Positions 1 to 64,000 of a stretch of 64,000 nucleotides of DNA are shown piece by piece. How positions within the stretch are numbered: position 1 is the first letter of the stretch; each line of letters starts with the position of its first letter. The stretch covers positions 262,554 through 326,553 of the forward strand of contig JBAWWL010000002.1 of the NCBI GenBank assembly GCA_037146775.1. Direction: 5' to 3'. The stretch comes from Candidatus Omnitrophota bacterium (lineage in GTDB: Bacteria; Omnitrophota; Gorgyraeia; Duberdicusellales; 4484-171). The notes beneath the pieces were generated by a model that had not been told where the DNA came from, ran no database searches, and saw nothing but the letters and a program-made list of their open reading frames with translations. A program made the position numbers and the translations under genes.

Positions 1-31
1 GATAAGTATTTTTAAGAAACAATAAGAATAT

Positions 32-1216
32 ATGAAGCTAAATATTTGTTTTAATAAATTAGGCGGAGAGCAATGGACAGTTGGTCCAATTTTCCTCAGA
101 AATCTCATTTTTGCCTTGCGGCAATTCTGCAAAGATGAAGTTATACTTACCCTGATGTCGTATGGAAAGAATGGCAATGATAATGAATATGATGATTTTA
201 TAAAACCAGACCAGATTGTTGTCTGCGAGCCTCTTCAACATGGAGGTTTTGGTTGGTTTGTTGGTGCCGTAAATAAAAAATATTTCTCCCGTGATTTGTC
301 TAAAGAGGTAGTATTATTGAAGAATAAGGTTAATATCTTATTTAGTACGTTTAATCAATTCAAAATTAATAATATAGCAACTTTGGCGTATTTACCTGAT
401 TTCCAGCCTTATAGGATGCCAGAGATGTTTAGTGAAGTTGAAAGAAAATGTTTGATCCGTGATTTTGAGATGACCGTAAAGCATTCAACCCGAGTTATTT
501 TGACTGGTTTATCCATAAAGAAAGATTTTGAATCTTTTTTCCCTAAGCAAATTCATAAAGTTAGAATTTTCAAGCCGGTTAGCTATATTCCCGATTATAT
601 TTACGATGATAAAAAGTTAGCTTCATTCCTGAAATTGTATAATCTTCCAGATAAGTTTGTCTATCTTCCTAATCAGTTCTGGAAGCATAAGAATCACAAA
701 GTATTGTTTAATGCTGTTAAGATATTAAAAGAACGAGGTATTGATATTATTGTTGTTTGTACCGGAAATTCTTTTGATTATAGGTGTCCGAGCTATTTTG
801 CCAAACTTTGGCATCAGATTTCCGAATTAAAGATTAGAGATCAGATTATATATTTGGGTTTAATTCCCCACGATTATATTTTTTATCTTATGAGGGCAAG
901 CGTATGTATCGTGAATCCTTCTTTTTTTGAAGGTTGGGCTAACGCGGTAGAAGAGGCCCGTTCCTTAGGCAAGATGCTACTACTTTCAGATATTCCTATC
1001 CATCGAGAACAAATGTTGTCTCGGTCGGACTTTTTCGATCCTTATAGCGCTGAAGATTTAGCAAAAAAAATAGAAAAAATTTGGGTTAATACTAGTTCCG
1101 GTCCAGATTTACCCTTAGAATCAATAGCACGACGAGAACTTTCTGATCGTCAGTCGGAATTCGCCAAATCTTTTTTGTCTATTGCGCAAGAGGCTATTTC
1201 GGAGGTGTGGTCTTGA
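32..1216 (+). CDS. glycosyltransferase, GT-B fold (GT4-like)
   Basis: 394-aa ORF; C-terminal EGWANAVEEARSLGKMLLLSDIPIHRE resembles the E-x7-E donor-binding region of GT4 enzymes. Confidence 0.6.
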   Translation: MKLNICFNKLGGEQWTVGPIFLRNLIFALRQFCKDEVILTLMSYGKNGNDNEYDDFIKPDQIVVCEPLQHGGFGWFVGAVNKKYFSRDLSKEVVLLKNKVNILFSTFNQFKINNIATLAYLPDFQPYRMPEMFSEVERKCLIRDFEMTVKHSTRVILTGLSIKKDFESFFPKQIHKVRIFKPVSYIPDYIYDDKKLASFLKLYNLPDKFVYLPNQFWKHKNHKVLFNAVKILKERGIDIIVVCTGNSFDYRCPSYFAKLWHQISELKIRDQIIYLGLIPHDYIFYLMRASVCIVNPSFFEGWANAVEEARSLGKMLLLSDIPIHREQMLSRSDFFDPYSAEDLAKKIEKIWVNTSSGPDLPLESIARRELSDRQSEFAKSFLSIAQEAISEVWS

Positions 1217-2079
1217 TGATTGATAATCAGAAGCTTGAAGGAGGATTGAGAACGTTAGGTAAATTTGATAGGAAAAGTACAGTAGAGAAACCGCTGGTGA
1301 GTATCGTTACTGTGTGCCGGAATAGCGAAAAATACATTGAGGAAACTATCAAAAGTGTATTAACTCAAAGTTATGATAATATTGAATATATCATTATCGA
1401 TGGGTGTTCGACAGATAAAACCATTGATATTATCAAGAAATACGATAATAAGATTGCTTATTGGCTAAGCGAGTCTGATCGGGGGGCATATGATGCTATG
1501 AATAAGGGGGTTATTTTGGCTAACGGTGAATGGGTGGGCATTATAAACAGCGATGATTGGTATCATACAAGTGCTGTCGAACAGATTGTTTGTGCATCGC
1601 AAGAGCAACCCTACGTTGATATTGTTTACGGTGACTTATTACACGTAAGGATTGATGGTGGTTATGTTCGACGAGAGGATTGTGAGGATGGCAAGTATTT
1701 TCGTCGTACAGGAAGCCATAATAATATGCTTGAAAGATGGGGTTTATTTCATCCAACCTGTTTTGTTAAAAGACGAATATACAAAGAGCATAAATTTAAT
1801 ATTAAATTTAAGTTATCTGCTGATTATGATTTTATGCTTTCGCTTTATTTTGATGACAAGAAATTTTTTTATATATCAAAACCTATAGCATTTTTCCGAC
1901 CCGTAGGCGTTAGTAGTACGATTAATTATAGAAGTATATTTGAATGTTTTCAGATTCGAAAAAAACATAATGTATTCCTTGCGCTGAAAGTATTAATTTT
2001 AGAAACAAAAATGTTTTTAATAGCCTATATTTATGACAGAAAACAAAAATTGAAAAATTTTGCGTTAAATTATCACTAG
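1207..2079 (+). CDS. glycosyltransferase family 2
   Basis: VSIVTVCRNSEKYI...YIIIDGCSTD...YWLSESDRGAYDAMNKG GT-A/DxD-type motifs; clear paralogue of the ORF at 35477..36385. Confidence 0.75.
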   Translation: MVLMIDNQKLEGGLRTLGKFDRKSTVEKPLVSIVTVCRNSEKYIEETIKSVLTQSYDNIEYIIIDGCSTDKTIDIIKKYDNKIAYWLSESDRGAYDAMNKGVILANGEWVGIINSDDWYHTSAVEQIVCASQEQPYVDIVYGDLLHVRIDGGYVRREDCEDGKYFRRTGSHNNMLERWGLFHPTCFVKRRIYKEHKFNIKFKLSADYDFMLSLYFDDKKFFYISKPIAFFRPVGVSSTINYRSIFECFQIRKKHNVFLALKVLILETKMFLIAYIYDRKQKLKNFALNYH

Positions 2080-2107
2080 TTTGGTAAGACAAAAAGGAAG
2101 GTGTTTT

Positions 2108-2407
2108 ATGAAAGAAAAAGTAACCGCAATAGTTTTTGCGGCAGTTGAGATAATAAATCAACAGCTATCTAAAGATGAGCAGATAGATAAAGCTATGAAC
2201 ACGCCTTTGTTCTACTCTTCCGGTGGGTTAGATTCGTTAGGTATAATAAACCTTATTATGACCATAGAACAAAAAATTCAGGAAGATTTAGGGGTGAATA
2301 TAACTTTAGCCAACGAAAAAGCGTTATCTAGTCAGGACAGTCCTTTTAGGACAATAGGAAATTTGATTGATTATATTTCTTTGCTTTTAAATGAGAATAT
2401 AAAATGA
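2108..2407 (+). CDS. acyl carrier protein
   Basis: GGLDSLGIINLI contains the DSL phosphopantetheine-attachment serine motif; ATG at 2108 is preceded by GGAAGG (2095-2100); the ORF-track start at 2081 is probably an over-extension. Confidence 0.65.
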   Translation: MKEKVTAIVFAAVEIINQQLSKDEQIDKAMNTPLFYSSGGLDSLGIINLIMTIEQKIQEDLGVNITLANEKALSSQDSPFRTIGNLIDYISLLLNENIK

Positions 2408-3108
2408 ATAACTCGCAGGTAATGTTGATTACCGGCACTAGTAGGGGTATAGGCAAATTTTTAGCTAAGCACTATGTGCAAAGAGGTTTTTCTGTTATCG
2501 GCTGCAGCCGTCAATCAGTAGATTATAGTCTGAAGAATTATAGGCATTTTTCTCTGGATATTTGTAATGAAGATGACGTAAGAGAGATGTTTGTTGAAGT
2601 TACTAAAAGCTATAAGCATCTTGATGTTTTAATAAATAATGTGGGAATCATATCTATGAATTATGTTTATTTGACTTCGGCTAAGACAGTAAGAGACATC
2701 ATGGATACGAATTTTATCGGTACATTTATCTGCTGCCGGGAGGCAATTAAGATAATGCAACGGAATCGTTCAGGTAAAATTATAAATATTTCTAGCATTG
2801 CCGTTCCTTTGAGCGCGGCAGGGACTTCTGCGTATAGTGCTTCTAAGGCAGCGGTTGAACAGCTTTCAAAAGTTTTAGCAAAAGAGGTGGTATCGTATGG
2901 AATTGCTGTCAACACTTTAGGGTTATCTTTTGTTGAAGGTAGCGGTATGATTAAAGAAGTTGGAGAAAAAGCCGTTAAAAGTGCGCTGGAGAATACGGCC
3001 TCAAAAATCCCTATTACTTTTAACGATGTTGCGGTGGCTATGGATTCCTTAATCTTAGGTCAAAATAGTACAGCTACTGGCAAGATATCTTATTTGGGTG
3101 GCGTATAA
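2404..3108 (+). CDS. SDR-family oxidoreductase (3-oxoacyl-ACP reductase-like)
   Basis: N-terminal TGTSRGIGKFLA Rossmann motif and YSASKAAV catalytic Y-x3-K; overlaps the ACP stop. Confidence 0.75.
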   Translation: MNNSQVMLITGTSRGIGKFLAKHYVQRGFSVIGCSRQSVDYSLKNYRHFSLDICNEDDVREMFVEVTKSYKHLDVLINNVGIISMNYVYLTSAKTVRDIMDTNFIGTFICCREAIKIMQRNRSGKIINISSIAVPLSAAGTSAYSASKAAVEQLSKVLAKEVVSYGIAVNTLGLSFVEGSGMIKEVGEKAVKSALENTASKIPITFNDVAVAMDSLILGQNSTATGKISYLGGV

Positions 3109-4119
3109 ATGAAAGTAATCATAAAAGACATAGCATATTATTTGCCTCAGCGCGTAGTAACCAATGAAGAGCTATATAAAGAAAACCCAGGATGGAAGAC
3201 AGAAACTCTTGAAGAGCGCATAGGGGTAATGAAGCGTCATGTTGCCGGCGATGGTGAAACAGCTTTAGATTTAGCTTATCGGGCTTGCGAAGAAATTATC
3301 TCAAAGAATTCAGAGTTACCTAAGCTAATAGACGGAATTATTTTTTGTACGCAAAGTGGTGATCATGTTATGCCTTCTAATGCTTGTATTTTACACAAAA
3401 TGCTTAAACTGTCAGAAGAAGTGATTGCTTTTGATTTTAATTTAGCCTGTTCCGGATATATATATGGACTTGCGATAGTGCAAGGACTAATACTTAGCGG
3501 TATGGCAAAAAATATCTTGTTGGTGAATGCAGACACTTATTCTAAATATATTGCAAAGAATGATCGTTCGGTAAGAATGCTTTTTGGCGACGGAGCAGCC
3601 GTCTCTTGGATTAGTCTTTCTGGTTCCGGTAGCAGTATTATTGACATAATTTGTGCTACGGCCGGTCAATACTTTGATAAATTTATTATCCCTGCTGGAG
3701 GTTGTAGAATGCCAAAATCTGGCCGAACATCTGAGTTGTTAACCGACGAAAGCGGCAACTCCCGCACGTTAGAGAATATTCATATGGATGGTATGGGCAT
3801 TTTTTCTTTTGTCAATTCCAGAGTCCCCCGCCAGATTAAAAAAATTTTAACGCATAATAGATTGAACGTAACAGATATAAAATTATTTGTTTTTCATCAG
3901 GCAAGCAAAATGGCCTTAGATTCTCTTGGTTGCCTACTAGGTATTAATCCTGAAAAAGTATTCAAGAACCTCGGTGAAATAGGCAACACCGTATCAGCAT
4001 CTATCCCCATTGCCTTAAAAGATGCGTTAAATAGCGGTAAATTATCTAAGGGCGATAAAGTTTTACTTTCAGGGTTTGGTGTAGGTTTATCTTGGGGGGC
4101 GGCAATCATAGAAATATGA
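3109..4119 (+). CDS. 3-oxoacyl-ACP synthase III (FabH-like KAS III)
   Basis: ACSGYIYGL active-site Cys, FVFHQAS His and GNTVSASIPIAL Asn motif; about 335 aa, typical for KAS III. Confidence 0.75.
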   Translation: MKVIIKDIAYYLPQRVVTNEELYKENPGWKTETLEERIGVMKRHVAGDGETALDLAYRACEEIISKNSELPKLIDGIIFCTQSGDHVMPSNACILHKMLKLSEEVIAFDFNLACSGYIYGLAIVQGLILSGMAKNILLVNADTYSKYIAKNDRSVRMLFGDGAAVSWISLSGSGSSIIDIICATAGQYFDKFIIPAGGCRMPKSGRTSELLTDESGNSRTLENIHMDGMGIFSFVNSRVPRQIKKILTHNRLNVTDIKLFVFHQASKMALDSLGCLLGINPEKVFKNLGEIGNTVSASIPIALKDALNSGKLSKGDKVLLSGFGVGLSWGAAIIEI

Positions 4120-4238
4120 AGTTTTACGGATTTACAGCCGTAGTATTTTCTATTTCTTCGGCGGAGCGGAATCTACCGAAGTAAAAACAACGCATTCATC
4201 CATGGGCTTGCATCCGTGGTTTATGCGTAGGCGGATAA

Positions 4239-5192
4239 ATGGATAACAAGATAAAATGGCCTCACGGCAAGAATTTTGCTTTTACTATTTTTGATGATAC
4301 AGATAACTCGACTATAGCTAACACAAGAGACGTGTATGCATTTCTTTATGATTGCGGTTTTCTGACTACTAAATCTGTCTGGGTATTCGATAGCACTGAA
4401 AAATCGCAGGTTGGTAAGGAATGGACTGCTGGAGATACCTGTGACGACAAAGAATATGTACAATGGCTAAAAGATTTACAAAGCCTCGATTTTGAAATTG
4501 GACTTCATAGCGTTAGCACGCATAGATCGCGCAGAGATCGAGTGATCTATGGAATAGAAAGATTCCGTGATATTTTTGGCTATTATCCTCAATCAGCTTC
4601 GCAACATCTGGATTATCGCGAAAATGAATCCATGTATTGGGGTAACCGAAGGGTAAGCGGTTTTAATGAATATTTATATAACACCATTACCTTAAATCGT
4701 TTCAAGGGAAAATCAAAAGGGCATATTGAGAAGAGTGAATATTTTTGGGGTGATATTTGTAAGCAGCGAATTAAATTTATGCGCAATTTTGTTTTTAGCG
4801 ACATAAATACTCTTAAAACTTGTCCAGTTATGCCCTATCATGATGACGAGAGACCCTATGTTAATTATTGGTTTGCTTCTTCCGAGGGTCGAGATCTTAA
4901 GTCATACATTGAATGCATAAAAGAAAAGAATCAAGACAATTTAGAGGCTAGTGGCGGTGCTTGTATTGTGTACACTCATTTTGCAAGCGGTTTTTTTAAC
5001 CATGGTAAATTAGATTGTAATTTTAAGTTTCTTATGGAGAGGCTTAGTAAAAAAAATGGCTGGTTTGTGCCGGTTTCGACATTATTAGATTATCTTCTTA
5101 GAATAAAAGGCCATCAGGTTATTTCCAATACTGAAAAAAACAGGCTTGAGAGGAAATGGTTATGGCACAAAATAAGGCATGGAACTACGTAA
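4239..5192 (+). CDS. hypothetical protein, possibly polysaccharide deacetylase-like (CE4-like)
   Basis: FTIFDDTDNS and GLHSVSTH loosely resemble NodB motifs 1 and 2; weak. Confidence 0.3.
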   Translation: MDNKIKWPHGKNFAFTIFDDTDNSTIANTRDVYAFLYDCGFLTTKSVWVFDSTEKSQVGKEWTAGDTCDDKEYVQWLKDLQSLDFEIGLHSVSTHRSRRDRVIYGIERFRDIFGYYPQSASQHLDYRENESMYWGNRRVSGFNEYLYNTITLNRFKGKSKGHIEKSEYFWGDICKQRIKFMRNFVFSDINTLKTCPVMPYHDDERPYVNYWFASSEGRDLKSYIECIKEKNQDNLEASGGACIVYTHFASGFFNHGKLDCNFKFLMERLSKKNGWFVPVSTLLDYLLRIKGHQVISNTEKNRLERKWLWHKIRHGTT

Positions 5193-5195
5193 TTA

Positions 5196-6323
5196 GTGAT
5201 TCATATGGGAATAGAAATCAAACCCTACAGTGAAAATTTTATAGACAAGGTCAGAAGTTTTAACTTACGCTTAAAAAATGGGGGATTACTATTTAGCTTT
5301 CCTGTATCGAATATTCCTGAGTGGCTGCCGAAGATAGAAAATCGAAAGATTTATCAGGAATATTTTTTGGCCATAGAAAACAATTCGGAAGTAAGAGGGG
5401 CATATATTTTGAAACACCAGGAATTTATACTTAAAGACAAGGCGGTGTCCCTGGCGGATTATCAGCTGCCTATCTCAGAGGGTACGGTTAATAAATCGTA
5501 TAGTCTTATCGGGGTGCAACTATTAACCAATGCATTGAAGCGGCAACCATTGTTATTTGGCTTGGGTATGGGTAGCTATAAAGAACCATTGCCAAAGATG
5601 TTAAAAGCCGCGGGGTGGAGTTTATTTACCGTCCCTTTTTTCTTTAAGGTTTGCCGTCCTTTCAAATTTTTAAAGAATATTAATTTCATAAGAAAGAAAA
5701 AAATTATAAATATCTTTTTAGATTTAATTGCGATAACTGGTATGGGTTGGATTATAATAAAATTATTACAGCTTTTATTTGAAAAGATTAATCTTGTAAA
5801 CAGAAATATTTCCGTAGAAATAATTAATGATTTTTCTATTTGGGCAGATGAAGTTTGGAATGTGTCTAAAGGACAATATCATATGATAGCAGTGCGGGAT
5901 AGCACCGTGCTTAATATATTGTATCCAAAGGAAAATAATTCATTTATTCGTTTGAAAGTATTGCAGAATAATAAGGTTATCGGTTGGGCGATTGTTTTGG
6001 ATACTCCGATGATTAATCATAAACAGTTTGGGAATATGCGGGTTGGCTCTATAGTTGATTGTTTGGCCCTTACAGGCGAGGAATTTGAGGTAATTAAGTC
6101 CGCGGCTGGTTTTTTAGAAAAAAATGGCGTGGATATAATTGTTTCAAACCAGTTCCATTCGTTTTGGCGCAAAGCTCTCATTAGCAATGGTTTTCTCGAG
6201 GGTCCCTCTAATTTTATATTTGCAGCTTCAAGAAAATTAACCGAATTATTATATCCTCTTGGTGCTAACAAGTTTAAATTTCATATCAATAGAGGCGATG
6301 GTGATGGGCCGATACACCTTTGA
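5196..6323 (+). CDS. hypothetical protein
   Basis: 375-aa ORF in the operon frame with no recognisable motif. Confidence 0.3.
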   Translation: MIHMGIEIKPYSENFIDKVRSFNLRLKNGGLLFSFPVSNIPEWLPKIENRKIYQEYFLAIENNSEVRGAYILKHQEFILKDKAVSLADYQLPISEGTVNKSYSLIGVQLLTNALKRQPLLFGLGMGSYKEPLPKMLKAAGWSLFTVPFFFKVCRPFKFLKNINFIRKKKIINIFLDLIAITGMGWIIIKLLQLLFEKINLVNRNISVEIINDFSIWADEVWNVSKGQYHMIAVRDSTVLNILYPKENNSFIRLKVLQNNKVIGWAIVLDTPMINHKQFGNMRVGSIVDCLALTGEEFEVIKSAAGFLEKNGVDIIVSNQFHSFWRKALISNGFLEGPSNFIFAASRKLTELLYPLGANKFKFHINRGDGDGPIHL

Positions 6324-6392
6324 GGCCAAATATCTTGATTTATGGTTAAATATAGCGATAAAAAATTAATTGATATAGGTTAAAAAGTAAAT

Positions 6393-7667
6393 ATGCCATT
6401 TTTTCTCCTTATAATTTATATAATTGCCGTTTTTATTAGACCTCAGGATTCTATCTCATTTATGCAAGGGTTTCCTCTGGTCAATATTATAACCATACTG
6501 AATCTTTTGTTGGTTTTTATGGGGTTTTCGGCCAAGAAATTGAGTATTCCGCGAGCACCAGAAAATACACTTATGTTAGGATTCTTTTTTGCTATATTAA
6601 TGTCTCACGTAGCAAACACATATTTGGGAGGGTTGATTCTTTCGTTTCAGGAGTTCGGTAAAATTTTAATTTTCTATTTTCTGATAATAATTATTTTAGA
6701 TTCGGTAAATAAAATTAAAATTGTAAGCTGGCTTATTGTACTTTCATCAGTTTATATGGCAATTAATGGTATAATCCAGTTTTATGGGGGATCTGGCATA
6801 CCCGGGACAGCTCCTATCAATGATCACGGCGTAATGCGGATAATCGGCTTAGGAATTTTTTCCGACCCCAACGATTTAGCGCTTCTTTTTATTTTTACTT
6901 TCCCGTTAGTTTTAGCGTTTATTTTTGAAGGGAGAGGATTTTTTCATGCCACTATGGCTATTGTCTGCGGAATTTCGATTGTCTGGGCATTGTGGCTAAC
7001 TAACTCAAGAGGAGGATTATTGGCTTTTATCGTAGCCACAATAATGTTTTTTAGGCTTAGATTCAAGGGAATGAAATGGGTTATATTTGCCATGCTAGCT
7101 GTGGTTATTGCTGTTGCGTTTTTACCTTCCCGCCTTACCGCTGGTTTTTTTGATAAGTCATCTTATGAGCGCGTTATCTACTGGGGTTACGGTAATTGGG
7201 CTTTTAAGTCACATCCGATTTTTGGCGTAGGTTATAATATGCTTTGGCAGTATGCTGCGGATAAAGCTGCACATAATTCTTTTATCCAGTGCTACGCGGA
7301 ACTAGGAATTTTTGGATATTTATTTTGGATAGGCCTTATTTACATTATTTTATACGGTTTATGGAAATTGAGTCTTTACTATAAATCAAAGGCTTATTAT
7401 AAAAGTGACCTTTTTTTATTAGGTGAAGCAATATCTGCTGCTTTTTTTGGTTATTTAACTATCAGTTTATTCTTGAGCCGCACATACATTGTACCATTTT
7501 TTGTTTTTATTGCATTAGCGGTAAAGGTAAGGTTTGTGGCTACGCAAGGAAAATTCTTAGGTGGAGACCTTCTTCCTGCCTATCAAAACCGTAGGATCCT
7601 CGCTATCGGCGTATTAAGTATTCTATTTATGTATATCATGACGCGATTCTTGTTAACGAGGTTTTAA
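6393..7667 (+). CDS. O-antigen ligase/polymerase family membrane protein (Wzy/WaaL-like)
   Basis: Polytopic with >=10 hydrophobic segments; WALWLTNSRGGLLAFIVATIMFF resembles the O-antigen ligase-family periplasmic-loop signature. Confidence 0.6.
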   Translation: MPFFLLIIYIIAVFIRPQDSISFMQGFPLVNIITILNLLLVFMGFSAKKLSIPRAPENTLMLGFFFAILMSHVANTYLGGLILSFQEFGKILIFYFLIIIILDSVNKIKIVSWLIVLSSVYMAINGIIQFYGGSGIPGTAPINDHGVMRIIGLGIFSDPNDLALLFIFTFPLVLAFIFEGRGFFHATMAIVCGISIVWALWLTNSRGGLLAFIVATIMFFRLRFKGMKWVIFAMLAVVIAVAFLPSRLTAGFFDKSSYERVIYWGYGNWAFKSHPIFGVGYNMLWQYAADKAAHNSFIQCYAELGIFGYLFWIGLIYIILYGLWKLSLYYKSKAYYKSDLFLLGEAISAAFFGYLTISLFLSRTYIVPFFVFIALAVKVRFVATQGKFLGGDLLPAYQNRRILAIGVLSILFMYIMTRFLLTRF

Positions 7668-8804
7668 GTGGGTGAGCAGAGGAAAACAATCCTTCACATC
7701 GTTAAACTAAATCCGAAGAAGCTAGGCTCATTTGAAGAGTATATTATTGCTTTACATAGAGAGATTCTAAGCAGAGGATTACGTGGCATTATAATATTCG
7801 AAAGCGAAGTCCCGCCATCTTTGAGGGATAGATATAATGGCATTGAAATTAAAACATTATCTCAGAAAGAAGGATTTTTTAGTTTTTATTTTAAGCTTTT
7901 TAGGTTTATTAAAGAATATAAACCCGATATTGTGCATATTGCTTTCCATCCAATATTTAGCGAAATAAGTTTTTTAGTTTATCTGTTCGGCGCACGGAAT
8001 ATTATTTTTTCTGATCGTATTTCAGGGGAAATTAAACGCAAAAAATTTATTAAAAGGAAATTTTCTTTTATTAAGAATAAATTTATTAATCAATTTATAA
8101 GAAAGATTATTTGTGTCTCAGATTATGTGCAAAATCGCGATAGTTTTATTCCAGGCATAGATCGAACAAAGCTAGTTACTATTTTGAATGGGGTTAATCT
8201 TAAAAGATTTGATAGTTCAGGCGTTAGCAGACAAGATATTCGTCAACAGTTCAAGATTGGCGAGAGCGCTTTTTTGGTAACTAATATTTCTCATTTGGTT
8301 AAAGTAAAAGGCATTGATGTGATAGTCAAGGCTGCCAAAGCCATAAATATTAAATATAAAGACATTATTTTTCTAATCGTTGGCGTAGGTAAAGATGAAG
8401 AAAAAATTAAGTCAATGGTAAACGAATTTTCATTGGAAGGAGTTGTTCAGTTCGCTGGGTTAAGGAACGATACAGAAAATATTCTTGCAGCCAGTGATAT
8501 GTTCGTTTATCCATCGGTATGGCAAGAGGCATGCGGATTCGGTATCATAGAGGCGTTGGCGTGTGGCTTACCGGTGATTACTACACAAGTAGGTGGTACG
8601 CCCGAACTTATCATGGATGGGTTTAATGGTTTTTTAATCGAGAGCAACAGTAGTGAGGCCCTTGCGAAAAAAATTGAGTATTTATATCTTAACCGGGATT
8701 TTTTAAAAAAAATGGGCGAGTGCGCCAAAAAAGACGCTCGAAAACGATTAGATTTAAACCGCGTTGTTAGTCAAGTAATGGATGTCTATGCGCGGTATTT
8801 ATAA
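7668..8804 (+). CDS. glycosyltransferase family 4
   Basis: EACGFGIIEALACGLPVITTQVGGTPELIMDGFNGFLIE GT4 C-terminal signature; GTG start. Confidence 0.75.
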   Translation: MGEQRKTILHIVKLNPKKLGSFEEYIIALHREILSRGLRGIIIFESEVPPSLRDRYNGIEIKTLSQKEGFFSFYFKLFRFIKEYKPDIVHIAFHPIFSEISFLVYLFGARNIIFSDRISGEIKRKKFIKRKFSFIKNKFINQFIRKIICVSDYVQNRDSFIPGIDRTKLVTILNGVNLKRFDSSGVSRQDIRQQFKIGESAFLVTNISHLVKVKGIDVIVKAAKAINIKYKDIIFLIVGVGKDEEKIKSMVNEFSLEGVVQFAGLRNDTENILAASDMFVYPSVWQEACGFGIIEALACGLPVITTQVGGTPELIMDGFNGFLIESNSSEALAKKIEYLYLNRDFLKKMGECAKKDARKRLDLNRVVSQVMDVYARYL

Positions 8805-8922
8805 AATAGCTGTGTTTATCTGTAGTATCCATCTGTGCTCATCCCTGCCTGCCGGTAGGCAGGTGTGATTTTCATCTGTGTTAATCTGTGGTGTGCGATG
8901 ATCTGTGTAAACGAGGAATAAA
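8805..8922 (+). promoter_or_regulatory. intergenic leader with a hairpin and five ATCTGTG direct repeats
   Basis: ATCTGTR at 8818, 8831, 8874, 8884 and 8901; hairpin CCTGCC-tgccggta-GGCAGG at 8844-8863. Confidence 0.4.
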
Positions 8923-9615
8923 ATGATAAGAAAGAAGCTACCCGTATCAATTATTGTTCCTTGTAGAAATGAGGCAAAAAATCTAGAAATACTTCTTCCG
9001 CAGCTAGAAAGCATAGGAGAAGAGCTTATTGTTGTTGATGGTCACTCTCAGGATAATACTAAAGAGTTGGCAATGCGCTATTCCACAAAATTTGTTTTGG
9101 ATAACGGTAAAGGTAAGGGGGACGGTATTCGCGTGGGAATTGCTCACGCAACTAAAGATATCTGCGTGTTTTTAGATGCTGATCTTTCGCATGATCCTTT
9201 AGATATTCCTAAGATGGTCGAGCCGATTTTAACCGGCAAGGCGGATATAGTGTTAGGCTCGCGTATGCGCGGCGGCGGTGACGAGTTTATTGCTACCCCT
9301 CTTATGCTTATTCGACTTTTTGGTAATATGGGCTTGACTTGGTTGATAAATCTTAGATGTAATTCGGCATTGTCAGATAGCCAAAATGGATTTAGAGCAA
9401 TTAAAACATCTTTATTGAGGTCCATTAAACTTATTTCTAATAGGCATACGATTGAATTAGAGATGATTATGCGAGCCCTTCGTTTTGGTGCTCGTGTCGT
9501 AGAAGTACCCGCTCATGAATATCCGCGCAGGTTTGGTGATTCATCTCTTTCGTTAATTGAACAAGGATTTCTTTTTTTATTTGTCTATATTCGTGAGTGT
9601 TTTAGGCCGCTTTAA
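8923..9615 (+). CDS. GT2 polyprenyl-phosphate sugar synthase-like (DPM1/GtrB-like), soluble
   Basis: VSIIVPCRNEAKNLEILL...VVDGHSQDNT...FLDADLSHDP GT-A motifs; 230 aa. Confidence 0.65.
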   Translation: MIRKKLPVSIIVPCRNEAKNLEILLPQLESIGEELIVVDGHSQDNTKELAMRYSTKFVLDNGKGKGDGIRVGIAHATKDICVFLDADLSHDPLDIPKMVEPILTGKADIVLGSRMRGGGDEFIATPLMLIRLFGNMGLTWLINLRCNSALSDSQNGFRAIKTSLLRSIKLISNRHTIELEMIMRALRFGARVVEVPAHEYPRRFGDSSLSLIEQGFLFLFVYIRECFRPL

Positions 9616-9652
9616 TAAATATGTGGTTGATATATAACAGGGGGATGGGGCT

Positions 9653-10582
9653 ATGATTACTTTAGTTATACCATGTTTTAATGAACAAGAAAATCTGCCT
9701 TTACTTTATGAAAAAATTATAAAGGCAGCTGAAGAATGGAAGGAGCCGTTTGAGGTGATTATCATTGATGACGGTTCAAATGATTCTACGTGGGAGATAC
9801 TAAAACAATTTCATACCAAGGATGTCCGGTGGAAAGCTTTGCGATTTTCAAGGAATTTTGGCCATCAAAAAGCCATTTCAGCTGGCTTATTCTATGCTGG
9901 TGGCGATTGCGCAGTTATTTTAGATGCGGATTTGCAGGATTCTCCAGGAGAGGTACGTCGTTTTATAGAGAAATGGAAAGAAGGATACGAAGTTATCTAT
10001 GCGATACGCCTGAAGCGCAAAGAGAATTTTTTTAAAAGAGTAAGTTATAAGATTTTTTATAGAATACTGGGATGCCTGTCTGACATTAAAATTCCTTACG
10101 ATTCTGGCGATTTTTGCCTTATTGACCGTAAGGTTATAGATGTATTGAATAGTATCCGCGAGCAAGACCGTTTTGTGCGCGGTTTACGTGCGTGGATAGG
10201 CTTTCGCCAGGTTGGTATAAAATATGAGCGCAATATACGTCATGCCGGGAAACCAAAATTTACCTTGCGTAAGCTAAAGAACCTTGCCTTTTCCGGAATT
10301 TTTTCTTTCTCGATAGTGCCTTTGCAGATTGCTACTTATTTAGGGCTAATTATCTGCGCTACTACTTTTTTATTAGCTATCTTTTATTTTTTTAAGCATT
10401 TTTCAGTACAGCCACATTATATTTTGATAATTGCTTTTTTTCTGGGTGGCGCCCAATTGCTTTGCTTGGGTGTTCTGGGCGAGTATATAGGCCGTATATA
10501 TAACGAAGTAAGAAACCGGCCATTATGGATAATTAGAGATACGCTGGGTATCAATATAAAAAAGCACTTTAACAGCTTATGA
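9653..10582 (+). CDS. GT2 polyprenyl-phosphate glycosyltransferase (GtrB/ArnC-like) with C-terminal TM helices
   Basis: LVIPCFNEQENLP...IIDDGSNDST...ILDADLQDSP plus two C-terminal hydrophobic helices. Confidence 0.7.
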   Translation: MITLVIPCFNEQENLPLLYEKIIKAAEEWKEPFEVIIIDDGSNDSTWEILKQFHTKDVRWKALRFSRNFGHQKAISAGLFYAGGDCAVILDADLQDSPGEVRRFIEKWKEGYEVIYAIRLKRKENFFKRVSYKIFYRILGCLSDIKIPYDSGDFCLIDRKVIDVLNSIREQDRFVRGLRAWIGFRQVGIKYERNIRHAGKPKFTLRKLKNLAFSGIFSFSIVPLQIATYLGLIICATTFLLAIFYFFKHFSVQPHYILIIAFFLGGAQLLCLGVLGEYIGRIYNEVRNRPLWIIRDTLGINIKKHFNSL

Positions 10583-12360
10583 AAATTCGAATAAATAATT
10601 TTATTACGTGGCGTAAGTCATTTTTTGTTTTTGGAATATTTTTGATTTTTACAGCTATATTCCTTCCAGTAGATTATTTAGTAAATAACGCAATTTCTCC
10701 GCAGATTGCCCAAGAGATAAAAAATCAAGGTATTCCCGGCCGTATGTTAGCATTACAGAATCAATTTAGATTGGGGTTATTATTTTTACGTATTGCTTCT
10801 GTTTTGCTTGGTGGATGGTTGTTAGTTTTAGCCCGTTTCTGGAATTATTTAAAAAAATGGTCATTCGAGACGCTGATAAAAAAGCGCAAAGCTGACTATT
10901 TTGATTCTGATAGTATAGACCTAAGGAAAGAAATTATATTTCCAGGTATTTGTTTTATCTTAGTAATAATAATTTCTGTACCCATACTTTATAAAGGATT
11001 TGATCATTGTGAACTTACTAATTATTTAATGTTAGCTAAGAGAGGTCCGTTGGTTAGCATGGCTTGTCAAAATATGGAGTCTCGTGCCGGTCATCCTGGT
11101 TTTACAGTGGTAGAAAGTATTTTTGTAAAAATTTTAGGGGGTTCAGAAGCTACCGCGAGATTACCGGCTCTTATCTTTGGAGCCTTTGTTATGTTTCCGG
11201 TATATTTCATTGCTCGCAAGTATGGCCCGATTTCTTTTGCGAATTTAGTTTGTTTAGGACTAGCGGCAAACGGATTTTACCTTTTTTATAATACTTATGC
11301 CAGGGGCTACGCTTTTGCGTTAGCAGCGTATATGTTTTGTGTTGCTATAGTGCTTTCGATACGTTTACATCCAAACTGGAATAAATGGGTGTGGCTAGGT
11401 GTTTTTACTATTATTGCCTGTTATTCTCACCAAGGATCAGCGCTGTATCTTAGCTGCTTAATTTTTTTCCTTTTAATTGAACGATACAAAATGGGTGGCA
11501 TGAAATTTTTGGTGCAGCCGGCCATTACGTTAGGAACAGTTATTTTGATTCTATTTTTTCTCTATTCCGTAGCAATTCCTAGTGATTTAAAATATTTAAA
11601 AGAATTTTCAGTAACCAACTATTATCAATCTTACCATATTAACCCGCGTTTGCTTAAAGTTATGGTTGAATCTTGGTCCTGGTTGCGAGGCATGGTTTTT
11701 GTAGGGTGGATTCAGTTTAGTTTATCTACGATAGGAATGGTTTGGCTACTCCGCCGTCGCTTTTGGACTACGATATACTTAGTTGGCCCTGCTGTTATTG
11801 GTATTACAATAATCTGGTCACGGGAATTATATGTTTTTACCCGATATTTTTTGCATTTCTTACCGGTATATGTTTTACTCAGTGTTTTTCCTTTATGGCG
11901 AATTCCCACAAATATTTTAAAAATAAATCGTAGGGTAGCAGAAATATCTCTTGGGCTATTGCTGGTAATTTTTATGACAATATCATTATATCGTATATAT
12001 GCAATGGAGCGCTGTGGGGTGCGGGCTGCAGTTAGTGATGCGCGTAAGCTAATGAGTGCGAATGATCGGGTTATGGCAATCCTCGATGGATATATTACGG
12101 TTAGATATTACTATCCGGAAGTAGTTAATGGATATCGTCACACAAATTTTTGGAAGGAAATTAATAGCGAACAGCCCCCAGAATTTATTATCAATGTTCC
12201 TTATGTTGAGTTTGATATTCCTGGCGGGACTACTGCTATTTTAAAAAAGTATAATCTGGTAAAAAAATATCCGAGTTGGCTTGATGTCGATGACGATCAG
12301 GATTCAATATATCTATATAAATTAAAAATGAAAAATGAAAAACAAAGAATTAATAATTAA
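10579..12360 (+). CDS. polytopic membrane protein, putative GT-C-fold glycosyltransferase
   Basis: 593 aa with many hydrophobic segments; lies between a GtrB-like GT2 and a PMT/ArnT-like gene. Confidence 0.4.
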   Translation: MKIRINNFITWRKSFFVFGIFLIFTAIFLPVDYLVNNAISPQIAQEIKNQGIPGRMLALQNQFRLGLLFLRIASVLLGGWLLVLARFWNYLKKWSFETLIKKRKADYFDSDSIDLRKEIIFPGICFILVIIISVPILYKGFDHCELTNYLMLAKRGPLVSMACQNMESRAGHPGFTVVESIFVKILGGSEATARLPALIFGAFVMFPVYFIARKYGPISFANLVCLGLAANGFYLFYNTYARGYAFALAAYMFCVAIVLSIRLHPNWNKWVWLGVFTIIACYSHQGSALYLSCLIFFLLIERYKMGGMKFLVQPAITLGTVILILFFLYSVAIPSDLKYLKEFSVTNYYQSYHINPRLLKVMVESWSWLRGMVFVGWIQFSLSTIGMVWLLRRRFWTTIYLVGPAVIGITIIWSRELYVFTRYFLHFLPVYVLLSVFPLWRIPTNILKINRRVAEISLGLLLVIFMTISLYRIYAMERCGVRAAVSDARKLMSANDRVMAILDGYITVRYYYPEVVNGYRHTNFWKEINSEQPPEFIINVPYVEFDIPGGTTAILKKYNLVKKYPSWLDVDDDQDSIYLYKLKMKNEKQRINN

Positions 12361-14227
12361 GCAAAAAGGCTTTTTAAGCCACGAGCAACTAACTGAATGT
12401 ATCTTATTTAGCTTAGTTGCAATGATTATCCGTTTAATTTATGTTGCAATGATTACTGCAAAATATGGAGCTGGCCAGCATAGCGATTTTTTGTATATGC
12501 ACCAGTTAGCCCAATCGCTTGCGCAAGGCCTGGGTTTTACTATTGATGGAGTATGGATTTTTAACCAATCACCAGGGTATCCTGTCTTTGTGAGTATTTT
12601 TTATAAAATAATAGACGCGAAATTAATGATTGCGTTTGCGCTCAACATAGTCCTTGGAGCGTTGAGCGTGGCATTGCTTTATATCCTGGCAATATATATG
12701 TTTTCAATATTCAAGCCAGCAAAAGATTCGTATTTTGGAATAGAGGAATCAATTGCTCGTTGTTCTTGTGCGCTTGCTATTATTTACCCTGATAGCCTCC
12801 TATATTGCGCCTATTTTGCTGCCGAGAATCTTTTAATTCCGTTAATTATCTTATTCGTTATTTTTGTTATTAGAGATTGGAGAACTGAATGGTTGGCTGG
12901 TATATTTATAGGGGCGGTTGGAGTTATAATGGCTCAAACCAAAGCATATACGCTTGTATTATGCTTATTTGCACCTTTAATATGGAAGATTCGTGGCCAG
13001 CGCGTTATATACCGTAGTTTAATAGCGATAATTACCGCAGTAGTTATTTTAGCGCCCTGGGCATATCTTAATTATAAAGCTTCCGGAGGAAGAATTGTTC
13101 CTTTTGGTGCATCATTTGGAACAACTTTCTTAGACGGCAACAATCTCCGCGCCAGTGGTAAGCCGACAAATCTTTATTGTTTGCCTGAGAAAGTCGAGAT
13201 TGGCCGTGATGAAATTGAGCTTAATCGATTAAGGCTAAATAAAGCTTTATCATATATTAATGCTAATCCCGGATGGTTTGCGAAACTGACGCTTAAGAAA
13301 TTTTTATTATCTTTTTCTCCGGTGCGGGATTATTTATTTCAAAATAATAATGAAGAACGCCTATTTGCCCCGCTAGTAAGCCGTTGGGTTCCCACTATTT
13401 TTAATACAATATTGCTGTTTGGAATAATAGTTGGGATTATATTTACGTACAAAAAAAAAGAAATTTTTATCGTTGGTTTTTGCTTACTATTGTCTGCCCT
13501 TTTAATCCAATTAGTTTTTTTTGCTTATCCGCGCTATAGATTTCCTTTCTTATTCGCCCTAATTCCTTTCTCGGCCCTTGGCTATATTATGCTTGTAAGT
13601 TTACTGCGTAGCAAACCTCTATTTAAAAATAGCAATCATAAAAAAATAGATTTTTCAAAATATTATAATAGTAAATTTTCTAACTTATTATTTCGCTGGA
13701 TAGATTGGCAAAAAATAACTTTGCTTAAAAGGATTATATCAATTTATAAACCTAAGATTATTGTTGAGTTAGGATCAGGTACTGGGCTTATATCTTCTAA
13801 ATTGCCAGCAAAAATTTTCTGTCTTGAACTTAATCCTGAGCTTGCAAAATTATCTAAAAAAAACGGTATTGTTAGCTGTCAGGCTGATTTAGAAGGTAGG
13901 TTGCCGCTGCGCTCTTCTTCTGCAGAAATGGTTTTCCTGGTTGATAGCATCGAGCACGTTCAAAACCGAGATTTGCTATTTGATGAACTTAAGCGGATAC
14001 TTAAGCCGCAAGGACTGCTTATTATATTTACTCCACCGTATGATTCATTACGTTGGATATTTGCTGAAAAGATACACTTTGCACTTTTACGTAACCCAGC
14101 CGGACATGCTTCTCCCTACACGGAAGAATCTTTACGTTATTTTCTCTCAAAAGGGTTTGAGCAGATAGATATTCGCCGTCTGAATTTTAATTTGACTATG
14201 TGCGCTATGGCGCGCAAAACAGTATAA
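12335..14227 (+). CDS. GT-C (PMT/ArnT-like) membrane glycosyltransferase fused to a class I SAM methyltransferase
   Basis: N-terminal IRLIYVAMITAKYGAGQHSDFLYMHQLAQSLAQGLGFT is PMT/ArnT-like; C-terminal VELGSGTGLIS...LKPQGLLIIFTP are methyltransferase motifs I and post-I. Confidence 0.55.
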   Translation: MKNKELIIKQKGFLSHEQLTECILFSLVAMIIRLIYVAMITAKYGAGQHSDFLYMHQLAQSLAQGLGFTIDGVWIFNQSPGYPVFVSIFYKIIDAKLMIAFALNIVLGALSVALLYILAIYMFSIFKPAKDSYFGIEESIARCSCALAIIYPDSLLYCAYFAAENLLIPLIILFVIFVIRDWRTEWLAGIFIGAVGVIMAQTKAYTLVLCLFAPLIWKIRGQRVIYRSLIAIITAVVILAPWAYLNYKASGGRIVPFGASFGTTFLDGNNLRASGKPTNLYCLPEKVEIGRDEIELNRLRLNKALSYINANPGWFAKLTLKKFLLSFSPVRDYLFQNNNEERLFAPLVSRWVPTIFNTILLFGIIVGIIFTYKKKEIFIVGFCLLLSALLIQLVFFAYPRYRFPFLFALIPFSALGYIMLVSLLRSKPLFKNSNHKKIDFSKYYNSKFSNLLFRWIDWQKITLLKRIISIYKPKIIVELGSGTGLISSKLPAKIFCLELNPELAKLSKKNGIVSCQADLEGRLPLRSSSAEMVFLVDSIEHVQNRDLLFDELKRILKPQGLLIIFTPPYDSLRWIFAEKIHFALLRNPAGHASPYTEESLRYFLSKGFEQIDIRRLNFNLTMCAMARKTV

Positions 14228-14236
14228 ACTAAATGC

Positions 14237-15358
14237 TTGAAGGTGGAAAAGATTAACGTCTTACATGTAGTGCAAACGCTTGATGTCGGCGGGCTTGAGC
14301 GAGTCGTCGTTGATTCCTTTAAATATTACGACAGAAACAAGTTTAATTTTACTGTTTGTTGTTTGAGTGAAGAAGGCATATTGGCAGGAGAATTAAAAAG
14401 ATTGCGCATGGAACCGGTTTTTTTAAACAAGCGAAATGGTCTTGATTTTAGCATAAGCTGCAGAATAATGCAGCTAATTAAAAAAAATGACATTAATATT
14501 CTTCACACCCATAATCAACGGCCTTTGTTTTACGGGGCCATTGCTGCAAGGACGAGTGATTTATTGGCCTATGTGCATACTAGACACGGCCGAAATGATC
14601 CGGATAGTTTTAAAAATGTTCTTATAAACAAATTCTTTAGCTCTTTCGCCGACAGGGTTGTGTGTGTTTCTCGGGATATCTATGAAATCGCGCGCAAGAA
14701 AGAGGGTTTGCCATTGAGTAAGATCGAAGTAATAAGAAATGGCATTGATATAAGTAAATTTGCGTCAATAAAGACAAAAGATAAGTTGCTACTTGCGAAA
14801 TTGGGAATTAAAGAAGGTTCGTTTGTAATTGGTACCGTGGGTAGGCTCTCGCGGATCAAGAATCACACCTTGTTGATAGATGCTTTCAAGAATTTATCTG
14901 CAAAATATTCTAGGGCTATTCTTTTGGTGGTAGGAGACGGCCCCGAAGCACCAAGATTAAAAAAAATTGTCCAAGAGTATGGTTTAACCGAAAAAATTTT
15001 ATTTTTGGGAGAACAAACTGATGTGTCTGCGTCGCTCGGTTTATTTGATATTTTTGTTTTACCTTCATTATCCGAAGGTATTTCTTTGGTGTTGATTGAA
15101 GCTATGGCTGCTGGTTTGCCTATAGTTGCTACCAACGTAGGCGGTAATTCAGAAGTTATTAGTGACGGTGAGAACGGTTTCCTTGTTTCTTCAGGTGATA
15201 CAGCGGCTTTAAGTAATGCCATAGCGCGATTACTAGAGGATGAGGGTTTACGACGGCGCCTTTCGGACGCCAACCGTCATAAAGCGACACAAGAGTTTAA
15301 TATCCAGGTAATGTGTAAAAAATACGAAGAGTTATATACTGCATTAGCGGGGAATTAG
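14237..15358 (+). CDS. glycosyltransferase family 4
   Basis: EGISLVLIEAMAAGLPIVATNVGGNSEVISDGENGFLV; TTG start. Confidence 0.75.
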   Translation: MKVEKINVLHVVQTLDVGGLERVVVDSFKYYDRNKFNFTVCCLSEEGILAGELKRLRMEPVFLNKRNGLDFSISCRIMQLIKKNDINILHTHNQRPLFYGAIAARTSDLLAYVHTRHGRNDPDSFKNVLINKFFSSFADRVVCVSRDIYEIARKKEGLPLSKIEVIRNGIDISKFASIKTKDKLLLAKLGIKEGSFVIGTVGRLSRIKNHTLLIDAFKNLSAKYSRAILLVVGDGPEAPRLKKIVQEYGLTEKILFLGEQTDVSASLGLFDIFVLPSLSEGISLVLIEAMAAGLPIVATNVGGNSEVISDGENGFLVSSGDTAALSNAIARLLEDEGLRRRLSDANRHKATQEFNIQVMCKKYEELYTALAGN

Positions 15359-15360
15359 AT

Positions 15361-15385
15361 GAGGGGTCGAATTGATTGACCCCTC
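15361..15385 (+). other. perfect 8-bp stem hairpin (GAGGGGTC-gaattgatt-GACCCCTC) between the GT4 gene and the GIY-YIG gene
   Basis: Read directly; no U-tract follows. Confidence 0.5.
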
Positions 15386-15774
15386 ATCCTGAGCGTAGCG
15401 AAGGATCTCTAACGGTGAGTAAAGATAAACATCAAGCCGGATATGTATACATCCTAACAAATAGAGGGAATTCGGTTTTGTATACTGGGGCCACAACCAA
15501 TTTGCTTAAAAGAGTTTTCCAGCACAGACAGAGATATCTATCTGGATTCACAAAGCGATATAATTTAAGCAAGTTGGCATATTACGAGGTCTTTATTGAT
15601 ATGGTCAGCGCTCGCGTAAGAGAGCGCAAGATAAAAGGCTGGAAGCGAGGGAGGAAGATAAGTTTAATAGAATCGATGAATCCGATGTGGGAAGATCTCT
15701 ATAATGGATTAGTAAGAGATCCTTCGTCCTTGCGGACTCAGGATGACCCCTTGCTTATTGAAAAAACACCCTAA
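15376..15774 (+). CDS. GIY-YIG nuclease family protein
   Basis: GYVYILTNRGNSVLYTGATTNLLKRVFQH is a GIY-YIG motif; the true start may be GTG near 15415, because the 5' end overlaps a hairpin. Confidence 0.65.
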   Translation: MTPHPERSEGSLTVSKDKHQAGYVYILTNRGNSVLYTGATTNLLKRVFQHRQRYLSGFTKRYNLSKLAYYEVFIDMVSARVRERKIKGWKRGRKISLIESMNPMWEDLYNGLVRDPSSLRTQDDPLLIEKTP

Positions 15775-15786
15775 GGGTTCAATTAT

Positions 15787-16950
15787 ATGAGTTTTATTAT
15801 TCTTTTATTAATCTTTTTATTTTTATTTTTTCTCACAACTATAATTCTGAAAAAGAAAATGCAATATTGGTTTTTTTCTTACGCTAAAACATTTTTTATC
15901 AAAAAAAATAGCACCAATAAACAAAAACCTACAGATATAATATTTTGTCTGGTAGATCATTTTGAGCCAAGTTTTAGAACTAAAGAGGTTACAGTGCAAA
16001 AAAGTAGAGTGGACCGATGGTTAGAAGAATTTCCTCTTTTTTCTGTAACACATCGTGATGGCGATGGTTGTATGCCCAAGCACACTTGGTTTTTCTCGCC
16101 GCATGAAGACACCGAAGATCATCTTGAGCGTCTGACTGGTCTTTGTAAACAAGGCTATGGAGAAATAGAATTACATATGCATCACGACCGTATTTTACCT
16201 TTTCCCGATACATCGGAGACTTTCGAGAGAAAAATCAGGGAAGCCACCGATAGGTACGCGTTGTTAGGCTTATTCGGAAAAGATAACCGTGATGATAAGC
16301 GTAAATTTGGTTTTGTCCACGGCGATTGGGCGCTAGATAATTCAAGAGGAGGAAAATTTTGCGGTATCAATAATGAGTTGCAAATTTTAGCAAAATGTGG
16401 ATGCTACGCTGATTTTACCTTTCCTTCTATTTGTGAATCGCAGCCGCAAAAAATTAATTCTATATATTATGCTTTCGACGATCCGCGGAGGCCAAAATCC
16501 TACGATAGGGGTATTTCGGTAAAGGTTGGGAAGAAAAAATGTGGTGATTTAATGATTATTCAAGGTCCTTTGGGTTTGCATTCAAAGCCCTACAGGCGCT
16601 GGCCGTTTATCGCTATAGAGTCTGCTAATATCTCTTTGACTGATTTACCTTATCCATCAAGGGTCGATTTTTGGGCCAAAACCGGGATAGGAGTGGAAGA
16701 TAAACAAGAATGGATATTCATAAAAGTGCATACCCATGGTGCGTATGAGCCTAATGCTGATGTGCTTTTGGGTGAGCATATGCATACAATGCATTCTTAT
16801 TTAGAAAGCAAATATAACGATGGAATAAATTTCAGATTGCATTATGTTACCGCGCGAGAGCTTTATAATATTGTTAAAGCAGCAGAGAGCGGAGAAATAG
16901 GAAATCCTAGCCAGTTTAGAGATTACTATATTGACAAGCCGCCGTTGTAG
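15787..16950 (+). CDS. hypothetical protein with N-terminal TM anchor
   Basis: 387-aa ORF; His/Asp-rich patches (DHFEP, HMHHD) suggest a metal-dependent hydrolase but no family could be assigned. Confidence 0.3.
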   Translation: MSFIILLLIFLFLFFLTTIILKKKMQYWFFSYAKTFFIKKNSTNKQKPTDIIFCLVDHFEPSFRTKEVTVQKSRVDRWLEEFPLFSVTHRDGDGCMPKHTWFFSPHEDTEDHLERLTGLCKQGYGEIELHMHHDRILPFPDTSETFERKIREATDRYALLGLFGKDNRDDKRKFGFVHGDWALDNSRGGKFCGINNELQILAKCGCYADFTFPSICESQPQKINSIYYAFDDPRRPKSYDRGISVKVGKKKCGDLMIIQGPLGLHSKPYRRWPFIAIESANISLTDLPYPSRVDFWAKTGIGVEDKQEWIFIKVHTHGAYEPNADVLLGEHMHTMHSYLESKYNDGINFRLHYVTARELYNIVKAAESGEIGNPSQFRDYYIDKPPL

Positions 16951-17026
16951 TTTTTCAGTGTTTCGATAACGGCTAGGGTTAGGAAGCCCGTATCGGTTAG
17001 CGGTAACGGTTACGTGGGAATATATT

Positions 17027-18181
17027 ATGAGGGTTTTGTTTCTATCCAATCTTTATCCGAATACGCTTGAGCCGACGCGGGCAACGTTTAATAGGCAGAA
17101 GATAGCTGCATTGAGTAAACATTGCGAAATAACCGTGGTGGCGCCCATATTATGGTTTCCTTTTAAATTCCTATTAAATAAAAAAGAAGCCGCAATTCCT
17201 TTTGAAGAAAATATTGATGGCCTAAAGGTGTATCACCCTAAAGTTTTTTATTTCCCAAAATTTTTTCGGTTTCTATATGGTTTTTTTTACTATACAAGTA
17301 TTGTCGGTTTTGTAATGCGTTTACGTAATAATTTTAGCTTTGATATAATCTTTTCTAGCTGGGTGTATCCGGATGGATATTGCGCAATGCGATTGGCTAA
17401 AAAATTTAGAATTCCCTATATGGTTGAAGCGCTTGGTTCAGACATAAATATTTATACAAAAACGACATTACGCAGAATTATTATCAAACAAATTCTGCGT
17501 CGTGCTACAAAAATAATCACTGTTAGTAAAGATCTTAAGCGAAAAATAATGCAATCTAATATTCCAGAGCAGGCAATATCAATCGTATATGCCGGTATAA
17601 ATCACAAAACATTTTATCCCATGGATAAGACATTAGCCAGAAAGCAGGTTAATGTCAGCGCCGGTAAAGTCGTCATATTTGTCGGAAATCTGGTAAAAAT
17701 AAAAGGAATCGAATATTTATTGAAAGCGATACCTCTGTCTAAAAATAAAGACTGGAAACTTTATATCATCGGTGAGGGTGAGTTGAGAGGGCGTTTTCAA
17801 AAAGTCATTGCTGAACTTGGTTTGGAGGAGCGTGTATTTATGCCTGGCATGGTAGCGCACGATAAACTTTGCCTATGGCTTAATGTATCTGATATGCTAT
17901 GCCTTCCTAGTTTTACCGAAGGAGTGCCTAACGTGGTTCTGGAAGCGATGGCGTGCGGCCTTCCGGTGGTCGCCAGCCGCCTACCCGGAATTATTGAAGT
18001 CACGGATGATCTAACCGCTATTTTAAGTGAACCCGGTAATTCTTGTCAACTTGCAAGTAATATTGATGCGGCGTTGGTAAGAACCTGGGATAGAGACTAT
18101 ATTCATAGAAAAAGTTTAGATTTTGACTGGGATGTGACAGCGCAAGAGTTGTTTAAAAATATACAAATATGTGTGGCATAG
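17027..18181 (+). CDS. glycosyltransferase family 4
   Basis: EGVPNVVLEAMACGLPVVASRLPGIIEV. Confidence 0.7.
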   Translation: MRVLFLSNLYPNTLEPTRATFNRQKIAALSKHCEITVVAPILWFPFKFLLNKKEAAIPFEENIDGLKVYHPKVFYFPKFFRFLYGFFYYTSIVGFVMRLRNNFSFDIIFSSWVYPDGYCAMRLAKKFRIPYMVEALGSDINIYTKTTLRRIIIKQILRRATKIITVSKDLKRKIMQSNIPEQAISIVYAGINHKTFYPMDKTLARKQVNVSAGKVVIFVGNLVKIKGIEYLLKAIPLSKNKDWKLYIIGEGELRGRFQKVIAELGLEERVFMPGMVAHDKLCLWLNVSDMLCLPSFTEGVPNVVLEAMACGLPVVASRLPGIIEVTDDLTAILSEPGNSCQLASNIDAALVRTWDRDYIHRKSLDFDWDVTAQELFKNIQICVA

Positions 18182-20073
18182 TAGGGTTTATTAATTCGAA
18201 GAGATTGGCTTCTGTCGAGGCGGTAGGAATACTTCAAAAAATGGCCGATGAGATCAATTATCGCGGTCCTGATGATGATGGTTATTTTGCCGATGCTACT
18301 ATGTGCCTAGGGATGAAGCGGCTATCTATTATTGATTTAAAAAGCGGCCATCAGCCGATGTTTACAGATAGCGGCAGTATTGTCATAGTTTATAATGGCG
18401 AGGTATATAATTTTAAGGAACTACGTGTCGAGCTTGAGGCAAAGGGAACATGTTTTAGAACGACGAGCGATACAGAAGTGGTCTTAAAGATGTATGAGCA
18501 TTACGGAATAGATTCATTTACGAGATTGAACGGTATGTTTGCTCTTGCTGTGTATGATAAACTTAGTCAAAAACTTGTACTTTGCCGTGATCCAATAGGC
18601 ATAAAGCCACTCTATTACTTTTGGGATGGTTATTCTTTTATGTTTGCCTCAGAAATAAAAGCGATACTTAAACATCCCATGGCGGCGTCAAGAAAGGTGA
18701 ATTTATCCGCAGTGTGGGATTACCTTACTTATGAGTATGTGCCTGCTCCAAAGACGATATTTGATAATATCTATAAGCTCTTGCCTGGACATTTCATTGA
18801 AATTAATTTGAAGGATTTAGCGTTTAACGTTGTAAAGTATTGGGATTTTCCGTTAACACACAATGATAATATAAGTGAAGAGGAATGTAATGAGCGTTTC
18901 GGTTCTCTTTTTGTAGATGCAGTAAATCGCCAAATGGTTGCGGATGTTCCGGTGGGTATTTTCTTAAGTGGCGGCTTAGACTCAAGTGCGGTGACGCTTG
19001 TTGCGTCCCAGTTGAGCGCTACACGTATAAAAACTTTTTGCGTGGGATTCGAAGAAGGCACGCTTACCGATGAAGCTGCATACGCTCGGGAGGTGGCAGG
19101 TTTTTTGGGAACGGATCATAAGGAGTTCATTGCTAACTCAAAAGAATTTTTTAAATTCATTCCGGAATTTGTTTACCTGATGGACGAACCAAACGCGGAT
19201 ATGGCGACTATAGGCAAATACTTTGCTTGTAAGCTTGCCTCCGAACACGTTAAGGTGGTTTTGTCTGGTGACGGTGGCGATGAGATGCTTTGCGGTTACC
19301 GGTTCAATGAGGCAATGCAGCGTATGAGAGAACAGGAGTGTTTACAGAAATTACCACGAAAGTTGGTTAAAGATTCCCCTTTATCGCTATTTAAGCTTAT
19401 GGGGAGAGAAGATTTATACAGGCGTTGGGAAAGAATGTTTATTCCTTTAAGACAAAGAGGACAATTTGCTTTACCTAGCATGACAAAGCGGTTTACTGAG
19501 AACGATAAAAAAGAACTTTTTAAAGAAATACCAAGTGGGGTTCGAGATAGTTTAAAAATTCTTTCTGAAGATTTCAAAAAAGCCGAAACCTTAGATCCGC
19601 TTACACAGATTCAGTATGCTTGGAGTAAGCAGTGGTTGGCAGAGCATTTATTAATGGAAGCGGACAGAATGAGCATGGCCGTATCATTAGAATTAAGGGT
19701 TCCTTTTTTAGATGTTGAGCTAGTAAAATTTCTATTTTCTGTTCCCGATAAATTGAAGGTGCGTAAAGTTAAGGGCAGATATCAGACAAAATATTTATTA
19801 CGACAATTTCTTAAGGGGCGTGTGCCTCGTTCAGTGCTTACGCGGCCAAAAAGAGGCTTCCAGGTGCCGAATATTCGGTTTGTCCGAAACGATTTGGCAA
19901 GTCATATTTCGGATGTTCTTCTTGATTCTGATTCCCGAGTTGCCGCGTTAATGAATAGAGACGTGGTTATGCAATGGATAAAACGTTCATATTCTGACGC
20001 GTATGGTATGGCGTATCAAAAGGTATGGATATTATATATTCTTGAGATATGGTTGCGTCAGTGGTGCCAATGA
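18169..20073 (+). CDS. asnB: asparagine synthase (glutamine-hydrolysing)-type amidotransferase
   Basis: MCGIVGF Ntn nucleophile Cys2, SGGLDSS PP-loop; 634 aa. Confidence 0.85.
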   Translation: MCGIVGFINSKRLASVEAVGILQKMADEINYRGPDDDGYFADATMCLGMKRLSIIDLKSGHQPMFTDSGSIVIVYNGEVYNFKELRVELEAKGTCFRTTSDTEVVLKMYEHYGIDSFTRLNGMFALAVYDKLSQKLVLCRDPIGIKPLYYFWDGYSFMFASEIKAILKHPMAASRKVNLSAVWDYLTYEYVPAPKTIFDNIYKLLPGHFIEINLKDLAFNVVKYWDFPLTHNDNISEEECNERFGSLFVDAVNRQMVADVPVGIFLSGGLDSSAVTLVASQLSATRIKTFCVGFEEGTLTDEAAYAREVAGFLGTDHKEFIANSKEFFKFIPEFVYLMDEPNADMATIGKYFACKLASEHVKVVLSGDGGDEMLCGYRFNEAMQRMREQECLQKLPRKLVKDSPLSLFKLMGREDLYRRWERMFIPLRQRGQFALPSMTKRFTENDKKELFKEIPSGVRDSLKILSEDFKKAETLDPLTQIQYAWSKQWLAEHLLMEADRMSMAVSLELRVPFLDVELVKFLFSVPDKLKVRKVKGRYQTKYLLRQFLKGRVPRSVLTRPKRGFQVPNIRFVRNDLASHISDVLLDSDSRVAALMNRDVVMQWIKRSYSDAYGMAYQKVWILYILEIWLRQWCQ

Positions 20074-20074
20074 C

Positions 20075-20824
20075 ATGATGAGTGAGCCAAAGTATACTGA
20101 TAATTTCTATCAAGACCTGATTAATAGTTCTCATAAGTCTGCCGCTAAGATTGTTCCTCTAGTTATGGATTTAGTTGCGCCAAAGTCGGTTGTCGATGTG
20201 GGATGTGGGGTTGGAGTGTGGTTATCTATCTTTCGCAAACATGGCGTGGAAGACTTTTTGGGTATAGATGGCTCATGGGTTAATAAAAAGTACCTCCAGA
20301 TTCCCGCCGACAGGTTTTTAGCTCACGATTTAAGGTTACCTCTCACAGTTAACAGAAGATTTGACCTGGTGGTGTCCCTGGAGGCTGCAGAACACGTACC
20401 GTCAGAATGTGCCGAAATTTTTATTAACAGCCTTGTTAGTTTTGGGCCAGTTGTTCTTTTCTCTGCGGCAATTCCCTCGCAGGGAGGCATAGGTCACATT
20501 AATGAACAATGGCCTGATTATTGGGCGAAATACTTTCGTATAAAGGGGTATGTCGTTGTTGATTATTTACGAGGGGCAATTTGGAATGAGAAGGTTTCGC
20601 CGATATACGCTCAAAATATTTTACTCTTTATTGATGAGAAATATCTTAAGGGTCAGCCGGCTTTAGCGGAAGCGTATAAGAAAACAGATGTTGCAACTTT
20701 GTGCCGTGTGCATCCGGAATTTTATGCATATCGAATTAATCCCGAAAACATGTCGTTACGAGAATTATTGCACGCTTTTCCTGCTGTCTTAAGAGAGTAT
20801 ATAGTGCGTAAACTAAAAAGATGA
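20075..20824 (+). CDS. class I SAM-dependent methyltransferase
   Basis: VVDVGCGVGVW motif I; ATG at 20075 follows the asnB stop; the ORF-track start at 20003 is an over-extension. Confidence 0.6.
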   Translation: MMSEPKYTDNFYQDLINSSHKSAAKIVPLVMDLVAPKSVVDVGCGVGVWLSIFRKHGVEDFLGIDGSWVNKKYLQIPADRFLAHDLRLPLTVNRRFDLVVSLEAAEHVPSECAEIFINSLVSFGPVVLFSAAIPSQGGIGHINEQWPDYWAKYFRIKGYVVVDYLRGAIWNEKVSPIYAQNILLFIDEKYLKGQPALAEAYKKTDVATLCRVHPEFYAYRINPENMSLRELLHAFPAVLREYIVRKLKR

Positions 20825-21695
20825 AATATTCTTCCTTGGTTTCGGCGATACAGTATTACGGCTATCCATTCCCCAATCATTTCGGCAAATGGTGGTTGCA
20901 TGCGCGATTGCGTAAAGTTTTTAAGATTACGATTAACGAGGATATGGTGGTTGAGCGTGGTGGTTTACGTTGGATTCTTAATCCTTCTGATTATGTCCAA
21001 TCCGAACTTTTTTGGTTGGGGTTGAGGGATAGATGGAATAGCTATCATGTAAAAAATATTATTAAACCGGCAAATACTATTTTAGATATTGGTGCTAATT
21101 TTGGTTATTATTCTATCATTTGTGCATCTTCTTTGAAAGGGAACTGCCGAGTTTATGCTTTCGAGCCCAATTCACCTTCGTTTAATCGTCTGAAGAAGAA
21201 CATTGAGCTCAACTCTCTGGAGGGTTCTGTTACGGCCGCATGTGTGTAGGTTTTGCAAATACCAACTCAACAGCATATATATCTGAGCCAGTTGGTAATA
21301 GCGGAGCGGCAATCATTGTTAATAAGAAAGGAGATAGAAGTGTTACGCTTTATAGGCTGGATGATTTTTGTTGCGATAGGAAAATCGATAAGATAGATTT
21401 TTTGAAAATTGATGTTGAAGGTTTTGAGCGATATGTTTTAGAGGGAGGGAAAGAAACATTAAAAAAATCCAGACCGGTGATGTTAATTGAATTAAATCCT
21501 GTCGCATTGGCAAAAAATAGCCAGTCGGTCCTTGAGCTCGTTGAGTTTATAAAACATAATGGATATGTATTATATGAGGTAATGAGGACAAAACTTAAAT
21601 TACTCACGCATCTGCCCGGCGGTGAAGATCATATAGATGCGTTTTGTTTTCCCAGGGAAAAGATAGAGCCATTTAAAAAAGAAGGTGTAATATGA
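20821..21695 (+). pseudogene. FkbM-family methyltransferase, split by a frameshift at a (TG)n run
   Basis: The first ORF, ending at 21249, has ILDIGANFGYYSII; the second, starting at 21240, has IDFLKIDVEGFERYVLEGG; together they make about 290 aa, typical for FkbM. The break lies in tgtgtgt at 21241-21247. Confidence 0.55.
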
Positions 21696-22414
21696 AAAAC
21701 AAAACTTTTGTGCAGAAAGTGAAAAATGGTCAGCCGCCGTTTTATTCTCTTATTAAATCTGCAGTTTTATTTATTTTAAACTTCAGGATTCCTTTGTTCT
21801 GGCCGCTGACATGGTTTTATAGAGCATTGTATTTCTTTCATGTCTTTCTGAGAGAGTCCGTGGTAGTTCTCTTAAAAATAATTTATTTTGAGCCAATGAT
21901 TCGGGCTGTATGTGTCAAGGTTGGTCGAAACTTACGTTTAGAAAAGTTGCCGTATATAGTGGGCAATGGTTCAATTGAACTTGGCGATAATGTACGTATC
22001 TCCGGCCGTATAGACATCGGTTTTAATAATCGTTTTGGGCACACGCCTCAATTTATCGTAGGAAACAATGTTTTTATCGGGTGCCTCTGTGGTTTTGCTG
22101 CAGCAAAGAAAATAGAAATTGGTAATAACTGCTATCTTGCTTCAGGGGTTAAGATTTTTGATAATGACGGGCATCCTTTAGATCCCCAAAAGAGAAGACA
22201 GGGTGAACCCGTATCTATTGAAGACGTACAATCGGTAAAGTTATGCGATAATGTTTGGGTTGGAACAGGAGGGGTTATTCTAAAAGGAGTTACTATAGGA
22301 GAGAATTCAGTTGTAGGTGCCGGTTCCATTATCACTAAAGATGTCCCGGCAAATACTATCGTTGCTGGTAACCCCGCAAGAATCATAAAGGTAATTAACC
22401 AAGATGCTTCGTAA
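21692..22414 (+). CDS. hexapeptide-repeat (LbH) acyl/acetyltransferase
   Basis: NVWVGTGGVILKGVTIGENSVVGAGSIITKDVPANTIVAGNPARIIK are hexapeptide repeats. Confidence 0.7.
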   Translation: MKNKTFVQKVKNGQPPFYSLIKSAVLFILNFRIPLFWPLTWFYRALYFFHVFLRESVVVLLKIIYFEPMIRAVCVKVGRNLRLEKLPYIVGNGSIELGDNVRISGRIDIGFNNRFGHTPQFIVGNNVFIGCLCGFAAAKKIEIGNNCYLASGVKIFDNDGHPLDPQKRRQGEPVSIEDVQSVKLCDNVWVGTGGVILKGVTIGENSVVGAGSIITKDVPANTIVAGNPARIIKVINQDAS

Positions 22415-23600
22415 TAGAAATATAATATACTTTTCAAATGATTGGAATACGGATCACAAGGTAAGCAGCCATCATATTGCTAAAGAACTTCTAAAGAATA
22501 ACAGGCTTATTTATGTAGAGACAGGAGGAATGCGTAAACCGAAGGCTTCTTCAAGAGACTTGAGACGCATATTTTTTCGATTAGTTTCTTGGTTACGAGG
22601 AATTCAAAAAATAGACGATAACCTATACATTTACCCGCTTATTATTTTTCCTTTTCATCAAAAATTGGCTCGCAGCCTAAATATATATTTGAATGTTTTT
22701 ATCTTGCGTAGAGCTATTAAGAAGTATAAATTTAAAGACCCAATTCTTTGGTTTGTAACCCCACATGTTTCTTATCTCGCCAATTACCTTCCTAAAAAAT
22801 TTACGGTATATTATTCAACAGATAATGTTTCTCTGGCGCCAGGGGTTGATCAAAAGGCTATTGAATGCTTGGAAAATGATTTATTGCATAAAGCTGATGT
22901 GGTTTTTGGTACCTCAGAATATTTATGTGATAGGTTAAGAAAAAAGAATATCAATCATCATATTTTTTATTCTCCCCAGGCAGTTAATGTAGAACATTTT
23001 TCCAGCGTTCAAAAAAATAATACTTCTCTTGCCGAGGAGATTAAAAATTTGAAGAAACCCGTAATTGGCTATATCGGGCTGATAGAAGAATGGATTGATT
23101 TAGATTTAATTGGGTATATTGCGAAATCGCGGCCAGAATGGTCAATAGCGCTAATTGGTAGAGTAGCTGTTTCTGTAGAAAATCTTAAGCGATTTGCCAA
23201 TATAAAATTTCTCGGAATTAAACAATACGAAGATTTACCTTCTTATTTAAAAGGATTTGATGTTTGTATTTCGCCGTTTAAGATTAATGAATTCACCAAA
23301 GGGGTCAACCCGATCAAGATAAAAGAATATTTGGCTTCAGGAAAGCCGGTAGTTTCAACACACCTTCCGGAGATGGAGAGGTTTAAAGATTTTATTGAGA
23401 TAGCAGATTCATATGAAGACTTTGTTCAAAAGATTGACCAATTTTTAAGCTATGATGATAGTGGTAAAATTACCAAAAGGATGGAATCGGTAAAAAATGA
23501 TAACTGGCAGAATCGGGCAGAAAAGATTTCAGAAATTATTGAAGAAATAGAGAGACTTACTATAAACAGACAATATTTATCAAAAGATTCCAGTGATTAG
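22404..23600 (+). CDS. glycosyltransferase, GT-B fold (GT1-like)
   Basis: C-terminal GYIGLIEEWIDLDLI...KFLGIKQYEDLPSYLKGFDVCISPF...IKEYLASGKPVVST; weak. Confidence 0.5.
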   Translation: MLRNRNIIYFSNDWNTDHKVSSHHIAKELLKNNRLIYVETGGMRKPKASSRDLRRIFFRLVSWLRGIQKIDDNLYIYPLIIFPFHQKLARSLNIYLNVFILRRAIKKYKFKDPILWFVTPHVSYLANYLPKKFTVYYSTDNVSLAPGVDQKAIECLENDLLHKADVVFGTSEYLCDRLRKKNINHHIFYSPQAVNVEHFSSVQKNNTSLAEEIKNLKKPVIGYIGLIEEWIDLDLIGYIAKSRPEWSIALIGRVAVSVENLKRFANIKFLGIKQYEDLPSYLKGFDVCISPFKINEFTKGVNPIKIKEYLASGKPVVSTHLPEMERFKDFIEIADSYEDFVQKIDQFLSYDDSGKITKRMESVKNDNWQNRAEKISEIIEEIERLTINRQYLSKDSSD

Positions 23601-23674
23601 ATTTAGATTGCAGTGATTAAAAATCACCGTAATCATCCCATAATCGCTGTAATCATTTTATAAGAGGGGGCTAA

Positions 23675-24802
23675 ATGTCAATTAAAGTTATTAACGTCGT
23701 AGGCACAAGGCCAAATTATATGAAAATGGCTCCTTTGATAGAGGAGATGAAGAAATACCCTCGCGATTTTTCCCCCCTTCTGGTTCATACTGGTCAGCAT
23801 TACGATAAAGAAATGTGTCATCTATTTTTCGATGATTTAAAAATGGCCCAGCCGGATATAAATTTAGAAGTTGGTTCAGGTAGCCATGCGCAGCAAACTG
23901 CAGCTATTATGGTGAAATTTGAGAGGGTTCTAATGAGCTACAAGCCGGATTTAGTTATGGTGGTTGGCGATGTGAATTCAGCTTTTGCCTGTGCGCTCGT
24001 AGCAAGGAAAATGCGCATAAAAGTTGCACACGTAGAAGCAGGATTGAGAAGCTTTGACGAACGAATGCCTGAGGAAATAAACCGGCGCATGATTGACGCC
24101 ATGTCTGAATACTTATTTACTACCTCCGATGATGATAATCGAAATCTGCTAAATGAGGCAATTCCCAGAAAAAAAATATATTTTGTCGGAAATATCATGA
24201 TTCAGACTCTTCTTAAATTTAAAGAGTTAGCTCAAAAAAGGAAAATTCTACAAGATTTTAAACTTAAACCCAAAGAATTTGCGTTAGTAACTATGCATAG
24301 GCCGGAAAATGTCGATCAAGAATCAACATTTTTGCCTATACTTAAAGCTTTGCGCAAAATTTCTAAAAAATTGCCTATTATATTTCCGGCGCATCCCCGT
24401 ACAATAGAGAAAATTAAGGTTTTAAAAATAGAAAGATGTTTTCAAGAGATAAAAGAATATAATATTAATAATCCAAGAGGCATTTTTATTTTGCCTCCCT
24501 TGGGATATCTTGATTTTGTCAATTTAATGTCGAATTGCCGGTTTATTTTAACTGATTCCGGCGGGATACAGGAAGAGGCAACGCTGCTTAGGGTTCCTTG
24601 TTTTACGCTTCGAGATAATACTGAAAGGCCCATTACTATTCGATGCGGAGGTAATATACTTGTCGGCACAAAAGAGCAGCGCATTGTCCAGATTGTAAGC
24701 AAGGCTATGGGGAAAGGCTGGCGTAAGGTCAAACTTCCTAAATATTGGGATAACCAGGTGGCAAAGAGAATAGTAAGTATTTTGAGGCAAGAATTAACAT
24801 AA
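23675..24802 (+). CDS. wecB: UDP-N-acetylglucosamine 2-epimerase (non-hydrolysing)
   Basis: MSIKVINVVGTRPNYMKMAPLIEEM, HVEAGLRSFD, PEEINRR are conserved blocks. Confidence 0.85.
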   Translation: MSIKVINVVGTRPNYMKMAPLIEEMKKYPRDFSPLLVHTGQHYDKEMCHLFFDDLKMAQPDINLEVGSGSHAQQTAAIMVKFERVLMSYKPDLVMVVGDVNSAFACALVARKMRIKVAHVEAGLRSFDERMPEEINRRMIDAMSEYLFTTSDDDNRNLLNEAIPRKKIYFVGNIMIQTLLKFKELAQKRKILQDFKLKPKEFALVTMHRPENVDQESTFLPILKALRKISKKLPIIFPAHPRTIEKIKVLKIERCFQEIKEYNINNPRGIFILPPLGYLDFVNLMSNCRFILTDSGGIQEEATLLRVPCFTLRDNTERPITIRCGGNILVGTKEQRIVQIVSKAMGKGWRKVKLPKYWDNQVAKRIVSILRQELT

Positions 24803-24826
24803 GGGTTTTATCGGGGATGAGCTGAA

Positions 24827-25942
24827 ATGGATAGTATATTTAAGAAAAAATTAAAAAAAGTAGCCAAAACTTTGATTGTTCCTTTTGAAAAAGCTTTCGG
24901 CGGGCTTTTGCATGATAAGCGCTTTCTTACGCTTTATATGGACTTAAACAATAAATGTAATTTAAAATGTACGATGTGCCACTTCAACGCCAATTTAGAT
25001 AACGAACCCGTAGTGATTATGAGTTTAGAGTTATTTGAAAAAATCGCTAAAGAAGTTTTCCCTAAAACACGCAGGCTTCATTTATCCTGTTCCGCCGAAC
25101 CCCTGATAATCCCAGATTTTTTTAAGTATCTTAAGATCGTAAGCAAATATTCTATTCCCCATACTAAGATTTCTACTAATGGTTTGCTTCTTACTGAAGG
25201 AATGAGTTTAGCCATTATAGAGGCGAACATTACCCAGGTAGGAGTATCAATAGATGGGGCAACTAAGGAAACCTATGAAAAAGTGAGAAAGGGCAGTAAT
25301 TTTGAGAAAGTAATAGAAAATATTGTTTTGCTGCAGAGCCTTAAAAGAAAGCTAAAAAAGAATAAGCCTTTGCTTACCTTTAGCTTTACTCTTATGCGTT
25401 CAAACATTCATGAATTACTCCAGTTTGTAAGATTGGCTAAAAAATTAGAAGCTGACCTTATTCAGGTAACTCATTTAATTCCTTTTAAAAGTTTAGATAT
25501 TATGAGCGAATCTCTTGTAAATTATAAAAAGGAAACTAATGAAATTTTAAATGAAGCAGAGTCTCTCGCAAAAAGCATCAAAATCGCTCTTGAACTGCCT
25601 TCCAGGTTTAGTTTAAATAAAGCAAAGGATACACAACTTTTATTTAACAAGCCTGATTGTCGAGTGCTTTATAATTCGATGTATATAATTTCCGACGGCC
25701 GAGTTGTCCCTTGCACGTGGTTTTCTTTGAAAGAATATTGCGTGGGTGATTTTAAAAAAGAGAATTTTCAAGAAATATGGAATGGCGAAGTTTATGGGAG
25801 GCTTCGCAGGCAATGGCGCAATAGAACATATCCTGAATACTGTCGGAATTGCCCTGTTTGGGGCAGCGAGAGTATTGATAATTATGTTTTTCAGGAGAAA
25901 GAGAGGAAAGACGTTCTTAATATTTCTTCGGTTGGCGTTTAG
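24827..25942 (+). CDS. radical SAM protein with C-terminal SPASM-like Cys-rich domain
   Basis: CNLKCTMCHF is a Cx3Cx2C motif; the C-terminus has CTWF...CRNCPVWG cysteines. Confidence 0.7.
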   Translation: MDSIFKKKLKKVAKTLIVPFEKAFGGLLHDKRFLTLYMDLNNKCNLKCTMCHFNANLDNEPVVIMSLELFEKIAKEVFPKTRRLHLSCSAEPLIIPDFFKYLKIVSKYSIPHTKISTNGLLLTEGMSLAIIEANITQVGVSIDGATKETYEKVRKGSNFEKVIENIVLLQSLKRKLKKNKPLLTFSFTLMRSNIHELLQFVRLAKKLEADLIQVTHLIPFKSLDIMSESLVNYKKETNEILNEAESLAKSIKIALELPSRFSLNKAKDTQLLFNKPDCRVLYNSMYIISDGRVVPCTWFSLKEYCVGDFKKENFQEIWNGEVYGRLRRQWRNRTYPEYCRNCPVWGSESIDNYVFQEKERKDVLNISSVGV

Positions 25943-26016
25943 TAATGTCGGGTGCAAGATAGGCTAAATTATTAACAACATAAATTCGAAAACGAAAGAA
26001 GAAATAAGTGATTTAA

Positions 26017-26439
26017 ATGGCTAAAGAGATAAAGTCGGAAGGTCTGGAATATATATCTCATAAAGGGAAATTAATTTGCATTATTGTAAGAAATTCTTAC
26101 TGTAATAATAAAGTTATTTTTTTTACCCCCCAGAGTTTTTCGCAGCAACTTGGTTTTTTGCCCCACAAAAAAGGCGATTTCATTAAGCCGCATAAACATA
26201 AGCTTCACAAAAGGGAGATCTTCTACACCCAGGAAGTTTTGTGGGTTAAAAAGGGCAAAGTCAGAGTTGATTTATATAGCGAAGAAGAGAAATTCTTATG
26301 TTCGGAAGTCTTAATAAAAGGGGAAATAATTCTTCTTTGCGGCGGTGGGCATGGTGTCGAAGTTCTTGAGGATTCAGTGATGATTGAAGTAAAGCAGGGG
26401 CCCTACAAAGGGCCGGAAGATAAGCAATTTCTTAGGTAA
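26017..26439 (+). CDS. cupin-fold protein, possibly sugar 3,4-ketoisomerase (WxcM/FdtA-like)
   Basis: 140 aa with a His cluster (PHKKGDFIKPHKHKLHKRE); sits directly upstream of the DegT aminotransferase. Confidence 0.35.
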   Translation: MAKEIKSEGLEYISHKGKLICIIVRNSYCNNKVIFFTPQSFSQQLGFLPHKKGDFIKPHKHKLHKREIFYTQEVLWVKKGKVRVDLYSEEEKFLCSEVLIKGEIILLCGGGHGVEVLEDSVMIEVKQGPYKGPEDKQFLR

Positions 26440-26444
26440 AAATA

Positions 26445-27578
26445 ATGAAAACGATACCGGTAAGCGAACCGCTGATACTGGGGAAAGAGCTTAAGTATGC
26501 GCAACAGGCAATTGAATCAGGCTGGATTTCTTCTGAGGGAGAATTTATAAATAGATTTGAAAAAGATTTTGCGCAATATATTGGGAAAAAATATGCTGTT
26601 GCGGTAAATAATGGCACTAATGCTCTCATCTTGGCCTTACGGGTATTAGACCTTCCTAAGGAAAGCGAAGTAATTATCCCTACCTTTACTATAATTTCAT
26701 GTGCGCTTTCTTGCATATATAATAACTTAATTCCAGTATTTATAGATTGCGATAAAAGAACGCAGACCATGGACGTTTCTAAGATTGAAGAGAGGATAAG
26801 CAAAAAGACCAAAGCAATAATGCCGGTACATATATACGGCCATCCGGCTGATATGAATATGGTTTTAAAGGTTGCTAAAAAACATAACCTTTGTGTAATT
26901 GAGGATTTCGCTGAGGCCATTGGTTCGTTATATAAAGGCAGAAAATGTGGTAGCTTCGGAGACATAAATTGCACAAGTTTTTACGGTAATAAGCTTATCA
27001 CGACAGGCGAAGGCGGAATGTGTTTAACCGATAACAAAATCTTTGCGGAGAAACTGAGGAGATTGCGCAATTTAGGTTTTATCCCCCAAGAGAGGTTCGT
27101 TCACTATGATTTGGGCTTTAATTTTAGGATAACGAATGTCCAGTCCGCCATAGGTTGCGCTCAGTTAGAGAGAATAGAGGAGCATGTTAAAAGGAAAGTA
27201 TGGATAGCCAACACATACAACCGGGCATTAAACAAATTGCAGCAAAAAGGCTTTATAAGCTTACCTGTCGAAGAAACTTGGGCTAAAAATACTTATTGGA
27301 TGTATACGATAGTATTGAATGAAAAATTTGGAGTAAAAGCAAAAGAAGTGATAGGGAAATTGAGGAAGAAAAATATTCAGGCAAGGCCATTCTTTTATCC
27401 TTTACATCTTCAGCCTGCTTTTAAGAAATTGCCTTGGTATAAAAAAGAAAATCTTCCGGTAAGTGAGAAATTATATGAATATGGTTTTTATCTTCCTTCG
27501 GGATTAACCCTCAAAAAAGAAGATATAGGAAGGGTTTCGTTTGCCCTAGAAGAGGTTTTACATGGTTTTTGCAAGTGA
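26445..27578 (+). CDS. DegT/DnrJ/EryC1/StrS-family PLP-dependent sugar aminotransferase
   Basis: GWISSEGEFINRFEKDFAQYIGKKYAVAVNNGTNAL...FYGNKLITTGEGG (the Lys in NK is the PLP-binding lysine). Confidence 0.8.
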   Translation: MKTIPVSEPLILGKELKYAQQAIESGWISSEGEFINRFEKDFAQYIGKKYAVAVNNGTNALILALRVLDLPKESEVIIPTFTIISCALSCIYNNLIPVFIDCDKRTQTMDVSKIEERISKKTKAIMPVHIYGHPADMNMVLKVAKKHNLCVIEDFAEAIGSLYKGRKCGSFGDINCTSFYGNKLITTGEGGMCLTDNKIFAEKLRRLRNLGFIPQERFVHYDLGFNFRITNVQSAIGCAQLERIEEHVKRKVWIANTYNRALNKLQQKGFISLPVEETWAKNTYWMYTIVLNEKFGVKAKEVIGKLRKKNIQARPFFYPLHLQPAFKKLPWYKKENLPVSEKLYEYGFYLPSGLTLKKEDIGRVSFALEEVLHGFCK

Positions 27579-28320
27579 ATACGCTTTGGTTTACGATACC
27601 CTTTATCGCGACAAAGATTACAAAAAAGAAAGTGAGTTTATTGAAAATATTTTTAGAAAGCTTAAGCTTACTCCAAAAACCATCCTTGACCTTGGTTGCG
27701 GAACGGCAAGCCATGCGATTTCTTTAGCCAGAAGAGGTTATGAGGTAGTTGGCGTGGATAAATCCGCGCAAATGCTTAAAATTGCGAAAGAAAAAGCAAA
27801 AAAGGCTAGAGTTTCTATTGAGTTCATTAAAGAAGATATAACAAAATTAAACTTACAGAAAAAATTCGATGCAATAGTCGCTATGTTCGCTGTCGTTGGT
27901 TATCAAGCGACCGATTCCGCATTAAAAAAAACATTCGATACGGCGCATAAACATCTTGTCCCTGGCGGTATATTTATATTTGATTGTTGGTATGGCCCGG
28001 CTGTTTTAACGGATAAACCTCGCGAATGCATTAAGGAAATTGTTACCGCTAACGGAGAAAAGATAGTCAGATTTACTACCCCTGAGTTTGAAATCTTAAG
28101 AAATATCGTAAAAGTTAATTTTAAAGTGCAAAGATTCAAAGGGGCTAAAATTATAGCGGAAACAAAAGAAAGCCATTTAATGCGTTTTCTATTTGCTGAT
28201 GAGATTGTACACTTTTTAAAAAGAGCAGGCTTTAAAAGTGTGCAATTGCACCCCTTTTTAAATCTTGATAAGGCCATATCAGAGGAAGACCGGAATGTAA
28301 CGGTAGTTGCTCGCGCGTAA
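27562..28320 (+). CDS. class I SAM-dependent methyltransferase
   Basis: ILDLGCGTASHA motif I. Confidence 0.65.
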   Translation: MVFASEYALVYDTLYRDKDYKKESEFIENIFRKLKLTPKTILDLGCGTASHAISLARRGYEVVGVDKSAQMLKIAKEKAKKARVSIEFIKEDITKLNLQKKFDAIVAMFAVVGYQATDSALKKTFDTAHKHLVPGGIFIFDCWYGPAVLTDKPRECIKEIVTANGEKIVRFTTPEFEILRNIVKVNFKVQRFKGAKIIAETKESHLMRFLFADEIVHFLKRAGFKSVQLHPFLNLDKAISEEDRNVTVVARA

Positions 28321-28352
28321 CTTTGGAAATTTTTCAAAACCCTGCTTAATTT

Positions 28353-29165
28353 ATGCCGATGATAAAAAGAATAATAAAACGCATATTAAAAATCTTAGGG
28401 TTTACAATACGAAGATTACCCTCGAGCCGATATGGGAGTAAAAAAAGATTATTCACCCCATTGCGGTTTACAATGGAAGAGGCCCTGCAGCATATATCGA
28501 GCTTGGGCTATTCTCCTCCAATCATAATAGATGTTGGCGCTGCAGGCGGCACGCCGGCTTTACTGAATATCTTTCCGGATGCAAAATATATCTGGATTGA
28601 ACCGTTAAAAGAATTTGAGAGCCATCTCAATAAACTGTCGAAGAGATACAATGGGCAAGTTATTATTGCAGCTGCCGGTAAGCTTAGCGGAGTTTCTGTA
28701 ATTACGATTAGTCCGGATTTATATGGCAGTTCTTTATCATATGATAATTCGAATGAGAGCACATTAAGAGAAGTCAATACGATTAGGCTGGATGATTTAA
28801 TTGAAGAGCACAACTTAAAAAACAATATTCTTCTAAAAGTTGATGTTCAAGGGTATGAACTGGAGGTACTTGAGGGGGCTCAACACGTCCTGCAAGTTTG
28901 TGAGGTTGTGATTCTTGAGGTATCACTTTTTAAGTTCCAGCGGGATTATCCGGATTTTTCTGAAGTTGTTGAGTATATGAAAAAGAGAAATTTTGTTGTG
29001 TACGATATTGTAGACGGACATAATCGTCCACTCGACGGCGCATTAGCCCAGAAAGACGTTCTGTTTGTAAAAGAAAACGGCCGATTCAGGCAAAATCACC
29101 AATGGGGGACAGCCGAGCAAATCGAACAATTTAACAAAATATATCGGCACAATAAGAATAACTAA
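28353..29165 (+). CDS. FkbM-family methyltransferase
   Basis: IIDVGAAGGTP and LKVDVQGYELEVLEGA. Confidence 0.65.
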   Translation: MPMIKRIIKRILKILGFTIRRLPSSRYGSKKRLFTPLRFTMEEALQHISSLGYSPPIIIDVGAAGGTPALLNIFPDAKYIWIEPLKEFESHLNKLSKRYNGQVIIAAAGKLSGVSVITISPDLYGSSLSYDNSNESTLREVNTIRLDDLIEEHNLKNNILLKVDVQGYELEVLEGAQHVLQVCEVVILEVSLFKFQRDYPDFSEVVEYMKKRNFVVYDIVDGHNRPLDGALAQKDVLFVKENGRFRQNHQWGTAEQIEQFNKIYRHNKNN

Positions 29166-30475
29166 TGGAAAAAATAATACTTGTTTATCCAGATTATCGG
29201 GGTGGAGATATTTTTAATGGGCAATATTTGCCTGTAGGTTTAGGTTATCTCGCTAGGGCTCTTGAGAATGCACAAATCCAATATAAAACTATTGATTTGA
29301 ATATCGATTCTATAGATAAGCTGTTTGATGAAATAAAATATTTTCTTCCTCATTTTTTAGGCATCAGTATGATGAGCTTTCGCTGTAAGGCGACGTATCA
29401 ATTGATTGCGAATTTAAAATCTAAGTTCCCGAACCTTACTATAATTGTGGGCGGTCCGCACGTGGCCGCTAATAAAGATAAAGTTATGAAAGAGTGCCTT
29501 TTTGTAGATATCGCCGTATCTAGGGAAGGCGAAACCGCCTTGGTAGATATTGTTGGCGGTAGGCCACTGCCAACAATCAAAGGTATATTTTATCGGCAAG
29601 GTGCAAAAATATATTTCTCCGGAGAAAGAGATTTTATACAAAACTTAGACGATATAGATTTTCCAACATACAAAGGGTTTAATTTGAGTAGATATGGAAA
29701 ACGTATGCAGATATCTTCTTCTAGGGGCTGCCCTTACGAATGTATATTTTGTGGAGCCCCTGAGATTCTAGGTAGGTATTGGCGGAAGCGGAGCGCAAAG
29801 AGTATGATTGAAGAATTTGACTATTGGTATGAAAAAGGCTATAGAAATTTTTATTTTAATGATAGTAATTTTGCTGTTGATAAAATACGAATATGGAATT
29901 TTTGTGAGGAAATTAGAAAGCGCAATCCTAATGTGTCTTTTAGGAGCGATGGTTTACGCGCGGATCATCTTGATAAAGAATTACTTGTTCAGATGCGTGA
30001 GGCAAAATTCACTCATCTTTCTTTTGGAGTTGAAAGCGGCAGTGATAAGGTTTTATTAAATTTAAGAAAAGGAGAGACGCGCGCACAAATAGAAATAACT
30101 ATAGCAACAGCCGTTAATTTAGGGTTTTATGTAACACTTTTTTTCCTGCTTGGTTGCCCGGGGGAAGATAAAGAAGATATCAGGCAGTCTTTTCAGCTTG
30201 CCTGTAAATATAGAGTAGAGCGAGTTTATTTTTTTAATTTAACACCCATTCCGGGAACAGAATATTATCGGTGGGCTGTTGCAAAAGGTTATATTGATGA
30301 ATTTGGTGGTAACTATCCCGAGGATAGGTTCGGTTTTCCAGATAAAATGCTTTTTGGAACCGGAAATATGCCAAAAGAAGAGCTCATATCGTGGCGAAGG
30401 AGCGCACGATGGCTGGAACGAAAAATTAGGTGGCAGTTTCGCTTAGAAAGACTTACAAGAAAATTTATTTTGTAA
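29165..30475 (+). CDS. B12-binding-domain radical SAM protein (class B)
   Basis: N-terminal Rossmann-like region then SSRGCPYECIFC, a Cx3Cx2C motif. Confidence 0.7.
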   Translation: MEKIILVYPDYRGGDIFNGQYLPVGLGYLARALENAQIQYKTIDLNIDSIDKLFDEIKYFLPHFLGISMMSFRCKATYQLIANLKSKFPNLTIIVGGPHVAANKDKVMKECLFVDIAVSREGETALVDIVGGRPLPTIKGIFYRQGAKIYFSGERDFIQNLDDIDFPTYKGFNLSRYGKRMQISSSRGCPYECIFCGAPEILGRYWRKRSAKSMIEEFDYWYEKGYRNFYFNDSNFAVDKIRIWNFCEEIRKRNPNVSFRSDGLRADHLDKELLVQMREAKFTHLSFGVESGSDKVLLNLRKGETRAQIEITIATAVNLGFYVTLFFLLGCPGEDKEDIRQSFQLACKYRVERVYFFNLTPIPGTEYYRWAVAKGYIDEFGGNYPEDRFGFPDKMLFGTGNMPKEELISWRRSARWLERKIRWQFRLERLTRKFIL

Positions 30476-30479
30476 TGCA

Positions 30480-31958
30480 ATGCAGGTAGAGCATAATTCT
30501 TTACACACCGTTATTAGGATACAAGCCTTAGAATCTGTAAGGTGGACTTTTTTAGCCGAAGTCATCTCGCGGTTAATACAACCAATAGTTACTTTGATTC
30601 TTGCTCGCATTTTGTTACCAGAAGATTTTGGCCTTATTAGCATAGCAATGATTGTTATTGGGCTTGCTCAGCAATTCCAAGACTTTGGATTCGGGAAAAC
30701 ATTAATTCAGCGAGAAAATGAAATAGAGAAATCTGCTAACATAATTTTTTTATTAAATATTGCGTTTTCATTTATTCTGTATGGAATAATTTTCATTATC
30801 GCCCCTTTGGTCGCAAAGTTTTTTCATAATCAAAACGCAACTATTGTATTACGAATATTAAGCCTGCAAGTTATTTTGATTAGTTTTAGTATTGTTCAAC
30901 AGGCGTTACTTAGAAGAAATTTTAAATTTAAGGAGCTTTTTTTTATTAGAATTATTTCAGCATTATTCCCTGGTTTTGTTTCGATAGCCTTAGCCCTGTC
31001 AGGTTTCGGCGTATGGGCTTTAGTCTTTGGTGCGATAGCTAGTTCGGTTTTGCAAGCCTATCTTTTATGGAAATTAAGTTTATGGAGACCTAGAATATGT
31101 TTTGATTTTTCTTTGGCTTGGGAATTATTCCATTTTAGCAAATGGATAAGCTTAGAGATGTTTTTTGGATGGCTAATACTTTGGGGAGATTCTATAATAC
31201 TTGGTTATTTTCTTGGCGTAAAGGATTTGGGTATTTATCGTGTAGGGATAGCATGTTTGATATTAGTCTTTGATGTTATTTTTAATCCTTTACTGCCAGT
31301 ACTATTTTCCTTTTTTTCAAGATTGCAGCATGATGCAAAACGATTAAGACAGGAGTTTATCGCGATAAATAGGTTGGTGGCTTTAGTGTCATTACCACTA
31401 GGTGCAGGGTTATTATTTTTTGCACCCACTATTTCTCTTATGGTATTCGGACAAAAATGGTTAGGAATCGACATGGTTATTGGTTTGCTTGGTATTATGT
31501 ATGGTGTTGGATGGCTTGTAGGTATTAATCCAGAAATATATCGTGCTATAGGTAGACCAGATATACAGCCAAAATTATTAATGATAAGCGTATTATTTTA
31601 TATTCCGGTTTACATAGTTTTTGCGCGCTATGGGCTTTTCCAATTCTGCCTAGCAAGATTGGCATTGGCCATATTAATGATACCGTTTCATTTATGGATT
31701 TGTAGTAAGGTCATGAACATTGCTATATTCAAACTAGTACAAAATATGCTTCGTCCATCAGCCGGGGTCTTAATTGCATTAGGGTTAGTTTATCTTACTG
31801 ACAAGTTTATATTTTTAGGAACTTTTATTTGGTATCAGAATTTGCTCGCAATTTTATTATACTTGGCATTTTATATATTTCTTATGTGGATATTTGATAG
31901 AAAATTTATCCGAATAATCTATGTGCTGGCTAAAACAGTTATGGTTAATTTATCCTAA
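30480..31958 (+). CDS. oligosaccharide flippase (MOP/Wzx family)
   Basis: 492 aa with about 12-14 TM segments in a polysaccharide locus. Confidence 0.6.
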   Translation: MQVEHNSLHTVIRIQALESVRWTFLAEVISRLIQPIVTLILARILLPEDFGLISIAMIVIGLAQQFQDFGFGKTLIQRENEIEKSANIIFLLNIAFSFILYGIIFIIAPLVAKFFHNQNATIVLRILSLQVILISFSIVQQALLRRNFKFKELFFIRIISALFPGFVSIALALSGFGVWALVFGAIASSVLQAYLLWKLSLWRPRICFDFSLAWELFHFSKWISLEMFFGWLILWGDSIILGYFLGVKDLGIYRVGIACLILVFDVIFNPLLPVLFSFFSRLQHDAKRLRQEFIAINRLVALVSLPLGAGLLFFAPTISLMVFGQKWLGIDMVIGLLGIMYGVGWLVGINPEIYRAIGRPDIQPKLLMISVLFYIPVYIVFARYGLFQFCLARLALAILMIPFHLWICSKVMNIAIFKLVQNMLRPSAGVLIALGLVYLTDKFIFLGTFIWYQNLLAILLYLAFYIFLMWIFDRKFIRIIYVLAKTVMVNLS

Positions 31959-31986
31959 GATATTTTTCAAGATTATATTTATTTTA

Positions 31987-32709
31987 ATGGACAAAAAATT
32001 TGAATGTTATCGTGATTGGGAATACAAAAGATTAGGCGATTATCACAGAAATTTAGACCCTAATTGGTCTTATACGCCTACCTATCTTGTAAAGATGAAA
32101 TATATAAGAAATTATCTTCATTCTTTGCCGAAAAATCTTAGAATTCTTGATGCTGGGTGTGGTGAGGGAGTTTTAGTTGAAGAGTTTCTCACAAAAGGCT
32201 ATCAAATTACGGGTATAGATTTAAATTATGAAAGCGAATATGTGCAGCGCGCAGATATCTTGCATTTGCCTTACCCCGATAATACTTTTGATGTTATTTT
32301 GATGCTTGACATGATTGAACATATAAGCTTTGAGGATCAACCCCGAGCGCTTAGCGAGGCAAAACGTGTATTACGGCCGGACGGCGCGCTTGTAATGAGC
32401 GTTCCTAACCTAGTGCATCTAAATTCTCGGGTGCGCAATCTTTTAACCGGTAAATTCGACCGGACAGATAAAGAAGAAAATCATCCCGGTGAGCGGCCGT
32501 ATAAAGAAAACATAATGCTTTTAACGAACGCCGGTTTTGACATTAAAAAAATTAAAGGTATTACTCTCACTATGCCGTTTATTTATAGAGGAATTATTTG
32601 TCGTAGACCAGCTCGTTTTAGATGGTTGCACGATATTTTAAATATTTTTGCGATTCCCCAATTAGCTATGATTAATATTTTCGTTTGCAAGAGTATAAGT
32701 GGGTATTAA
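31987..32709 (+). CDS. class I SAM-dependent methyltransferase
   Basis: ILDAGCGEGV motif I; ATG at 31987 (MDKKFECY); the ORF-track start at 31921 is an over-extension into the flippase gene. Confidence 0.6.
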   Translation: MDKKFECYRDWEYKRLGDYHRNLDPNWSYTPTYLVKMKYIRNYLHSLPKNLRILDAGCGEGVLVEEFLTKGYQITGIDLNYESEYVQRADILHLPYPDNTFDVILMLDMIEHISFEDQPRALSEAKRVLRPDGALVMSVPNLVHLNSRVRNLLTGKFDRTDKEENHPGERPYKENIMLLTNAGFDIKKIKGITLTMPFIYRGIICRRPARFRWLHDILNIFAIPQLAMINIFVCKSISGY

Positions 32710-33346
32710 AGATCGTGTAGATATAATGTCACTAAAAAGATGGCGTTTTAAAGATTTTCTTATTAATCATGGCCTAATTATTACATATATTAGATTTATT
32801 TTAAGAGGATACAGAAAATACTTTAATATCTTTACTCACTTAAGAAAAAAAGAGCGGTTGCTTCTTTATAAACTCGCCCTTTCTCTTAAAAAGAATTCAA
32901 TCATAGTTGAAATAGGAAGTTATCTTGGCTCAAGCGCTGCATTTTTAGCTTGTGCAGCTAAAGATAGAGGCCACATGGTTTATTGTGTGGACACATGGAA
33001 GAATGAAGGTATGAGCGAGGGGTCGAGGGATACCTTTGCAGAATTTTGTATAAATATAGCATCGATACAGAGTTATATTCGTATTTTACGAGGCAATTCA
33101 GCAGAAATAGCAAGAACTTTTGATAGAGGAATCGATCTTCTTTTTATTGATGGTAACCACTCATATGATGGCGTAAAACAAGACGTAGAATTGTGGCTAC
33201 CAAAATTAAAAGATAATGGCATAATTATATTTCACGACGTAGCTTGGGAGGAAGGCGTGCAAAAAGTAATTAATGAATATATCCAGCCGATAGTGGAAGA
33301 AAGGGCTATATTAGCTAATACATATTGGGCAAAAGTAAAAAAATGA
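32699..33346 (+). CDS. class I SAM-dependent methyltransferase (CmcI/O-MT family 3-like)
   Basis: IVEIGSYLGSSAAFLA...LLFIDGNHSYDGV. Confidence 0.55.
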   Translation: MGIKDRVDIMSLKRWRFKDFLINHGLIITYIRFILRGYRKYFNIFTHLRKKERLLLYKLALSLKKNSIIVEIGSYLGSSAAFLACAAKDRGHMVYCVDTWKNEGMSEGSRDTFAEFCINIASIQSYIRILRGNSAEIARTFDRGIDLLFIDGNHSYDGVKQDVELWLPKLKDNGIIIFHDVAWEEGVQKVINEYIQPIVEERAILANTYWAKVKK

Positions 33347-35505
33347 ATAACATTAAGTTTTCTGTTATCATTCCTACTCATACAAGGACAGCATTGCTTT
33401 TAGGCGCGATAAAAAGTTTAGAAAAACAGACAATGAATAATTATGAAGTCATAATTGTTGATAATGCTTGTTCTGAAGAGGTAAAAACTATTGTTGAGGC
33501 TAACTACAAGAGTTTCGCTGCGAAGGGTTCAGCAATAAAATATATTCCAGAGCCAAAAATCGGCCTGCATAATGTGCGGCATCGAGGAGCAAAAGCGGCG
33601 CGGGGAGATATTTTAGTTTATATTGATGACGATGTTATCTGTGATGAGAATTTATTAGATGAAATTTTAAAACCGTATAGCGATTCAAATGTTGGTTGTG
33701 TAGGAGGTAAAATCTTGCCTAAGTGGGAGGTAATCCCTCCCGAATGGATACATAAGTTTCCCAAATGGTATTTGAGCCTACTGGATGACGACGAAGGCCC
33801 AAAAGAGAAACAATGGTTATACGGATGTAATTTTTCTATCCGTAAGAGCTTACTCTTTGAGCTCGGGGGTTTCAATCCCGATTCTTTTTACGATAAAAAG
33901 ATGTGGTGGGCTAGGGGCGATGGGGAAATAGGGCTTTTGCGAAAAGTGCATATTTTAGGCAAGAAAGTTATTTATAATCCTCGTGCTATTGTTTGGCATT
34001 TTATACCAAAGGAAAGATTGGCTATTGAGTTTTTCCAGTCGCGTGCATTTAAAAGCGGCGTAGAAACTTCTTTTACGAAATATCATTACAGCCCTCGATT
34101 AATTCATTTATTTCGCCTCTTACCGCGGGCTGCCGCTTTTGGGCTTACTTCGATTTTCTGTAGTATAGAAGCAATTTTGCTTAAAACCAATCGTTTTAAG
34201 GATAAGGTAAATTCGGCTTATTATAAAGGCCGCTGTTTTTACGAATGGAGATTAGCTGTAAATAAAGAATTACAGCAGTTTATAAAACAAAAAAATTGGA
34301 TTGATAATTCAACAAACGTACTGAAAAACACTAGCCACAGTATTGCACTTGTTCTAAATGGAGAAAAGCCGTTAAGTACGTATCCTTCAGTATGTAATAC
34401 TGCTCGATTAATGGCTGAGAATGGCTATGATATTACTTTATTCATTAGAGAAGATATGAAAGTCGATTGTACATTCAAAAATATAAAAATTATTAAATTT
34501 AAAAAAACTTTTCCTTCCGTATACGGTTTATTTAAAATATTAACTTGTTATGCAAAAGAATTTGACCTTCTTATCCCTTTTCATCCTGAAGAATTAATCG
34601 CCGTAGGATTAGCGAGTTTCATATGCAGGGTGCCTTTTATTTATTTTTGCTTAGAAATTATTGATTTTGATGAAATAAAAACTTTTAAGGCAAGAATACG
34701 CAAGCATTTTGAAGTACTCTTTAACAAAAATGCTGTCGCCACAATTGTTCAGGATGATGTACGAAAAGAGTTGATTAAAAAAGTTAATAAAATAGATAAC
34801 GCAAATATATTCTGCGTTCCAAATTCTTATATAGGGGTGGTAAAAGATAAAAGTGATTATTTAAGGCGTAAGTATAATATCGAAAAAGAAAAAACAGTTA
34901 TATTGTATGCTGGCGCCCTTGAGCGCTGGGCAATAGACGTTTCGCTCATTGAAGGCATCAGGCAGTGTAATGAAAATTGTGTTTTTGTTTTGCACGGGTG
35001 GAGTTATGACGGTTTCCTTGGAACGTTAAAACCATTAATTTCTACGTGTAATGAATCCAGTAAGAAAATTTATCTTTCATTGGATGTCGTTGGGGAAGAA
35101 GAATACAGCCAGCTTGTTTCATCCGCAGATATAGGTTTAGTTTGGTACAGAAGAGATTTTTCAAATAACGTTTCCAAGGTCGGCTTATCCTCTGGTAAAT
35201 TTGCCTCTTTTTTACGATGCGGTGTCCCGATTATTATCCCGGTATATCTTGAGGAACTCAAAAGTCTTATTAACAAATATAACATAGGTAGTATGGTTGA
35301 GAATGAATTTGGAATTAAAAAAGGTATAGAATCTATATTAATTAATTATAGTTCTTGCCGAGAAAATGCTTTTAAATTTTCTTCCCAACATCTTGATTTT
35401 AGTAAGAATTTCAATTGTATTTTAAAGTGGCTAAATATTTATCTAGGCAGTAAGCACGGTGTAAAAATATATAACAATGAAAATACCACGTTTTCAGAAA
35501 ATTAA
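33325..35505 (+). CDS. GT2 glycosyltransferase fused to a C-terminal GT-B-like domain
   Basis: N-terminal FSVIIPTHTRTALL...VIIVDNA...YIDDD are GT2 motifs; C-terminal VILYAGALERW...VLHGW is GT-B-like; 726 aa. Confidence 0.6.
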   Translation: MGKSKKMNNIKFSVIIPTHTRTALLLGAIKSLEKQTMNNYEVIIVDNACSEEVKTIVEANYKSFAAKGSAIKYIPEPKIGLHNVRHRGAKAARGDILVYIDDDVICDENLLDEILKPYSDSNVGCVGGKILPKWEVIPPEWIHKFPKWYLSLLDDDEGPKEKQWLYGCNFSIRKSLLFELGGFNPDSFYDKKMWWARGDGEIGLLRKVHILGKKVIYNPRAIVWHFIPKERLAIEFFQSRAFKSGVETSFTKYHYSPRLIHLFRLLPRAAAFGLTSIFCSIEAILLKTNRFKDKVNSAYYKGRCFYEWRLAVNKELQQFIKQKNWIDNSTNVLKNTSHSIALVLNGEKPLSTYPSVCNTARLMAENGYDITLFIREDMKVDCTFKNIKIIKFKKTFPSVYGLFKILTCYAKEFDLLIPFHPEELIAVGLASFICRVPFIYFCLEIIDFDEIKTFKARIRKHFEVLFNKNAVATIVQDDVRKELIKKVNKIDNANIFCVPNSYIGVVKDKSDYLRRKYNIEKEKTVILYAGALERWAIDVSLIEGIRQCNENCVFVLHGWSYDGFLGTLKPLISTCNESSKKIYLSLDVVGEEEYSQLVSSADIGLVWYRRDFSNNVSKVGLSSGKFASFLRCGVPIIIPVYLEELKSLINKYNIGSMVENEFGIKKGIESILINYSSCRENAFKFSSQHLDFSKNFNCILKWLNIYLGSKHGVKIYNNENTTFSEN

Positions 35506-36385
35506 GGAAATTAGCTCAAAGCCATGCTTTGACGAAAAAACTATACTTGACAGGGATTCTTCATATCCCAGAATAAGTATAATTACCCCTTCCTTAAACC
35601 AGGTAAAGTTTCTTGAAAGAACCATTCTTTCGGTATTAAACCAGAATTATCCTAACCTCGAGTATATTATTATTGACGGCGGGTCTTCGGACGGTAGCGT
35701 TGATGTAATAAAAAAATATGAAAAATATATTAGTTATTGGGTTAGTGAGTCAGACAGGGGTCAGGCTGACGCCATCAATAAAGGGTTTAAAAAGGCCAGC
35801 GGTGATTTGGTTGCTTGGCAGAATTCAGATGATATATACTTGCCGGGAGCTTTTCAGGAAATTGCTAAAGAATATAAAAAAAGGAGTGGCGAAGCGGTAT
35901 ATTTTGGCGATATTATTTTTATCGACGATACTGACAATATCCTAAGCATATATAAATTGTTACCTTTTGACTTTTTCAGCAATCTTTTTGAAGGTCCTCA
36001 AGCTCCTACTCAATCTACTTTTTTTAAAAAAGAGGTCTTTTCAAAGATCGGATTTTTAAGAGATGATTATGCTTTTTCATTCGACTATGAGTATCTATGC
36101 CGAATAGGATATAATAAGCTTAAGTTTAAGCATTTAGACTGTTTTCTTGGTTGTTTTAGATTGCATAAGAATTCTAAAACTTCTCAGATAAAAGAAATAG
36201 GCAAAAAAGAGCATAATTCTATCCAAGATTATTATATAAAAGTAGCCGGCTCTAAATGCCCTAAGTCGCTGGGGTATTTGTTTTGTAGAGCGAGAAAATG
36301 GTTAATTCTATTTTTCAGAGGAGATTTTAAGTATATAATTTATAAAATATATTCAAAATATGAAAATAAAGCAAGTCTTTATTAA
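35477..36385 (+). CDS. glycosyltransferase family 2
   Basis: ISIITPSLNQVKFLERTILSVLNQNYPNLEYIIIDGGSSDGS...YWVSESDRGQADAINKG; paralogue of the ORF at 1207..2079. Confidence 0.75.
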   Translation: MKIPRFQKIKEISSKPCFDEKTILDRDSSYPRISIITPSLNQVKFLERTILSVLNQNYPNLEYIIIDGGSSDGSVDVIKKYEKYISYWVSESDRGQADAINKGFKKASGDLVAWQNSDDIYLPGAFQEIAKEYKKRSGEAVYFGDIIFIDDTDNILSIYKLLPFDFFSNLFEGPQAPTQSTFFKKEVFSKIGFLRDDYAFSFDYEYLCRIGYNKLKFKHLDCFLGCFRLHKNSKTSQIKEIGKKEHNSIQDYYIKVAGSKCPKSLGYLFCRARKWLILFFRGDFKYIIYKIYSKYENKASLY

Positions 36386-37595
36386 CATAGCACTACTGAT
36401 TTTTAGTTTTATTATCTTTATGCTGATGTTGGAGTTTATTCTTAGGGGAGTTAATCTCTGCTATGGACTAAAATATATGTCAAACCACCATAGCGCTTTT
36501 TGTGAATATGATCGTCTTTTGGGATGGAGGCATAAAACAAATATTGAAAATATATTTTTAACAAGTGAATTCTCAACGCGACTACGTTTTAATTCGAAAG
36601 GTATCCGCGGGCCAGAATATTCTTACGATAAAGACAAAGATGAATTTCGAATACTCATCATGGGGGATTCATTTGCTGAAGGCTACGCAGTTAATTTTAA
36701 TGAGCTATTCTCTGAAGTTATGAAAGATAGATTAGAAAATAGAGGGGTCCGTTGCGAAGTTATAAATGCTGGTGTTGGGGGCTACAGCACAGACCAGGAG
36801 TTGCTTCTTTTTCAAAGCGAAATGAAAAAATATAAGCCCGATTTAACAATATTGATGTTTTGCTCGAATGATATTTGGTATAACAATCAACCGAGATATT
36901 CACGCGGTTATAAACCATATTTTGTGCTTAATGATGGTAAACTTATTTTAAAAAATGTTCCGGTTCCCCCTCCGGATAATATTAAAAATTTAAAGGATGC
37001 AAAAGAGCATAAAATGGAATTATCGCTAATGCTCGGCAAAAAATGGCTTTCCCGTCATTCATATTTATATCATTTTATTATAGAAAGAGTCAAGAATGTG
37101 GGTTGGCTGTATGAGGCGGCGATAAAACTTAATTTAGTAACTTCGCCCGAGGGTAGCGTATTGATTCCAGATGAATTCAAGGTTTTTGAAAAACAGTACG
37201 ATAGCGTAGTTTCTAACGCTTGGAAAGTTACGGAAGCGTTACTTGTTGAGTTCCGTAGAGAAGCAGTTGCCGTTAATAGCAGGTTTATCGTATTTTATAT
37301 TCCTGGTTCAGCGAATATTTATGTAAAAGAATGGGAAGATACAAAGAAAAAATATAATATTTCTAGTGAATTCTGGAGTACTGACCGGGTTGGAATTGAG
37401 CTGGGCATTATTTGTAAAAAGAATAATATTGATCTAGTTGATTCCACGGAACCCATGAAAATTGCGTCAAATGAACTTACGAAGAATAATGAGGGATTAT
37501 ATTATGTCAAAGATGGCCACTGGAACATTAAGGGGAATAAGCTTGTCGGCGAACTCCTGGCTGAGCTTATTTATTCCGGTTACACAAATAGATAA
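36360..37595 (+). CDS. SGNH/GDSL hydrolase-family protein with N-terminal TM anchor
   Basis: ILIMGDSFAEGY is the GDS(L) block I motif; DGHW near the C-terminus is a block V-like motif. Confidence 0.6.
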   Translation: MKIKQVFINIALLIFSFIIFMLMLEFILRGVNLCYGLKYMSNHHSAFCEYDRLLGWRHKTNIENIFLTSEFSTRLRFNSKGIRGPEYSYDKDKDEFRILIMGDSFAEGYAVNFNELFSEVMKDRLENRGVRCEVINAGVGGYSTDQELLLFQSEMKKYKPDLTILMFCSNDIWYNNQPRYSRGYKPYFVLNDGKLILKNVPVPPPDNIKNLKDAKEHKMELSLMLGKKWLSRHSYLYHFIIERVKNVGWLYEAAIKLNLVTSPEGSVLIPDEFKVFEKQYDSVVSNAWKVTEALLVEFRREAVAVNSRFIVFYIPGSANIYVKEWEDTKKKYNISSEFWSTDRVGIELGIICKKNNIDLVDSTEPMKIASNELTKNNEGLYYVKDGHWNIKGNKLVGELLAELIYSGYTNR

Positions 37596-37657
37596 AAGTA
37601 GAGATAGTTCGATTTATTAGCAATTAATTTGTGACATATTAAACAGAAGGTTTCATC

Positions 37658-38797
37658 ATGCTATCTTTTATTTTTTGTTTATCATTGTTTATGTTGTTTT
37701 ATACATTTATCGGCTATGGACTTTTAATTTTTCTACTGTCTCGAATTCTTAATAAAAAAACCGATAAGAAAATATTTCTTCCAAGGATTTCTATTCTAAT
37801 CGCTGCCCATAATGAAGAAAAGGCAATCGAGCAGCGTATAAAAAACATTCTTTCCTTAGATTATCCCAAGGAACAATTGGAGTTAATTATTATTTCAGAT
37901 GGTTCAACTGACCGCACGGTTGAAATAATTAAGCAATTGAAGGTAGAAAATTTAAGGTTCATTCAGCAAGAAGAAAGAATCGGAAAAGTTTCTTGTTTAA
38001 ATAAAGCTGTACCGCTATGTAGCGGAGAAATTGTTGTATTTAGTGATGTGCGGCAGCGTTTTGAACTAAATGCAATCAAGGAATTAACTGCACATTTTGC
38101 TGATACGAAGGTTGGTGTGATGAGTGGAGAATTGTGTTTTGAAGATGAGGGAAAGACTATAACTGGAGAAGGAGTGGATTTTTATTGGAAGTATGAGAAA
38201 TTCCTGCGTAAAGCTGAAAGTAAGTTAGATTCAATGGTTGGCGCGACCGGTGCAATTTACGCTATCAGAAAAAACCTTTTTAAACCGATACCTGCAGACA
38301 TTCTGCTCGATGATGTATTAATTCCTATGAATATTGTTATGCAGGGGTTTAGATGTGTTTTTGAACCAAAAGCCCTTGCTTATGATCATGTAGCCAGAAC
38401 CGGTCATGAGGAAGCAAGGAGAAAAATTAGGACTATTGCCGGAAATTTTCAGCTATTTTTTAGGTTACCGCAATTGCTCAATCCTTTTAAGAATCGAATT
38501 TGGTTTCAGGCCTTTTCGCATAAGTTTCTGCGCCTTATCGCGCCAATTTTTATAGTTTCTCTTTTAATATCCAATATATTTCTTATGAACAAGCCAATAT
38601 TTAAAATATTTTTAACATTGCAGGTACTTTTTTATGTTTTTGTAATCATCGGATATATTTTGCGCAGGGTTAATTTGCGGTGTAGAATATTTTCTATTCC
38701 TTACGCATTTATGTTGCTTAATCTTATTACCGTGAGGGCATTTTGGGAGTATTTATTTTTTAAGCCGGAGAGGATATGGAGAACAGGAGAAAAGTAG
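37658..38797 (+). CDS. membrane glycosyltransferase family 2
   Basis: ISILIAAHNEEKAIEQRI...LELIIISDGSTDRT...FSDVRQ between N- and C-terminal TM helices. Confidence 0.65.
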   Translation: MLSFIFCLSLFMLFYTFIGYGLLIFLLSRILNKKTDKKIFLPRISILIAAHNEEKAIEQRIKNILSLDYPKEQLELIIISDGSTDRTVEIIKQLKVENLRFIQQEERIGKVSCLNKAVPLCSGEIVVFSDVRQRFELNAIKELTAHFADTKVGVMSGELCFEDEGKTITGEGVDFYWKYEKFLRKAESKLDSMVGATGAIYAIRKNLFKPIPADILLDDVLIPMNIVMQGFRCVFEPKALAYDHVARTGHEEARRKIRTIAGNFQLFFRLPQLLNPFKNRIWFQAFSHKFLRLIAPIFIVSLLISNIFLMNKPIFKIFLTLQVLFYVFVIIGYILRRVNLRCRIFSIPYAFMLLNLITVRAFWEYLFFKPERIWRTGEK

Positions 38798-39051
38798 ATA
38801 GTATGTAGTATAGAGTATATAGTTATATAGTGGGGAAATGACAAGCGTGAATGGTCATTCGCCTTGCCACACACTATTTACGATGTACGATATGCTACGT
38901 ATAGGGAAGGGGTCAAACCTCAAAACTAAAGAATAAAGATTAAAGTGCTGATGAGCGGTAACGTTTTAAAATCAAATATTAAATATTAAATAGCAAATAT
39001 TAAAGTTGAGACCAAGATAGGGAAAAGGGAAAATTAAAAAAAGGAGAGGAG
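38798..39051. repeat. intergenic repeat block (AGTAnnn 7-mer array; shared GGGGTCAAACCTCAAAACTAAA segment; A/G-rich tract)
   Basis: Shares the >20-nt GGGGTCAAACCTCAAAACTAAA string with 40052-40075. Confidence 0.7.
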
Positions 39052-40023
39052 ATGGGGAAGCAAAAAGTCAAAAAAGTTTTAGTCTGCGGAGCGGGAGGGT
39101 TTATTGCAAGTCACTTGGTAAAAAGGCTGAAAAAAGAAGGGTTTTGGGTGAGAGGGGTGGATATAAAATACCCGGAATTTTCTAAAACGCACGCTGATGA
39201 ATTCTTACGTTTAGATTTGCGCGAGAAGAAAAATGCTGACAAAGCCTTAAAACTGAAGACAGGAAATTTTGATGATGTTTATCAGTTGGCCGCGGATATG
39301 GGTGGAATGGGATTTATTCATTCGGCAGAATGTGAAATTATGCGTAACAACGCATTTATAAACTTGAATATGATTGATTCTGCGTCTAAGAGTGGAATAA
39401 AACGCTATTTCTTTTCTTCTTCGGTCTGCATTTATCGGGATATGAAGATAGGCGAACCGGAGTTGACCGAAGAGCAAGCTTATCCGGCATTGCCAGATAA
39501 TGAATATGGCTGGGAGAAGCTTTATGCTGAGCGTACGGCGTTAACATATGGCAGGAAGTGTGGTTTTAAGGTGCGTATTGCCCGTTTTCAAAACTGCTAT
39601 GGCCCGGAAGGCACCTGGCAGGGAGGAAGAGAAAAAGCTCCGGCAGCCTTGTGTCGTAAAGTCGCCCAGGCGAAAGATGGCGGAACCGTTGAAGTGTGGG
39701 GTAATGGTACGGCTGTACGCTCTTATACTTATGTTGAGGATATGCTTGAAGGTATTAGGCGGCTAGTTGAGTCAGATTTAGAGGGGCCTACTAACATTGG
39801 TTCGCCAGAATATGTTTCGGTGAAGGAGCTGGTTGATACGGTAGCTAAAGTCTCCGGAAAAAAATTTACTATTAAATGGATAGAAGGGCCGGTTGGCGTG
39901 CAATCTAGGAATTTCAGCAATAAGAAAATCTATTCCACCGGTTGGCGTTCGAAGTTTTCTTTGGAAGAAGGAATTAGGCAAACTTATCTATGGATAGAGA
40001 AACAAGTGAAGGATAGTAGATAG
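39052..40023 (+). CDS. NAD-dependent epimerase/dehydratase family protein
   Basis: KVLVCGAGGFIASHLVKRL Rossmann motif; AGGAGAGGAG RBS upstream. Confidence 0.75.
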   Translation: MGKQKVKKVLVCGAGGFIASHLVKRLKKEGFWVRGVDIKYPEFSKTHADEFLRLDLREKKNADKALKLKTGNFDDVYQLAADMGGMGFIHSAECEIMRNNAFINLNMIDSASKSGIKRYFFSSSVCIYRDMKIGEPELTEEQAYPALPDNEYGWEKLYAERTALTYGRKCGFKVRIARFQNCYGPEGTWQGGREKAPAALCRKVAQAKDGGTVEVWGNGTAVRSYTYVEDMLEGIRRLVESDLEGPTNIGSPEYVSVKELVDTVAKVSGKKFTIKWIEGPVGVQSRNFSNKKIYSTGWRSKFSLEEGIRQTYLWIEKQVKDSR

Positions 40024-40345
40024 TCGTGAGTATGTAGTATTGAGTAGAGAGGGGAGGGGTCAAACCTCAAAACTAAAAACTAAAAATTAAAGTGATACCA
40101 AACGGTGACGGTCGCTCGCCTCGATTCGTTCGGCGAAGCGGGCGACGCTCGTTTCGGATTACGTATAAAGGCAACGTACATAGTATAGCGTATATAGTTA
40201 GGGAGAAAGTATGTAGTACAGAGTACATAGTATATCGTGGTGGCAGAAGAAAAATTTAAATATATTTTGTATACTCCGCTACATGCTATGTATGATATAC
40301 AACATACCATGGACGATATACGACATACAATAAAAACTTAAAAGT
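40024..40345. repeat. intergenic composite repeat (AGTAnnn arrays flanking a GC-rich core)
   Basis: Core CGCTCGCCTCGATTCGTTCGGCGAAGCGGGCGACGCTCGTTTCGGATTACGT at about 40115-40166 is about 90% identical to the cores at 56445-56500 and 57570-57625. Confidence 0.7.
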
Positions 40346-40708
40346 ATGCTAAAACACATCACAATCGGAATATTTATACCTTATTGCATCTTTTTATTCT
40401 TTTATATTAAAAATGGCTTTAGGGTGGATAGCAGAAAGTTGGCCAGATTACCGTTTCTTCTTTTATTGTGCGCCATTTGGAGTTTTATGCCAAGCATCTT
40501 AAGCAAACTGCATTTATGGCCGTTAAGTGCGATCGCTAATAACTTTTATATCAGCAATATTTTTTTCTTCTACGGAATATTACGTAAAATCGGTCATAGT
40601 GGTTCTACTTTCGGGTTGGGCGTGGTTCTATGTATCTTTTTTTCTCTCGCGATTATCTATGCGAGGTATTTACGAGCGCAGGAGCGAGAAATTAGCAATA
40701 GTATATAG
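40346..40708 (+). CDS. small membrane protein, paralogue of the N-terminal domain of the ORF at 41211..42389
   Basis: RKLARLPFLLLLCAIWSFMP...FFFYGIL...AIIYARYLRA aligns with KRLTARLLFVTVIFMMFCALWAVIP...FFFHGFL...AIYAMFFLM in the downstream gene; embedded in a repeat block, so coding status is uncertain. Confidence 0.3.
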   Translation: MLKHITIGIFIPYCIFLFFYIKNGFRVDSRKLARLPFLLLLCAIWSFMPSILSKLHLWPLSAIANNFYISNIFFFYGILRKIGHSGSTFGLGVVLCIFFSLAIIYARYLRAQEREISNSI

Positions 40709-40788
40709 TATGTCGTACATAGTACATAGGGGGCAGTACAGCATATATAGCATGTAGTATATAGTCGGGTAACAAGAAGGAAAAAAGA

Positions 40789-41151
40789 GTGGAAGAGAAG
40801 ATAAAAACTTTTAAGGATCTAAGAATCTGGCAAAAGGCGATGGAGATCGTTAAAGATATTTACCAGGTAACCAACTCTTTTCCAAAAGAAGAGCTTTATG
40901 GTTTAACATCCCAGATGCGAAGATGTGCGGTGTCTCTTGCTTCGAATATTGCCGAGGGTTTTAAGAGATATCACAATAAAGAGTACAAACAATTTCTACA
41001 TATTATGTTAGGATCTGCGGCTGAATTAGAAACGCAGCTACTAATATCAGAAGAACTTAGATACATTAACAAGGAAGAAACGGAAAAAATATGTGAGAAA
41101 TTAGAGCATCTTTCGAGGATGACCACAGTTCTTATCCGTAAGCTTAAGTAA
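40789..41151 (+). CDS. four-helix-bundle protein (23S rRNA intervening-sequence protein family)
   Basis: 120 aa; DLRIWQKAMEIVKDIYQVT...SQMRRCAVSLASNIAEGF is the family signature; GTG start with a GAAGGA RBS. Confidence 0.65.
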   Translation: MEEKIKTFKDLRIWQKAMEIVKDIYQVTNSFPKEELYGLTSQMRRCAVSLASNIAEGFKRYHNKEYKQFLHIMLGSAAELETQLLISEELRYINKEETEKICEKLEHLSRMTTVLIRKLK

Positions 41152-41210
41152 CTTTTCACTATATACGATATACTATTTACAATGTACATTTATAAAAGGA
41201 ATTAAATAAG

Positions 41211-42389
41211 ATGTCTTTACCATCAGCGCATGTAGCAGTGGGTATGGGGGTACCGTTTCTGGCGGGGTTAGCCAGATTTCTGGCGACAAAACGCCTAACA
41301 GCCAGGCTTTTGTTTGTTACGGTAATCTTTATGATGTTTTGTGCGCTCTGGGCGGTTATTCCTGATATACCGCAAATGCTGCCAAAAGAGTTTCAGCATT
41401 GGGAATCAAAAATTATGCATTCAGGTTATGCTGATGTATTTTTCTTCCACGGTTTTTTAGATGAGCACAATAGCGAGGATAGGGGCCTGCTTGAGGGAGC
41501 CATGGCAATATACGCCATGTTTTTTCTTATGCTCTTTGCTTCGGCTAAAACCGTGCGCGATAATCAGAAAAAAATAGATAGAATGAAAGGTAATCCTTCG
41601 TCACCTACGGTCTTGGATTCGCTTGAAAAGATGAGTCATAAAGACATGGTCGATATCCATTGCCATATATTGCCAGGAGTTGATGATGGCCCGGATACAA
41701 TAGAGGATTCGCTTGCGATGTGTAGAAGACTACATGAGTTGGGAGTGGTGCATATTGTGGCTACTCCGCATCTACCCTGGAGAGAAAAATATGAGGTAGA
41801 TAAAATAACTGCCGCGTATAATTTATTAAAAGATGCACTTGTAAAAGAGAATATTGCGATAGAGCTTTCTCTGGGCGCAGATATCAGGATAAGCTGGGAT
41901 TTGATAGAGAGGTTAAAAAATGGATCTCTGCTTACTTTAGCCAAGGGCCGATATTTTCTTTTAGAATTAGATGATTTCACTGTCCCGCCAGGATTAGAGG
42001 ATTTCATCAAACGTTGCAATAAGGAAGGTTTTTATCCGGTGCTTACACATCCGGAGAGAAATGTTTTATTTTGTTCAGATTATGAAAGAATAAGAAAGAT
42101 TGCACAACTCCCAGTATTAATCCAAATTAGTTCTTGCAGCTTGGTCGGTTCTTTAGGTGCTGCAGCGAAAAGAGCGGCTATGGATTGGCTTAAACTTGAT
42201 TTAGTAGATGTGATGGCTTCGGATGCGCATGCGGTGAATATGCGGTTAGAAGAATTTAATAAAGGTTTATTTGCGGCACAAAAGATCACAGACCGTAAGC
42301 GACTTGAGGATTTGGTCATTGCTACGCCTTCAGCTATCGTACAAAATAAGGAGATTGAAGTAATAAAGAGAAATATAAAAAGTACATAG
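41211..42389 (+). CDS. membrane-anchored CpsB/CapC-type PHP-family protein-tyrosine phosphatase
   Basis: C-terminal MVDIHCHILPGVDDGPDTIEDSLAMCRRL...VATPHL is the PHP metal-binding motif of CpsB-like phosphatases; N-terminal about 130 aa with 3-4 TM helices. Confidence 0.65.
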   Translation: MSLPSAHVAVGMGVPFLAGLARFLATKRLTARLLFVTVIFMMFCALWAVIPDIPQMLPKEFQHWESKIMHSGYADVFFFHGFLDEHNSEDRGLLEGAMAIYAMFFLMLFASAKTVRDNQKKIDRMKGNPSSPTVLDSLEKMSHKDMVDIHCHILPGVDDGPDTIEDSLAMCRRLHELGVVHIVATPHLPWREKYEVDKITAAYNLLKDALVKENIAIELSLGADIRISWDLIERLKNGSLLTLAKGRYFLLELDDFTVPPGLEDFIKRCNKEGFYPVLTHPERNVLFCSDYERIRKIAQLPVLIQISSCSLVGSLGAAAKRAAMDWLKLDLVDVMASDAHAVNMRLEEFNKGLFAAQKITDRKRLEDLVIATPSAIVQNKEIEVIKRNIKST

Positions 42390-42519
42390 TATGTCGTACA
42401 TTGTACATAGTACAAATAAACCCTAAACACTAAACTCTAAATCCTAAATAAATTCAAAATCACAAACTAGAAATTTCAAACTTAAAACAAGATTATTGCA
42501 TATTGGAGGTAGTAAATAT
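42390..42519. repeat. intergenic repeat block (AGTAnnn then YYCTAAA 7-mer arrays)
   Basis: tacatagtatgtcgtacattgtacatagtacaaataaaccctaaacactaaactctaaatcctaaataaattcaaaatcacaaac. Confidence 0.65.
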
Positions 42520-43263
42520 ATGAAGAATAAAAGCTGTTATAGCTATGGATGGGTGCCGGATGTGCCGGATCAGAGGGATTTTTTGTATAAGGCGATTAAG
42601 CCAATAGTGCGGATAAAGAAAAAAGTTGATTTAAGGCATTATTGCTCTGCTGTGGAAGTTCAGGGGCAGTTAGGTAGCTGTACAGCGCAGGCTTTGGCAG
42701 GGAGTTTAGAGTTTTTGGATAATAAAGATGGCACGTATGTGGATGTAAGCCGGCTATTTATCTATTATAATGAGCGAGTGTTGATTAACGCGGTTGAATA
42801 TGATTCAGGAGCGTCGTTACGAGACGGAATAAAAACATTAAAGAATGACGGAGCATGTGAAGAGAGGCTTTGGCCATATATCATTAGCAAGTTTGATCAT
42901 AAACCATCGCTTAAGTGTTATAAAGAGGCAAAGGAGCATAGAATTGTTTCATATCACCGCTTAAGAGGTATACCGGAGATGTTAGCGTGTTTAAGTGAAG
43001 GGTATCCGTTTGTGTTCGGCTTTACGGTTTATGAGAGTTTTGAGAGCGAGAAAGTGACCGAGACAGGTGTGGTACAGATGCCTGGTAAAGATGAAGTCGC
43101 GCTTAGCGGGCACGCGGTGATGGCCGTAGGGTATTCGCAGGCGGATAAGCGGTTCCTGGTAAGGAATTCTTGGGGGGCCGGATGGGGTGTGGATGGGTAC
43201 TTTACTATGCCGTTTAAGTATTTAGAGACGTTGGCAGGAGATTTTTGGACAATCAGAAAATAA
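42520..43263 (+). CDS. papain-like (C1 family) cysteine peptidase
   Basis: QGQLGSCTAQALAG (catalytic Cys), GHAVMAVGY (His), NSWGAGWGVDGYF (Asn/Trp); ATG at 42520 with GGAGG at 42505. Confidence 0.7.
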   Translation: MKNKSCYSYGWVPDVPDQRDFLYKAIKPIVRIKKKVDLRHYCSAVEVQGQLGSCTAQALAGSLEFLDNKDGTYVDVSRLFIYYNERVLINAVEYDSGASLRDGIKTLKNDGACEERLWPYIISKFDHKPSLKCYKEAKEHRIVSYHRLRGIPEMLACLSEGYPFVFGFTVYESFESEKVTETGVVQMPGKDEVALSGHAVMAVGYSQADKRFLVRNSWGAGWGVDGYFTMPFKYLETLAGDFWTIRK

Positions 43264-43399
43264 TTAGGTTGATATGTTGATAGGTTAATAGGTTGTCAGG
43301 TTATTATGTTGATAAGTTAATAGGCGACAAGGGATGGGAAGGGAAAAAGCAAAAATCAAAACGAAAAAGGTAAAACGAATTAAAGTAGAAAGTTAAAAA
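43264..43399. repeat. intergenic repeat block (eight ATAGGTTG-type 8-mers then a purine-rich tract)
   Basis: ATAGGTTG ATATGTTG ATAGGTTA ATAGGTTG TCAGGTTA TTATGTTG ATAAGTTA ATAGGCGA. Confidence 0.7.
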
Positions 43400-43431
43400 G
43401 TTTTTTGAATACTCCTGACTCGGCTGAATAT

Positions 43432-43493
43432 GCGGAAAATTCTAATGAGACTTGCCCGATTTTATCGGGCTTAGGCGAATTATAATTTTCCGC
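43432..43493 (+). ncRNA. nested stem-loop; candidate structured RNA within a 945-bp ORF-free gap
   Basis: Outer stem GCGGAAAATT/AATTTTCCGC (43432-43441 and 43484-43493) enclosing GCCCGAT-ttt-ATCGGGC (43454-43470). Confidence 0.3.
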
Positions 43494-43680
43494 AACCTCG
43501 TCGGAGTAATCTTTGGCGCATCAATCTCTCGGTTGTTCCTGGAATGTTCTGCTGGGTTACCCCACAGGGTGCCCTGGTGAGTTGAGGGCCGAGGATCTAT
43601 GCGCGTCGATTAAAATAAATCTGCGAGAAGCTGCTAAATAGGGAACTAATTTCCTACCAGAAGAGTCTAATTTGTATAGT

Positions 43681-43990
43681 ACATAGTCGTGAGTATTATA
43701 TAGGTTAATAGGTTATTATGTTGATATGTTGATAGGCTATTTAATAAGGGGCTATTAGAAAAGTGGTAAAAAAGGGACAGGAAGGGGTGGAAAGGGTTAG
43801 GAAGGGGAGGGAAGATTAACGAATTAAATAATTAAAGAATTAACGGATTAAGATATTAACGAACTAACGAATTAAGAGATTAACGAATGAACTGATTAAG
43901 ATAAAAAAGGAAAAAATTAAATATCAAAAACATTCCGTTAATCGTTGAACGGTGGCGATGCTCGTTTCGGTTGCGTTAATCGTCAATCGG
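43681..43990. repeat. intergenic repeat block (AGTAnnn, ATAGGTTG, GGAAGGG and 12 ATTAAnnn units, then a partial GC core)
   Basis: 8-nt period ATTAA+NNN repeated 12 times at about 43807-43900; GGCGATGCTCGTTTCGGTTGCGTT at about 43954. Confidence 0.7.
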
Positions 43991-44145
43991 CTTTATTTTT
44001 TATGATATTTATGACTCAACCGTTATACGCGGGACGATACGAGCCGCGCCTGCCTCGCCGGCAAGGCGGGTAACCGCTCAACGCATAACGAGGTATTTTT
44101 CATAAACACTTGTCTATCAATCGATTATATAAAATATTACTTAAA

Positions 44146-44165
44146 TAACAACTTTTAAGTTGTTA
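44146..44165 (+). promoter_or_regulatory. perfect palindrome TAACAACTT-tt-AAGTTGTTA, candidate operator
   Basis: 9-bp arms with a 2-bp spacer, 5 bp upstream of the predicted -35 of the AbiEii-like gene. Confidence 0.5.
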
Positions 44166-44170
44166 AATAC

Positions 44171-44199
44171 TTGACAATACAACTTATATAGTGTAAATT
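44171..44199 (+). promoter_or_regulatory. sigma-70-like promoter (TTGACA-17-TAAATT) for the AbiEii-like/HTH pair
   Basis: TTGACA at 44171-44176 and TAAATT at 44194-44199; ATG at 44209. Confidence 0.45.
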
Positions 44200-44208
44200 A
44201 TAAGTGCT

Positions 44209-44931
44209 ATGGAAGGCAAGAGAATGGTGCAATATCAGCAAAGTGTATTAAAAGCCTTATCTAATAAGGTAAACGATTTTTATCTTGTCGGAGGTACGGC
44301 GCTTAGCCTTTTTTATTTTCAACATAGACTATCCGTAGATTTGGATTTTTTTACGCCTAAATTATCGTTTGCGAGAGTAAAAGAGATAGTTGATTACCTG
44401 CAAAAGGCTTTGGAATGTAAAGAAATCAAACTAATAGCGCAGAACCTTGAAAAAGATAAGACAAAAATGCTTATCTATAATATTAATTTTTCTACCGCCG
44501 ATATATTGAAAATTGATTTTGTAGAAGATGTTTTTGAACTAATAACAGAAGTTAAGACTGTTGACGGTATTAGAGTGTTATCATTGGAAGACATCTACAT
44601 CAGAAAGATATATGCGGTTTGCGGTAATATCGAAATAGAGGATGATGTCGGGCGCAAAAATTTTATTGGCGGGAGAGTCGCCGCGAAGGATTTCTACGAT
44701 CTTTATTTTCTTTCTCATGTTTTTATGCCGTTGTCTGGTTTTGCGCAAAAACATTGCGACGCGGCAACAAAAGAGTCTTTAATTCGCTGGTTTAAAATGT
44801 ATGACAGGATGACCATGGTTGACGGAATTTTACAAATCGATACGGAAAAAAATGTAAATGCTAAAAGTATCGAGAAACATTTTGCTAAAGAAGTTGGAAA
44901 GATTATCGAGCAGCAAATAGGTGAAATATGA
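44209..44931 (+). CDS. nucleotidyltransferase, AbiEii/AbiGii toxin-like
   Basis: FYLVGGTALSLFYFQHRLSVDLDFF matches the GGTAL...S.D.DF minimal nucleotidyltransferase signature of the AbiEii family. Confidence 0.55.
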   Translation: MEGKRMVQYQQSVLKALSNKVNDFYLVGGTALSLFYFQHRLSVDLDFFTPKLSFARVKEIVDYLQKALECKEIKLIAQNLEKDKTKMLIYNINFSTADILKIDFVEDVFELITEVKTVDGIRVLSLEDIYIRKIYAVCGNIEIEDDVGRKNFIGGRVAAKDFYDLYFLSHVFMPLSGFAQKHCDAATKESLIRWFKMYDRMTMVDGILQIDTEKNVNAKSIEKHFAKEVGKIIEQQIGEI

Positions 44932-45449
44932 AAAACAATTGGTTGTGGGACATGAAAGTAAACGAAGCAGAAGTAAAGGCAGCACTTAAAGACCCCACAC
45001 ATAAAGATTTTTTACGTTTTGCGGCTTTACTCCTTGCGCGGAATAATGAACCAAAACAGGTATTCAGTGAATATCTTGATCCGCTTGTCTTCTGTAAATA
45101 TTGGCAAGGTATTAAACGCCGGATGCGTGAAGATAAATGGGTTCAGGGAAGGATAATCTTTTGGCAGGCGATATATGACAGTTTAAAGGAGAAGTATCGC
45201 GCTAGAGGAATAATCTTTAAAAAAGAGCCTGTACCTGAAAAAAACCATCTGTGCAAAGAAGTTGGTGACAAGGTCAGCGCTTTACGCCACAGCCAGCATT
45301 TATCACAAAAAGGATTAGCAGAAAAAATGGGTATTTCCCAACAGTTAATTTCACGTATTGAAAAAGGAAGAGAGAACGTTTCTTTATCTACTTTGGATAA
45401 TGTTGCGCGTGCCTTGGGGAAGAAAGTAGAAATTAGCATGAACGTTTAG
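44928..45449 (+). CDS. XRE-family helix-turn-helix protein (putative cognate partner/antitoxin)
   Basis: C-terminal LSQKGLAEKMGISQQLISRIEKGRENVSLSTLDNVARALG is an HTH_3 motif; ATGA start/stop overlap with the upstream gene. Confidence 0.6.
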   Translation: MKNNWLWDMKVNEAEVKAALKDPTHKDFLRFAALLLARNNEPKQVFSEYLDPLVFCKYWQGIKRRMREDKWVQGRIIFWQAIYDSLKEKYRARGIIFKKEPVPEKNHLCKEVGDKVSALRHSQHLSQKGLAEKMGISQQLISRIEKGRENVSLSTLDNVARALGKKVEISMNV

Positions 45450-45620
45450 TAGAGAGTATGTCGTACGTAGTATGTAGTCGTGAGTATTGAGAGAAAGTAT
45501 ATAGTATGTAGTACATGGTATATAGTGGGGGATGGAATCGGTGGACGGTAACGGTTACATTAGAAATATTAAAAATCAAAATGACATAGTCGATAGTATA
45601 TAGTATATCGTATATAGCTG
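45450..45620. repeat. intergenic repeat block (AGTAnnn arrays around GGACGGTAACGGTTAC)
   Basis: The CGGTAACGGTTAC string also occurs at 17008-17020. Confidence 0.6.
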
Positions 45621-45745
45621 TGAATATAAGCCAGCTAATTTAGATTGCGCTTGTCTGGACATATTTTTGGTATTAAAATAGAAAAGAAGTAGTAAAAATT
45701 ATATAAAAGTTAAGAAGTAAGGTTGTTAAGGAAGAAGGGTAAGGA

Positions 45746-47035
45746 TTGAAAAGTTTAAGAGCAAGTATATTATTTTTATTTATTTCTCTTTTTCTTGTAA
45801 ATACAGTTTATTCTGCTGAGACGCTTAGCTGGATTGACTGCGTAAAAGAGGCGGCAAAGAATAATCCTGACCTGATTGCGGCAAGCGAAGAGATTAAACA
45901 ATTCCAGGCTGATAAAACTATTACTGCAAGCGCGCTTTTTCCACAGGTAAGCGGCAGTATGGGCGCCTCAACTACAAAAGTGCCGCTTACGACCGGTAAA
46001 ATGATTACCGGCACCTCGACAAGAGACAGCTATACTTACGGCTTAGATGCTACCCAGCTCATTTTTGACGGATTTAAGACTATTAACGAGATCAGGTCTG
46101 CCTCGGAAAATATAAAAGCCGCCCAATATAACTATCGTTTTACTTCAACCGAAGTACGCCTGAGACTACGCAGCGCCTTTGTCGAGCTTTTGGCGGCGCA
46201 AGAGCAGGTGAGAATTGCCGAGCAGATTTTTGAGCTTAGAAAACGAAATCTGGAGTTGGTCAGGTTACGCTATGAATCAGGGATGGAGCACAGGGGGGCA
46301 TTATTGGTGGCGCGCGCGAATTTAGGCCAGGCAAAATACGAGATCAAACAAGCCAGGAGAAATATCAATATAGCCCGGCAGAAACTAACCAAAGAGATGG
46401 GTAGAGCCGCGTTCAAGTTAGTGCGGGCTCAAGGGACGCTTGAGGTGGGTGATTCGGCAAAAGTGAAACCGGATTTTGAAAAAATAGCGAAAGATAATCC
46501 GTCGTTGCAGCAGTCCATCGCTTTGACACGCGCGGCTAACTATAATCTCAAAGCTACCTATGCGAATTTTTTCCCCACTATCACCGGCGATGCCGGTACG
46601 GGTAAAACCAGCCAGCTGTGGCCGGCCCACGGCGATACTTGGAATGCCGGCCTTACGGTGTCGCTGCCGATATTTGAGGGTGGCTCGCGTATGGCTCAGG
46701 TAGCGCAAGCGAGAGCCCTGTTAAACCAGTTAGAGGCGAATACCAGAAGCACAAAATATTCTGTGGTAGTCGCTCTTGAACAAACCTGGAATATATTACA
46801 GGATATGGTGGATCAAGTAGGAGTGCAGCACCAAATGTTGCTTGCTTCCGACGAACGTTCTAAGATTGCTCAGGCGCAATACTCATTAGGCTACATGACG
46901 TTTGATAACTGGACGATCATTGAAGATAATTTGGTAAAGTCGAAAAAGCTTTTTTTAGACGCGCAGGCAGCCGCCTTGCTGGCGCAGGCAAATTGGGTTC
47001 AGGCGAAAGGAGATACGTTAGAATATGAAGAATAA
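45746..47035 (+). CDS. TolC-family outer-membrane efflux protein
   Basis: Signal peptide, two-repeat coiled-coil/beta architecture, 429 aa; upstream of MacA/MacB homologues; TTG start. Confidence 0.7.
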   Translation: MKSLRASILFLFISLFLVNTVYSAETLSWIDCVKEAAKNNPDLIAASEEIKQFQADKTITASALFPQVSGSMGASTTKVPLTTGKMITGTSTRDSYTYGLDATQLIFDGFKTINEIRSASENIKAAQYNYRFTSTEVRLRLRSAFVELLAAQEQVRIAEQIFELRKRNLELVRLRYESGMEHRGALLVARANLGQAKYEIKQARRNINIARQKLTKEMGRAAFKLVRAQGTLEVGDSAKVKPDFEKIAKDNPSLQQSIALTRAANYNLKATYANFFPTITGDAGTGKTSQLWPAHGDTWNAGLTVSLPIFEGGSRMAQVAQARALLNQLEANTRSTKYSVVVALEQTWNILQDMVDQVGVQHQMLLASDERSKIAQAQYSLGYMTFDNWTIIEDNLVKSKKLFLDAQAAALLAQANWVQAKGDTLEYEE

Positions 47036-48011
47036 AAAAATAATAGTATTTTTAGTAGTGTTGGCCGTGGTAATAAGCGCATTTTTTTTGGTAAAGAAAA
47101 ACAGTAAGACAGGATCAGCTAATGAATTGACCAAAGAAATAAACCCGACTATCGGCACCATACGCGTGATTATTTCAACTACCGGTACGGTTTTACCCAA
47201 GAACCGCTTGGCGATAAAACCGCCGGTAAACGGCCGCGTTGATAGCATTTTGGTACACGAAGGGGATATGGTAACAATTGGACAGACGTTAGCCTGGATG
47301 AGCTCTATCGAGCGCGCTGCTTTGCTTGATGCCGCACGGGCACAGGGTGAGGCGGTAGTACAATATTGGCAACGAGTATATAAAGGAATACCCTTGCTGT
47401 CTCCTATTGGCGGAGAAGTCATTGTCGCCACAGTTCAGCCCGGCCAAACGGTCACCACCAACGATCCGGTTATGGTGATATCGGATCATTTGATCATTCG
47501 CGCGCAGGTGGATGAAACGGATATCGGAAAAATCTCCGTCGGTCAGAAGGCAGTAGTTAGCCTGGACGCGTATCCCAACAATAAAATAGCCGCAATCGTG
47601 GAGCATATGTATTATGAATCAAAAACAGTCAATAATGTAACTATCTATGAAGTTGATCTCGTACCGGAAATAGTACCGCCTTTTTTCCGCTCCGGGATGA
47701 ATGCATCTATAGATTTTGTGATAGACAGTAAAGAAAATATTTTGGTTATCCCTGTTGAGGCGGTGCAGCGAGTAGACAACGAAACTTTTGTGATGCTGCA
47801 CTCAGGGAAGGGCAAGGGGTCGGTTAAGCGCCAGGTAAGCCTGGGTATTTCTGATGATAAGAATATTGAAGTTTTATCCGGATTAAACGAAGATGACGCC
47901 ATCGTAGTAAAAAGTAAAAAATACGCTCTTCCTAAGAGCGATACTGGAACAAATCCTTTTATGCCGGGCCGTAAGAAGCCAACCCAGCCCAGTTCCGGCC
48001 AAAGCCGTTAG
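47025..48011 (+). CDS. efflux periplasmic adaptor subunit (HlyD/MacA family)
   Basis: N-terminal TM anchor then biotinyl-lipoyl-like and beta-barrel segments (VHEGDMVTIGQTLA, VVATVQPGQTV). Confidence 0.7.
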   Translation: MKNKKIIVFLVVLAVVISAFFLVKKNSKTGSANELTKEINPTIGTIRVIISTTGTVLPKNRLAIKPPVNGRVDSILVHEGDMVTIGQTLAWMSSIERAALLDAARAQGEAVVQYWQRVYKGIPLLSPIGGEVIVATVQPGQTVTTNDPVMVISDHLIIRAQVDETDIGKISVGQKAVVSLDAYPNNKIAAIVEHMYYESKTVNNVTIYEVDLVPEIVPPFFRSGMNASIDFVIDSKENILVIPVEAVQRVDNETFVMLHSGKGKGSVKRQVSLGISDDKNIEVLSGLNEDDAIVVKSKKYALPKSDTGTNPFMPGRKKPTQPSSGQSR

Positions 48012-48016
48012 AAATT

Positions 48017-49987
48017 ATGATAGAACTCAAAGGTATCAATAAAACTTATGTAATGGGTAAGGTGGAAGTAAAGGCACTTAATGAGGTGTCTTTAAAAATC
48101 TCAGCCGGTGAATTTGTGGCAATTATGGGCTCTTCCGGATCAGGTAAGTCTACGCTTATGCATATCCTGGGTTTGCTTGATAGGCCCGATTCCGGGTCAT
48201 ATTCTCTGGGTGATAAAGACATCACCAAACTTTCCGATGAAGAGTTAGCTAATTTACGCAACCGGTTCATCGGATTTGTTTTCCAGCAGTTTCATTTACT
48301 GCCCAGAATGACCGCGCTTGAGAACGCGGAGTTACCTTTGATTTATGCCGGCAAAAGGCATTTAAAAGAAAAAGCCAAAGAGGAGCTTAAGGAAGTTGGT
48401 TTAGCGGATAGAATGCTTCATCAGCCAAATGAAATGTCCGGAGGCCAGCAACAGCGGGTGGCGATTGCCCGCTCATTAGTGAATGAGCCGTTAATACTGT
48501 TGGCAGATGAGCCTACCGGTAACCTTGATTCAAAAAGTAAAGAAGAAATAATTAACATATTAAAGAAATTGAACGAAAAAGGCAAAACCGTAGTTATTGT
48601 TACGCATGAAAAAGAGGTGGCAGCACATGCTAAGCGCGTTATTCAGATGCGCGACGGCCAGATCATCTCTGATGAATGCATGGTGCGTGAAAAGCAGATG
48701 TGCGAATCAATCGCGGAACAAACGAATCTGGTAAATGCCGCTTTATCAACGCCGCATAAAGTTTCCGGAGAAACAAAGTTTTTAGATTACTTACGCCAGG
48801 CGGTATTTGCGATGGTCTCGCATAAGATGAGGTCTTTATTGTCTATTCTGGGAATCTTAATCGGGGTAGCTGCAGTTATTGCCATGCTGGCAATAGGTGA
48901 GGGTGCCAAGTCTTCCATTGAAAAACAACTCGCTTCTCTGGGTTCGAATCTTTTATCGATTAGGCCGGGTTCCGCAAAATTACACGGAGTATCTATGGGT
49001 GCAGGCGCGGTAACGCGGTTTACCTTTGCGGATGTAGTAATGATTTCTAAACTGGGTGATGCGATCGCAAGAATATATCCCTCGGTAAATGGCAGGGGGC
49101 AGATTGTTTATGGTAATAAAAACTGGAATACTCAGGTTGAGGGTGTAGGCGTAGAGTATGCCGAAATGCGCGCGTCTGTTCCTATAATCGGAAGATTTTT
49201 TACCGAGCAAGAATTACGCATGAGAGAAAAGGTGGCAGTTTTAGGGGTGACGGTGGTAAAAGAATTATTCGGCGAAGACAACCCTGTTGGCCAAACCATA
49301 AAGATGAATTTGATTAATTTTAAGGTTATCGGAGTTTTACCCGAAAAGGGGGCGAGTTCCTGGCATGATCAGGATGATTATGCAATTATCCCGGTTACTA
49401 CCGCCATGTATAGAGTGTTTGGCAAACAATATATTGACTCGATTTTTGTAGAAGTAAAAAGCCCGGAACTGATTGAATCTACCCAGGAGCTTTTGACAAA
49501 AGCAATCATCAAACAGCATCGTCTGACCAAAGACGAAGAAGACTCTTTCCAAATTCGCAACATGTCCGATATAAAAGCGACTCTGGAAACTACCACTAAG
49601 ACTATGTCGATGTTGTTGGGCGCCATTGCCGCCATATCGCTTCTTGTGGGGGGTATCGGCATTATGAATATTATGTTGGTTTCGGTGACTGAGCGCACCA
49701 GGGAAATTGGTTTACGTAAGGCAATTGGAGCGACCAATAAAGACATTATGGTGCAGTTTCTTATTGAGGCGATACTGATGTCTTTTATCGGCGGTATCGT
49801 GGGTGTACTTCTTGGTGCAGGTATCGCGGTGCTTATTACATTTTTTGCCGGTTGGGCAGTAAAACTTTCCGGGTTTTCAATAGTACTGGCGACAACATTT
49901 TCTTTGGTAATAGGAATATTGTTTGGGATTTGGCCGGCTCAAAAAGCGGCGCAGCTTGATCCTATCGAGGCGCTGCGTTATGAATGA
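48017..49987 (+). CDS. macB: MacB-type ABC transporter (fused ATPase-FtsX permease)
   Basis: GSSGSGKST Walker A, LSGGQQQRVAIARSL signature, LLADEPTGNLD Walker B, then a 4-TM FtsX-like C-terminal domain. Confidence 0.85.
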   Translation: MIELKGINKTYVMGKVEVKALNEVSLKISAGEFVAIMGSSGSGKSTLMHILGLLDRPDSGSYSLGDKDITKLSDEELANLRNRFIGFVFQQFHLLPRMTALENAELPLIYAGKRHLKEKAKEELKEVGLADRMLHQPNEMSGGQQQRVAIARSLVNEPLILLADEPTGNLDSKSKEEIINILKKLNEKGKTVVIVTHEKEVAAHAKRVIQMRDGQIISDECMVREKQMCESIAEQTNLVNAALSTPHKVSGETKFLDYLRQAVFAMVSHKMRSLLSILGILIGVAAVIAMLAIGEGAKSSIEKQLASLGSNLLSIRPGSAKLHGVSMGAGAVTRFTFADVVMISKLGDAIARIYPSVNGRGQIVYGNKNWNTQVEGVGVEYAEMRASVPIIGRFFTEQELRMREKVAVLGVTVVKELFGEDNPVGQTIKMNLINFKVIGVLPEKGASSWHDQDDYAIIPVTTAMYRVFGKQYIDSIFVEVKSPELIESTQELLTKAIIKQHRLTKDEEDSFQIRNMSDIKATLETTTKTMSMLLGAIAAISLLVGGIGIMNIMLVSVTERTREIGLRKAIGATNKDIMVQFLIEAILMSFIGGIVGVLLGAGIAVLITFFAGWAVKLSGFSIVLATTFSLVIGILFGIWPAQKAAQLDPIEALRYE

Positions 49988-49998
49988 TGATAGAAAAA

Positions 49999-50027
49999 TT
50001 GACAGACAGCAGAGGCAGCATTAAAAT
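49999..50027 (+). promoter_or_regulatory. sigma-70-like promoter (TTGACA-17-TAAAAT) upstream of the plsC-like gene
   Basis: TTGACA at 49999-50004 and TAAAAT at 50022-50027. Confidence 0.45.
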
Positions 50028-50130
50028 AGTTACTATTTTTCGCAAAAGCTCACGAGAAATGAATTGAATATTCTCCAAAGTTCGTAAAAGGCAAACCCCG
50101 GAGAGATTTCTTGGTAACAAGGTGTTTTAA

Positions 50131-50850
50131 ATGAAACAAACGATACAGTCCGCGCTTATTTGGGCGATGAGCATCACCCTGACCTTTTTATTGTTTTTGG
50201 CAATGGCATTTTTTTCAATCATTCTTTATCCTTTTGACCGAAAGCGTAAAATCGCGCACGCCCAATGTTATTGGTGGTCTGATTTTCTATCGGCTTTTAA
50301 TCCTTATTGGAAGGTGACAGTGAGCGGCCTTGAAAATATCGATCATCATAAGATATACGTGGTGGTGTCAAACCATCAGAGCCTCGCTGATATTATCTTG
50401 ATGTACCAAACGAAAATGCAGTTTAAGTGGGTAGCCAAGGAGAGTCTTTTTAAAATTCCGATTTTGGGATGGAATATGATGCTGGCCAAACACATTCGGC
50501 TTAGGCGGGGAGATTTTTCCAGCATCAAGAAAACCTACCGGGAAGCCGGACAGTGGTTGCGTGACGGCATATCGGTAGTATTTTTTCCGGAAGGGACCAG
50601 AAGCAATATTGATGAGATGGGAGCTTTCCAGAATGGAGCATTCAAGCTTGCCATAAAAGAGAAAGTACCGATTTTACCTGTGATGATAGAGGGAACCAGA
50701 AACGCTATTCCCAAAGGAAGCTGGCGTTTTACTAACAAAAGTTCCTGCGCCGTAAGAGTGTTGGCCCCGATAGAAACCACTGGTTTTCTTCCCGGGGATT
50801 TTGCCCGCTTAAGGGATTTGACCAGGAATCAACTTGGGGGCATAAAATAG
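50131..50850 (+). CDS. 1-acyl-sn-glycerol-3-phosphate acyltransferase family (PlsC-like LPLAT)
   Basis: VVVSNHQSLADI (HX4D block) and FFPEGTRS. Confidence 0.7.
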   Translation: MKQTIQSALIWAMSITLTFLLFLAMAFFSIILYPFDRKRKIAHAQCYWWSDFLSAFNPYWKVTVSGLENIDHHKIYVVVSNHQSLADIILMYQTKMQFKWVAKESLFKIPILGWNMMLAKHIRLRRGDFSSIKKTYREAGQWLRDGISVVFFPEGTRSNIDEMGAFQNGAFKLAIKEKVPILPVMIEGTRNAIPKGSWRFTNKSSCAVRVLAPIETTGFLPGDFARLRDLTRNQLGGIK

Positions 50851-51120
50851 TACATAGTACAAATAAACTCTAAACTCTAAATCCTAAATAAACTCAAAAC
50901 GAAAAACTCAAAATTATAAATAATACTGTTTTGAGTTTGGAATATTTGGGTTTAGGATTTGTTTAGGGTTTAGGATCTCGGGTTTAGAGTTTGTCATAAA
51001 ACGTTGCCGATAGACGTAACCGTTTTCCGAGCCCCAACTATCTACTATGTACTACATACTCAATACTACATACTTTCTCCATATACTCAATACTCACGGC
51101 TATATACGACATACTATTCC
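50848..51120 (-). repeat. composite palindromic repeat element, reverse orientation (copy C)
   Basis: 50992-51021 is the exact reverse complement of 57613-57642 (30/30); the terminal arm at 51040-51115 is about 95% identical to the reverse complement of 57483-57550. Confidence 0.8.
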
Positions 51121-51121
51121 A

Positions 51122-51150
51122 TTGACAGATTTAAAATAGGGTGTATAATG
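51122..51150 (+). promoter_or_regulatory. near-consensus sigma-70 promoter (TTGACA-17-TATAAT) upstream of the csp gene
   Basis: TTGACA at 51122-51127 and TATAAT at 51145-51150. Confidence 0.6.
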
Positions 51151-51180
51151 ACGCCAATACGTTAAGGGAGTTAACTTAAG

Positions 51181-51219
51181 CCGCAAGGTAAAAGAAGAAC
51201 TTACCGAGCGGTTTTTTCC
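51181..51219 (+). terminator. intrinsic-terminator-like hairpin plus T6 inside the csp leader
   Basis: CCGCaaGGTAA...TTACCgaGCGG followed by TTTTTT (51212-51217); about 60 nt after the predicted TSS and 120 nt before the csp ATG. Confidence 0.5.
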
Positions 51220-51342
51220 TTTTTATGGGCTGTATTGTTAACAAAAGGAGGGTGATAGCCAAGAAAAAAAGAGTTTTGTAGGGTAAAAGTAGTAGTTTAG
51301 TAGTTTGTAGTCGGGCTTAAATGCCCCTAAAGGAGATTTGAC

Positions 51343-51546
51343 ATGCATACAGGAAAAATTAAAAAGTTAGTAAGAGAAAGAGGTTTTGGATTTATTAGCG
51401 ATACAGACGGTAGTGAAGTGTTTTTCCACCAGAGCAGCCTTGCTGATGTACAGTTTGGCTCTTTACAGGAAGACCAACAGGTTACTTTTGAAGTCGAGAA
51501 ATCGCCTAAAGGCCCTCGCGCTATCAATGTAAGTCTCGCGAAATAA
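51343..51546 (+). CDS. cold-shock protein (CspA family)
   Basis: GKIKKLVRERGFGFI (RNP1) and VFFHQS (RNP2); 67 aa. Confidence 0.85.
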   Translation: MHTGKIKKLVRERGFGFISDTDGSEVFFHQSSLADVQFGSLQEDQQVTFEVEKSPKGPRAINVSLAK

Positions 51547-51624
51547 CGTTGCACCCCTTTTGTAGGGAAAGTAAAGGGTGGTACGTAGCTGCAGAAAATC
51601 TTGCCTGTCTAAGACAAAAATACG

Positions 51625-53067
51625 ATGACATATAAACATGCTCTGTTTTTGAACCCGTATTTTGCTAAGTCTGCTACCAGCGCAATGAAGTTTTTTCCAC
51701 CCACCGGCCTTGAGTACGTAGCTACTAGCGCCAAAGAGTATGCGGATAAAGTAACGCTGCTCGATTTGCGCTATGAAAAAGAATTTTCCAAGGCCGACGT
51801 CCTTTTAGATTTTATAAAACATCAGATAGATATCGTCTGTGTTGGCATCGGATGGGATCGCCAGCTGGATGAAATCTGTAGTTTTTTAAACCGTGTACCC
51901 GAGGGTATACCTTTGGTTGTCGGCGGTTATACGGCAACAGAAAAAGTCGAAGAACTTTTTAAGGCTGCTCCGCGCATTAATATCATTGTCCGCGGAGAGG
52001 GCGAAGAGACAATCCGCGACATACTCAAAGGATATCCCCTTAAAGACATTTTAGGCATTTCGTACCGGGCCAACGGCAACATAGTTCATAACAAGAACCG
52101 GCCCCTGCCTGATGTGGATGAGCTTACTTATCCGGATCGTTCTTTGCGTAATAATAAATACCGTATGACCTTAAATGGCGTTAATATCGCTAATTTAAGT
52201 TTTGATACGGTTTTAAGCGCCCGGGGTTGTCCGTATAATTGCAAGTTTTGTACTTTTAGCGTCAATCCCTTAGGCCAGAAAAGGACCTATTCGGCCCGGA
52301 GCGCGGTTTCTGTTGCGGATGAAATCGCCGGAATAGACGCCAATATAATTCTTTTTAGCGACGAGAATTTTGCGGTTGACCCAAAAAGAGCGGAAGAGAT
52401 CTGTGATTTAATTATTGAGCGTAAATTGAAAAAACGTTTCGCGGCGCAGGTGCGCTTGGATATCGCCAAGTACCCGGTGTTACTTGGAAAAATGGTTAAA
52501 GCCGGGTTTAAGGCGCTGCTTATTGGAATAGAGTCTCCGCATGACTGGATACTTACGCAATTGAACAAAGGTTTTGATTCGCAGACAGTGAGAAAATCTT
52601 TCGCGATACTCACAAAGTACCCGATGTTTTATCACGGCTATTTTATCTATGGCAATATAGGAGAAACCGAGCAAGAAATGTTGTATATTCCCGAGTTCGC
52701 AAAAGAGATAGGAGTCGATTCTATTACCTGTTTGAAGTTAAGGATAGAGAAGTTTTCTCCGCTTCGGGAGCTCGCCCTGCGTACTCCCGGTTACCATGTT
52801 ACGGAGAGAGGAGAGCTTTATTCCGACACTTATGGATACCCTGCTTTAAAAAAGATAGGCAGAAAAATAAAATTTTCTTTTTATACTCCGCAGCGTTTTA
52901 TGAAGTTACTTTCCAAAACTGTTACCATACATTTTTTTAGCCTTAAGGAAGTAGCGCTTTTTCTGTGCGGAGTTCCGTTGATACTTAAGAATGTTATTGT
53001 CAGAGATATACAAAGAGGCCGCCTTAAAGATTCTTTAGCCCGCATTTTTGTCAACAGTAAGCGATAG
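51625..53067 (+). CDS. B12-binding-domain radical SAM protein
   Basis: SARGCPYNCKFC is a Cx3Cx2C motif; a Rossmann-like N-terminal domain precedes it. Confidence 0.65.
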   Translation: MTYKHALFLNPYFAKSATSAMKFFPPTGLEYVATSAKEYADKVTLLDLRYEKEFSKADVLLDFIKHQIDIVCVGIGWDRQLDEICSFLNRVPEGIPLVVGGYTATEKVEELFKAAPRINIIVRGEGEETIRDILKGYPLKDILGISYRANGNIVHNKNRPLPDVDELTYPDRSLRNNKYRMTLNGVNIANLSFDTVLSARGCPYNCKFCTFSVNPLGQKRTYSARSAVSVADEIAGIDANIILFSDENFAVDPKRAEEICDLIIERKLKKRFAAQVRLDIAKYPVLLGKMVKAGFKALLIGIESPHDWILTQLNKGFDSQTVRKSFAILTKYPMFYHGYFIYGNIGETEQEMLYIPEFAKEIGVDSITCLKLRIEKFSPLRELALRTPGYHVTERGELYSDTYGYPALKKIGRKIKFSFYTPQRFMKLLSKTVTIHFFSLKEVALFLCGVPLILKNVIVRDIQRGRLKDSLARIFVNSKR

Positions 53068-53145
53068 CTTTTGTTTCTTACCTCGACGAGCTATGAATTG
53101 TTATCTCTGCCGCATTCGTTATAATGAAAATAATTTTATATTAGT

Positions 53146-54141
53146 ATGACTCGAATTGAGATGAAAACATTATTGCTCGATGGCGCGTCTATCAAGAAGT
53201 TTTTTAAGATGAAAGACGCCATACGCGCGGTGGAGTTTGCTTTTAAGGAGTACGGTTACGGCCGTACTCAGATGCCGTCAAAAATTTACCTCCATCTTGA
53301 CAAATACGGGGGTGATTTCCGGGCCATGCCAGGGTATATCGAGCGCTTGAGGGCATGTGTGGTGAAATGGGTGAATGTGCATCCCGCAAATAAACGTAAA
53401 GGCCTTCCTACGGTGATGGCAGTAATGGTGTTAAGCGATCCTTCGTGTGGATTGCCGCTTTGTATTATGGATGGAACCTATGCGACGAGTTTACGTACCG
53501 GCGCTGCCGGGGCAGTGGCGGCTAAATACTTAGCCCGTAAGAACTCTCGAATTCTTGCGTTGGTTGGCTGTGGTATACAGGCAAGAGCCCAACTTTTGGC
53601 GCTACGGGAAATTTTCAAAATACAGGAAGTACGATTGTGGGATAAGGACAAAAATGCCTGCAGCCGTCTTAAGATCGAGTTGCGTCAGAGCAATGAAATA
53701 TATGTGATTATCTCAAGTCCCGAAGAATGCGTGCAGGGTGCGGATATTATTGTGACTACTACCCCTTCGCGTAAGCCTTTTTTAAAATATGCCTGGCTTA
53801 AACAAGGCGCGCACATCAATGCGATTGGTGCTGACGCTAAGGGCAAGGAAGAGCTTCAGCCGCAGATTTTAAAGAAAGCAAAGGTTGTGGTGGATTCTTG
53901 GGAACAAGCCTGTCATAGCGGCGAAATAAACGTACCTTTTAGGCGGGGGGCAATTTCTCGTAAAAACATCTATGCCGATATCGGAGAGATTGTAACCGGA
54001 AAAAAGAAGAGTAGAATAAATCAGAAGGAAATAACCGTTTTTGATTCAACCGGTTTAGCTATCCAGGATGTCGCCATTGCTGATGCGATCTACAAGCGTG
54101 CCCTTGTTGCTCATAAGGGCAGATGGATGAAGTTGATTTAA
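53146..54141 (+). CDS. ornithine cyclodeaminase/mu-crystallin family protein
   Basis: LALVGCGIQARAQL is a Rossmann NAD motif in the family-typical position; 331 aa. Confidence 0.6.
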   Translation: MTRIEMKTLLLDGASIKKFFKMKDAIRAVEFAFKEYGYGRTQMPSKIYLHLDKYGGDFRAMPGYIERLRACVVKWVNVHPANKRKGLPTVMAVMVLSDPSCGLPLCIMDGTYATSLRTGAAGAVAAKYLARKNSRILALVGCGIQARAQLLALREIFKIQEVRLWDKDKNACSRLKIELRQSNEIYVIISSPEECVQGADIIVTTTPSRKPFLKYAWLKQGAHINAIGADAKGKEELQPQILKKAKVVVDSWEQACHSGEINVPFRRGAISRKNIYADIGEIVTGKKKSRINQKEITVFDSTGLAIQDVAIADAIYKRALVAHKGRWMKLI

Positions 54142-54181
54142 TTAAGTTCGTAGGTTATAAGCGAAAGTACAAGGAGAGAAT

Positions 54182-54934
54182 ATGGAAGGAATTAAAGTAT
54201 TACGCAGTACGCAAATCATTATTTTGGGGATTTGTTTTGTTTTTGCTACCATCGTTTCTACAATAATTTTTTCTCAAGGGTTGTTAAAGATAAAGAAGTT
54301 TTCTTCAGAGGTAATCAAGGTGACCGGATCGGCAGAGAAAAATATAAATTCTGATTTGATAGTGTGGGTAGCGTCATTTTCGCAAAGAGCCCCTACGATG
54401 ATTGCTGCCTTTGGCGCTCTCAAGACCGATTTAAAGACCGTCAAAGATTATCTTGCTTCAAGCGGTATTAAGGATGAGGAAATTATTATTTCTCCGGTTT
54501 CAACCACTGTGTTGTATAGGAAGAACGAAAAAGGAAACGATACGAACGAGATTGAAGCGTATCTCCTGACGCAGGATGTGGAGGTCAAGTCGGTGGACGT
54601 AGTCAAGGTTACTGACATTTCCCGCCAATCTACACAACTTATTGAGCAGGGAGTGGGATTTATGTCGGTAGCGCCGCAATATTTTTATACGAAACTTGCC
54701 CAGCTTAAACTTGAGATGCTTAAGGAAGCTACCGAGAACGCAAAGTTGAGAGCGCAGCAGATGGCTCAAGCCACGGGAAACAAAATCGGCACCATGCGTT
54801 CGGCGAAGATGGGGGTGTTCCAGATCACTCCGGTTAATTCCTACGATGTTTCTGACTGGGGGATGAATGATACCACGTCCTTAGAGAAAAAAGTTAATGC
54901 GGTAGTGAACGCGGAGTTTTCGATTGTTGAGTAG
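54182..54934 (+). CDS. SIMPL-domain (DUF541-like) secreted protein
   Basis: N-terminal TM/signal region and a 250-aa size consistent with the BP26/SIMPL family; weak similarity. Confidence 0.35.
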   Translation: MEGIKVLRSTQIIILGICFVFATIVSTIIFSQGLLKIKKFSSEVIKVTGSAEKNINSDLIVWVASFSQRAPTMIAAFGALKTDLKTVKDYLASSGIKDEEIIISPVSTTVLYRKNEKGNDTNEIEAYLLTQDVEVKSVDVVKVTDISRQSTQLIEQGVGFMSVAPQYFYTKLAQLKLEMLKEATENAKLRAQQMAQATGNKIGTMRSAKMGVFQITPVNSYDVSDWGMNDTTSLEKKVNAVVNAEFSIVE

Positions 54935-55120
54935 AGAGTAGTATATAGTATAGAGTACATAGTAGGGGGAAAAATTAACGAATTAAATAATTAAAGAATT
55001 AACGGATTAAAGAAGAAAGGGGCAGGAAGGAAAAAGAAAAGTAAAAAGTTAAAAGGCAAAAGTAAAAAAGTATAAATTAAGATAGGGAAAAATTAAAAGT
55101 AAAAAACAAGGAGGATTATT
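54935..55120. repeat. intergenic repeat block (AGTAnnn, ATTAAnnn, purine-rich AAAAGTn)
   Basis: gagtagagagtagtatatagtatagagtacatagta...attaacgaattaaataattaaagaattaacggattaaag... Confidence 0.65.
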
Positions 55121-56380
55121 ATGGAGAGTAAAAGAGTTTCGCAAACAAGTTTCGATGGCCTTGGGATAGCGCCGAAAATCTTAGAGGTTTTGGATCATCT
55201 TAAGTTTACCGTTCCTACGCCAATCCAGCATAAGGCGATCCCGGCAGCTATCGAAGGTAAGGATATTATCGGCGTTGCTCAGACAGGTACCGGCAAAACG
55301 CTGGCTTTTGCTATTCCTGCTATTCAGCGTCTGATTCAGGGCAAGGGCTGTTGTCTTGTGTTGGTGCCTACGCGAGAGCTCGCTATACAAGTTGATAAAA
55401 CATTTCAAAAATTTTCTTTTCCGTTTAATATTAAGACCGCGGTTATTATCGGTGGAGCTTCTATGTATGCCCAGATACAGGCGATTAGGCGTAACCCCAG
55501 AGTTTTGATTGCGACCCCGGGGCGGTTGATTGATCATATTGGCCAGCGCACAGTGTCTTTGCATGACGTAAGTGTTTTGGTGCTTGATGAAGCGGACCGA
55601 ATGCTGGACATGGGGTTCTTGCCGCAAATTGAGGAAATCTTGCGTTTGGTTCCTAAAAATAGGCAGACTATGCTTTTCTCGGCAACCATACCTAGCGATG
55701 TTATCAAAATAGCTACCGGTCAGATGAGGCTTCCTATCTATGTAGAGATCGCGCCCTCCGGCACTATGGCAGATAATATTACCCAGGAATTGTTTATTGT
55801 TAAAAGAGACGCAAAAAGGCAGTTGCTTGAAAAATTACTGGGCCAATATCACGGCTCGGTTTTGCTTTTTGTTCAAACTAAAATCGGCGCGCGTAAGATT
55901 ACGCAATTCTTGCGTGAAAAAAATCACCATGCCGCAGAAATTCATTCCGATAGGTCACTTTTTCAGCGTCGTGAGGCGTTGGAAGGTTTTAAGTCGGGCA
56001 AGTACCGGATACTGGTAGCTACCGATATTGCCGCGCGTGGAATCGATGTTATCGGCATAGAGATTGTCATGAACTATGATATTCCGCAAGACGCAAATAA
56101 CTACGTGCATCGGATTGGCCGCACCGGAAGAGCCGGGCATGAAGGCCGGGCAATTTCATTTGCGACACCTGACCAGGGGATGGATGTGCGCGATATCGAA
56201 AAACTTGTCAAGACAACCTTGCCTGTCCGTCAGCATCCGGATTTTCCTAGTGAAAGCTTCTCTTCTCATTCGGCACATTCAGGAGACAGGCGTTCCGGTT
56301 CGGGTCGATATGGCCGTAAAGCGTGGCGTTATTCAAACAGCAGCCGTCGTTCGGGCTCATCGTTTCGGGGGAGCCGTTAA
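55121..56380 (+). CDS. DEAD-box ATP-dependent RNA helicase
   Basis: Q-motif, AQTGTGKT, DEAD, SAT, HRIGRTGRAG; R/S/G-rich C-terminal tail. Confidence 0.85.
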   Translation: MESKRVSQTSFDGLGIAPKILEVLDHLKFTVPTPIQHKAIPAAIEGKDIIGVAQTGTGKTLAFAIPAIQRLIQGKGCCLVLVPTRELAIQVDKTFQKFSFPFNIKTAVIIGGASMYAQIQAIRRNPRVLIATPGRLIDHIGQRTVSLHDVSVLVLDEADRMLDMGFLPQIEEILRLVPKNRQTMLFSATIPSDVIKIATGQMRLPIYVEIAPSGTMADNITQELFIVKRDAKRQLLEKLLGQYHGSVLLFVQTKIGARKITQFLREKNHHAAEIHSDRSLFQRREALEGFKSGKYRILVATDIAARGIDVIGIEIVMNYDIPQDANNYVHRIGRTGRAGHEGRAISFATPDQGMDVRDIEKLVKTTLPVRQHPDFPSESFSSHSAHSGDRRSGSGRYGRKAWRYSNSSRRSGSSFRGSR

Positions 56381-56690
56381 GGATAGTACAGAGTACAGCG
56401 TACATAGTACATCGTGGGGCGTGGGGCAAGATTCGTTAAGCGGTTACTCGCCTCAGCTTTTGCTTCAGCGAAGTGGGCGAAACTCGTTTCGGTTACGTCT
56501 AACGGCTTATGATAAACTCTAAATCCGAAACCCTAAACTCTAAACAAATCCTAAACCCAAATATTCCAAACTCAAAACAGTATCGTTTTGAGTTTTGAGT
56601 TTTTCGTTTTGAGTTTATTTAGGGTTTCAAGTTTAGTGTTTAGAGTTTATTTGTATTGTATAAGACATACTGTATATAGCAATGTCACTA
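56381..56690 (+). repeat. composite palindromic repeat element, forward orientation (copy A)
   Basis: Order: AGTAnnn array, GC-rich core, YYCTAAA array, central hairpin CAAAACagtatcGTTTTG, TTTAGRR array, reverse AGTAnnn-type arm; the 31-bp GGGCAAGATTCGTTAAGCGGTTACTCGCCTC is identical to 57549-57579. Confidence 0.8.
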
Positions 56691-56801
56691 TACTTCAAAA
56701 CAAAAATCATTCTTCTAAAATTCTTAAATAGGAAAGTTCTTTCCTTAAAATTTCTGCAAAAAATAACGAATCCTTTAAAATTACATATCCAGGGCTATAC
56801 C

Positions 56802-57485
56802 ATGGAAGATCTGATAAAGAAATACGCGCCCGGAAAATCATTCGTTGATATCGGATCGTTATGGGCCATAAACGGGTATTTTTCTTTTCTTGCAGAAAGT
56901 TGCGGCGCGCGACGTGTGATTGCAGTAGATATCTTAACTGAAACTGAAGAATTCAGGCAGGCAAAACGACAAAAAAATTCCAAGGTTGAATTTATCTGTG
57001 GCGATATCCATCTTCCGGAGACAACTCAAAAAATCGGCACCTGCGATGTGGTGTTTTGCTCCGGCGTCCTTTACCACAGCCCAAACCCGCTACATCTAAT
57101 AATGATGCTACGCTCAATATGTCGAGAAACGCTGATATTAAAAACCCAACTGATTCCCGAAGTGCCGGGAATAAAAAACGCTGCGGTTTTCTATCCTTTT
57201 CTCGATAAAAAACAAAGAAAGCTTTACGATAGGGGGGCAGGTATCCAGAAAGCTATCACCGAAGACTACGATCCTAAAAGCGGATATGGAAATTGGTTTT
57301 GGGGGCCTTCCCCAAGTTGCGTGAAGTCAATGCTTGAGTGTGCGGGCTTTACGATTGAAAAAAGCTATCTCAACCCTTTTCACGGCTGTTTTATTTGCAA
57401 AACCGCTCCTGTTAAGTTTATGCCGGTATCTGGAGAGCTTGCGCCGGACTATAACCAACCAAAGCCTTACAAACACAGTCAATAG
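56802..57485 (+). CDS. hypothetical protein, class I methyltransferase-like
   Basis: FVDIGSLWAINGYF...RRVIAVD...FCSGVLYH resemble methyltransferase motifs I-III; ATG at 56802; the ORF-track start at 56682 lies inside a repeat element. Confidence 0.35.
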   Translation: MEDLIKKYAPGKSFVDIGSLWAINGYFSFLAESCGARRVIAVDILTETEEFRQAKRQKNSKVEFICGDIHLPETTQKIGTCDVVFCSGVLYHSPNPLHLIMMLRSICRETLILKTQLIPEVPGIKNAAVFYPFLDKKQRKLYDRGAGIQKAITEDYDPKSGYGNWFWGPSPSCVKSMLECAGFTIEKSYLNPFHGCFICKTAPVKFMPVSGELAPDYNQPKPYKHSQ

Positions 57486-57815
57486 TATATAGTCGTGAGT
57501 ATTGAGTATATGGAGAAAGTATGTAGTATTGAGTATATAGTACATAGTAGGGCAAGATTCGTTAAGCGGTTACTCGCCTCGATTCGCTCGGCGAAGTGGG
57601 CGAAACTCGTTTCGGTTACGTCTATCGGCAACGTTTTATGACAAACTCTAAACCCGAAATCCTAAACCCTAAACAAACTATAAATCACAATTCTTCAAAC
57701 TCAAAACGGTATAGTTTGTGATTTTGAGCTTTTCGTTTTGAGTTTATTTAGGATTTAGAGTTTAGTGTTTAGGGTTTATTTATACTATATACAATATACG
57801 ACATACCACATACTT
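57483..57815 (+). repeat. composite palindromic repeat element, forward orientation (copy B)
   Basis: Same module order as copy A; starts at the TAG stop of the upstream gene. Confidence 0.8.
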
Positions 57816-57957
57816 TTTTAAGTTTTACTCACATAAAATCCTTGCTATGGAATAATTAAAAAACTATAATACCATAAATAAGCCTAGGGCCACATACGCT
57901 GTCCGGAAAAAAAATCTATAAAAGCTGAAGGTAATATTGAGTTTATTGGGAGGCTAG

Positions 57958-58764
57958 ATGAACTATTTACAAGGGGCGATCGCTGCGGCAAAAAGAGCCG
58001 GGAAGATCCATAAGAAATATTTTCGTAAAGGCGTTGCCGTAAAAACAAAATCTTCTTCTTACGATTTGGTAACGACAGCCGATACAGAGGCCGAAATAGA
58101 GGTTGTTTCTTTCCTGAAGAAACATTGGCCGGATCACAATTTTATCTGCGAGGAACATCTGTACCAGGAAACCCCCTCCGAATACATCTGGATCATTGAC
58201 CCGCTTGATGGGACTAATAATTTTGCCTGCGGTATTGCCCTATTTTCCGTTTCTATTGCGCTTAAATACCGTAATGAGCTTCTTTTGGGCGTTGTCTACG
58301 ACACTATTAATAATGAGCTTTTTTATGCCCAAAAAAACAAAGGAGCATTCTTGAATAACAAGCGTATCCGTGTGAATGATGTATCTCACCTGAAACAGGC
58401 TATGTTGATTACCGGATTCTATTACGATAGAGGAAGAGAGATGATAAAAACTCTTGTGGCGGTCAAGCGGTTTCTTTCTTTGCATGTGCTTGGGATACGC
58501 CGTTTTGGTTCGGCGGCGCTTGATCTCTGTTATGTTGCCTGTGGCCGCGCCGCGGGATTCTGGGAATTCGAGCTTAGTCCGTGGGATTTCGCTGCGGGAA
58601 AGTTATTGGTTGAAGAAGCCGGCGGCAAAGTCACCGACAACAAGGGCAAAGTCGTTCCCTTAACTAAAAAACATTTTATTGTTGCTTCTAACGGTCAGAT
58701 TGACCGGCAGTTGCTTGAAGTTATAGAGCCGAAGCACTCTCGGATAAAAAAATCAGGAATATAA
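57958..58764 (+). CDS. inositol monophosphatase family protein
   Basis: WIIDPLDGTNNF plus upstream EE...D metal-binding motifs. Confidence 0.8.
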   Translation: MNYLQGAIAAAKRAGKIHKKYFRKGVAVKTKSSSYDLVTTADTEAEIEVVSFLKKHWPDHNFICEEHLYQETPSEYIWIIDPLDGTNNFACGIALFSVSIALKYRNELLLGVVYDTINNELFYAQKNKGAFLNNKRIRVNDVSHLKQAMLITGFYYDRGREMIKTLVAVKRFLSLHVLGIRRFGSAALDLCYVACGRAAGFWEFELSPWDFAAGKLLVEEAGGKVTDNKGKVVPLTKKHFIVASNGQIDRQLLEVIEPKHSRIKKSGI

Positions 58765-58785
58765 GACTGTGGAGTTTCGGGAATA

Positions 58786-60165
58786 ATGAGATTATTTTCT
58801 AAAAAAATCACCGCATTGGCGCGCGAAAGCTGGGCGATGAGCTGGCCCATGATTTTGATCATGTTTTTTGAATTTCTGATAGGCTTGGCCGATGTCTACG
58901 TTGCGGGCAAGGTCGGTAAAGAAATACAAGCCGCCTATGGTCTGGCTTTTCAACTTTATTTTGTCGGGCTCATTCCTGCCATGGCTTTAACCGCAGGAAC
59001 GGTTTCGGTGGTGTCAAAATTGTTTACTGCTCCGCAAGCTCTAAAGCCGTCCGAGCATGATGCTGTTATTGGGGAGAACGAGGAATTAAAAGAAACAGTA
59101 TTTTCTTCTCTCGCATCAAGCACTCTTATGGGTGTTATCGTGGGCGCTCTCGTTATTATGCTCAGTTCGGCGATCATAGGGTTATTGCGCGTTCCCGCAA
59201 TTATTAAAAACGATAGCGCCGCACTTGTAAGAATTTATAGCCTGGGATTTATTTTCGATTATTTTTTGATCAACGCAAACGGTATTTTGCGCGCGTGTGG
59301 TAAGGTTAAGATATCGCTGCGTAATTATACAATAATATGTCTTTTAAATATTGTACTTAATTTTGTTCTTGTGTTTGCCACCCCGCTTGGATTTAGCGGT
59401 ATCGCCATTGCTACCGTAATCAGCGTGGCCGTCGGCGCGCTTTTAAATGCCGTGGCGGTTAAGAATCTTTTGGGTGCGTGGCGATTTCGTTTCCGGGCAT
59501 TCAAAGAAATGGTCGCAATCGGCTGGCCGATCGGGCTCTTGCAGATTCTCTGGAATCTTGCGACTGTTGTTATTTTTTCCATTCTAGGGAGTTTACCGTC
59601 GAATAATATAGAATTGATCGCCGCTTTTACTAACGGTTTAAAAGTCGAAGCCGCTATTTTCCTCCCCGCGTTCGCGTTTAACTTAGCGAATGCCGTTGTT
59701 GTCGGGAATCTTCTGGGTAAAGGGAAGAAGGACGATGCTTTCAAGTCCGGACTCGTTACCGCCGGCTTAGGTATGGCAATCATTGTGGTGCTTTCATTGG
59801 TTGTGATATTACAAGCGCGTAATATTATGACTTTTCTTTCCAATAATTCCATAGTCGTTAGTCAGGGGTTTACCTATCTTTATATTACCTTTGCTTTTGA
59901 GCCGTTTATGGCCTGGGGAGTTATTCTTGCCGGAGGATTAGCCGGAGCCGGCCACACTAAAAATATTTTAGCGGTTGTTGCGCTAAGTTTATGGATCATA
60001 AAAATACCGTTTTGTTACCTTGCGGGAGTTGTGTGGGGCATGGGCGCGGTAGGTATGTGGTGGGCGATGAATTTGGCAATTGTCTTTCAGGCTGTCTTGA
60101 TGAGCTGGTACTATTTTAAAAAAATGCGGCCAGTGGCAAAAGTAATACAGGTATGTAGTACATAG
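58786..60165 (+). CDS. MATE/MOP-superfamily membrane transporter
   Basis: 459 aa with about 12 TM helices as two 6-TM halves. Confidence 0.5.
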   Translation: MRLFSKKITALARESWAMSWPMILIMFFEFLIGLADVYVAGKVGKEIQAAYGLAFQLYFVGLIPAMALTAGTVSVVSKLFTAPQALKPSEHDAVIGENEELKETVFSSLASSTLMGVIVGALVIMLSSAIIGLLRVPAIIKNDSAALVRIYSLGFIFDYFLINANGILRACGKVKISLRNYTIICLLNIVLNFVLVFATPLGFSGIAIATVISVAVGALLNAVAVKNLLGAWRFRFRAFKEMVAIGWPIGLLQILWNLATVVIFSILGSLPSNNIELIAAFTNGLKVEAAIFLPAFAFNLANAVVVGNLLGKGKKDDAFKSGLVTAGLGMAIIVVLSLVVILQARNIMTFLSNNSIVVSQGFTYLYITFAFEPFMAWGVILAGGLAGAGHTKNILAVVALSLWIIKIPFCYLAGVVWGMGAVGMWWAMNLAIVFQAVLMSWYYFKKMRPVAKVIQVCST

Positions 60166-60465
60166 TATGTAGTATATAGTGGGGAGTAAGGATTAACGGA
60201 TTAAAGAATTAAATGATTAACTAATTAAGAAATTAACGCATTAAATAATTAACGAGCTAACGGATTAAGAAATTAACTAATTAAAGAATTATTTGGGGAA
60301 AGAATATAGGTTGATAGGTTAGTATGTTGATAGGTTAGTAGGCAGGAAGGGTCAGAAAAATAAAATATTAAAAATTAAAATAAAAATAAGGGGTAGAAAA
60401 GGACAGAAAGGGAAGAGAAGGGAAAAAGTTAAAAGTCAAAAGTAAAAAACTGAAAAATAAACGCT
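60166..60465. repeat. intergenic repeat block (AGTAnnn, ATTAAnnn, GGTTGATAGGTTAGTA, GGA-rich, AAAAGTn)
   Basis: AAAAGTT AAAAGTC AAAAGTA AAAAACT GAAAAAT at 60421-60455. Confidence 0.65.
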
Positions 60466-60975
60466 ATGGGTTTTTTTAATTTTTTTAAAAGTTTTATCGG
60501 GCGAAAGAAAAAGAAAAAACTAAAAAAAAGGAAGAAAATAACGCCCAGAAAGCCGGCTAAAACCAAGAAAAAGCCGCGCCGCCGGGTTCTCCCGCGTATC
60601 AAGAAAACGCACAAATCAAAACCCGCAAAGGTGCGCACAAAAAGTAAAGTAAGGGCTCGTAAGAAGAGGGGAGCGCCCAAGCGAAAAAAGTTTAAAGTTT
60701 CAGCCAAAAAATCCCTGCCGATTTCCAATGAAAAAGCAATTGGTACGATTACTCATTTTTTTGGCCACATATCCGTAGGGATCATTAAACTTTCTTCGCC
60801 GCTGGCGACAGGTGCCACCATACATATTAAAGGCTCCCACGATGATTTTACCCAAGTGGTTTCTTCGATGCAGTACGACCATCGGGATATTACTTATGCC
60901 AAGCGAGGATTGGAGATTGGTATTAAGGTTATTAAGCCGGTTCACGAGAACGATATAGTCTATATGGTTGGTTGA
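60466..60975 (+). CDS. lysine-rich (histone H1-like tail) protein with C-terminal small beta-barrel domain
   Basis: Residues 10-90 are about 55% K/R (KKKKKLKKRKKITPRKPAKTKKKPRRR...); the C-terminal 75 aa GTITHFFGHISVGIIKLSSPLATGATIHIKG...EIGIKV looks like an EF-Tu domain-2-like barrel. Confidence 0.45.
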   Translation: MGFFNFFKSFIGRKKKKKLKKRKKITPRKPAKTKKKPRRRVLPRIKKTHKSKPAKVRTKSKVRARKKRGAPKRKKFKVSAKKSLPISNEKAIGTITHFFGHISVGIIKLSSPLATGATIHIKGSHDDFTQVVSSMQYDHRDITYAKRGLEIGIKVIKPVHENDIVYMVG

Positions 60976-61053
60976 TGACCAATAGTTTTGTGGAAGTCGT
61001 GATATGGGGTGGAAGATTCTTAAACTGTATGTGTTTCGAGCGAGCATGATTCT

Positions 61054-62052
61054 ATGACACGCTATTATCTTGATATCGATAATCGTTTTGTAATCAAAAA
61101 AGATAGACAGAAGCTTTATCCCCGAGGAAAGTTTGTTATCGATACACAAAACAAGTTATCGTATATCATCTTGGAGCCTATTTCTTGGCGCAGAAAAGAA
61201 ACAGTATCTAAAAAAATAACTTTTGAAGGCACGTGGTCTTTAGACGAGAATCATACTGTTGTATTTACTTTACATCACACACGCAAACAGCCAGAAGGCG
61301 GGCAATTTTATTTTACGTCGGAATTGATTGATACACGTTCCGACGCGCTCATTTTCTCGTTAGCCACAAAAGAGCAGCCTGGAGTGTCTACTATTCGGCT
61401 TTTACAATTACAAGGGAGATGGCAGGCCGATCAATATAACCGCTTAAGTTTTCTGGTCAAAAAAACCGGTTTGCAATATGATACGCTCACTTTTGCAGCT
61501 GCCTGGGAATTGGACAGGAACAACACGCTTGTTTATACCTACAAGAAGACGTATCTTAAGACAAAAGAGCGCATAGAGAAAACGTTAGTTTTTAAAGGAT
61601 TCTGGCAGATTGGCGAGAAGGATCGTCTTTGTTACGCCCTTGATATCGAACAAAATTCATATTTTTCTTTTAAGGTTGCCTACGAGACTCCGAGCATACT
61701 GGCGAAAAAAGGTGAGATTAAGTATCGCTTGGGTGTGGGGGTTAGAGGGGAACGTTTATTCCGTGCGAAAGTTATTACTATTTACGGTGTATGGAAGTTA
61801 AGCAGAAAGATAGGATTGTCTTTCGAGGTCGACTACGGTCATGGAGTTCGGGAAATCGTCTTTGGCGCGCAGCTCGAGTTAGTTAAAGGAAACCAGGTTA
61901 CTTTTGAATTGACCAGCCAAGAAGGAAACAGCCTGGGCTTGCGCATTACGTTTAGCAAGTCTTTTCTGCGTAATAACGCTCAATGGTTTTTGCGCTTTAG
62001 CCAGCGGGACAAAGAATCTCGTGTTGAGGGTGGGGTAGATATTGCATGGTAG
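61054..62052 (+). CDS. hypothetical protein with about five internal 45-50-aa beta-rich repeats
   Basis: Recurrent h-x-G-x-W-x-L/I-x4-6-L-x-F/Y blocks: TFEGTWSLDENHTVVFTL, TFAAAWELDRNNTLVYTY, VFKGFWQIGEKDRLCYAL, TIYGVWKLSRKIGLSFEV. Confidence 0.4.
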   Translation: MTRYYLDIDNRFVIKKDRQKLYPRGKFVIDTQNKLSYIILEPISWRRKETVSKKITFEGTWSLDENHTVVFTLHHTRKQPEGGQFYFTSELIDTRSDALIFSLATKEQPGVSTIRLLQLQGRWQADQYNRLSFLVKKTGLQYDTLTFAAAWELDRNNTLVYTYKKTYLKTKERIEKTLVFKGFWQIGEKDRLCYALDIEQNSYFSFKVAYETPSILAKKGEIKYRLGVGVRGERLFRAKVITIYGVWKLSRKIGLSFEVDYGHGVREIVFGAQLELVKGNQVTFELTSQEGNSLGLRITFSKSFLRNNAQWFLRFSQRDKESRVEGGVDIAW

Positions 62053-62186
62053 AAGGGATTAAAGAATTAACGAATTAACTAATTAAAGAATTATTTGGGG
62101 AAAGAATATAGGTTGATAGGTTGGCATGTTGATAGGTTAGTAGGCTAAAGAATTAACTGATTAATGGATTAACCGATTAACGAATT
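62053..62186. repeat. intergenic repeat block (ATTAAnnn, GGTTGATAGGTT modules)
   Basis: attaaagaattaacgaattaactaattaaagaattatttggggaaagaatataggttgataggttggcatgttgataggttagtaggc is nearly identical to 60268-60340. Confidence 0.7.
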
Positions 62187-62795
62187 ATGGCTGATAATAT
62201 TATTTGCGAAAAATTTAAAGAGTGGACGAAGGATCTTGCGCCTAAAGAAGCCAGGATAGCTGTGTTTGAGCGTATACGTGATATTCCGTACGCAATCGTG
62301 CCGAAGCTAAGAGATCATTTTTCCGGCCCGGCTGGTATGTTGGAATTGAATAAAGGTTCGTGCCAACCGAAGCATTACTTATTAGCGCAATTTTTTGAAA
62401 AGTTAGGTATACCTATTCAATTGGCCACTTACGTTTTTAGATGGCAGGATTGCCCCGTAGCCTATCCATCTAAAATTAAACAATTAGTAGAACAGTTGCC
62501 TGTGGGGTATCATCTTGCTTGTAAGGCTTACATAGAGAAAAAGTGGGTCTTAGTTGATGCGACCTGGGATAAACCTCTTAAAGCATATGGTTTTAGTGTG
62601 AATGAGCATTGGGATGGTTTAAGCGCTACCGAGAATGCTGTGGTAGTTTTGGAAGAAATTACGCACAAGGATGCGGCAGATAGATGTAGCTACGAAACAC
62701 AGAAAAGAAGTGGTTATAGTGATAACGAAAAAGCATTGTATACTGAATTTATCGAACAATTTAATCAGTGGCTGGAGCAGATAAGGCGAAGCTAA
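62187..62795 (+). CDS. transglutaminase-like (papain-fold Cys-His-Asp) domain protein
   Basis: GSCQPKHYLLAQ (Cys), YHLACKAY (His), VLVDATWD (Asp), in the canonical order and spacing. Confidence 0.5.
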   Translation: MADNIICEKFKEWTKDLAPKEARIAVFERIRDIPYAIVPKLRDHFSGPAGMLELNKGSCQPKHYLLAQFFEKLGIPIQLATYVFRWQDCPVAYPSKIKQLVEQLPVGYHLACKAYIEKKWVLVDATWDKPLKAYGFSVNEHWDGLSATENAVVVLEEITHKDAADRCSYETQKRSGYSDNEKALYTEFIEQFNQWLEQIRRS

Positions 62796-63214
62796 TGTAT
62801 GTAGTATATAGTCGTGAGTATTGAGTATATGGAGAAAGTAGGTAGTATTGAGTACTGAGTATATAGGTGGGTTAGAAATGGGTAAAAAGGTTGGTATGTT
62901 GATAGGCTAAAGAATTAACGGATTAAAAAATTAAATCATTAAATAATTAACGAATTAACTGATTAATGAATTAACGCATTAAAGAATTAACTAATTATTG
63001 GGGGGAAAGGATATAGGTTGATAGGTTGGCATGTTGATAGGTTAGTAGGCAGGAAGGGATGAGACATTAACGGATTAAAAAATTAAATAATTAACGGATT
63101 ATTTGGGGAAAGGGGAGTAGGGGAAAGAGAAAAGTAAAAAGTTAAAAATAAAAAGGCAAAAATAGAAATCAAAATAGAGAAATATCAAAAATTAAAAAGA
63201 GAAGGAGGCAGATT
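62796..63214. repeat. intergenic repeat block (AGTAnnn, ATTAAnnn x2, GGTTGATAGGTT x2, purine-rich)
   Basis: Third copy of ...GGAAAGgATATAGGTTGATAGGTTGGCATGTTGATAGGTTAGTAGGCAGGAAGGG..., also at 60300-60350 and 62100-62150. Confidence 0.7.
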
Positions 63215-63556
63215 ATGCAGAGATTTTTATTAAAATGGGCAGTTAACTCGGTTGCGATTCTTGTTGTCGTTCATACGATAAAAGGTATTGAGATTTCAAA
63301 CACATCGCTTGTGGTGGTAGTGGCTCTGGTATTGGGGATCATCAACGCATTCCTAAGGCCTATTTTGATCGCGATCACGCTACCGATAAACGTGCTTACC
63401 CTTGGCGTGTTTACTTTTTTTATTAACGGATTTCTTTTCTATCTGGTTTCCAAAATCGTAAAGGGTTTTACCGTTACCGGATTTTGGCCGGCATGTTTTG
63501 GGGCAATTCTCTTTAGTATCGTTAGCTTTCTTTTGAGTTTATTTGTACGCGAGTAG
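63215..63556 (+). CDS. phage-holin-family 4-TM membrane protein (YvlD/DUF360-like)
   Basis: 113 aa with four hydrophobic helices and a LGIINAFLRPIL motif; AGGAGG RBS. Confidence 0.45.
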   Translation: MQRFLLKWAVNSVAILVVVHTIKGIEISNTSLVVVVALVLGIINAFLRPILIAITLPINVLTLGVFTFFINGFLFYLVSKIVKGFTVTGFWPACFGAILFSIVSFLLSLFVRE

Positions 63557-63565
63557 TATCTAAAG

Positions 63566-64000
63566 ATGAAGCTTCAAGATATACGTGCATCGTTACGCTC
63601 ATCCGGCAATAAAGAAAAGGCCAGAGTTTTGCGCAGTTTTTTTAAAACAGGCGCGGGCCAATATGGAGAAGGAGACGTTTTCTTAGGCATCGCGGTCCCG
63701 GAAATAAGAAAGATAGCCAGGCGCTGCCAAGATATCTCCTCATACGATATTATCCAGTTATTGCGCTCAAGAATTCATGAAGAACGGATGCTGGCGCTTG
63801 TGTTACTTTTGTCGCGTTATGGAAAAGCAACCACTAATGAGAAAAAAATAATTTACAGTCTGTATCTGGAGAATATAAAACACATTAACAGTTGGGATCT
63901 GGTTGATGTGAGCGCCCCGCATATTGTGGGCGATTTTTTGTTTAAAGGAAACAGAAGCAAACTTTATTGCTTCGCTCGCTCGAAATCGCTCTGGGAAAGG
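63566..64000 (+). CDS. DNA alkylation repair protein (AlkD-like HEAT-repeat), 3'-truncated by the window end
   Basis: DIRASLRSSGNKEKARVLRSFFKTGAGQYGEGDVFLGIAVPEIRKIARR matches the family N-terminus; no stop before position 64000. Confidence 0.5.
   Translation, partial: MKLQDIRASLRSSGNKEKARVLRSFFKTGAGQYGEGDVFLGIAVPEIRKIARRCQDISSYDIIQLLRSRIHEERMLALVLLLSRYGKATTNEKKIIYSLYLENIKHINSWDLVDVSAPHIVGDFLFKGNRSKLYCFARSKSLWER

Follow-up and report, generated by a model that had tools for sequence, protein, structure and literature searches.

Which product is made by an acyl carrier protein (ACP), an SDR ketoreductase and a KAS III condensing enzyme that are encoded side by side in a cell-surface polysaccharide locus is the question raised by a stretch of DNA from an uncultured Candidatus Omnitrophota bacterium (64,000 nt, called the window below). 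An earlier note, made from the sequence alone, had described these three genes as a lipid module embedded in a glycosyltransferase locus. Our analysis suggests that the trio forms the front three-fifths of a five-gene block, completed by the genes for two proteins termed p317 and p375, and that this block makes a short 3-hydroxyacyl group on its own ACP and puts it on an amino sugar, where it replaces acetyl. We assign a probability of roughly 55% to this reading. Such sugar decoration is already known, and the two block enzymes p317 and p375 come from large unstudied families. The features discussed are collected in the following table.

Features of the polysaccharide locus, numbered from the first nucleotide of the window
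Feature	Position	Strand	Remarks
GT4	32-1216		upstream of ACP; domain match
GT2	1207-2079		upstream of ACP; domain match
Five-gene block	2108-6323	+	ACP, SDR, KAS III, p317, p375 (proposed unit)
ACP	2108-2407	+	99 aa; LDSLG phosphopantetheine site
ACP/SDR junction	2404-2407		true ATGA start/stop overlap
SDR	2404-3108	+	234 aa; classical SDR, predicted 3-oxoacyl-ACP reductase
SDR/KAS III junction	TAA 3106-3108, ATG 3109-3111		abutment, not overlap
KAS III	3109-4119	+	336 aa; FabH-like condensing enzyme
Spacer KAS III-p317	4120-4238	+	119 nt; folds into three hairpins, z = -2.4
p317	4239-5192	+	CE4-fold (NodB/ArnD-like) putative sugar de-N-acetylase
p375	5205-6323	+	372 aa from ATG 5205, alternative GTG 5196; putative carrier-protein-dependent N-acyltransferase
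Wzy	6393-7667
GT2, polyprenyl-phosphate sugar synthase-like	8923-9615	+	best matches AglJ, PpgS, PgfS, ArnC, all below cut-off
GT2, polyprenyl-phosphate sugar synthase-like	9653-10582	+	best matches AglJ, PpgS, PgfS, ArnC, all below cut-off
GT-C/PMT_2-like membrane glycosyltransferase	10579-12360	+	PMT_2 25.6 bits vs GA 26.1
Hexapeptide-repeat transferase	21692-22414		resembles Maa/WbbJ-type O-acetyltransferases, not NeuD/PglD type
DegT aminotransferase	26445-27578		LegC/PseC-like, 328 bits
Wzx	30480-31958

The block sits in a Wzx/Wzy-type polysaccharide locus, in which at least a dozen glycosyltransferase (GT) genes lie within 1-42 kb. ORF and domain searches found the ACP, SDR and KAS III genes to be real, tightly packed and located between GT4/GT2 genes where the earlier note had placed them. 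Of the two start/stop overlaps described there, the one between the ACP and SDR genes is genuine, whereas the SDR and KAS III genes merely abut. The genes of p317 and p375 are separated by 12 nt. The spacer preceding p317 is missing in the closest relative (L013), where the genes for KAS III and the p317 homologue overlap. Within the spacer a weak terminator-like site is found at 4124-4143, its kind being no more frequent than in shuffled sequences; promoter and terminator scanning as a whole gave no excess of sites over shuffles and does not define the operon boundaries. Rfam and tRNA scans across the window were empty.

The ACP gene starts with an ATG, which AAGGAAGG precedes. The encoded protein contains the DSL motif reported previously, and an alignment of six cassette orthologues with AcpP shows no variation in its Asp-Ser. 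With a length of 97-103 aa and two insertions relative to AcpP, these proteins form a distinct subfamily. The ACP scores 18.4 bits against Pfam PP-binding, under the GA of 20.8, and does not reach the cut-off of the AcpP equivalog TIGR00517 (23.6 against 70.45 bits). The translated SDR shows the motifs TGxxxGIG, NNVG and YxxxK and matches adh_short with 148.6 bits (E = 2e-43). Its best solved relatives are FabG proteins (E = 1e-28) and its best NCBIfam match is the FabG equivalog TIGR01830, at 134.2 bits against a cut-off of 297.75; the scores against all remaining FabG models are far under the cut-offs as well.

In KAS III both ACP_syn_III (PF08545, E = 3e-20) and ACP_syn_III_C (PF08541, E = 3e-30) are matched above GA. 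The triad Cys114-His263-Asn293 is invariant in 35 relatives and aligns with C112, H244 and N274 of E. coli FabH, which is 29% identical. Judged by these residues, the enzyme is predicted to be catalytically intact. A transferase of the CerJ/ChlB6 type, which does not condense, was considered and rejected because the Cys-His-Asn triad is intact. KAS III fails the fabH model TIGR00747 (239.8 bits, cut-off 292.1) and passes NF006829, a broad beta-ketoacyl-ACP synthase 3 subfamily (260.2 against 249). Its best PDB match is the non-canonical 3gwa (1e-69), with other FabH structures, including that of E. coli, following at 1e-36 to 1e-44. The clade carries a specific 16-residue insertion and has Met88 at the position of Phe87 in E. 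coli FabH; thus, the starter specificity may differ from acetyl-CoA.

The match to the broad synthase model would also be expected if the trio were a housekeeping FAS II initiation module that happens to sit in a glycan locus, and it was the window only that was inspected for other fab genes. We consider this hardly credible, since ACP and SDR stay far under their equivalog cut-offs, KAS III fails the FabH model, and neither fabD, fabF, fabZ, fabI nor plsX is present among the scanned window ORFs of at least 120 aa (a few overlapping or antisense ORFs being left out). Furthermore, glycan loci with this cassette are present in a 5.9-Mb genome and on further large contigs from distant phyla, with KAS identities of 59-66% (77% for L013), a distribution that points to a mobile accessory cassette. 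The previous conclusions that this is not the housekeeping fab cluster, and that the trio is a dedicated acyl-supply module in a glycan locus, are therefore retained.

As a scan of contigs with the KAS III protein gave three loci only, the neighbourhoods of the cassette were gathered protein by protein. The order ACP-SDR-KAS III is found again in eight lineages belonging to several phyla (same-order loci L002, L005, L006/7, L008/9, L013, L016 and L017), in glycan loci where GT, Wzx, Wzy, Wzz or NeuB genes are also encoded. The cassette KAS III proteins share 59-77% identity across Planctomycetia, Elusimicrobia, Omnitrophota and others, and the SDR orthologues in the cassette loci are 44-59% identical. 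ACP orthologues occupy the same position in L002, L005, L006 and L008 with 35-45% identity, and the one in L013 shares 69%. In L013 the whole five-gene block is present and moves as a unit. Plasmid-borne relatives of KAS III reach at most 44% identity, the best one being located in an NRPS-like context, and a tblastn search of plasmids with p375 gave no match. Six of the eight lineages have a deacetylase-type gene (CE4 or YdjC) no more than about three genes away from the cassette, and five have a GNAT-type gene (312-383 aa) in the same range; an AMP ligase takes the place of the GNAT gene in L003 and L016.

The gene following the trio in the window had been called a putative deacetylase, which holds at the level of the fold. 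No Pfam family, PF01522 included, and no NCBIfam model matches p317 at E <= 0.01, and every one of its 1787 relatives that bears a name is annotated as hypothetical. Its AF2 model (pLDDT 92.7) finds 3rxz (3.6e-6), ArnD as second best (8t0j, 3.5e-5) and WbmS (3hft) at the top of the Foldseek matches, together with PdaC and PgdA, at TM values of 0.5-0.58. Among the relatives, D19, D20, H90, P199, Y200 and H247 do not vary, and 86% retain H95. A profile comparison of low probability places the FDD and GxH motifs opposite those of a CE4 protein that does match Pfam. The p317 model thus shows a CE4 fold in which the Asp-Asp and His metal/catalytic motifs are conserved, and the protein is a putative deacetylase.

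For p375, neither Pfam nor NCBIfam models give a match, the GNAT clan included, and the named members of its family (1711 representatives at 50% identity) are all hypothetical proteins. The AF2 model (pLDDT 92.4) has 242 PDB matches at E <= 1e-3 in Foldseek, led by the Eis-like GNATs 2i00 and 2hv2 and by N-myristoyltransferases (E about 1e-10, TM about 0.5, about 365 aligned columns). According to the model, p375 has the duplicated GNAT fold seen in NMT, Eis and FemX. Profiles of p317 and p375 searched against PDB sequences retrieved nothing significant, p375 reaching only E of about 0.7 to AAC(2'), and profile comparisons of p317 with CE4 neighbours and of p375 with GNAT neighbours of other cassettes were weak (probability 21-43%). 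As BLASTP detected no significant similarity between p375 and the GNAT-like neighbours of the L005 and L008 cassettes, and hhalign gave probabilities of 24-43%, these neighbours are treated as analogous partners and not as proven homologues.

A link between p375 and carrier proteins is suggested by other gene contexts. P0443 and P0434 are fusion proteins in which the p375 domain follows AMP-binding, FkbM and PP-binding domains, in the arrangement A-(FkbM)-PCP-p375, and the P0443 gene adjoins a Wzy gene and a 4'-phosphopantetheinyl transferase gene. In L010 and L011, p317/p375 pairs with 52% and 50% identity are found beside a different ACP module consisting of an 80-aa ACP, an AMP ligase, LuxE and LuxC. 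Pairing is not obligatory, as L012 has a p375 homologue without a visible ACP and L014 a p317 homologue without p375 and without an ACP. We regard p375, modelled as an N-acyltransferase fold and overlooked in the earlier note, as the likely cognate acyltransferase of the trio. The note had linked a PlsC-like gene at 50131 to the locus product. This is an ordinary 1-acylglycerol-3-phosphate acyltransferase (106.8 against a cut-off of 102.95) outside the locus: it lies about 8 kb past the locus end, the intervening DNA encoding a TolC/HlyD/MacB pump and an AbiEii toxin-antitoxin pair, and GC rises from about 0.36 to 0.44-0.47 before it.

These observations can be combined into the following pathway, in which we infer primer, chain length and acceptor alike. 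The dedicated ACP would be malonylated by the FabD of the cell; neither FabD nor a PPTase is encoded near the block. KAS III would join a short acyl-CoA, in the simplest case acetyl-CoA, to malonyl-ACP, and the SDR would reduce the 3-oxo group to give a short 3-hydroxyacyl-ACP, at its simplest 3-hydroxybutanoyl-ACP. p317 would then de-N-acetylate a HexNAc belonging to the repeat unit or to its precursor; a WecB UDP-GlcNAc 2-epimerase encoded in the locus indicates that GlcNAc/ManNAc chemistry is in play. Finally, p375 would move the 3-hydroxyacyl group from the ACP onto the freed amine, resulting in a polysaccharide with an N-(3-hydroxyacyl) amino sugar rather than an N-acetyl one. A beta-hydroxyacyl product on a sugar, as proposed in the earlier note, is thus also our best reading. 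A literature search gave nothing relevant that ties 3-hydroxybutanoyl to acyl carrier protein.

The swap of acetyl for hydroxyacyl is open to the objection that the DegT aminotransferase could supply an amine without any deacetylation. The acyl group would then be added by p375 or by the hexapeptide-repeat transferase, comparable to what is proposed for the PglD-like WfpG of the Flavobacterium psychrophilum precedent, and the role of p317 would be unrelated. Both genes are present in the locus, in L006, L010, L011 and L013 DegT genes also accompany the cassette or the p317/p375 pair, and the solitary p317 homologue of L014 fits as well. However, the hexapeptide protein resembles Maa/WbbJ and not NeuD/PglD and its gene is 15 kb away, most lineages have deacetylase-type genes next to the cassette (see above), and p317 and p375 are close neighbours in the window and paired in other loci, which makes this route quite unlikely.

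Esterification of a sugar hydroxyl by the 3-hydroxyacyl group, as in the 3-hydroxybutanoyl esters of some rhizobial exopolysaccharides, appears more improbable still. N- and O-linkage are not distinguished by the data and O-acylation is within the reach of GNAT-fold enzymes, but the closest folds of p375 are N-acyltransferases and the co-location with de-N-acetylase-type genes is a repeated one.

How long the acyl chain is decides whether the term lipid module is appropriate. The acyl module stands; the lipid part is probably overstated, as one KAS III and one ketoreductase without a dehydratase, an enoyl reductase or an elongating KAS make a short 3-hydroxyacyl decoration more likely than a lipid anchor and would let the product stop at the short 3-hydroxyacyl-ACP. 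In the anchor model, which was that of the earlier reader, the trio would only prime the chain, housekeeping FAS II would elongate it as with NodF/NodE and AcpXL, and p375 would N-acylate the deacetylated sugar with a long chain to form a Nod-factor-like or lipid-A-like lipo-oligosaccharide. The combination of deacetylase, acyltransferase and ACP indeed follows the logic of NodB/NodA/NodF, and also of LpxC/LpxD, so that the lipo-oligosaccharide analogy drawn earlier fits the neighbouring genes, and N-myristoyltransferases, which handle C14 acyl groups, are among the top folds of p375. Nevertheless, the likeness to NMT is one of tandem-GNAT architecture only, Eis-type acetyltransferases scoring equally. 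KAS III enzymes start chains and do not elongate them, and the presence of Wzx and Wzy leads to a polymer of repeat units. A lipoglycan or glycolipid anchor is therefore regarded as unlikely.

Going beyond the favoured short 3-hydroxyacyl pathway, p317 and p375 could represent a widespread and previously unrecognised pair of a CE4-like de-N-acetylase and a carrier-protein-dependent tandem-GNAT N-acyltransferase. Such a pair would replace the acetyl on a HexNAc by acyl groups drawn from interchangeable ACP modules, be it KAS III with a ketoreductase, an AMP ligase with LuxE/LuxC or an A-PCP fusion in cis. A polyprenyl-phosphate-linked sugar may serve as the acceptor and afterwards be moved outside the cytoplasm by a GT-C enzyme, corresponding to an Arn/NaxD-type route plus re-acylation. 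We put this generalisation forward as a tentative and rather doubtful one. The two polyprenyl-phosphate sugar synthase-like GT2 genes and the GT-C gene at 8923-12360 would, speculatively, be downstream partners of the block; in L017, too, the cassette is followed by a GT-C gene (TMEM260_N).

Bacterial surface polysaccharides commonly bear non-acetyl N-acyl groups, for example 3-hydroxybutanoyl and dihydroxyhexanoyl, which shape antigenicity and phage recognition. The locus and its relatives provide a concrete gene set for such groups, in which a compact ACP-KR-KASIII supplier is accompanied by families of putative deacetylases and acyl-ACP transferases. If our reading is true, about 1,700 hypothetical protein clusters of the p375 family and a comparable number for p317 would obtain a function, and glycan structures of Omnitrophota, Planctomycetota and Elusimicrobiota could be better predicted from metagenomes. 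Should the acyl group be a short decoration only, this would be an incremental extension of known O-antigen tailoring.

The nearest precedent is found in F. psychrophilum, where wfpC and wfpE (3-ketoacyl-ACP synthases), wfpD (ACP), wfpF (3-ketoacyl-ACP reductase) and wfpG (acyltransferase) are the proposed makers of the N-3,5-dihydroxyhexanoyl group on Qui2NAc4N, the group being chemically established and the pathway predicted (PMC6519341). There, too, a dedicated ACP, KAS and ketoreductase are encoded in a Wzy-dependent O-antigen locus; their proposed product is a short hydroxyacyl group, amide-linked to an amino sugar (PMC6519341). However, two KAS genes are present in F. psychrophilum, which would fit two condensations (C6), and the window has one KAS III; the F. 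psychrophilum transferase, a PglD-like hexapeptide protein, acts on the product of an aminotransferase, whereas in the window a tandem-GNAT protein is paired with a CE4-like deacetylase. The likeness is one of gene roles and not of sequence comparison with the wfp proteins.

In the rhizobial Nod factor system, NodF and NodE are a dedicated ACP and ketosynthase, and NodB is a CE4 deacetylase. Deacetylation by NodB precedes acyl transfer from the ACP by NodA (PMC5080398). The logic proposed for the window is shared, as GlcNAc is de-N-acetylated and then N-acylated from a dedicated ACP with the product of a dedicated condensing enzyme. NodA belongs to a family different from p375, however, and no window ORF matches the NodA Pfam model. 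NodE, a KAS I/II enzyme, produces long polyunsaturated chains, whereas the condensing enzyme of the window is a KAS III, and the Nod acceptor is a free chitooligosaccharide signal in contrast to a Wzx/Wzy polymer.

ACP-centred modules are also known from the tetronate genes VC0248-VC0252 (wbeK-O) of V. cholerae O1 and from the ACP/LuxE/LuxC/CaiC/FabG genes of enterobacterial flagellin glycosylation islands (PMC3441752, PMC4875605). The tetronate module likewise lies in a glycan locus; it N-acylates an amino sugar, perosamine. The ACP, AMP ligase and LuxE/LuxC set beside p317/p375 in L010 and L011 resembles this type. Unlike in the window, ligase and reductase chemistry provides the acyl group there in place of a KAS III condensation, and a deacetylase is absent.

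In lipid A synthesis, LpxC deacetylates the sugar and LpxD re-acylates it from R-3-hydroxyacyl-ACP, while ArnC/ArnD/ArnT and FlmF2/NaxD/FlmK of Francisella are polyprenyl-phosphate routes. In the Lpx, Arn and Nax systems an amino sugar is deacetylated or deformylated before further use, as proposed for the window, which has an ArnD-like fold in p317 and ArnC/PpgS-like GT2 and GT-C genes just downstream. LpxC and LpxD have folds unrelated to p317 and p375, and the ACP they use is the housekeeping one. In the Arn and Nax routes the amine stays free, whereas the block described here would re-acylate it.

The first ~42.4 kb of the window are occupied by a single long plus-strand polysaccharide locus. 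Besides Wzx, Wzy and numerous GT2 and GT4 genes, it encodes an AsnB-like amidotransferase, a DegT aminotransferase, a CpsB-type phosphatase, a WecB above the cut-off of its equivalog model, a Maa/WbbJ-type hexapeptide O-acetyltransferase, radical-SAM enzymes and numerous methyltransferases. Within this locus, the genes of an ACP, an SDR ketoreductase and a KAS III enzyme follow each other. The earlier note had described these three ORFs as a lipid module, and their coordinates and families were confirmed by Pfam and NCBIfam, for the ACP by a sub-threshold match only (18.4 bits against PP-binding, GA 20.8). The Asp-Ser of the ACP motif is invariant in an alignment of six orthologous ACPs and AcpP. 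Of the two start/stop overlaps claimed, the ACP/SDR junction is a true ATGA overlap, whereas the SDR and KAS III genes merely abut, with the ATG immediately following the TAA. As the triad Cys114, His263 and Asn293 is invariant in an alignment of 35 relatives, KAS III can be regarded as a bona fide condensing enzyme. Its clade shares a 16-residue insertion and has Met at the position of E. coli FabH Phe87.

Features of the window discussed in the text
Feature	Position	Strand	Remarks
GT4 gene	32-1216	+	upstream of ACP
GT2 gene	1207-2079	+	upstream of ACP
ACP	2108-2407	+	99 aa; LDSLG motif; AAGGAAGG precedes ATG
SDR	2404-3108	+	234 aa; adh_short 2e-43 (Pfam)
KAS III	3109-4119	+	336 aa; ACP_syn_III and ACP_syn_III_C (Pfam)
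KAS III/p317 spacer	4120-4238		119 nt; three predicted hairpins, MFE -37.3 kcal/mol, z = -2.4; weak terminator-like site at 4124-4143
p317	4239-5192	+	downstream of KAS III
p375	5205-6323	+	start 12 nt past p317 stop
Wzy	6393-7667	+	in locus
GIY-YIG nuclease-domain ORF	15376-15774		132 aa; mid-locus between glycosyltransferase genes
Next ORF	15787-16950		387 aa; without any family match
Split FkbM-type methyltransferase	20821-21249, 21240-21695		overlapping short ORFs, N- and C-terminal halves (Methyltransf_21 positions 1-58 and 89-172); suggestive of a frameshift, a pseudogene or an error in the assembly
Wzx	30480-31958	+	in locus
PF05635 gene	40789-41151		'23S rRNA intervening sequence protein', bAvd-like four-helix bundle; near locus end
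Peptidase_C1 gene	42496-43263		papain-family cysteine protease; directly after CpsB-like phosphatase at locus end
AbiEii toxin and HTH antitoxin	44209-45449		locus boundary
PlsC-like gene	50131		outer region
B12-binding radical-SAM enzyme	51625-53067		downstream of PlsC-like gene
Ornithine cyclodeaminase	53146-54141		follows radical-SAM enzyme

Judged by profile scores, the trio is distinct from housekeeping FAS II, as the earlier note had proposed. In the HMM searches the ACP reached 23.6 bits (AcpP equivalog cut-off 70.45) and the SDR 134 bits (FabG cut-off 298), both in NCBIfam, and KAS III failed TIGR00747 (240, cut-off 292), passing only a broad subfamily model. Among solved structures, KAS III matches the non-canonical Burkholderia protein 3gwa best (1e-69); the other FabH structures, including that of E. 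coli, score 1e-36 to 1e-44. Neither fabD, fabF, fabZ, fabI nor plsX was found among the scanned ORFs of the window of at least 120 aa, which comprised all except a few overlapping or antisense ones.

KAS III is followed by two further ORFs, p317 and p375, neither of which has a match in Pfam or NCBIfam. Their families comprise ~1,800-2,000 proteins each (1,711 representatives at 50% identity in an exhaustive profile search for p375), and all named members are 'hypothetical'. AlphaFold models calculated from 44-sequence alignments were confident, with a pLDDT of 92.7 for p317 and 92.4 for p375; TM scores of the fold matches of both are modest. The best structural matches of p317 are 3rxz, ArnD (8t0j; second-best), WbmS (3hft), PdaC and PgdA. 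Among the residues corresponding to CE4 motifs, D19, D20, H90, P199, Y200 and H247 show no variation, and 86% of the sequences have H95. The model assigns p317 to the CE4 deacetylase fold, in agreement with the 'putative deacetylase' of the earlier note. For p375, the best solved matches are the Eis-like acetyltransferases 2i00 and 2hv2 together with N-myristoyltransferases (~365 columns aligned, E ~1e-10, TM ~0.5), and it is modelled as a tandem-GNAT protein. The strongest clue to its acyl donor comes from the fusion proteins P0443 (1311 aa) and P0434 with the layout AMP-binding - FkbM methyltransferase - PP-binding - p375, where a phosphopantetheine carrier domain immediately precedes the C-terminal p375 domain. 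This arrangement suggests a carrier protein as the source of the acyl donor for p375-family enzymes. The P0443 gene is flanked by genes for Wzy, a 4'-phosphopantetheinyl transferase and an acyl-CoA dehydrogenase. In another family member, P0369, the p375 domain stands behind a FemAB/Acetyltransf_6 domain.

Relatives of KAS III at 57-77% identity number in the hundreds and occur in Acidobacteria, Phycisphaerae, Planctomycetia, Elusimicrobia, Omnitrophota and one Woesearchaeota MAG. The order ACP-SDR-KAS III is held in every locus for which the upstream flank is available, with ACPs of 71-103 aa (35-45% identity) and SDRs of 234-251 aa (44-59%). All these loci are glycan loci with glycosyltransferases and Wzx/Wzy/Wzz or NeuB/CMP-sugar genes. 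By these comparisons, the trio appears to be a mobile, conserved cassette. Within about three genes of it, a deacetylase-type gene (CE4 or YdjC) is found in six of eight lineages and a GNAT-type protein of 312-383 aa in five of eight, several of the latter scoring above Pfam GNAT thresholds. The gene order of locus L017 is ACP - SDR - unknown - KAS III - GNAT - CE4 - GT-C. Its additional protein (5517-5984, 155 aa) is without family match; at the same place L016 carries a metallo-beta-lactamase-fold protein (5364-6011), a possible thioesterase. In the Woesearchaeota locus L003 (JAHWHQ010000112.1, 3.8 kb, binned as archaeal, DPANN), an AMP ligase and a CE4 deacetylase come after a cassette-type KAS III (62% identity), which would be explained by horizontal transfer or else by misbinning of the contig. 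On a plasmid of Deinococcus sp. QL22 (NZ_CP097152.1, 493628-508620), a KAS III relative with 44% identity lies beside an ACP, a 361-aa GNAT, an NRPS adenylation protein, a thioester reductase and an aminotransferase; the context of this KASIII-ACP-GNAT trio is secondary-metabolite-like, not glycan.

In the closest relative, L013, the five genes from ACP to p375 are found in identical order elsewhere in the locus, after Wzy-GT4-GT2, and the block thus moves as a unit. There, the KAS III and p317 genes overlap and the spacer is absent. Gene order therefore indicates a true unit larger than the trio, to which p317 and p375 belong; the adjoining likely cognate transferase, p375, had been missed in the earlier note. 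A further argument for this grouping is that the p317/p375 pair of L010 and L011 (52% and 50% identity) adjoins another carrier-protein module with an 80-aa ACP (WDSVGH motif) and an AMP-binding ligase, followed in L010 by LuxE and LuxC; the L011 sequence ends within the ligase gene. The loci further contain DegT and a split transketolase (L010, 6373-14111; L011, 4104-10047). This second type of acyl-supply module resembles the tetronate genes of V. cholerae. The pairing is not obligatory, since a p317 homologue occurs alone in L014 and a p375 homologue without visible ACP in L012, and an AMP ligase takes the place of the GNAT in L003 and L016. In L014 (Brocadiaceae genome), two PF05635 gene copies (5727-6606) adjoin the p317 homologue.

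From these data we infer the following mechanism. The FabD of the cell, not encoded in this region, would load the ACP to malonyl-ACP, KAS III would condense it with a short acyl-CoA and the SDR would reduce the 3-oxo group. As dehydratase, enoyl reductase and elongating KAS are all missing from the module, the simplest product would be a short 3-hydroxyacyl-ACP, e.g. 3-hydroxybutanoyl-ACP from an acetyl primer, starter and chain length being guesses. The term 'lipid' is therefore probably too strong. Otherwise the reading in the earlier note was for the most part correct, including a dedicated, non-housekeeping acyl supply within a glycan locus. p317 would then de-N-acetylate a HexNAc, and p375 would re-acylate the freed amine from the ACP. 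Alternatively, the amine could stem from the product of the DegT aminotransferase of the locus rather than from deacetylation. For the proposed re-acylation by p375, a nucleotide sugar, a lipid-linked intermediate or the polymer are candidate acceptors. A weak hint at a polyprenyl-phosphate-linked sugar comes from two polyprenyl-P sugar synthase-like GT2 genes (best matched by AglJ, PpgS, PgfS and ArnC, in no case up to cut-off) and a GT-C gene just downstream of the block, from the ArnD match of p317 and from the GT-C gene after the L017 cassette.

The PlsC-like gene, previously considered as a partner of the trio, was rejected as a member of the glycan locus, since it lies in the outer region past ~44 kb and its product exceeds the model of an ordinary 1-acylglycerol-3-phosphate acyltransferase domain (106.8 vs 102.95). 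It also weakly matches OlsA-type lyso-ornithine-lipid acyltransferases, a hint of aminolipid chemistry that has no relation to the glycan locus. The outer region further contains a TolC/HlyD/MacB pump and begins with the AbiEii/HTH toxin-antitoxin pair, which marks the locus boundary. Just past this pair (about 46000), the GC content climbs from ~0.36 to 0.44-0.47; the low-GC glycan locus may therefore have been acquired horizontally.

LpxC and LpxD follow the logic of deacetylation and subsequent acylation from an ACP. The window module would have this logic in common with NodB/NodA/NodFE (PMC5080398). ACP-centred acyl modules within glycan loci are likewise represented by the V. cholerae O1 tetronate genes (PMC3441752) and the enterobacterial flagellin glycosylation islands (PMC4875605). 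As a precedent, the O-PS locus of F. psychrophilum comes closest. An N-3,5-dihydroxyhexanoyl group on Qui2NAc4N is chemically proven there, and wfpC/wfpE (KAS), wfpD (ACP), wfpF (KR) and wfpG (PglD-like transferase) have been proposed as the genes for its synthesis (PMC6519341). Given these precedents, the concept of ACP-supplied sugar acylation can be considered as already known. New are the specific ACP-KR-KASIII cassette as a widely distributed unit and its pairing with two unannotated families, which appear to be a deacetylase and a carrier-dependent transferase.

Follow-up and report, generated by a model that had tools for sequence, protein, structure and literature searches.

The logic of ArnC/ArnD/ArnT is shared by LgmA/LgmC/LgmB and FlmF2/NaxD/FlmK, and the Pgf system of Streptococcus mutans (PgfS, PgfM1, PgfE, PgfM2) groups a single GT2 synthase with a pair of polytopic membrane proteins. 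In the Arn pathway for the aminoarabinose modification of lipid A, a GT2 enzyme loads undecaprenyl phosphate, a separate enzyme modifies the lipid-linked monosaccharide at the cytoplasmic face, the bactoprenyl-phosphate sugar thus being modified before flipping, and a GT-C enzyme carries out the transfer in the periplasm (PMC8495848). In the dolichol-phosphate-based pathway of Haloferax, which includes the SAM methyltransferase AglP, a separately carried mannose is delivered by AglD, AglR and AglS (PMC3871713).

The 64,000-nt stretch of DNA analysed here (the window), from an uncultured Omnitrophota bacterium, contains four consecutive genes, A to D. We propose, with a probability of roughly 0.55, that they form a module for extracytoplasmic (periplasmic) glycan decoration in which the lipid-linked sugar is methylated at the cytoplasmic face before its transfer by D. 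[quoted passage not shown] After flipping, the outer-face acidic residues of C (Glu145) and D (Asp51) would place the sugars on a periplasmic acceptor glycan. The MT substrate, the sugar and the acceptor of this module are inferred, as is the cytoplasmic location of the MT. Elsewhere this MT has a gene of its own nearby; its fusion to D suggests that methylated sugars may be added by a route not yet described.

The proposed order of loading, modification and transfer is that of the Arn pathway; in addition, A and B match ArnC, and ArnT is the best structural match of D. However, the modifier is a SAM methyltransferase fused to the GT-C enzyme instead of a deformylase or deacetylase, the GT-C part of D (~420 aa, 10 predicted TM helices) has neither the periplasmic domain of ArnT nor detectable sequence similarity to it, and the acceptor is probably a polysaccharide and not lipid A. 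With the Gtr-type three-component systems (GtrA/GtrB/GtrC; CsbB/GtcA/YfhO; pentofuranose, PMC11127046) the locus shares a GtrB-type synthase (B) and neighbouring polytopic GT-C proteins in or beside a polysaccharide locus, but it has two synthases and two GT-C proteins, together with an MT that is absent from the described three-component scheme. Unlike both kinds of system, no flippase gene of the GtrA or ArnE/F type was found when the window was searched.

The resemblance to systems made of DPMS plus a PMT/AglS-type enzyme (Ppm1-Pmt; Haloferax AglD/AglS) lies in A, which is nearest to archaeal DPMS and AglJ, and in the relatives of D that match Pfam PMT_2 and PMT. In the Haloferax pathway, too, a glycan bound to its carrier is the substrate of a SAM methyltransferase (PMC3871713), although the target of AglP is the hexuronic acid of a lipid-linked oligosaccharide, in contrast to the carrier-linked monosaccharide donor proposed here. 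Unlike archaeal DPMS, A lacks a TM anchor; unlike PMT, D lacks a MIR domain and is not a family-level relative of GT39; and the acceptor is probably not a protein. Finally, B, C and D recall the one GT2 and two polytopic proteins of Pgf, PgfS being the top curated-family match of B. Nevertheless, B scored 249 bits, under the equivalog cut-off of 500, the locus has no PgfE epimerase, Pgf has no methyltransferase and, unlike the module proposed here, it acts on proteins.

Organization of the locus and its surroundings

Table 1. Features of the A-D locus and selected neighbouring genes (positions in the window)
Feature	Position	Strand	Description
Gene A	8923-9615	+	230 aa, GT2
Gene B	9653-10582	+	309 aa, GT2
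Gene C	10579-12360	+	593 aa, GT-C
Gene D	12335-14227	+	630 aa, GT-C::SAM methyltransferase (MT)
D N-terminal domain (aa 1-426), minimal GT-C	12335-13612	+	Homologues and AF2/Foldseek
D linker, short and basic (SKPLFKNSNHKK), from last TM helix to MT	13613-13648	+	Low pLDDT; kept in P0002
D C-terminal domain (aa 439-630), class I SAM-dependent MT	13649-14227	+	Methyltransf_11
Wzy/O-antigen-ligase-like polymerase (context)	6393-7667	+	Wzy_C 3.1e-16; PEP_O_lig_1 1.3e-16, below cut-off
GT4 glycosyltransferase, next gene 3' of D	14237-15358	+	Glycos_transf_1 6.7e-47
Wzx-type flippase of the cluster	30480-31958	+	Polysacc_synt_3 1.3e-79

The gaps between A and B (37 nt), B and C (-4), C and D (-26) and D and the GT4 gene (9 nt) are tiny or overlapping, and the five genes were therefore read as a single operon. 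GT4 orthologues were also present 3' of D in the loci L001 (49% identity) and L004 (46%). The module is located within a Wzx/Wzy-type surface-polysaccharide cluster spanning roughly 1-40 kb of the window. Besides Wzy and Wzx, this cluster carries numerous GT4 and GT2 genes and no fewer than six further MT genes. By NCBIfam, genes near the module have an XrtA/PEP-CTERM flavour.

Glycosylation of proteins by C and/or D in a PMT- or streptococcal Pgf-like manner (e.g. of Ser/Thr-rich envelope proteins), instead of polysaccharide, appears quite improbable in this setting. Among the loci with a homologous module, Wzy, Wzx, GT4 and GT2 genes surround it in the window, L002, L004, L006 and L011. Moreover, the ORFs of the window that were scanned included neither an exosortase gene nor one for an evident Ser/Thr-rich target, and D has no MIR, TPR or other periplasmic domain for acceptor binding. 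What speaks for proteins as acceptors is the best NCBIfam match of B (PgfS, 5.6e-74, below cut-off), the XrtA/PEP-CTERM flavour of the nearby genes and the A-D pair of Roseisolibacter, which sits outside polysaccharide clusters. Systems of a GtrB-type synthase plus a GT-C enzyme that glycosylate Ser/Thr-rich regions have also been described (PMC12041528).

Glycosyltransferases A to D

Genes A and B had been presented in a preliminary description as two consecutive DPM1/GtrB-like GT2 genes, and both bore this out, with PF00535 (Glycos_transf_2) matches of 1e-24 for A and 1.7e-33 for B. The nearest PDB entry to A was the Pyrococcus dolichol-phosphate-mannose synthase (5mlz, E 2.2e-18, residues 5-227), followed by ArnC (~1e-11), and B matched Synechocystis GtrB sll0501 over its full length (5ekp, E 7.7e-79), ArnC being again the next. 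Among the NCBIfam models, A matched AglJ (1.6e-33) and PpgS (1.5e-15), and B matched ArnC (1.9e-50) after PgfS, none of these matches reaching the cut-off. Two C-terminal TM helices (~215-251 and 254-277) are present in B, and no TM segment was predicted in A. Hence, judging from sequence, A is presumed to be a peripheral polyprenyl-phosphate hexose synthase related to DPMS, AglJ and PpgS, and B a presumed undecaprenyl-phosphate glycosyltransferase of the GtrB/ArnC/PgfS type. Among the loci compared, an orthologue of B occurred only in L002/L003 (53% identity).

The two polytopic proteins encoded after the GT2 pair had been assigned to the GT-C enzymes, in agreement with their AF2 models, whose top-ranked Foldseek matches in the PDB were exclusively of this class (ArnT, PglB, AglB, ALG3/9/12, Pmt4, Emb, Aft). 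Protein C scored 25.6 bits against PMT_2, just short of the gathering score of 26.1. It has ~13 TM helices, and the best 40 PDB matches of its model (pLDDT 85.6, pTM 0.87) were all GT-C, with PglB first (1.6e-7) and then ArnT and ALG12. Conserved residues in the alignment were E145, E190, R194 and R422, the near-invariant Glu145 being located in a catalytic-type loop after the third TM helix (KGFDHCE). The small C-terminal alpha/beta domain (~481-593) is presumably periplasmic. Homologues of C share contigs with homologues of D.

The N-terminal domain of D had been called PMT/ArnT-like, which was overstated, as no Pfam match of its own reached the threshold; its GT-C character was sustained by homologues and structure prediction. 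It has 19 stand-alone homologues of 383-439 aa, and PF13231 (PMT_2) was matched, at best with 1e-9, by 13 of the 22 proteins of alignment A1 (D, 20 close homologues and the distant P0022). The AF2 model of D, with pLDDT mostly >90 over residues 20-420, gave GT-C proteins as its top 19 PDB matches in Foldseek, ArnT (4e-5) preceding PglB and AglB. Retention of the GT-C loop acid had been set beforehand as a test, and a near-invariant Asp51, right after TM1 in the first outer loop, was found aligned with Glu145 of C.

SAM and NDP-sugars occur only in the cytoplasm, and fused D-type proteins are known with an MT as well as with a GT2 behind the last TM helix, which would place the C-terminus of D in the cytoplasm. 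From this cofactor logic and from charge bias we infer 10 TM helices with both termini cytoplasmic (N-in/C-in), since the basic loops then fit and all the conserved polar residues come to lie on the outer face. The conserved residues of this predicted face are D51, G81-Y82-P83, Y151-P152-D153-S154, E164-N165, K203 and R400-Y401-R402.

The near-invariant D51, YPDS, EN, K203 and RYR, which all fall on the predicted outer face, where the active site of a GT-C enzyme and its phosphate-binding pocket would be expected, make it highly improbable that D is non-catalytic, i.e. a GT-C-like scaffold or lipid-linked-sugar translocator (cf. the non-catalytic PIGU) that anchors A and the MT to the membrane and leaves C as the sole transferase. 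Such a role would suit the presence of PIGU at ranks 7-9 of the Foldseek matches of D, the lack of a periplasmic domain in D and the fact that no dedicated flippase gene was found in the window. Nevertheless, A-D pairs occur without C in L005/7, L009/10 and L011-13, and D must therefore suffice as transferase at these loci.

The methyltransferase and its linkage to A and D

The fusion of D, in frame, to a class I SAM methyltransferase with the motif VELGSGTGLIS was recovered as first reported: residues 478-564 matched Methyltransf_11 (2.1e-13, 51.2 bits vs a GA of 21.2), and the motif occupies residues 477-487 (nt 13763-13795). By sequence comparison, this MT falls into a separate family of proteins of ~200 aa with the motifs DFSKYY, FRWIDWQK, ELGSGTG, VDSIEH, FTPPYDS, GHASPYTEE and LNFNL. 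It retains 15/15 invariant columns of the family alignment and shares 38% identity (E 7e-41) with the 193-aa MT encoded separately in L002; with solved or curated families, the match was limited to the generic SAM-binding core. AF2 confidence was low for the MT domain; in the linker region, pLDDT was low over residues 428-458. D and P0002 are conserved across the linker and into the beginning of the MT, and the positive charge of the linker agrees with the cytoplasmic side, where the MT probably lies.

On other contigs, the most constant partner of the MT was the A-type GT2. In every locus with adequate flank, the D-type GT-C gene was preceded by an A-type gene at a distance of no more than two genes, the two directly adjoining in 5 of the 8 distinct loci, and orthologues of A were 67-71% identical in L004, L005/7, L009/10 and L013. 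The order A-MT-B-C-x-D was found in L002/3, A-MT-D in L011/12 (with overlapping ORFs) and L019, and the A-MT pair in L018 and L020/21; in L017 A and MT are adjacent and divergent. Fusions were also observed between an A-type GT2 and the MT (P0110) and between a D-like protein and an A-type GT2 (P0107, beside which lies an MT::GT2 fusion). A distant PMT_2::MT fusion (P0124) has a GT2 gene adjacent, and a distant PMT_2::MT fusion is present in two further assemblies. Because of this separate-gene adjacency and these reciprocal fusions, A, MT and D were considered a recurrent triad. The A-D pairs of L004, L005/7, L006, L009/10 and L013 had no MT orthologue in the stretch examined, and methylation is therefore an optional accessory. 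Synteny and reciprocal fusions also strengthened the earlier suggestion that the sugar may be methylated by the same polypeptide that bears the GT-C domain.

A possible, though unlikely, alternative is that the module works as proposed but the MT acts on the nucleotide sugar of A, or, at the cytoplasmic face, on the growing glycan or the repeat unit carried by Und-PP, linkage and fusions then reflecting co-localisation or co-regulation only. The cluster is rich in further methyltransferases that modify the same polymer, so the fused MT could modify the repeat unit instead, and homology gives no reading of its substrate specificity. The stages at which sugar methyltransferases usually work also fit, since O-methylation often follows glycosyl transfer and N- and C-methylation takes place on the NDP-sugar. 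In contrast, the MT adjoins the A-type GT2 specifically, even in contigs of unrelated context, MT fusions exist both to the A-type GT2 and to the D-type GT-C, and attachment to a membrane protein would make little sense for a soluble enzyme that modifies an NDP-sugar.

Authenticity and rarity of the fusion

The single ORF of D runs through without interruption, and an identical 630-aa protein is annotated by NCBI on a 327,864-bp contig of a Candidatus Omnitrophota MAG. The same junction and linker were found in P0002 (626 aa, 50% identical to D), which comes from an independent metagenome assembly (SRR24236060). This recurrence with a conserved linker indicates that the fusion is not due to a frameshift or missed stop codon, a doubt raised when it was first noticed. 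An assembly, frameshift or missed-stop artefact, to which the MAG origin of the sequence and the unfused state of most homologues might point, has a next to negligible likelihood, given also the distant fusions in two more assemblies. Furthermore, simple read-through cannot generate the fusion, because the unfused MT lies upstream, near A, and not downstream of D.

The fusion had been called unusual, and the database survey agreed: among the best 150 matches from 1.84 billion representatives searched, one close and one distant fused representative were present. Free-standing MT orthologues form ~30 clusters. The GT-C::MT fusion is rare, and the separate MT gene is the commoner arrangement.

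The gene block and its GT2 enzymes

The four consecutive genes that the preliminary description had placed at 8923-14227 were recovered as + strand ORFs with exactly those limits. They encode a GT2 similar to dolichol-phosphate-mannose synthase (DPMS) (A), a GtrB-like GT2 (B), a predicted GT-C membrane protein (C) and a predicted GT-C protein fused to a class I SAM methyltransferase (D). The methyltransferase domain of D (residues 439-630) and its free-standing relatives are referred to as MT. The genes are separated by 37, -4 and -26 nt, and the following gene starts 9 nt after D, so that the block is packed like an operon. It lies in a long, co-directional cluster of surface-polysaccharide type (about 1-40 kb of the window), which also contains many GT4 and GT2 genes, an AsnB-type amidotransferase, a UDP-GlcNAc 2-epimerase, a DegT aminotransferase, two radical-SAM enzymes and at least six methyltransferase genes besides the MT of D. 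Several cluster genes matched XrtA/PEP-CTERM-associated models, all below threshold, and tRNA and Rfam scans found no tRNA or Rfam family in the window.

Positions of the gene block, of cluster members and of other features in the window
Feature	Position	Strand	Remarks
Wzy/O-antigen-ligase-like gene	6393-7667		cluster member
A	8923-9615	+	230 aa ORF
B	9653-10582	+	309 aa ORF
C	10579-12360	+	593 aa ORF
D	12335-14227	+	630 aa ORF
GIY-YIG nuclease-domain ORF	15376-15774	+	132 aa; PF01541 1.9e-12
ORF without Pfam or NCBIfam match	15787-16950	+	387 aa
Methyltransferase-dense region	20003-33346	+	methyltransferase genes starting at 20003, 21240, 27562, 28353, 31921 and 32699; radical-SAM enzymes at 24827 (SPASM type) and 29165 (B12-binding type)
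Wzx flippase	30480-31958		cluster member
Protein with N-terminal GT2 domain	33325-35505	+	726 aa
Small multi-TM ORF	40346-40708		no family
AbiEii toxin-family gene	44209-44931
Holin-superfamily-IV-like ORF	63215-63556		4 TM; PF04020 1e-30

A and B had been correctly described as a DPM1/GtrB-like GT2 pair, A matching DPMS and B matching GtrB over the full length. Among solved structures, A was closest to the dolichol-phosphate-mannose synthase of Pyrococcus (5mlz, residues 5-227, E 2.2e-18) and next closest to ArnC; the homology to DPMS and AglJ covers the full-length GT-A domain, including the C-terminal interface region. The best curated models for A were AglJ, a haloarchaeal dolichyl-phosphate hexose transferase (1.6e-33 over residues 8-216; 116 bits, well below the 325-bit equivalog cut-off), and PpgS, all under their equivalog cut-offs. 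Polyprenyl phosphate is the presumed acceptor of A, which has no transmembrane segment. B was aligned with Synechocystis GtrB sll0501 (E 7.7e-79, residues 2-301) and with ArnC (about 1e-44), and, as is typical of the GtrB type, has two TM helices at its C-terminus.

Fold, catalytic loop and topology of C and D

On Pfam PMT_2 (PF13231), C scored 25.6 bits against a gathering threshold (GA) of 26.1. The N-terminal 430 residues of D gave no match in Pfam (E <= 0.01) or NCBIfam, and HMM profile searches returned no solved relatives for the D or the C family. Homologue searches provided 16 relatives of C and 19 stand-alone relatives of the membrane domain of D (383-439 aa, 39-47% identity), several of them with PMT_2. 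This model was matched by 13 of the 22 proteins of the D alignment (best 1e-9), and P0124, a distant fused relative, matched both PMT_2 (7e-20) and PMT (3e-10).

AlphaFold models built from these homologue alignments were of high confidence in the membrane parts: residues 20-420 of D mostly exceeded a pLDDT of 90, and C had a mean pLDDT of 85.6 (pTM 0.87). In Foldseek searches against the PDB, the top 19 matches of the D model were all GT-C enzymes, led by ArnT and PglB (4e-5 each, probability 1.0) and including AglB, PIGU, ALG9/3/12, Pmt4, AftB, DPY19, AftA and Pmt1/2, with TM-scores of only 0.3-0.46. The top 40 matches of the C model were likewise all GT-C, with PglB first (1.6e-7), ArnT, ALG12, STT3, ALG9, AftA, Pmt4 and Emb among the others, and TM-scores up to 0.60. 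The models thus agree with the earlier view of C and D as GT-C membrane enzymes; since the TM-scores are modest (0.3-0.6), this predicted assignment holds only at the level of the GT-C superfamily (ArnT/PMT/STT3-like, GT-C_A). The module does not belong to GT39 or GT83 at family level.

The conserved acid of the catalytic Asp/Glu loop, a feature bearing on the GT-C assignment and expected in the first extracytoplasmic loop, behind the first core TM helix, is present in both proteins. In D, Asp51 (HSDFLYMHQLA) lies a few residues past TM1 and is kept in at least 90% of 22 sequences; it is followed by an invariant G81-Y82-P83 where TM2 starts. Its equivalent in C is Glu145 (KGFDHCE), past the third helix and kept in at least 90% of 18 sequences. 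D also conserves the polar motifs YPDS (151-154), EN (164-165), K203 and RYR (400-402), and C conserves E190/R194/P196 and R422. Alignment of the two families with hhalign was weak (E 0.002, probability 13%) yet colinear, pairing D51 with E145 and the RYR region of D with R422 of C. A non-catalytic role for D, whose loop acid is near-invariant, is very improbable.

Hydropathy, the helices of the AF2 model and the charge distribution are compatible with 10 TM helices in D, with the N and C termini inside. Helix 136-158, which bears YPDS, would then be an outer-face juxtamembrane element, and D51, YPDS, EN, K203 and RYR would all be on the outer face. Basic residues cluster at the N-terminus, at 177-187, 217-227 and 368-377, and in the linker after TM10. 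D-type proteins can carry either a SAM-dependent MT or an NDP-sugar-dependent GT2 behind their last TM helix, which argues independently that this terminus is cytoplasmic. An 11-TM layout with a periplasmic C-terminus, in which 136-158 is counted as a TM helix, was rejected, because the basic loops would fall outside, the conserved polar residues would be split between the two faces and the SAM- and NDP-sugar-dependent domains would be periplasmic. C appears to have 13 TM helices plus a small C-terminal alpha/beta domain, which would be periplasmic.

The GT-C::methyltransferase fusion and related loci

The possibility that the fusion is an artefact of a missed stop codon or a frameshift is hardly credible. 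D is one uninterrupted ORF, and NCBI lists an identical protein of 630 aa, annotated on a contig of 327,864 bp from a Candidatus Omnitrophota MAG. A close fused relative from the unrelated run SRR24236060 (P0002, 626 aa) is 50% identical to D across both domains and shares the junction NH..(I/V)DFS.YYN....N.LFRWIDWQKI. The C-terminal domain of D opens with the N-terminal motif of free-standing MTs (F..YY, FRWxDxxK), indicating that an entire MT gene was grafted cleanly about 12 residues past the last TM. Where the MT is unfused, its gene is found upstream, close to A, and not downstream of D; hence, read-through cannot create the architecture of D.

The fusion is as unusual as had been supposed: P0002 was the sole close fused form among the best 150 matches in 1.84 billion 50%-identity representatives. 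These 150 also included P0124 (632 aa, 27% identity), a distant PMT_2::Methyltransf_11 fusion found in two assemblies beside GT2 and GT9 genes. At the P0124 locus L015 (GCA_028713125.1; 2518-5045, 6988-10986) a second pair, a free MT of 240 aa and a PMT_2 protein of 602 aa, lies upstream. The gene after the fusion is of the GT9 (heptosyltransferase) family, a hint that LPS core may serve as acceptor at this locus. Neither a GT-C::methyltransferase fusion nor an A-MT-D triad was found described in the open-access literature.

Scans of species-representative genomes and metagenome contigs gave only 2 and 6 loci, so that co-occurrence statistics rest on few independent contexts. With paired contigs counted as one, eight distinct related loci were compared: L002/3, L004, L005/7 (Roseisolibacter, Gemmatimonadota), L006 (a Kiritimatiellae MAG), L009/10, L011/12, L013 and L019. 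In every related locus with enough flank, the D-type GT-C was preceded by an A-type GT2 at a distance of at most two genes; in five of the eight the two were direct neighbours. The module was found in poorly known phyla (Omnitrophota, Kiritimatiellae, Gemmatimonadota). A was 67-71% identical in L004, L005/7, L009/10 and L013, whereas the adjacent D was only 40-48% identical, which suggests that A is under very strong constraint or was horizontally transferred. C accompanied D, without B, in about half of the loci, and B was present only in the window and L002/3. Small four-helix-bundle ORFs resembling 23S_rRNA_IVP / bAvd were seen within the glycosylation clusters of L002 (9691-9954, 3794-4171) and L003 (5357-5620), one of which directly separates the C-like gene from the D-like gene.

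As a separate gene, MT was found between A and D in L011/12 (overlapping ORFs) and L019, between A and B in L002/3 (38% identity, E 7e-41), directly after an A-type GT2 in L018 and L020/21, and divergently adjacent to one in L017. Many A-D pairs lack MT, so methylation would be an accessory step. A tie between MT and B (both in the window and L002/3, both absent in L004 and L005) was considered and dropped, since A-MT-D occurs without B in L011/12 and L019, and A-MT without B in L018 and L020/21. A 221-aa methyltransferase beside A in L004 was also rejected as an orthologue of the domain of D (E 0.001 over 52 residues only).

MT is fused to an A-type GT2 in P0110 (425 aa), and a D-type GT-C is fused to an A-type GT2 in P0107 (658 aa), which has an MT::GT2 fusion next to it. 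Each of the three possible pairs of GT2(A), MT and GT-C(D) thus occurs as a fusion, which is classic Rosetta-stone evidence for a single functional unit. P0107 and the adjacency of A and D suggest D as a possible membrane partner of A; the constant presence of an A-type GT2 nearby, together with P0107, points indirectly to an outer-face polyprenyl-phosphate-sugar donor for D. The short P0107 contig (JGI 3300042731), on which the MT::GT2 protein has 464 aa, also carries an AsnB gene, an epimerase and a 603-aa protein without Pfam match that resembles C in length; the contig has the look of a compact form of the module with two fusions.

Possible role of the methyltransferase and other features of the cluster

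The MT of D matched PF08241 (Methyltransf_11) with 51.2 bits (GA 21.2) and has a Rossmann-like core; the motif VELGSGTGLIS, noted earlier, was located at residues 477-487, with the SAM-binding ELGSGTG at 478-484. When the MT domain alone was the query, a word-index search for homologues gave no match; the exhaustive representative search used in its place returned about 30 clusters of free-standing MTs (195-250 aa, 32-45% identical to the C-terminal domain of D). Fifteen columns of the family alignment are invariant and all are kept in D, among them GxG (SAM motif I), D..EH, TP.Y, H..P...E and a C-terminal N. Matches to solved and curated families were confined to the generic SAM-binding core (profile positions 34-139), so the substrate cannot be read from homology.

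In the route proposed here, A and B would load sugar onto polyprenyl phosphate at the cytoplasmic face, and the MT, tethered to the membrane through D, would methylate the A-derived lipid-linked sugar. The donor would then be flipped across the membrane, and the sugar would be moved to a polysaccharide in the periplasm by D, and by C for its own donor. Homology argues strongly for charging by A and B and for transfer by D and C. Methylation of the lipid-linked sugar is suggested by gene linkage, by the fusions and by two precedents, the Arn pathway, in which the bactoprenyl-phosphate sugar is modified before flipping (PMC8495848), and the Haloferax Agl pathway, with the AglP methyltransferase alongside the AglD/AglS DolP-mannose branch (PMC3871713).

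A further-reaching reading, tentatively held at a probability of roughly 0.35, is that the dedicated ~200-aa MT family methylates a polyprenyl-phosphate monosaccharide, that this methylated donor is used by a minimal 10-TM GT-C whose two termini are cytoplasmic, and that A, MT and D form one complex. The three pairwise fusions hint at such a physical complex, which could channel, and perhaps translocate, the donor without a GtrA-type flippase. Of the three Gtr components, the GtrB-type one is present as B and polytopic GT-C transferases as C and D, whereas no small multi-TM ORF for a GtrA- or ArnE/F-type flippase was found within the window, its only small multi-TM candidates having no family or belonging to the holin family. 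A flippase gene may lie in another part of the genome. The module is comparable to Gtr or Arn extracytoplasmic glycosylation and differs by the extra methyltransferase, no methylation step being found in the literature on three-component systems.

Methylated sugars are common in surface glycans, both environmental and from pathogens. To our knowledge, the known sugar-methylation routes are all cytoplasmic and act on nucleotide sugars or on growing chains. An NDP-sugar or an Und-PP repeat unit may instead be the substrate of the MT, an alternative that we regard as possible, if doubtful. Proteins as acceptors are improbable for this block, which lies in a cluster of surface-polysaccharide type.

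If true, the lipid-linked route would be a previously undescribed way by which the surface glycans of bacteria receive O-methyl sugars from outside the cytoplasm, the GT2/MT/GT-C triad bringing methylation into periplasmic decoration by lipid carriers, a widespread scheme. From the reciprocal fusions, donor synthesis seems to be physically coupled with donor use across the membrane. An A-type GT2 beside an MT (FRWxDxxK, FTPPYDS), together with a ~420-aa GT-C, would provide a simple genomic signature for methyl-sugar side branches, and the D-type GT-C, unusually small with its predicted 10 TM helices and no periplasmic domain, would be attractive for structural work. The interest for glycobiologists is moderate, lying in the predictive signature and the compact GT-C; conceptually the scheme is not surprising.

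Elsewhere in the cluster, the unusual density of methyltransferase genes, together with the two radical-SAM enzymes, indicates that a heavily methylated glycan is probably made. The GIY-YIG ORF lies within the polysaccharide operon, with a GT4 gene on one side and a conserved gene of unknown function on the other, an odd setting for a nuclease domain. The 387-aa ORF is kept near the A/C/D module in other phyla (L004 14739-15878, 61-63% identity; L006 18863-19954 and L011 17221-18165, about 41%) and, judged from these relatives, is an uncharacterised regular companion of such clusters. In the 726-aa protein the GT2 domain is confined to the first ~180 residues, the other ~540 having no family. 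The AbiEii and holin-like genes (see the table) were also recorded, and the G+C content climbs from about 0.36 to 0.41-0.47 past roughly 46 kb, where the low-GC glycan cluster ends.

Follow-up and report, generated by a model that had tools for sequence, protein, structure and literature searches.

The window (the whole 64,000-nucleotide stretch of DNA analysed here, from a Candidatus Omnitrophota MAG) carries a Wzx/Wzy glycan locus of about 43 kb (window ~1–43 kb). Database proteins identical to those encoded here bear the name Candidatus Omnitrophota bacterium. According to the open reading frames and the Pfam and NCBIfam searches, positions 20075–33346 of this locus are filled by 15 densely packed genes, all on the plus strand (Table 1), and the genes named in the initial annotation are all present at the coordinates that it gave. 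In the interval, neighbouring genes overlap by up to 38 nt or are separated by up to 74 nt. The interval is flanked by GT1, GT2 and GT4 genes, Wzy, Wzx and CpsB/CapC, with the plus strand used throughout. The short spacing and the shared strand indicate that the interval is one array rather than a chance juxtaposition. The initial view of one tightly packed sugar locus, as opposed to a composite of unrelated operons, is supported. The G+C content is 0.33–0.41 in the glycan locus versus 0.41–0.47 in the housekeeping genes downstream from ~45 kb, and the lower value is what mosaic glycan loci shaped by horizontal exchange typically show. Promoter-like and terminator-like matches were not significantly above shuffled controls. 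We saw neither a 4,6-dehydratase nor a nucleotidyltransferase nor a cobalamin gene in the 64 kb window; a cobalamin riboswitch is also absent from it, and no cobalamin gene was detected among the ORFs scanned.

Table 1. Coordinates and database support of the genes discussed in the text.
Feature	Position	Strand	Support
AsnB-type glutamine amidotransferase	18169..20073	+	Pfam Asn_synthase, GATase_7, GATase_6; TIGR01536 493 bits (cutoff 267)
Class I methyltransferase, 249 aa	20075..20824	+	Pfam Methyltransf_23
FkbM-family methyltransferase, frameshifted	20821..21695 (ORFs 20821-21249, 21240-21695)	+	Pfam halves
Left-handed beta-helix (LbH) acetyltransferase	21692..22414	+	Pfam Hexapep
GT1-family glycosyltransferase	22404..23600	+	Pfam Glyco_trans_1_4, Glycos_transf_1
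WecB, non-hydrolysing UDP-GlcNAc 2-epimerase	23675..24802	+	TIGR00236 341 bits (cutoff 210); Pfam Epimerase_2 1.4e-108
Radical SAM, twitch-like (partial SPASM) C-terminal domain	24827..25942	+	Pfam Radical_SAM + SPASM
Small WbuC-like cupin, first trio gene	26017..26439	+	Conserved HxH...E...H; TIGR04366 WbuC 33 bits (cutoff 42)
DegT-family PLP aminotransferase, closest to GDP-perosamine synthase	26445..27578	+	Pfam DegT 1.1e-112
Class I methyltransferase, third trio gene, aminosugar N,N-dimethyltransferase-like	27562..28320	+	Pfam Methyltransf_25; PDB matches
FkbM-family methyltransferase, intact	28353..29165	+	Pfam Methyltransf_21 2.7e-21; TIGR01444 77 bits (cutoff 37.7)
B12-binding radical SAM, 436 aa	29165..30475	+	Pfam B12-binding 61 bits + Radical_SAM 72 bits
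Wzx-type flippase	30480..31958	+	Pfam Polysacc_synt_3 1.3e-79
Class I methyltransferase, travels with B12 enzyme	31921..32709	+	Methyltransf_11
Methyltransferase Methyltransf_24	32699..33346	+	Pfam 2.9e-28
Two-domain glycosyltransferase, N-terminal GT2	33325..35505	+	Pfam Glycos_transf_2
Second B12-binding radical SAM, outside locus	51625

Of the six ordinary methyltransferase genes in the interval, five are intact and one is frameshifted; with six such genes, the earlier prediction of heavy methylation is reasonable. The "seven or more" methyltransferases counted before become seven only when the B12 enzyme or the protein 12335 is included. The latter is a 630-aa protein with a methyltransferase domain, encoded outside the interval. 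In the frameshifted FkbM gene, the N-terminal half covers profile positions 1-58 and the C-terminal half covers 89-172 (Pfam). The frameshift site is a (TG)3 tract, catgtgtgtagg, at ~21240-21249, and dropping one TG reopens the frame (...VTAACVGFANTNST...). The intact FkbM gene is located immediately 5' of the B12 enzyme gene, and an FkbM gene holds this place in L090 and L007 too. The Methyltransf_23 gene, whose start at 20075 is taken from the gene call in L001, has no homologue in the related loci examined. For the acetyltransferase 21692, the top NCBIfam models are maltose O-acetyltransferase and WbbJ, every one below its cutoff. The asnB gene, which had been placed within the interval, is real but stops 2 nt before its start. 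As no uronic-acid-forming partner gene for asnB was found in the locus, sugar amidation by AsnB is a guess, and the amidation proposed in the initial annotation is unsupported.

The genes 26017, 26445 and 27562 form an amino-sugar trio. WbuC (TIGR04366) is the sole model matched by the cupin 26017, and the five homologues tested all match it too; no Pfam match, including the FdtA/Tyl1a ketoisomerase family, and no PDB sequence match was obtained. The isomerase label given to this cupin in the initial annotation is tentative. At least 576 relatives of the cupin occur in metagenomes, and of the 56 loci whose sequence extends far enough downstream, 45 have the DegT gene directly 3' of the cupin gene. 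Where a cupin locus was flanked by 5 kb or more on either side (20 loci), DegT was found in all, the trio methyltransferase in 15, a SPASM-like gene in one and the B12 enzyme in none; wecB, FkbM and Methyltransf_24 were missing from all 20. The trio is therefore widespread and usually found without any radical SAM gene, and the radical enzymes are optional add-ons whose substrate is guessed from linkage.

GDP-perosamine synthase is a C4 aminotransferase acting on a 4-keto-6-deoxyhexose. DegT 26445 matches the perosamine synthetases 3bn1/3dr4 in the PDB over the full length (5.5e-91, 308 bits), so the amination claimed earlier is well supported; the NCBIfam LegC score is 328 bits, under the cutoff of 420. 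The PDB matches of 27562 are DesVI (3bxo, 3.5e-17), TylM1 (3pfg/6m83, ~1e-14, residues 3-210) and CalS10 (6uk5). The likeness of 27562 to these enzymes and its co-inheritance with the aminotransferase lead us to predict N-methylation, and the predicted trio product is an N-methylated 4-amino-4,6-dideoxyhexose. N-methylation was not mentioned in the initial annotation.

The title of the initial annotation speaks loosely of B12-binding radical SAMs in the plural, but only 29165 lies in the interval; the other, 51625, is outside the locus. The N-terminal domain of 29165 scores 61 bits with PF02310 (cutoff 32), and the CX3CX2C cysteines C189/C193/C196 are invariant in the family alignment. The ~50-aa, poorly conserved C-terminal tail seen in most relatives is missing. 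The model of 29165 (pLDDT 90.7) has QCMT, TsrM, AprD4, CysS, OxsB and TokK as fold neighbours, and the highest TM-score was obtained with AprD4 (0.77/0.75). AprD4 dehydrates a sugar 1,2-diol and works without cobalamin. By profile, 29165 is equidistant from the methylase QCMT (9ccb, 2.9e-30) and the dehydratase AprD4 (6e-30). The similarity to AprD4 is limited to the radical SAM core and the C-terminus (residues 183-417), whereas the N-terminal domain aligns by profile with the cobalamin binders OxsB, TokK, CysS and QCMT and not with that of AprD4. The best NCBIfam model is HpnJ (155 bits, cutoff 578), then ApyD and BchE, with PhpK and QCMT close behind; all scores are far under the cutoffs and no curated family is reached. 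The three top models are non-methylating families. Amino sugars are substrates for HpnJ as well as AprD4, the proposed HpnJ substrate being a glucosaminyl-hopanoid. Judged from these matches, C-methylation by 29165 is plausible but unproven.

In each of the five sequenced loci of close 29165 relatives that were checked (43-60% identity), homologues of the cupin, DegT and the methyltransferase lie within 10 kb. The five are L089, L090 (Brocadiaceae), L091, L172 and L173 (Phycisphaerales); judging by its gene list, a sixth locus, around P0164, is similar in content. Among distant relatives (≤41% identity), 80 loci were examined, and the cupin is missing from every one. In L089, L172 and L173, the B12 homologue has a 57-60% identical homologue of the methyltransferase 31921 as its direct neighbour. 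Fusions of the Methyltransf_24 domain with the B12 enzyme are represented by P0178, P0184, P0187, P0192 and P0227. The methyltransferase 32699 shares 50% identity with the C-terminal domain of the fusion protein P0192 (L091), and 49% with the N-terminal domain of a GT2 fusion of 545 aa (L173). A 935-aa protein of L172 shows B12-binding, radical SAM and faint GT2 matches. The GT2 gene 33325 overlaps the 3' end of 32699, and a GT2 gene is located 3' of the B12 block in L089, L090, L091 and L172 (the L090 copy is 37% identical).

The sister cassette L007, whose sequence starts at the SPASM gene, is syntenic with the whole cassette from the SPASM gene through GT2, with 74-86% identity gene for gene (86% for 31921) and a B12-radical SAM in the equivalent position. 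This B12 enzyme is only 30% identical to 29165, which indicates that the slot does not require the clade of 29165. Relatives of 29165 are common in the glycan loci of uncultured anaerobes. Thus, the combination called atypical in the initial annotation is atypical against textbook O-antigen loci, but not against uncultured anaerobes. The gene set of a methylated-amino-sugar cassette, a B12 radical enzyme and methyltransferases recurs in other anaerobic phyla.

The radical SAM enzyme 24827 has the CX3CX2C cysteines C44/C48/C51, and according to the alignment the only further cysteines conserved in the family are C278, C296, C339 and C342. The SPASM-domain assignment made earlier holds for the gene and the Pfam match, but because only four C-terminal cysteines are conserved, the domain is twitch-like. 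One auxiliary Fe-S cluster is predicted. The model (pLDDT 87.6) has SkfB, BlsE, anSME, DesII and BtrN as fold neighbours. No curated NCBIfam cutoff is reached, and the top PDB sequence match is the lipid enzyme GDGT-MAS (5.6e-9). The gene is located 24 nt 3' of wecB and 74 nt 5' of the cupin gene, and the adjacency to the cupin is preserved in L007 (77% identity). Eleven of the 86 loci of the B12 family, many being glycan loci, contain SPASM-like radical SAM genes, as do L089 and L090. Relatives of 24827 occupy varied, often non-sugar contexts; at 45-57% identity they adjoin thyA, a sulfatase, MiaB or giant non-sugar proteins. In L002-L004, a SPASM homologue is followed directly by a B12-radical SAM 63% identical to 51625 over the full length.

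According to these gene identities, the module structure and the co-occurrence, we tentatively regard the interval as the tailoring core of a single Wzx/Wzy surface-glycan locus whose genes run in one direction and form separable modules, in which the trio would make a sugar and the B12 block would transfer it and decorate it, or the lipid-linked glycan, with methyl groups. We infer the substrates and every chemical step as follows. The trio would convert an NDP-4-keto-6-deoxyhexose to an N-methylated or N,N-dimethylated 4-amino-4,6-dideoxyhexose. The B12 block (29165, 31921, 32699 and GT2 33325), which is found alongside the trio in several phyla, would transfer that sugar and add further methyl groups to it or to the lipid-linked glycan. 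The enzyme 29165 would perform a cobalamin-dependent radical methylation at an unactivated carbon, in parallel with GenD1 of gentamicin. The radical SAM enzyme 24827, the two FkbM O-methyltransferases (one inactivated), WecB, the O-acetyltransferase and the AsnB-type amidotransferase would be lineage-specific additions, and the likeliest reaction class of 24827 would be radical oxidation, epimerisation or deoxygenation of the sugar.

In desosamine and mycaminose biosynthesis, DesII is a radical SAM enzyme, DesV and TylB are DegT aminotransferases, DesVI and TylM1 are N,N-dimethyltransferases, and Tyl1a is a cupin ketoisomerase. Genes for a radical SAM enzyme, a small cupin, a DegT enzyme and a DesVI/TylM1-like methyltransferase are similarly placed side by side here; 27562 matches DesVI and TylM1 along most of its length, and the fold neighbours of 24827 include DesII. 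However, the cupin here is WbuC-like without the FdtA/Tyl1a Pfam match, the auxiliary cluster of 24827 is of the twitch type and the protein is no close match to DesII (TM ~0.58/0.47), and a C4 enzyme is the nearest match of the aminotransferase. The O-antigen pathways with GDP-perosamine synthase (Per/RfbE) share with this locus the aminotransferase, matched over the full length, and the surface-polysaccharide setting. Classical perosamine is N-acylated, whereas N-methylation is predicted here; in addition, no GDP-mannose 4,6-dehydratase is present in the window, and the WbuC-like cupin gene is always 5' of the aminotransferase gene. In gentamicin biosynthesis, GenD2 oxidation, GenS2 transamination, GenN N-methylation and GenD1 cobalamin-dependent radical C-methylation act on a sugar, and the GenD1 step on garosamine comes after the other three (PMC4340712). 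The keto intermediate, PLP transamination, SAM N-methylation and B12 radical SAM enzyme for one sugar are the shared features, with GenD1 compared at the superfamily level only. The gentamicin product is an antibiotic pseudotrisaccharide and its aminotransferase acts at C3'', whereas here a cell-surface glycan locus has Wzx, Wzy, glycosyltransferases and a perosamine-synthase-like (C4) enzyme.

QCMT/MgmA (9ccb), TokK, CysS, TsrM, OxsB and AprD4 have a Rossmann-type N-terminal domain and a radical SAM barrel as 29165 does, but the identity to 29165 is ≤19% for all, and 29165 is shorter than TokK, CysS and OxsB. Unlike the cobalamin radical SAM enzymes of RiPP, carbapenem and nucleoside pathways, 29165 has glycan genes as partners. 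For 24827, the dehydrogenase BtrN (TMt 0.70) and BlsE (TMt 0.68) are similar in fold and in the one predicted auxiliary cluster (CX17C...CX2C). However, the sequence identity is 15-18%, the peptide maturases SkfB, CteB, anSME and SuiB match 24827 equally well, and relatives of 24827 stand in non-sugar contexts.

The enzyme 29165 could instead act on the glycan or sugar as a non-methylase (radical rearrangement, ring contraction, dehydration or deoxygenation), like HpnJ, OxsB and AprD4, in which case the six conventional methyltransferases would supply all the methyl groups. The leading curated models (HpnJ, ApyD and BchE), the best fold match to AprD4 and the profile tie of AprD4 with QCMT point in this direction. 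We consider such a function rather unlikely, as the AprD4 likeness does not extend to the N-terminal domain, which aligns only with cobalamin-binding members. The recurrent fusion or adjacency with SAM methyltransferases also fits a methylation theme, though this is a weak argument, and methylation is the activity of most cobalamin radical SAM enzymes characterised so far (review PMC12931638).

It is improbable that one or both radical SAM genes are passengers acting on a lipid, protein or cofactor. For 29165, this is contradicted by the conserved partners in all five loci. The idea applies above all to 24827, which may be this genome's copy of a general Omnitrophota enzyme pairing elsewhere with a 51625-type B12 enzyme; the non-sugar neighbourhoods of its relatives, the arrangement in L002-L004 and the GDGT-MAS match are consistent with this. 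On the other hand, 24827 is closely spaced with wecB and the cupin in a gap-free same-strand array, it is next to the cupin in L007 too, and SPASM-like genes occur in other B12-family loci. Still less can be said for a chance composite of unrelated neighbouring operons with no single product, which we consider highly improbable. The module distributions do differ, the trio usually being without a radical SAM gene and without wecB, FkbM and Methyltransf_24, and the G+C content of the locus differs from that downstream. However, the genes share a single strand with overlaps or gaps of ≤74 nt, promoter-like and terminator-like matches do not exceed the shuffled controls, the SPASM-to-GT2 cassette is syntenic in L007, and the B12 block and the trio are found together in five other loci.

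The interval 20075–33346 contains 15 genes, which are all encoded on the + strand; in the ORF listing, neighbouring genes overlap by at most 38 nt and are at most 74 nt apart. The ORF listing and the Pfam and NCBIfam scans recovered in place every gene that the initial annotation had listed. Its count of seven or more methyltransferases came down to six conventional methyltransferase genes in the interval, and its B12-binding radical SAM genes of the sugar locus, given in the plural, to a single B12-domain enzyme. The radical SAM genes 24827 and 29165 are both located in the interval. The other B12-radical SAM gene, 51625, lies outside among housekeeping genes, with a PlsC-type acyltransferase gene on one side and an ornithine cyclodeaminase gene on the other. 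The frameshift that splits one FkbM gene lies within the tract catgtgtgtagg (around 21240–21249), and removal of one TG gives a continuous protein; it is seen in two assemblies, which were possibly built from the same reads. The LbH protein 21692 looks like an O-acetyltransferase from its sequence. The asnB gene (18169–20073) directly abuts the interval. The predicted amidation of the sugar by AsnB was not borne out, as the locus holds no partner gene supporting amidation.

Genes of the interval 20075–33346, with start positions in the window
Gene	Start	Strand	Remark
Methyltransf_23 methyltransferase	20075	+	
FkbM methyltransferase, two ORFs	20821 / 21240	+	split by frameshift
LbH acetyltransferase	21692	+	
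GT1-family glycosyltransferase	22404	+	
wecB	23675	+	TIGR00236, 341.4 bits, above cutoff 210.15
Radical SAM + SPASM	24827	+	
Cupin	26017	+	140 aa
DegT aminotransferase	26445	+	
Methyltransf_25 methyltransferase	27562	+	
FkbM methyltransferase	28353	+	intact
B12-binding radical SAM	29165	+	
Wzx flippase	30480	+	
Methyltransf_11 methyltransferase	31921	+	
Methyltransf_24 methyltransferase	32699	+	

The trio of the cupin 26017, DegT 26445 and the methyltransferase 27562 would make an N-methylated 4-amino-4,6-dideoxyhexose, judging from the following matches. DegT 26445 is of the GDP-perosamine synthase type: it matches the perosamine synthases 3bn1, 3dr7 and 3dr4 over residues 4–372 (E-values of 5.5e-91 to 4.4e-90, about 308 bits), and the next match is at 1.9e-71. 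In the PDB search, 27562 matched the aminosugar N-methyltransferases DesVI (3.5e-17) and TylM1 (about 1e-14) within residues 3–210 of 252, and also CalS10; two uncharacterised methyltransferases scored higher. The cupin conserves the motif HxH...E...H. The WbuC model TIGR04366 matches it at 33.4 bits (E-value of 3.5e-8), under the curated cutoff of 42; this is the sole model matched, and all five cupin homologues tested match it (best 4.4e-9). The cupin is related to the curated WbuC family but falls outside it. The literature found on WbuC describes no function and consists only of papers on resistance-plasmid contexts. An assignment of the cupin as a ketoisomerase of the FdtA/QdtA/Tyl1a type was rejected, since profiles and the PDB gave no support: the five homologues showed no Pfam match, to FdtA or any other model, at E-values up to 5, and 26017 showed no PDB sequence match with either the single sequence or the profile.

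The scan with the cupin found at least 576 relatives in metagenomes. The DegT gene is located directly 3' of the cupin in 45 of the 56 loci with enough sequence. Twenty cupin loci are flanked by at least 5 kb on either side; all 20 contain DegT and 15 contain a 27562-type methyltransferase, a strong linkage to DegT; a SPASM-like gene is present in one, and B12-radical SAM, FkbM, Methyltransf_24 and wecB genes are each present in 0/20. This linkage pattern indicates that the trio is an independent and widespread unit without radical enzymes.

The protein 29165 matches the radical SAM core model PF04055 at 72.5 bits (cutoff 29.5), and the cysteines of its CX3CX2C motif, C189, C193 and C196, are invariant across 20 homologues. 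Residues 19–129 match the B12-binding model PF02310 at 61.3 bits (cutoff 32.1). The predicted structure (pLDDT 90.7) has the class B radical SAM fold. AprD4, which has the fold of this class, shows that the fold alone is no guarantee of cobalamin use. The N-terminal domain of 29165 aligns by family profile with those of the cobalamin binders OxsB, TokK, CysS and QCMT, which makes the binding of cobalamin by 29165 likely. The Rfam scan found no cobalamin riboswitch in the 64-kb window, and no cobalamin genes were found among its scanned ORFs. Among the candidates scored, 3,985 relatives of 29165 were found at E-values of 1e-10 or below, and they span many uncultured bacterial and archaeal lineages. 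Most of them have 478–495 residues, and the window protein lacks only the poorly conserved C-terminal tail.

In every close relative inspected (five loci), the trio lies within 10 kb of the B12 enzyme. These loci are L089 and L172 (B12 enzymes each 60% identical to 29165), L090 of Brocadiaceae (56%), L173 of Phycisphaerales (54%) and L091 (43%). Their cupins are 42–50%, their DegT proteins 47–54% and their methyltransferases 26–54% identical to those of the window. The gene list of a sixth locus, around the homologous protein P0164, matches by Pfam labels only. The cupin is absent from all 80 loci of distant B12 relatives (at most 41% identity) in species-representative genomes. A homologue of 31921 with 57–60% identity immediately adjoins the B12 gene in L089, L172 and L173, and a GT2 gene follows the B12 block in most loci. 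At least five protein clusters carry, fused to the C-terminus of the B12 enzyme, a Methyltransf_24 domain that shares about 50% identity with 32699; in L173 such a domain is fused to GT2 (12384–14021, 545 aa). In L172 (20791–21317), a 935-aa product shows B12-binding, radical SAM and faint GT2 matches. In another related locus, L174 (16670–19057), radical SAM is fused to Glyco_transf_61 (795 aa). The fusion proteins of these three loci suggest a physical coupling of glycosyl transfer with the radical SAM and methyltransferase steps. The PDB entry that 32699 matches best is 6g7d, a putative mycobacterial 1-O-methyltransferase MeT1, which we do not use as evidence.

The window and L089 encode Wzx for export; L091 and the P0164 locus encode Wzm/Wzt instead. 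The locus L007 has genes 74–86% identical to those of the window, except for Wzx (51%). The B12-radical SAM gene of L007 in the same slot as 29165 (4352–5821, 489 aa) encodes a protein only 30% identical, which points to a paralogue swap in a conserved position. In the wider B12 family, 86 loci hold 133 B12-radical SAM genes; GT4 is present in 25 of these loci and GT2 in 24; 31921-like methyltransferases are found in 17, DegT genes in 14 and SPASM-like radical SAM genes in 11. Uncultured anaerobes often have a locus of this type, so the window exemplifies a recurring, uncharacterised arrangement and is no unique oddity.

The gene set shared by these loci consists of the B12-radical SAM enzyme, two dedicated SAM methyltransferases, GT2, and the trio of cupin, perosamine-type aminotransferase and N-methyltransferase. 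It is common to Omnitrophota, anammox and other Planctomycetota, and further metagenomic lineages. We tentatively propose, with more doubt than confidence, that this set performs cobalamin-dependent radical methylation during the assembly of a cell-surface glycan. From the gene identities, the module structure and the linkage, which are what was observed, we infer all the chemical steps. The trio would supply an N-methylated perosamine-like NDP-sugar, which GT2 would transfer. The B12 enzyme, 31921 and 32699 would then methylate the sugar or the growing lipid-linked glycan, and 29165 would act on an unactivated carbon. The nearest pathway already worked out is that of garosamine in gentamicin, which begins with an oxidoreductase, an aminotransferase and an N-methyltransferase and ends with GenD1, a cobalamin-dependent radical SAM C-methyltransferase (PMC4340712). 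Radical methylation would yield a branched-chain (C-methyl) N-methylamino-dideoxyhexose. Because the B12 enzyme occurs fused to Methyltransf_24, an alternative, if Methyltransf_24 is an O-methyltransferase, would be that the two enzymes extend an O-methyl group to an O-ethyl or O-isopropyl ether. CysS extends O-methyl groups in this way.

The main rival to methylation by 29165 is a non-methylating radical reaction on the sugar, as in HpnJ, OxsB or AprD4. HpnJ is indeed the best of the curated NCBIfam families, at 154.8 bits against a cutoff of 577.6. The scores against ApyD (134.6, cutoff 750), BchE (131.5, cutoff 481), PhpK (119, cutoff 600), QCMT (97.6, cutoff 360) and AprD4 (71, cutoff 500) also stay far below their cutoffs, as do those against HpnR, KedN5 and the others. 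With the family profile, QCMT (2.9e-30) and AprD4 (6e-30) are matched alike, and the AprD4 match is limited to the core and the C-terminus of 29165. The Foldseek neighbours are QCMT/MgmA, TsrM, AprD4 (TM 0.77), CysS, OxsB and TokK, each with identity of 19% or less. The NCBIfam searches, the PDB sequence and profile searches and Foldseek do not discriminate between the methylating and the non-methylating families for 29165. Methyl transfer to carbon by 29165 is a plausible prediction.

The second radical SAM enzyme, 24827, had been labelled a SPASM enzyme. The Pfam SPASM model matches it at 55.8 bits (cutoff 21.5), because the model covers the twitch part as well; the seven-cysteine SPASM motif CX9-15GX4C ... 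CX2CX5CX3C ... C is absent, and the protein is twitch-like. According to the alignment of 21 homologues, the only conserved cysteines besides those of the radical SAM motif CX3CX2C (C44, C48, C51) are C278, C296, C339 and C342. They form the conserved twitch pattern C278-x13-G-x4-C296 ... C339-x2-C342, from which one auxiliary cluster is predicted; BtrN and other twitch enzymes likewise have one. For the NCBIfam twitch model NF033640 the score is 78 bits, under the cutoff of 170, and 24827 approaches the cutoff of no curated NCBIfam family. The fold neighbours of its AlphaFold model (pLDDT 87.6) include the peptide maturases SkfB, CteB, anSME, SuiB and PqqE as well as the sugar or nucleoside enzymes BlsE, DesII and BtrN.

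About 25 close relatives of 24827 were found at 45% identity or more, and all of those with a source name are from Omnitrophota. The homologue in L007 (77% identity) stands in the same cassette as that of the window. The others stand with thyA, a B12-radical SAM gene and RibD_C (L002–L004, 53–54%), with a sulfatase and MiaB (L005/L006, 45–46%), with a SPASM protein of 862 aa and another protein of 3001 aa (L008, 57%), and with several radical SAM genes and glycosyltransferases (L174, 52%). As these contexts are mixed, a role of 24827 in sugar modification is indicated solely by its position in the array and by L007. The possibility that 24827 is the keto-sugar source for the aminotransferase, like BtrN for BtrS, was rejected as the leading idea. 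Because DegT is perosamine-synthase-like, a standard 4,6-dehydratase from another part of the genome would be enough. The trio also normally occurs without a radical SAM gene, and different genes stand 5' of the cupin, GT2 in 21 loci and a GalE-like SDR in 11. In L002, another Omnitrophota contig, the B12-radical SAM gene (11016–12458) directly follows the SPASM homologue in the order thyA, SPASM, B12, RibD_C. The product of 51625–53067 (480 aa) is 63% identical over the full length to the B12-radical SAM protein beside the SPASM homologue in L002–L004; in the window, the 24827 and 51625 families are 26 kb apart. In L089, whose B12 enzyme is the closest relative (60% identity), a further SPASM radical SAM gene (351 aa) has DegT on one side and NeuB with a CMP-sugar synthetase on the other (347–4554), which places a radical SAM enzyme within a nonulosonic-acid-type cassette.

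To our knowledge, sugar-modifying cobalamin-dependent radical SAM enzymes have so far been described for antibiotics such as gentamicin. A 2026 review of B12-dependent radical SAM enzymes nowhere mentions polysaccharides or glycans (PMC12931638), and targeted literature searches found no B12-radical SAM enzyme with a described role in the glycans of capsules, O-antigens or S-layers. Radical methylation by the conserved set, if true, would be the first radical C-alkylation described in the biosynthesis of envelope polysaccharides. It would be a new class of chemistry in the envelope glycans of uncultured anaerobes, and their surface-glycan synthesis would be tied to the cobalamin supply. It could also explain methylated residues such as that of the anammox bacterium Kuenenia, whose S-layer glycans are heavily methylated and include one unidentified 174-Da residue (PMC5088730). 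Kuenenia belongs to the same family as the L090 locus, which is a lead and no link. If 29165 does not C-methylate, the result is a useful yet ordinary dissection of a mosaic glycan locus. The locus offers a defined partner set recurring across phyla. With it, what was a generic B12-radical SAM gene of a sugar locus becomes part of a testable pathway, for which the N-methylated perosamine-like sugar is the predicted substrate.

The interval is part of one long same-strand glycan locus, which spans the window from 1 to about 43 kb and also encodes GT1, GT2 and GT4 glycosyltransferases, Wzy, a PMT_2-type transferase, FabG-like and FabH-like proteins, Wzx, a GDSL esterase, an SDR epimerase and CpsB/CapC. 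The promoter scan gave matches no commoner in the window than in shuffles, and terminator-like matches were slightly more frequent (21 versus 15.2 ± 3.8); with counts near the shuffle level, the scan says nothing on operon structure. Three ORFs of 317–387 aa in the locus (4239–6323 and 15787–16950) have no Pfam match; for 4239 and 5196, the two that were also compared with NCBIfam, that search was negative as well. The G+C content is 0.33–0.41 in the glycan locus (1–43000) and mostly 0.41–0.47 in the housekeeping region from about 45 kb (45000–64000), which fits a horizontally exchanged, mosaic locus.

The genes of the FabG-like SDR and the FabH-like KAS III (2404–4119) hint at acyl or hydroxyacyl decoration or a lipid anchor. 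A 593-aa PMT_2 (ArnT-like) membrane glycosyltransferase (10579–12360) precedes a 630-aa protein (12335–14227), which ends in a Methyltransf_11 domain after a large unannotated N-terminal region and is an additional methyltransferase beyond the interval. A 132-aa GIY-YIG nuclease-domain protein (15376–15774) is encoded between a GT4 gene and an unannotated ORF. The glycan locus is bounded by the efflux genes OEP, HlyD and MacB. At or near this boundary are the gene of a 23S rRNA intervening-sequence protein (bAvd-like, 40789–41151) and an AbiEii toxin and HTH pair of a type IV toxin–antitoxin system (44209–45449).
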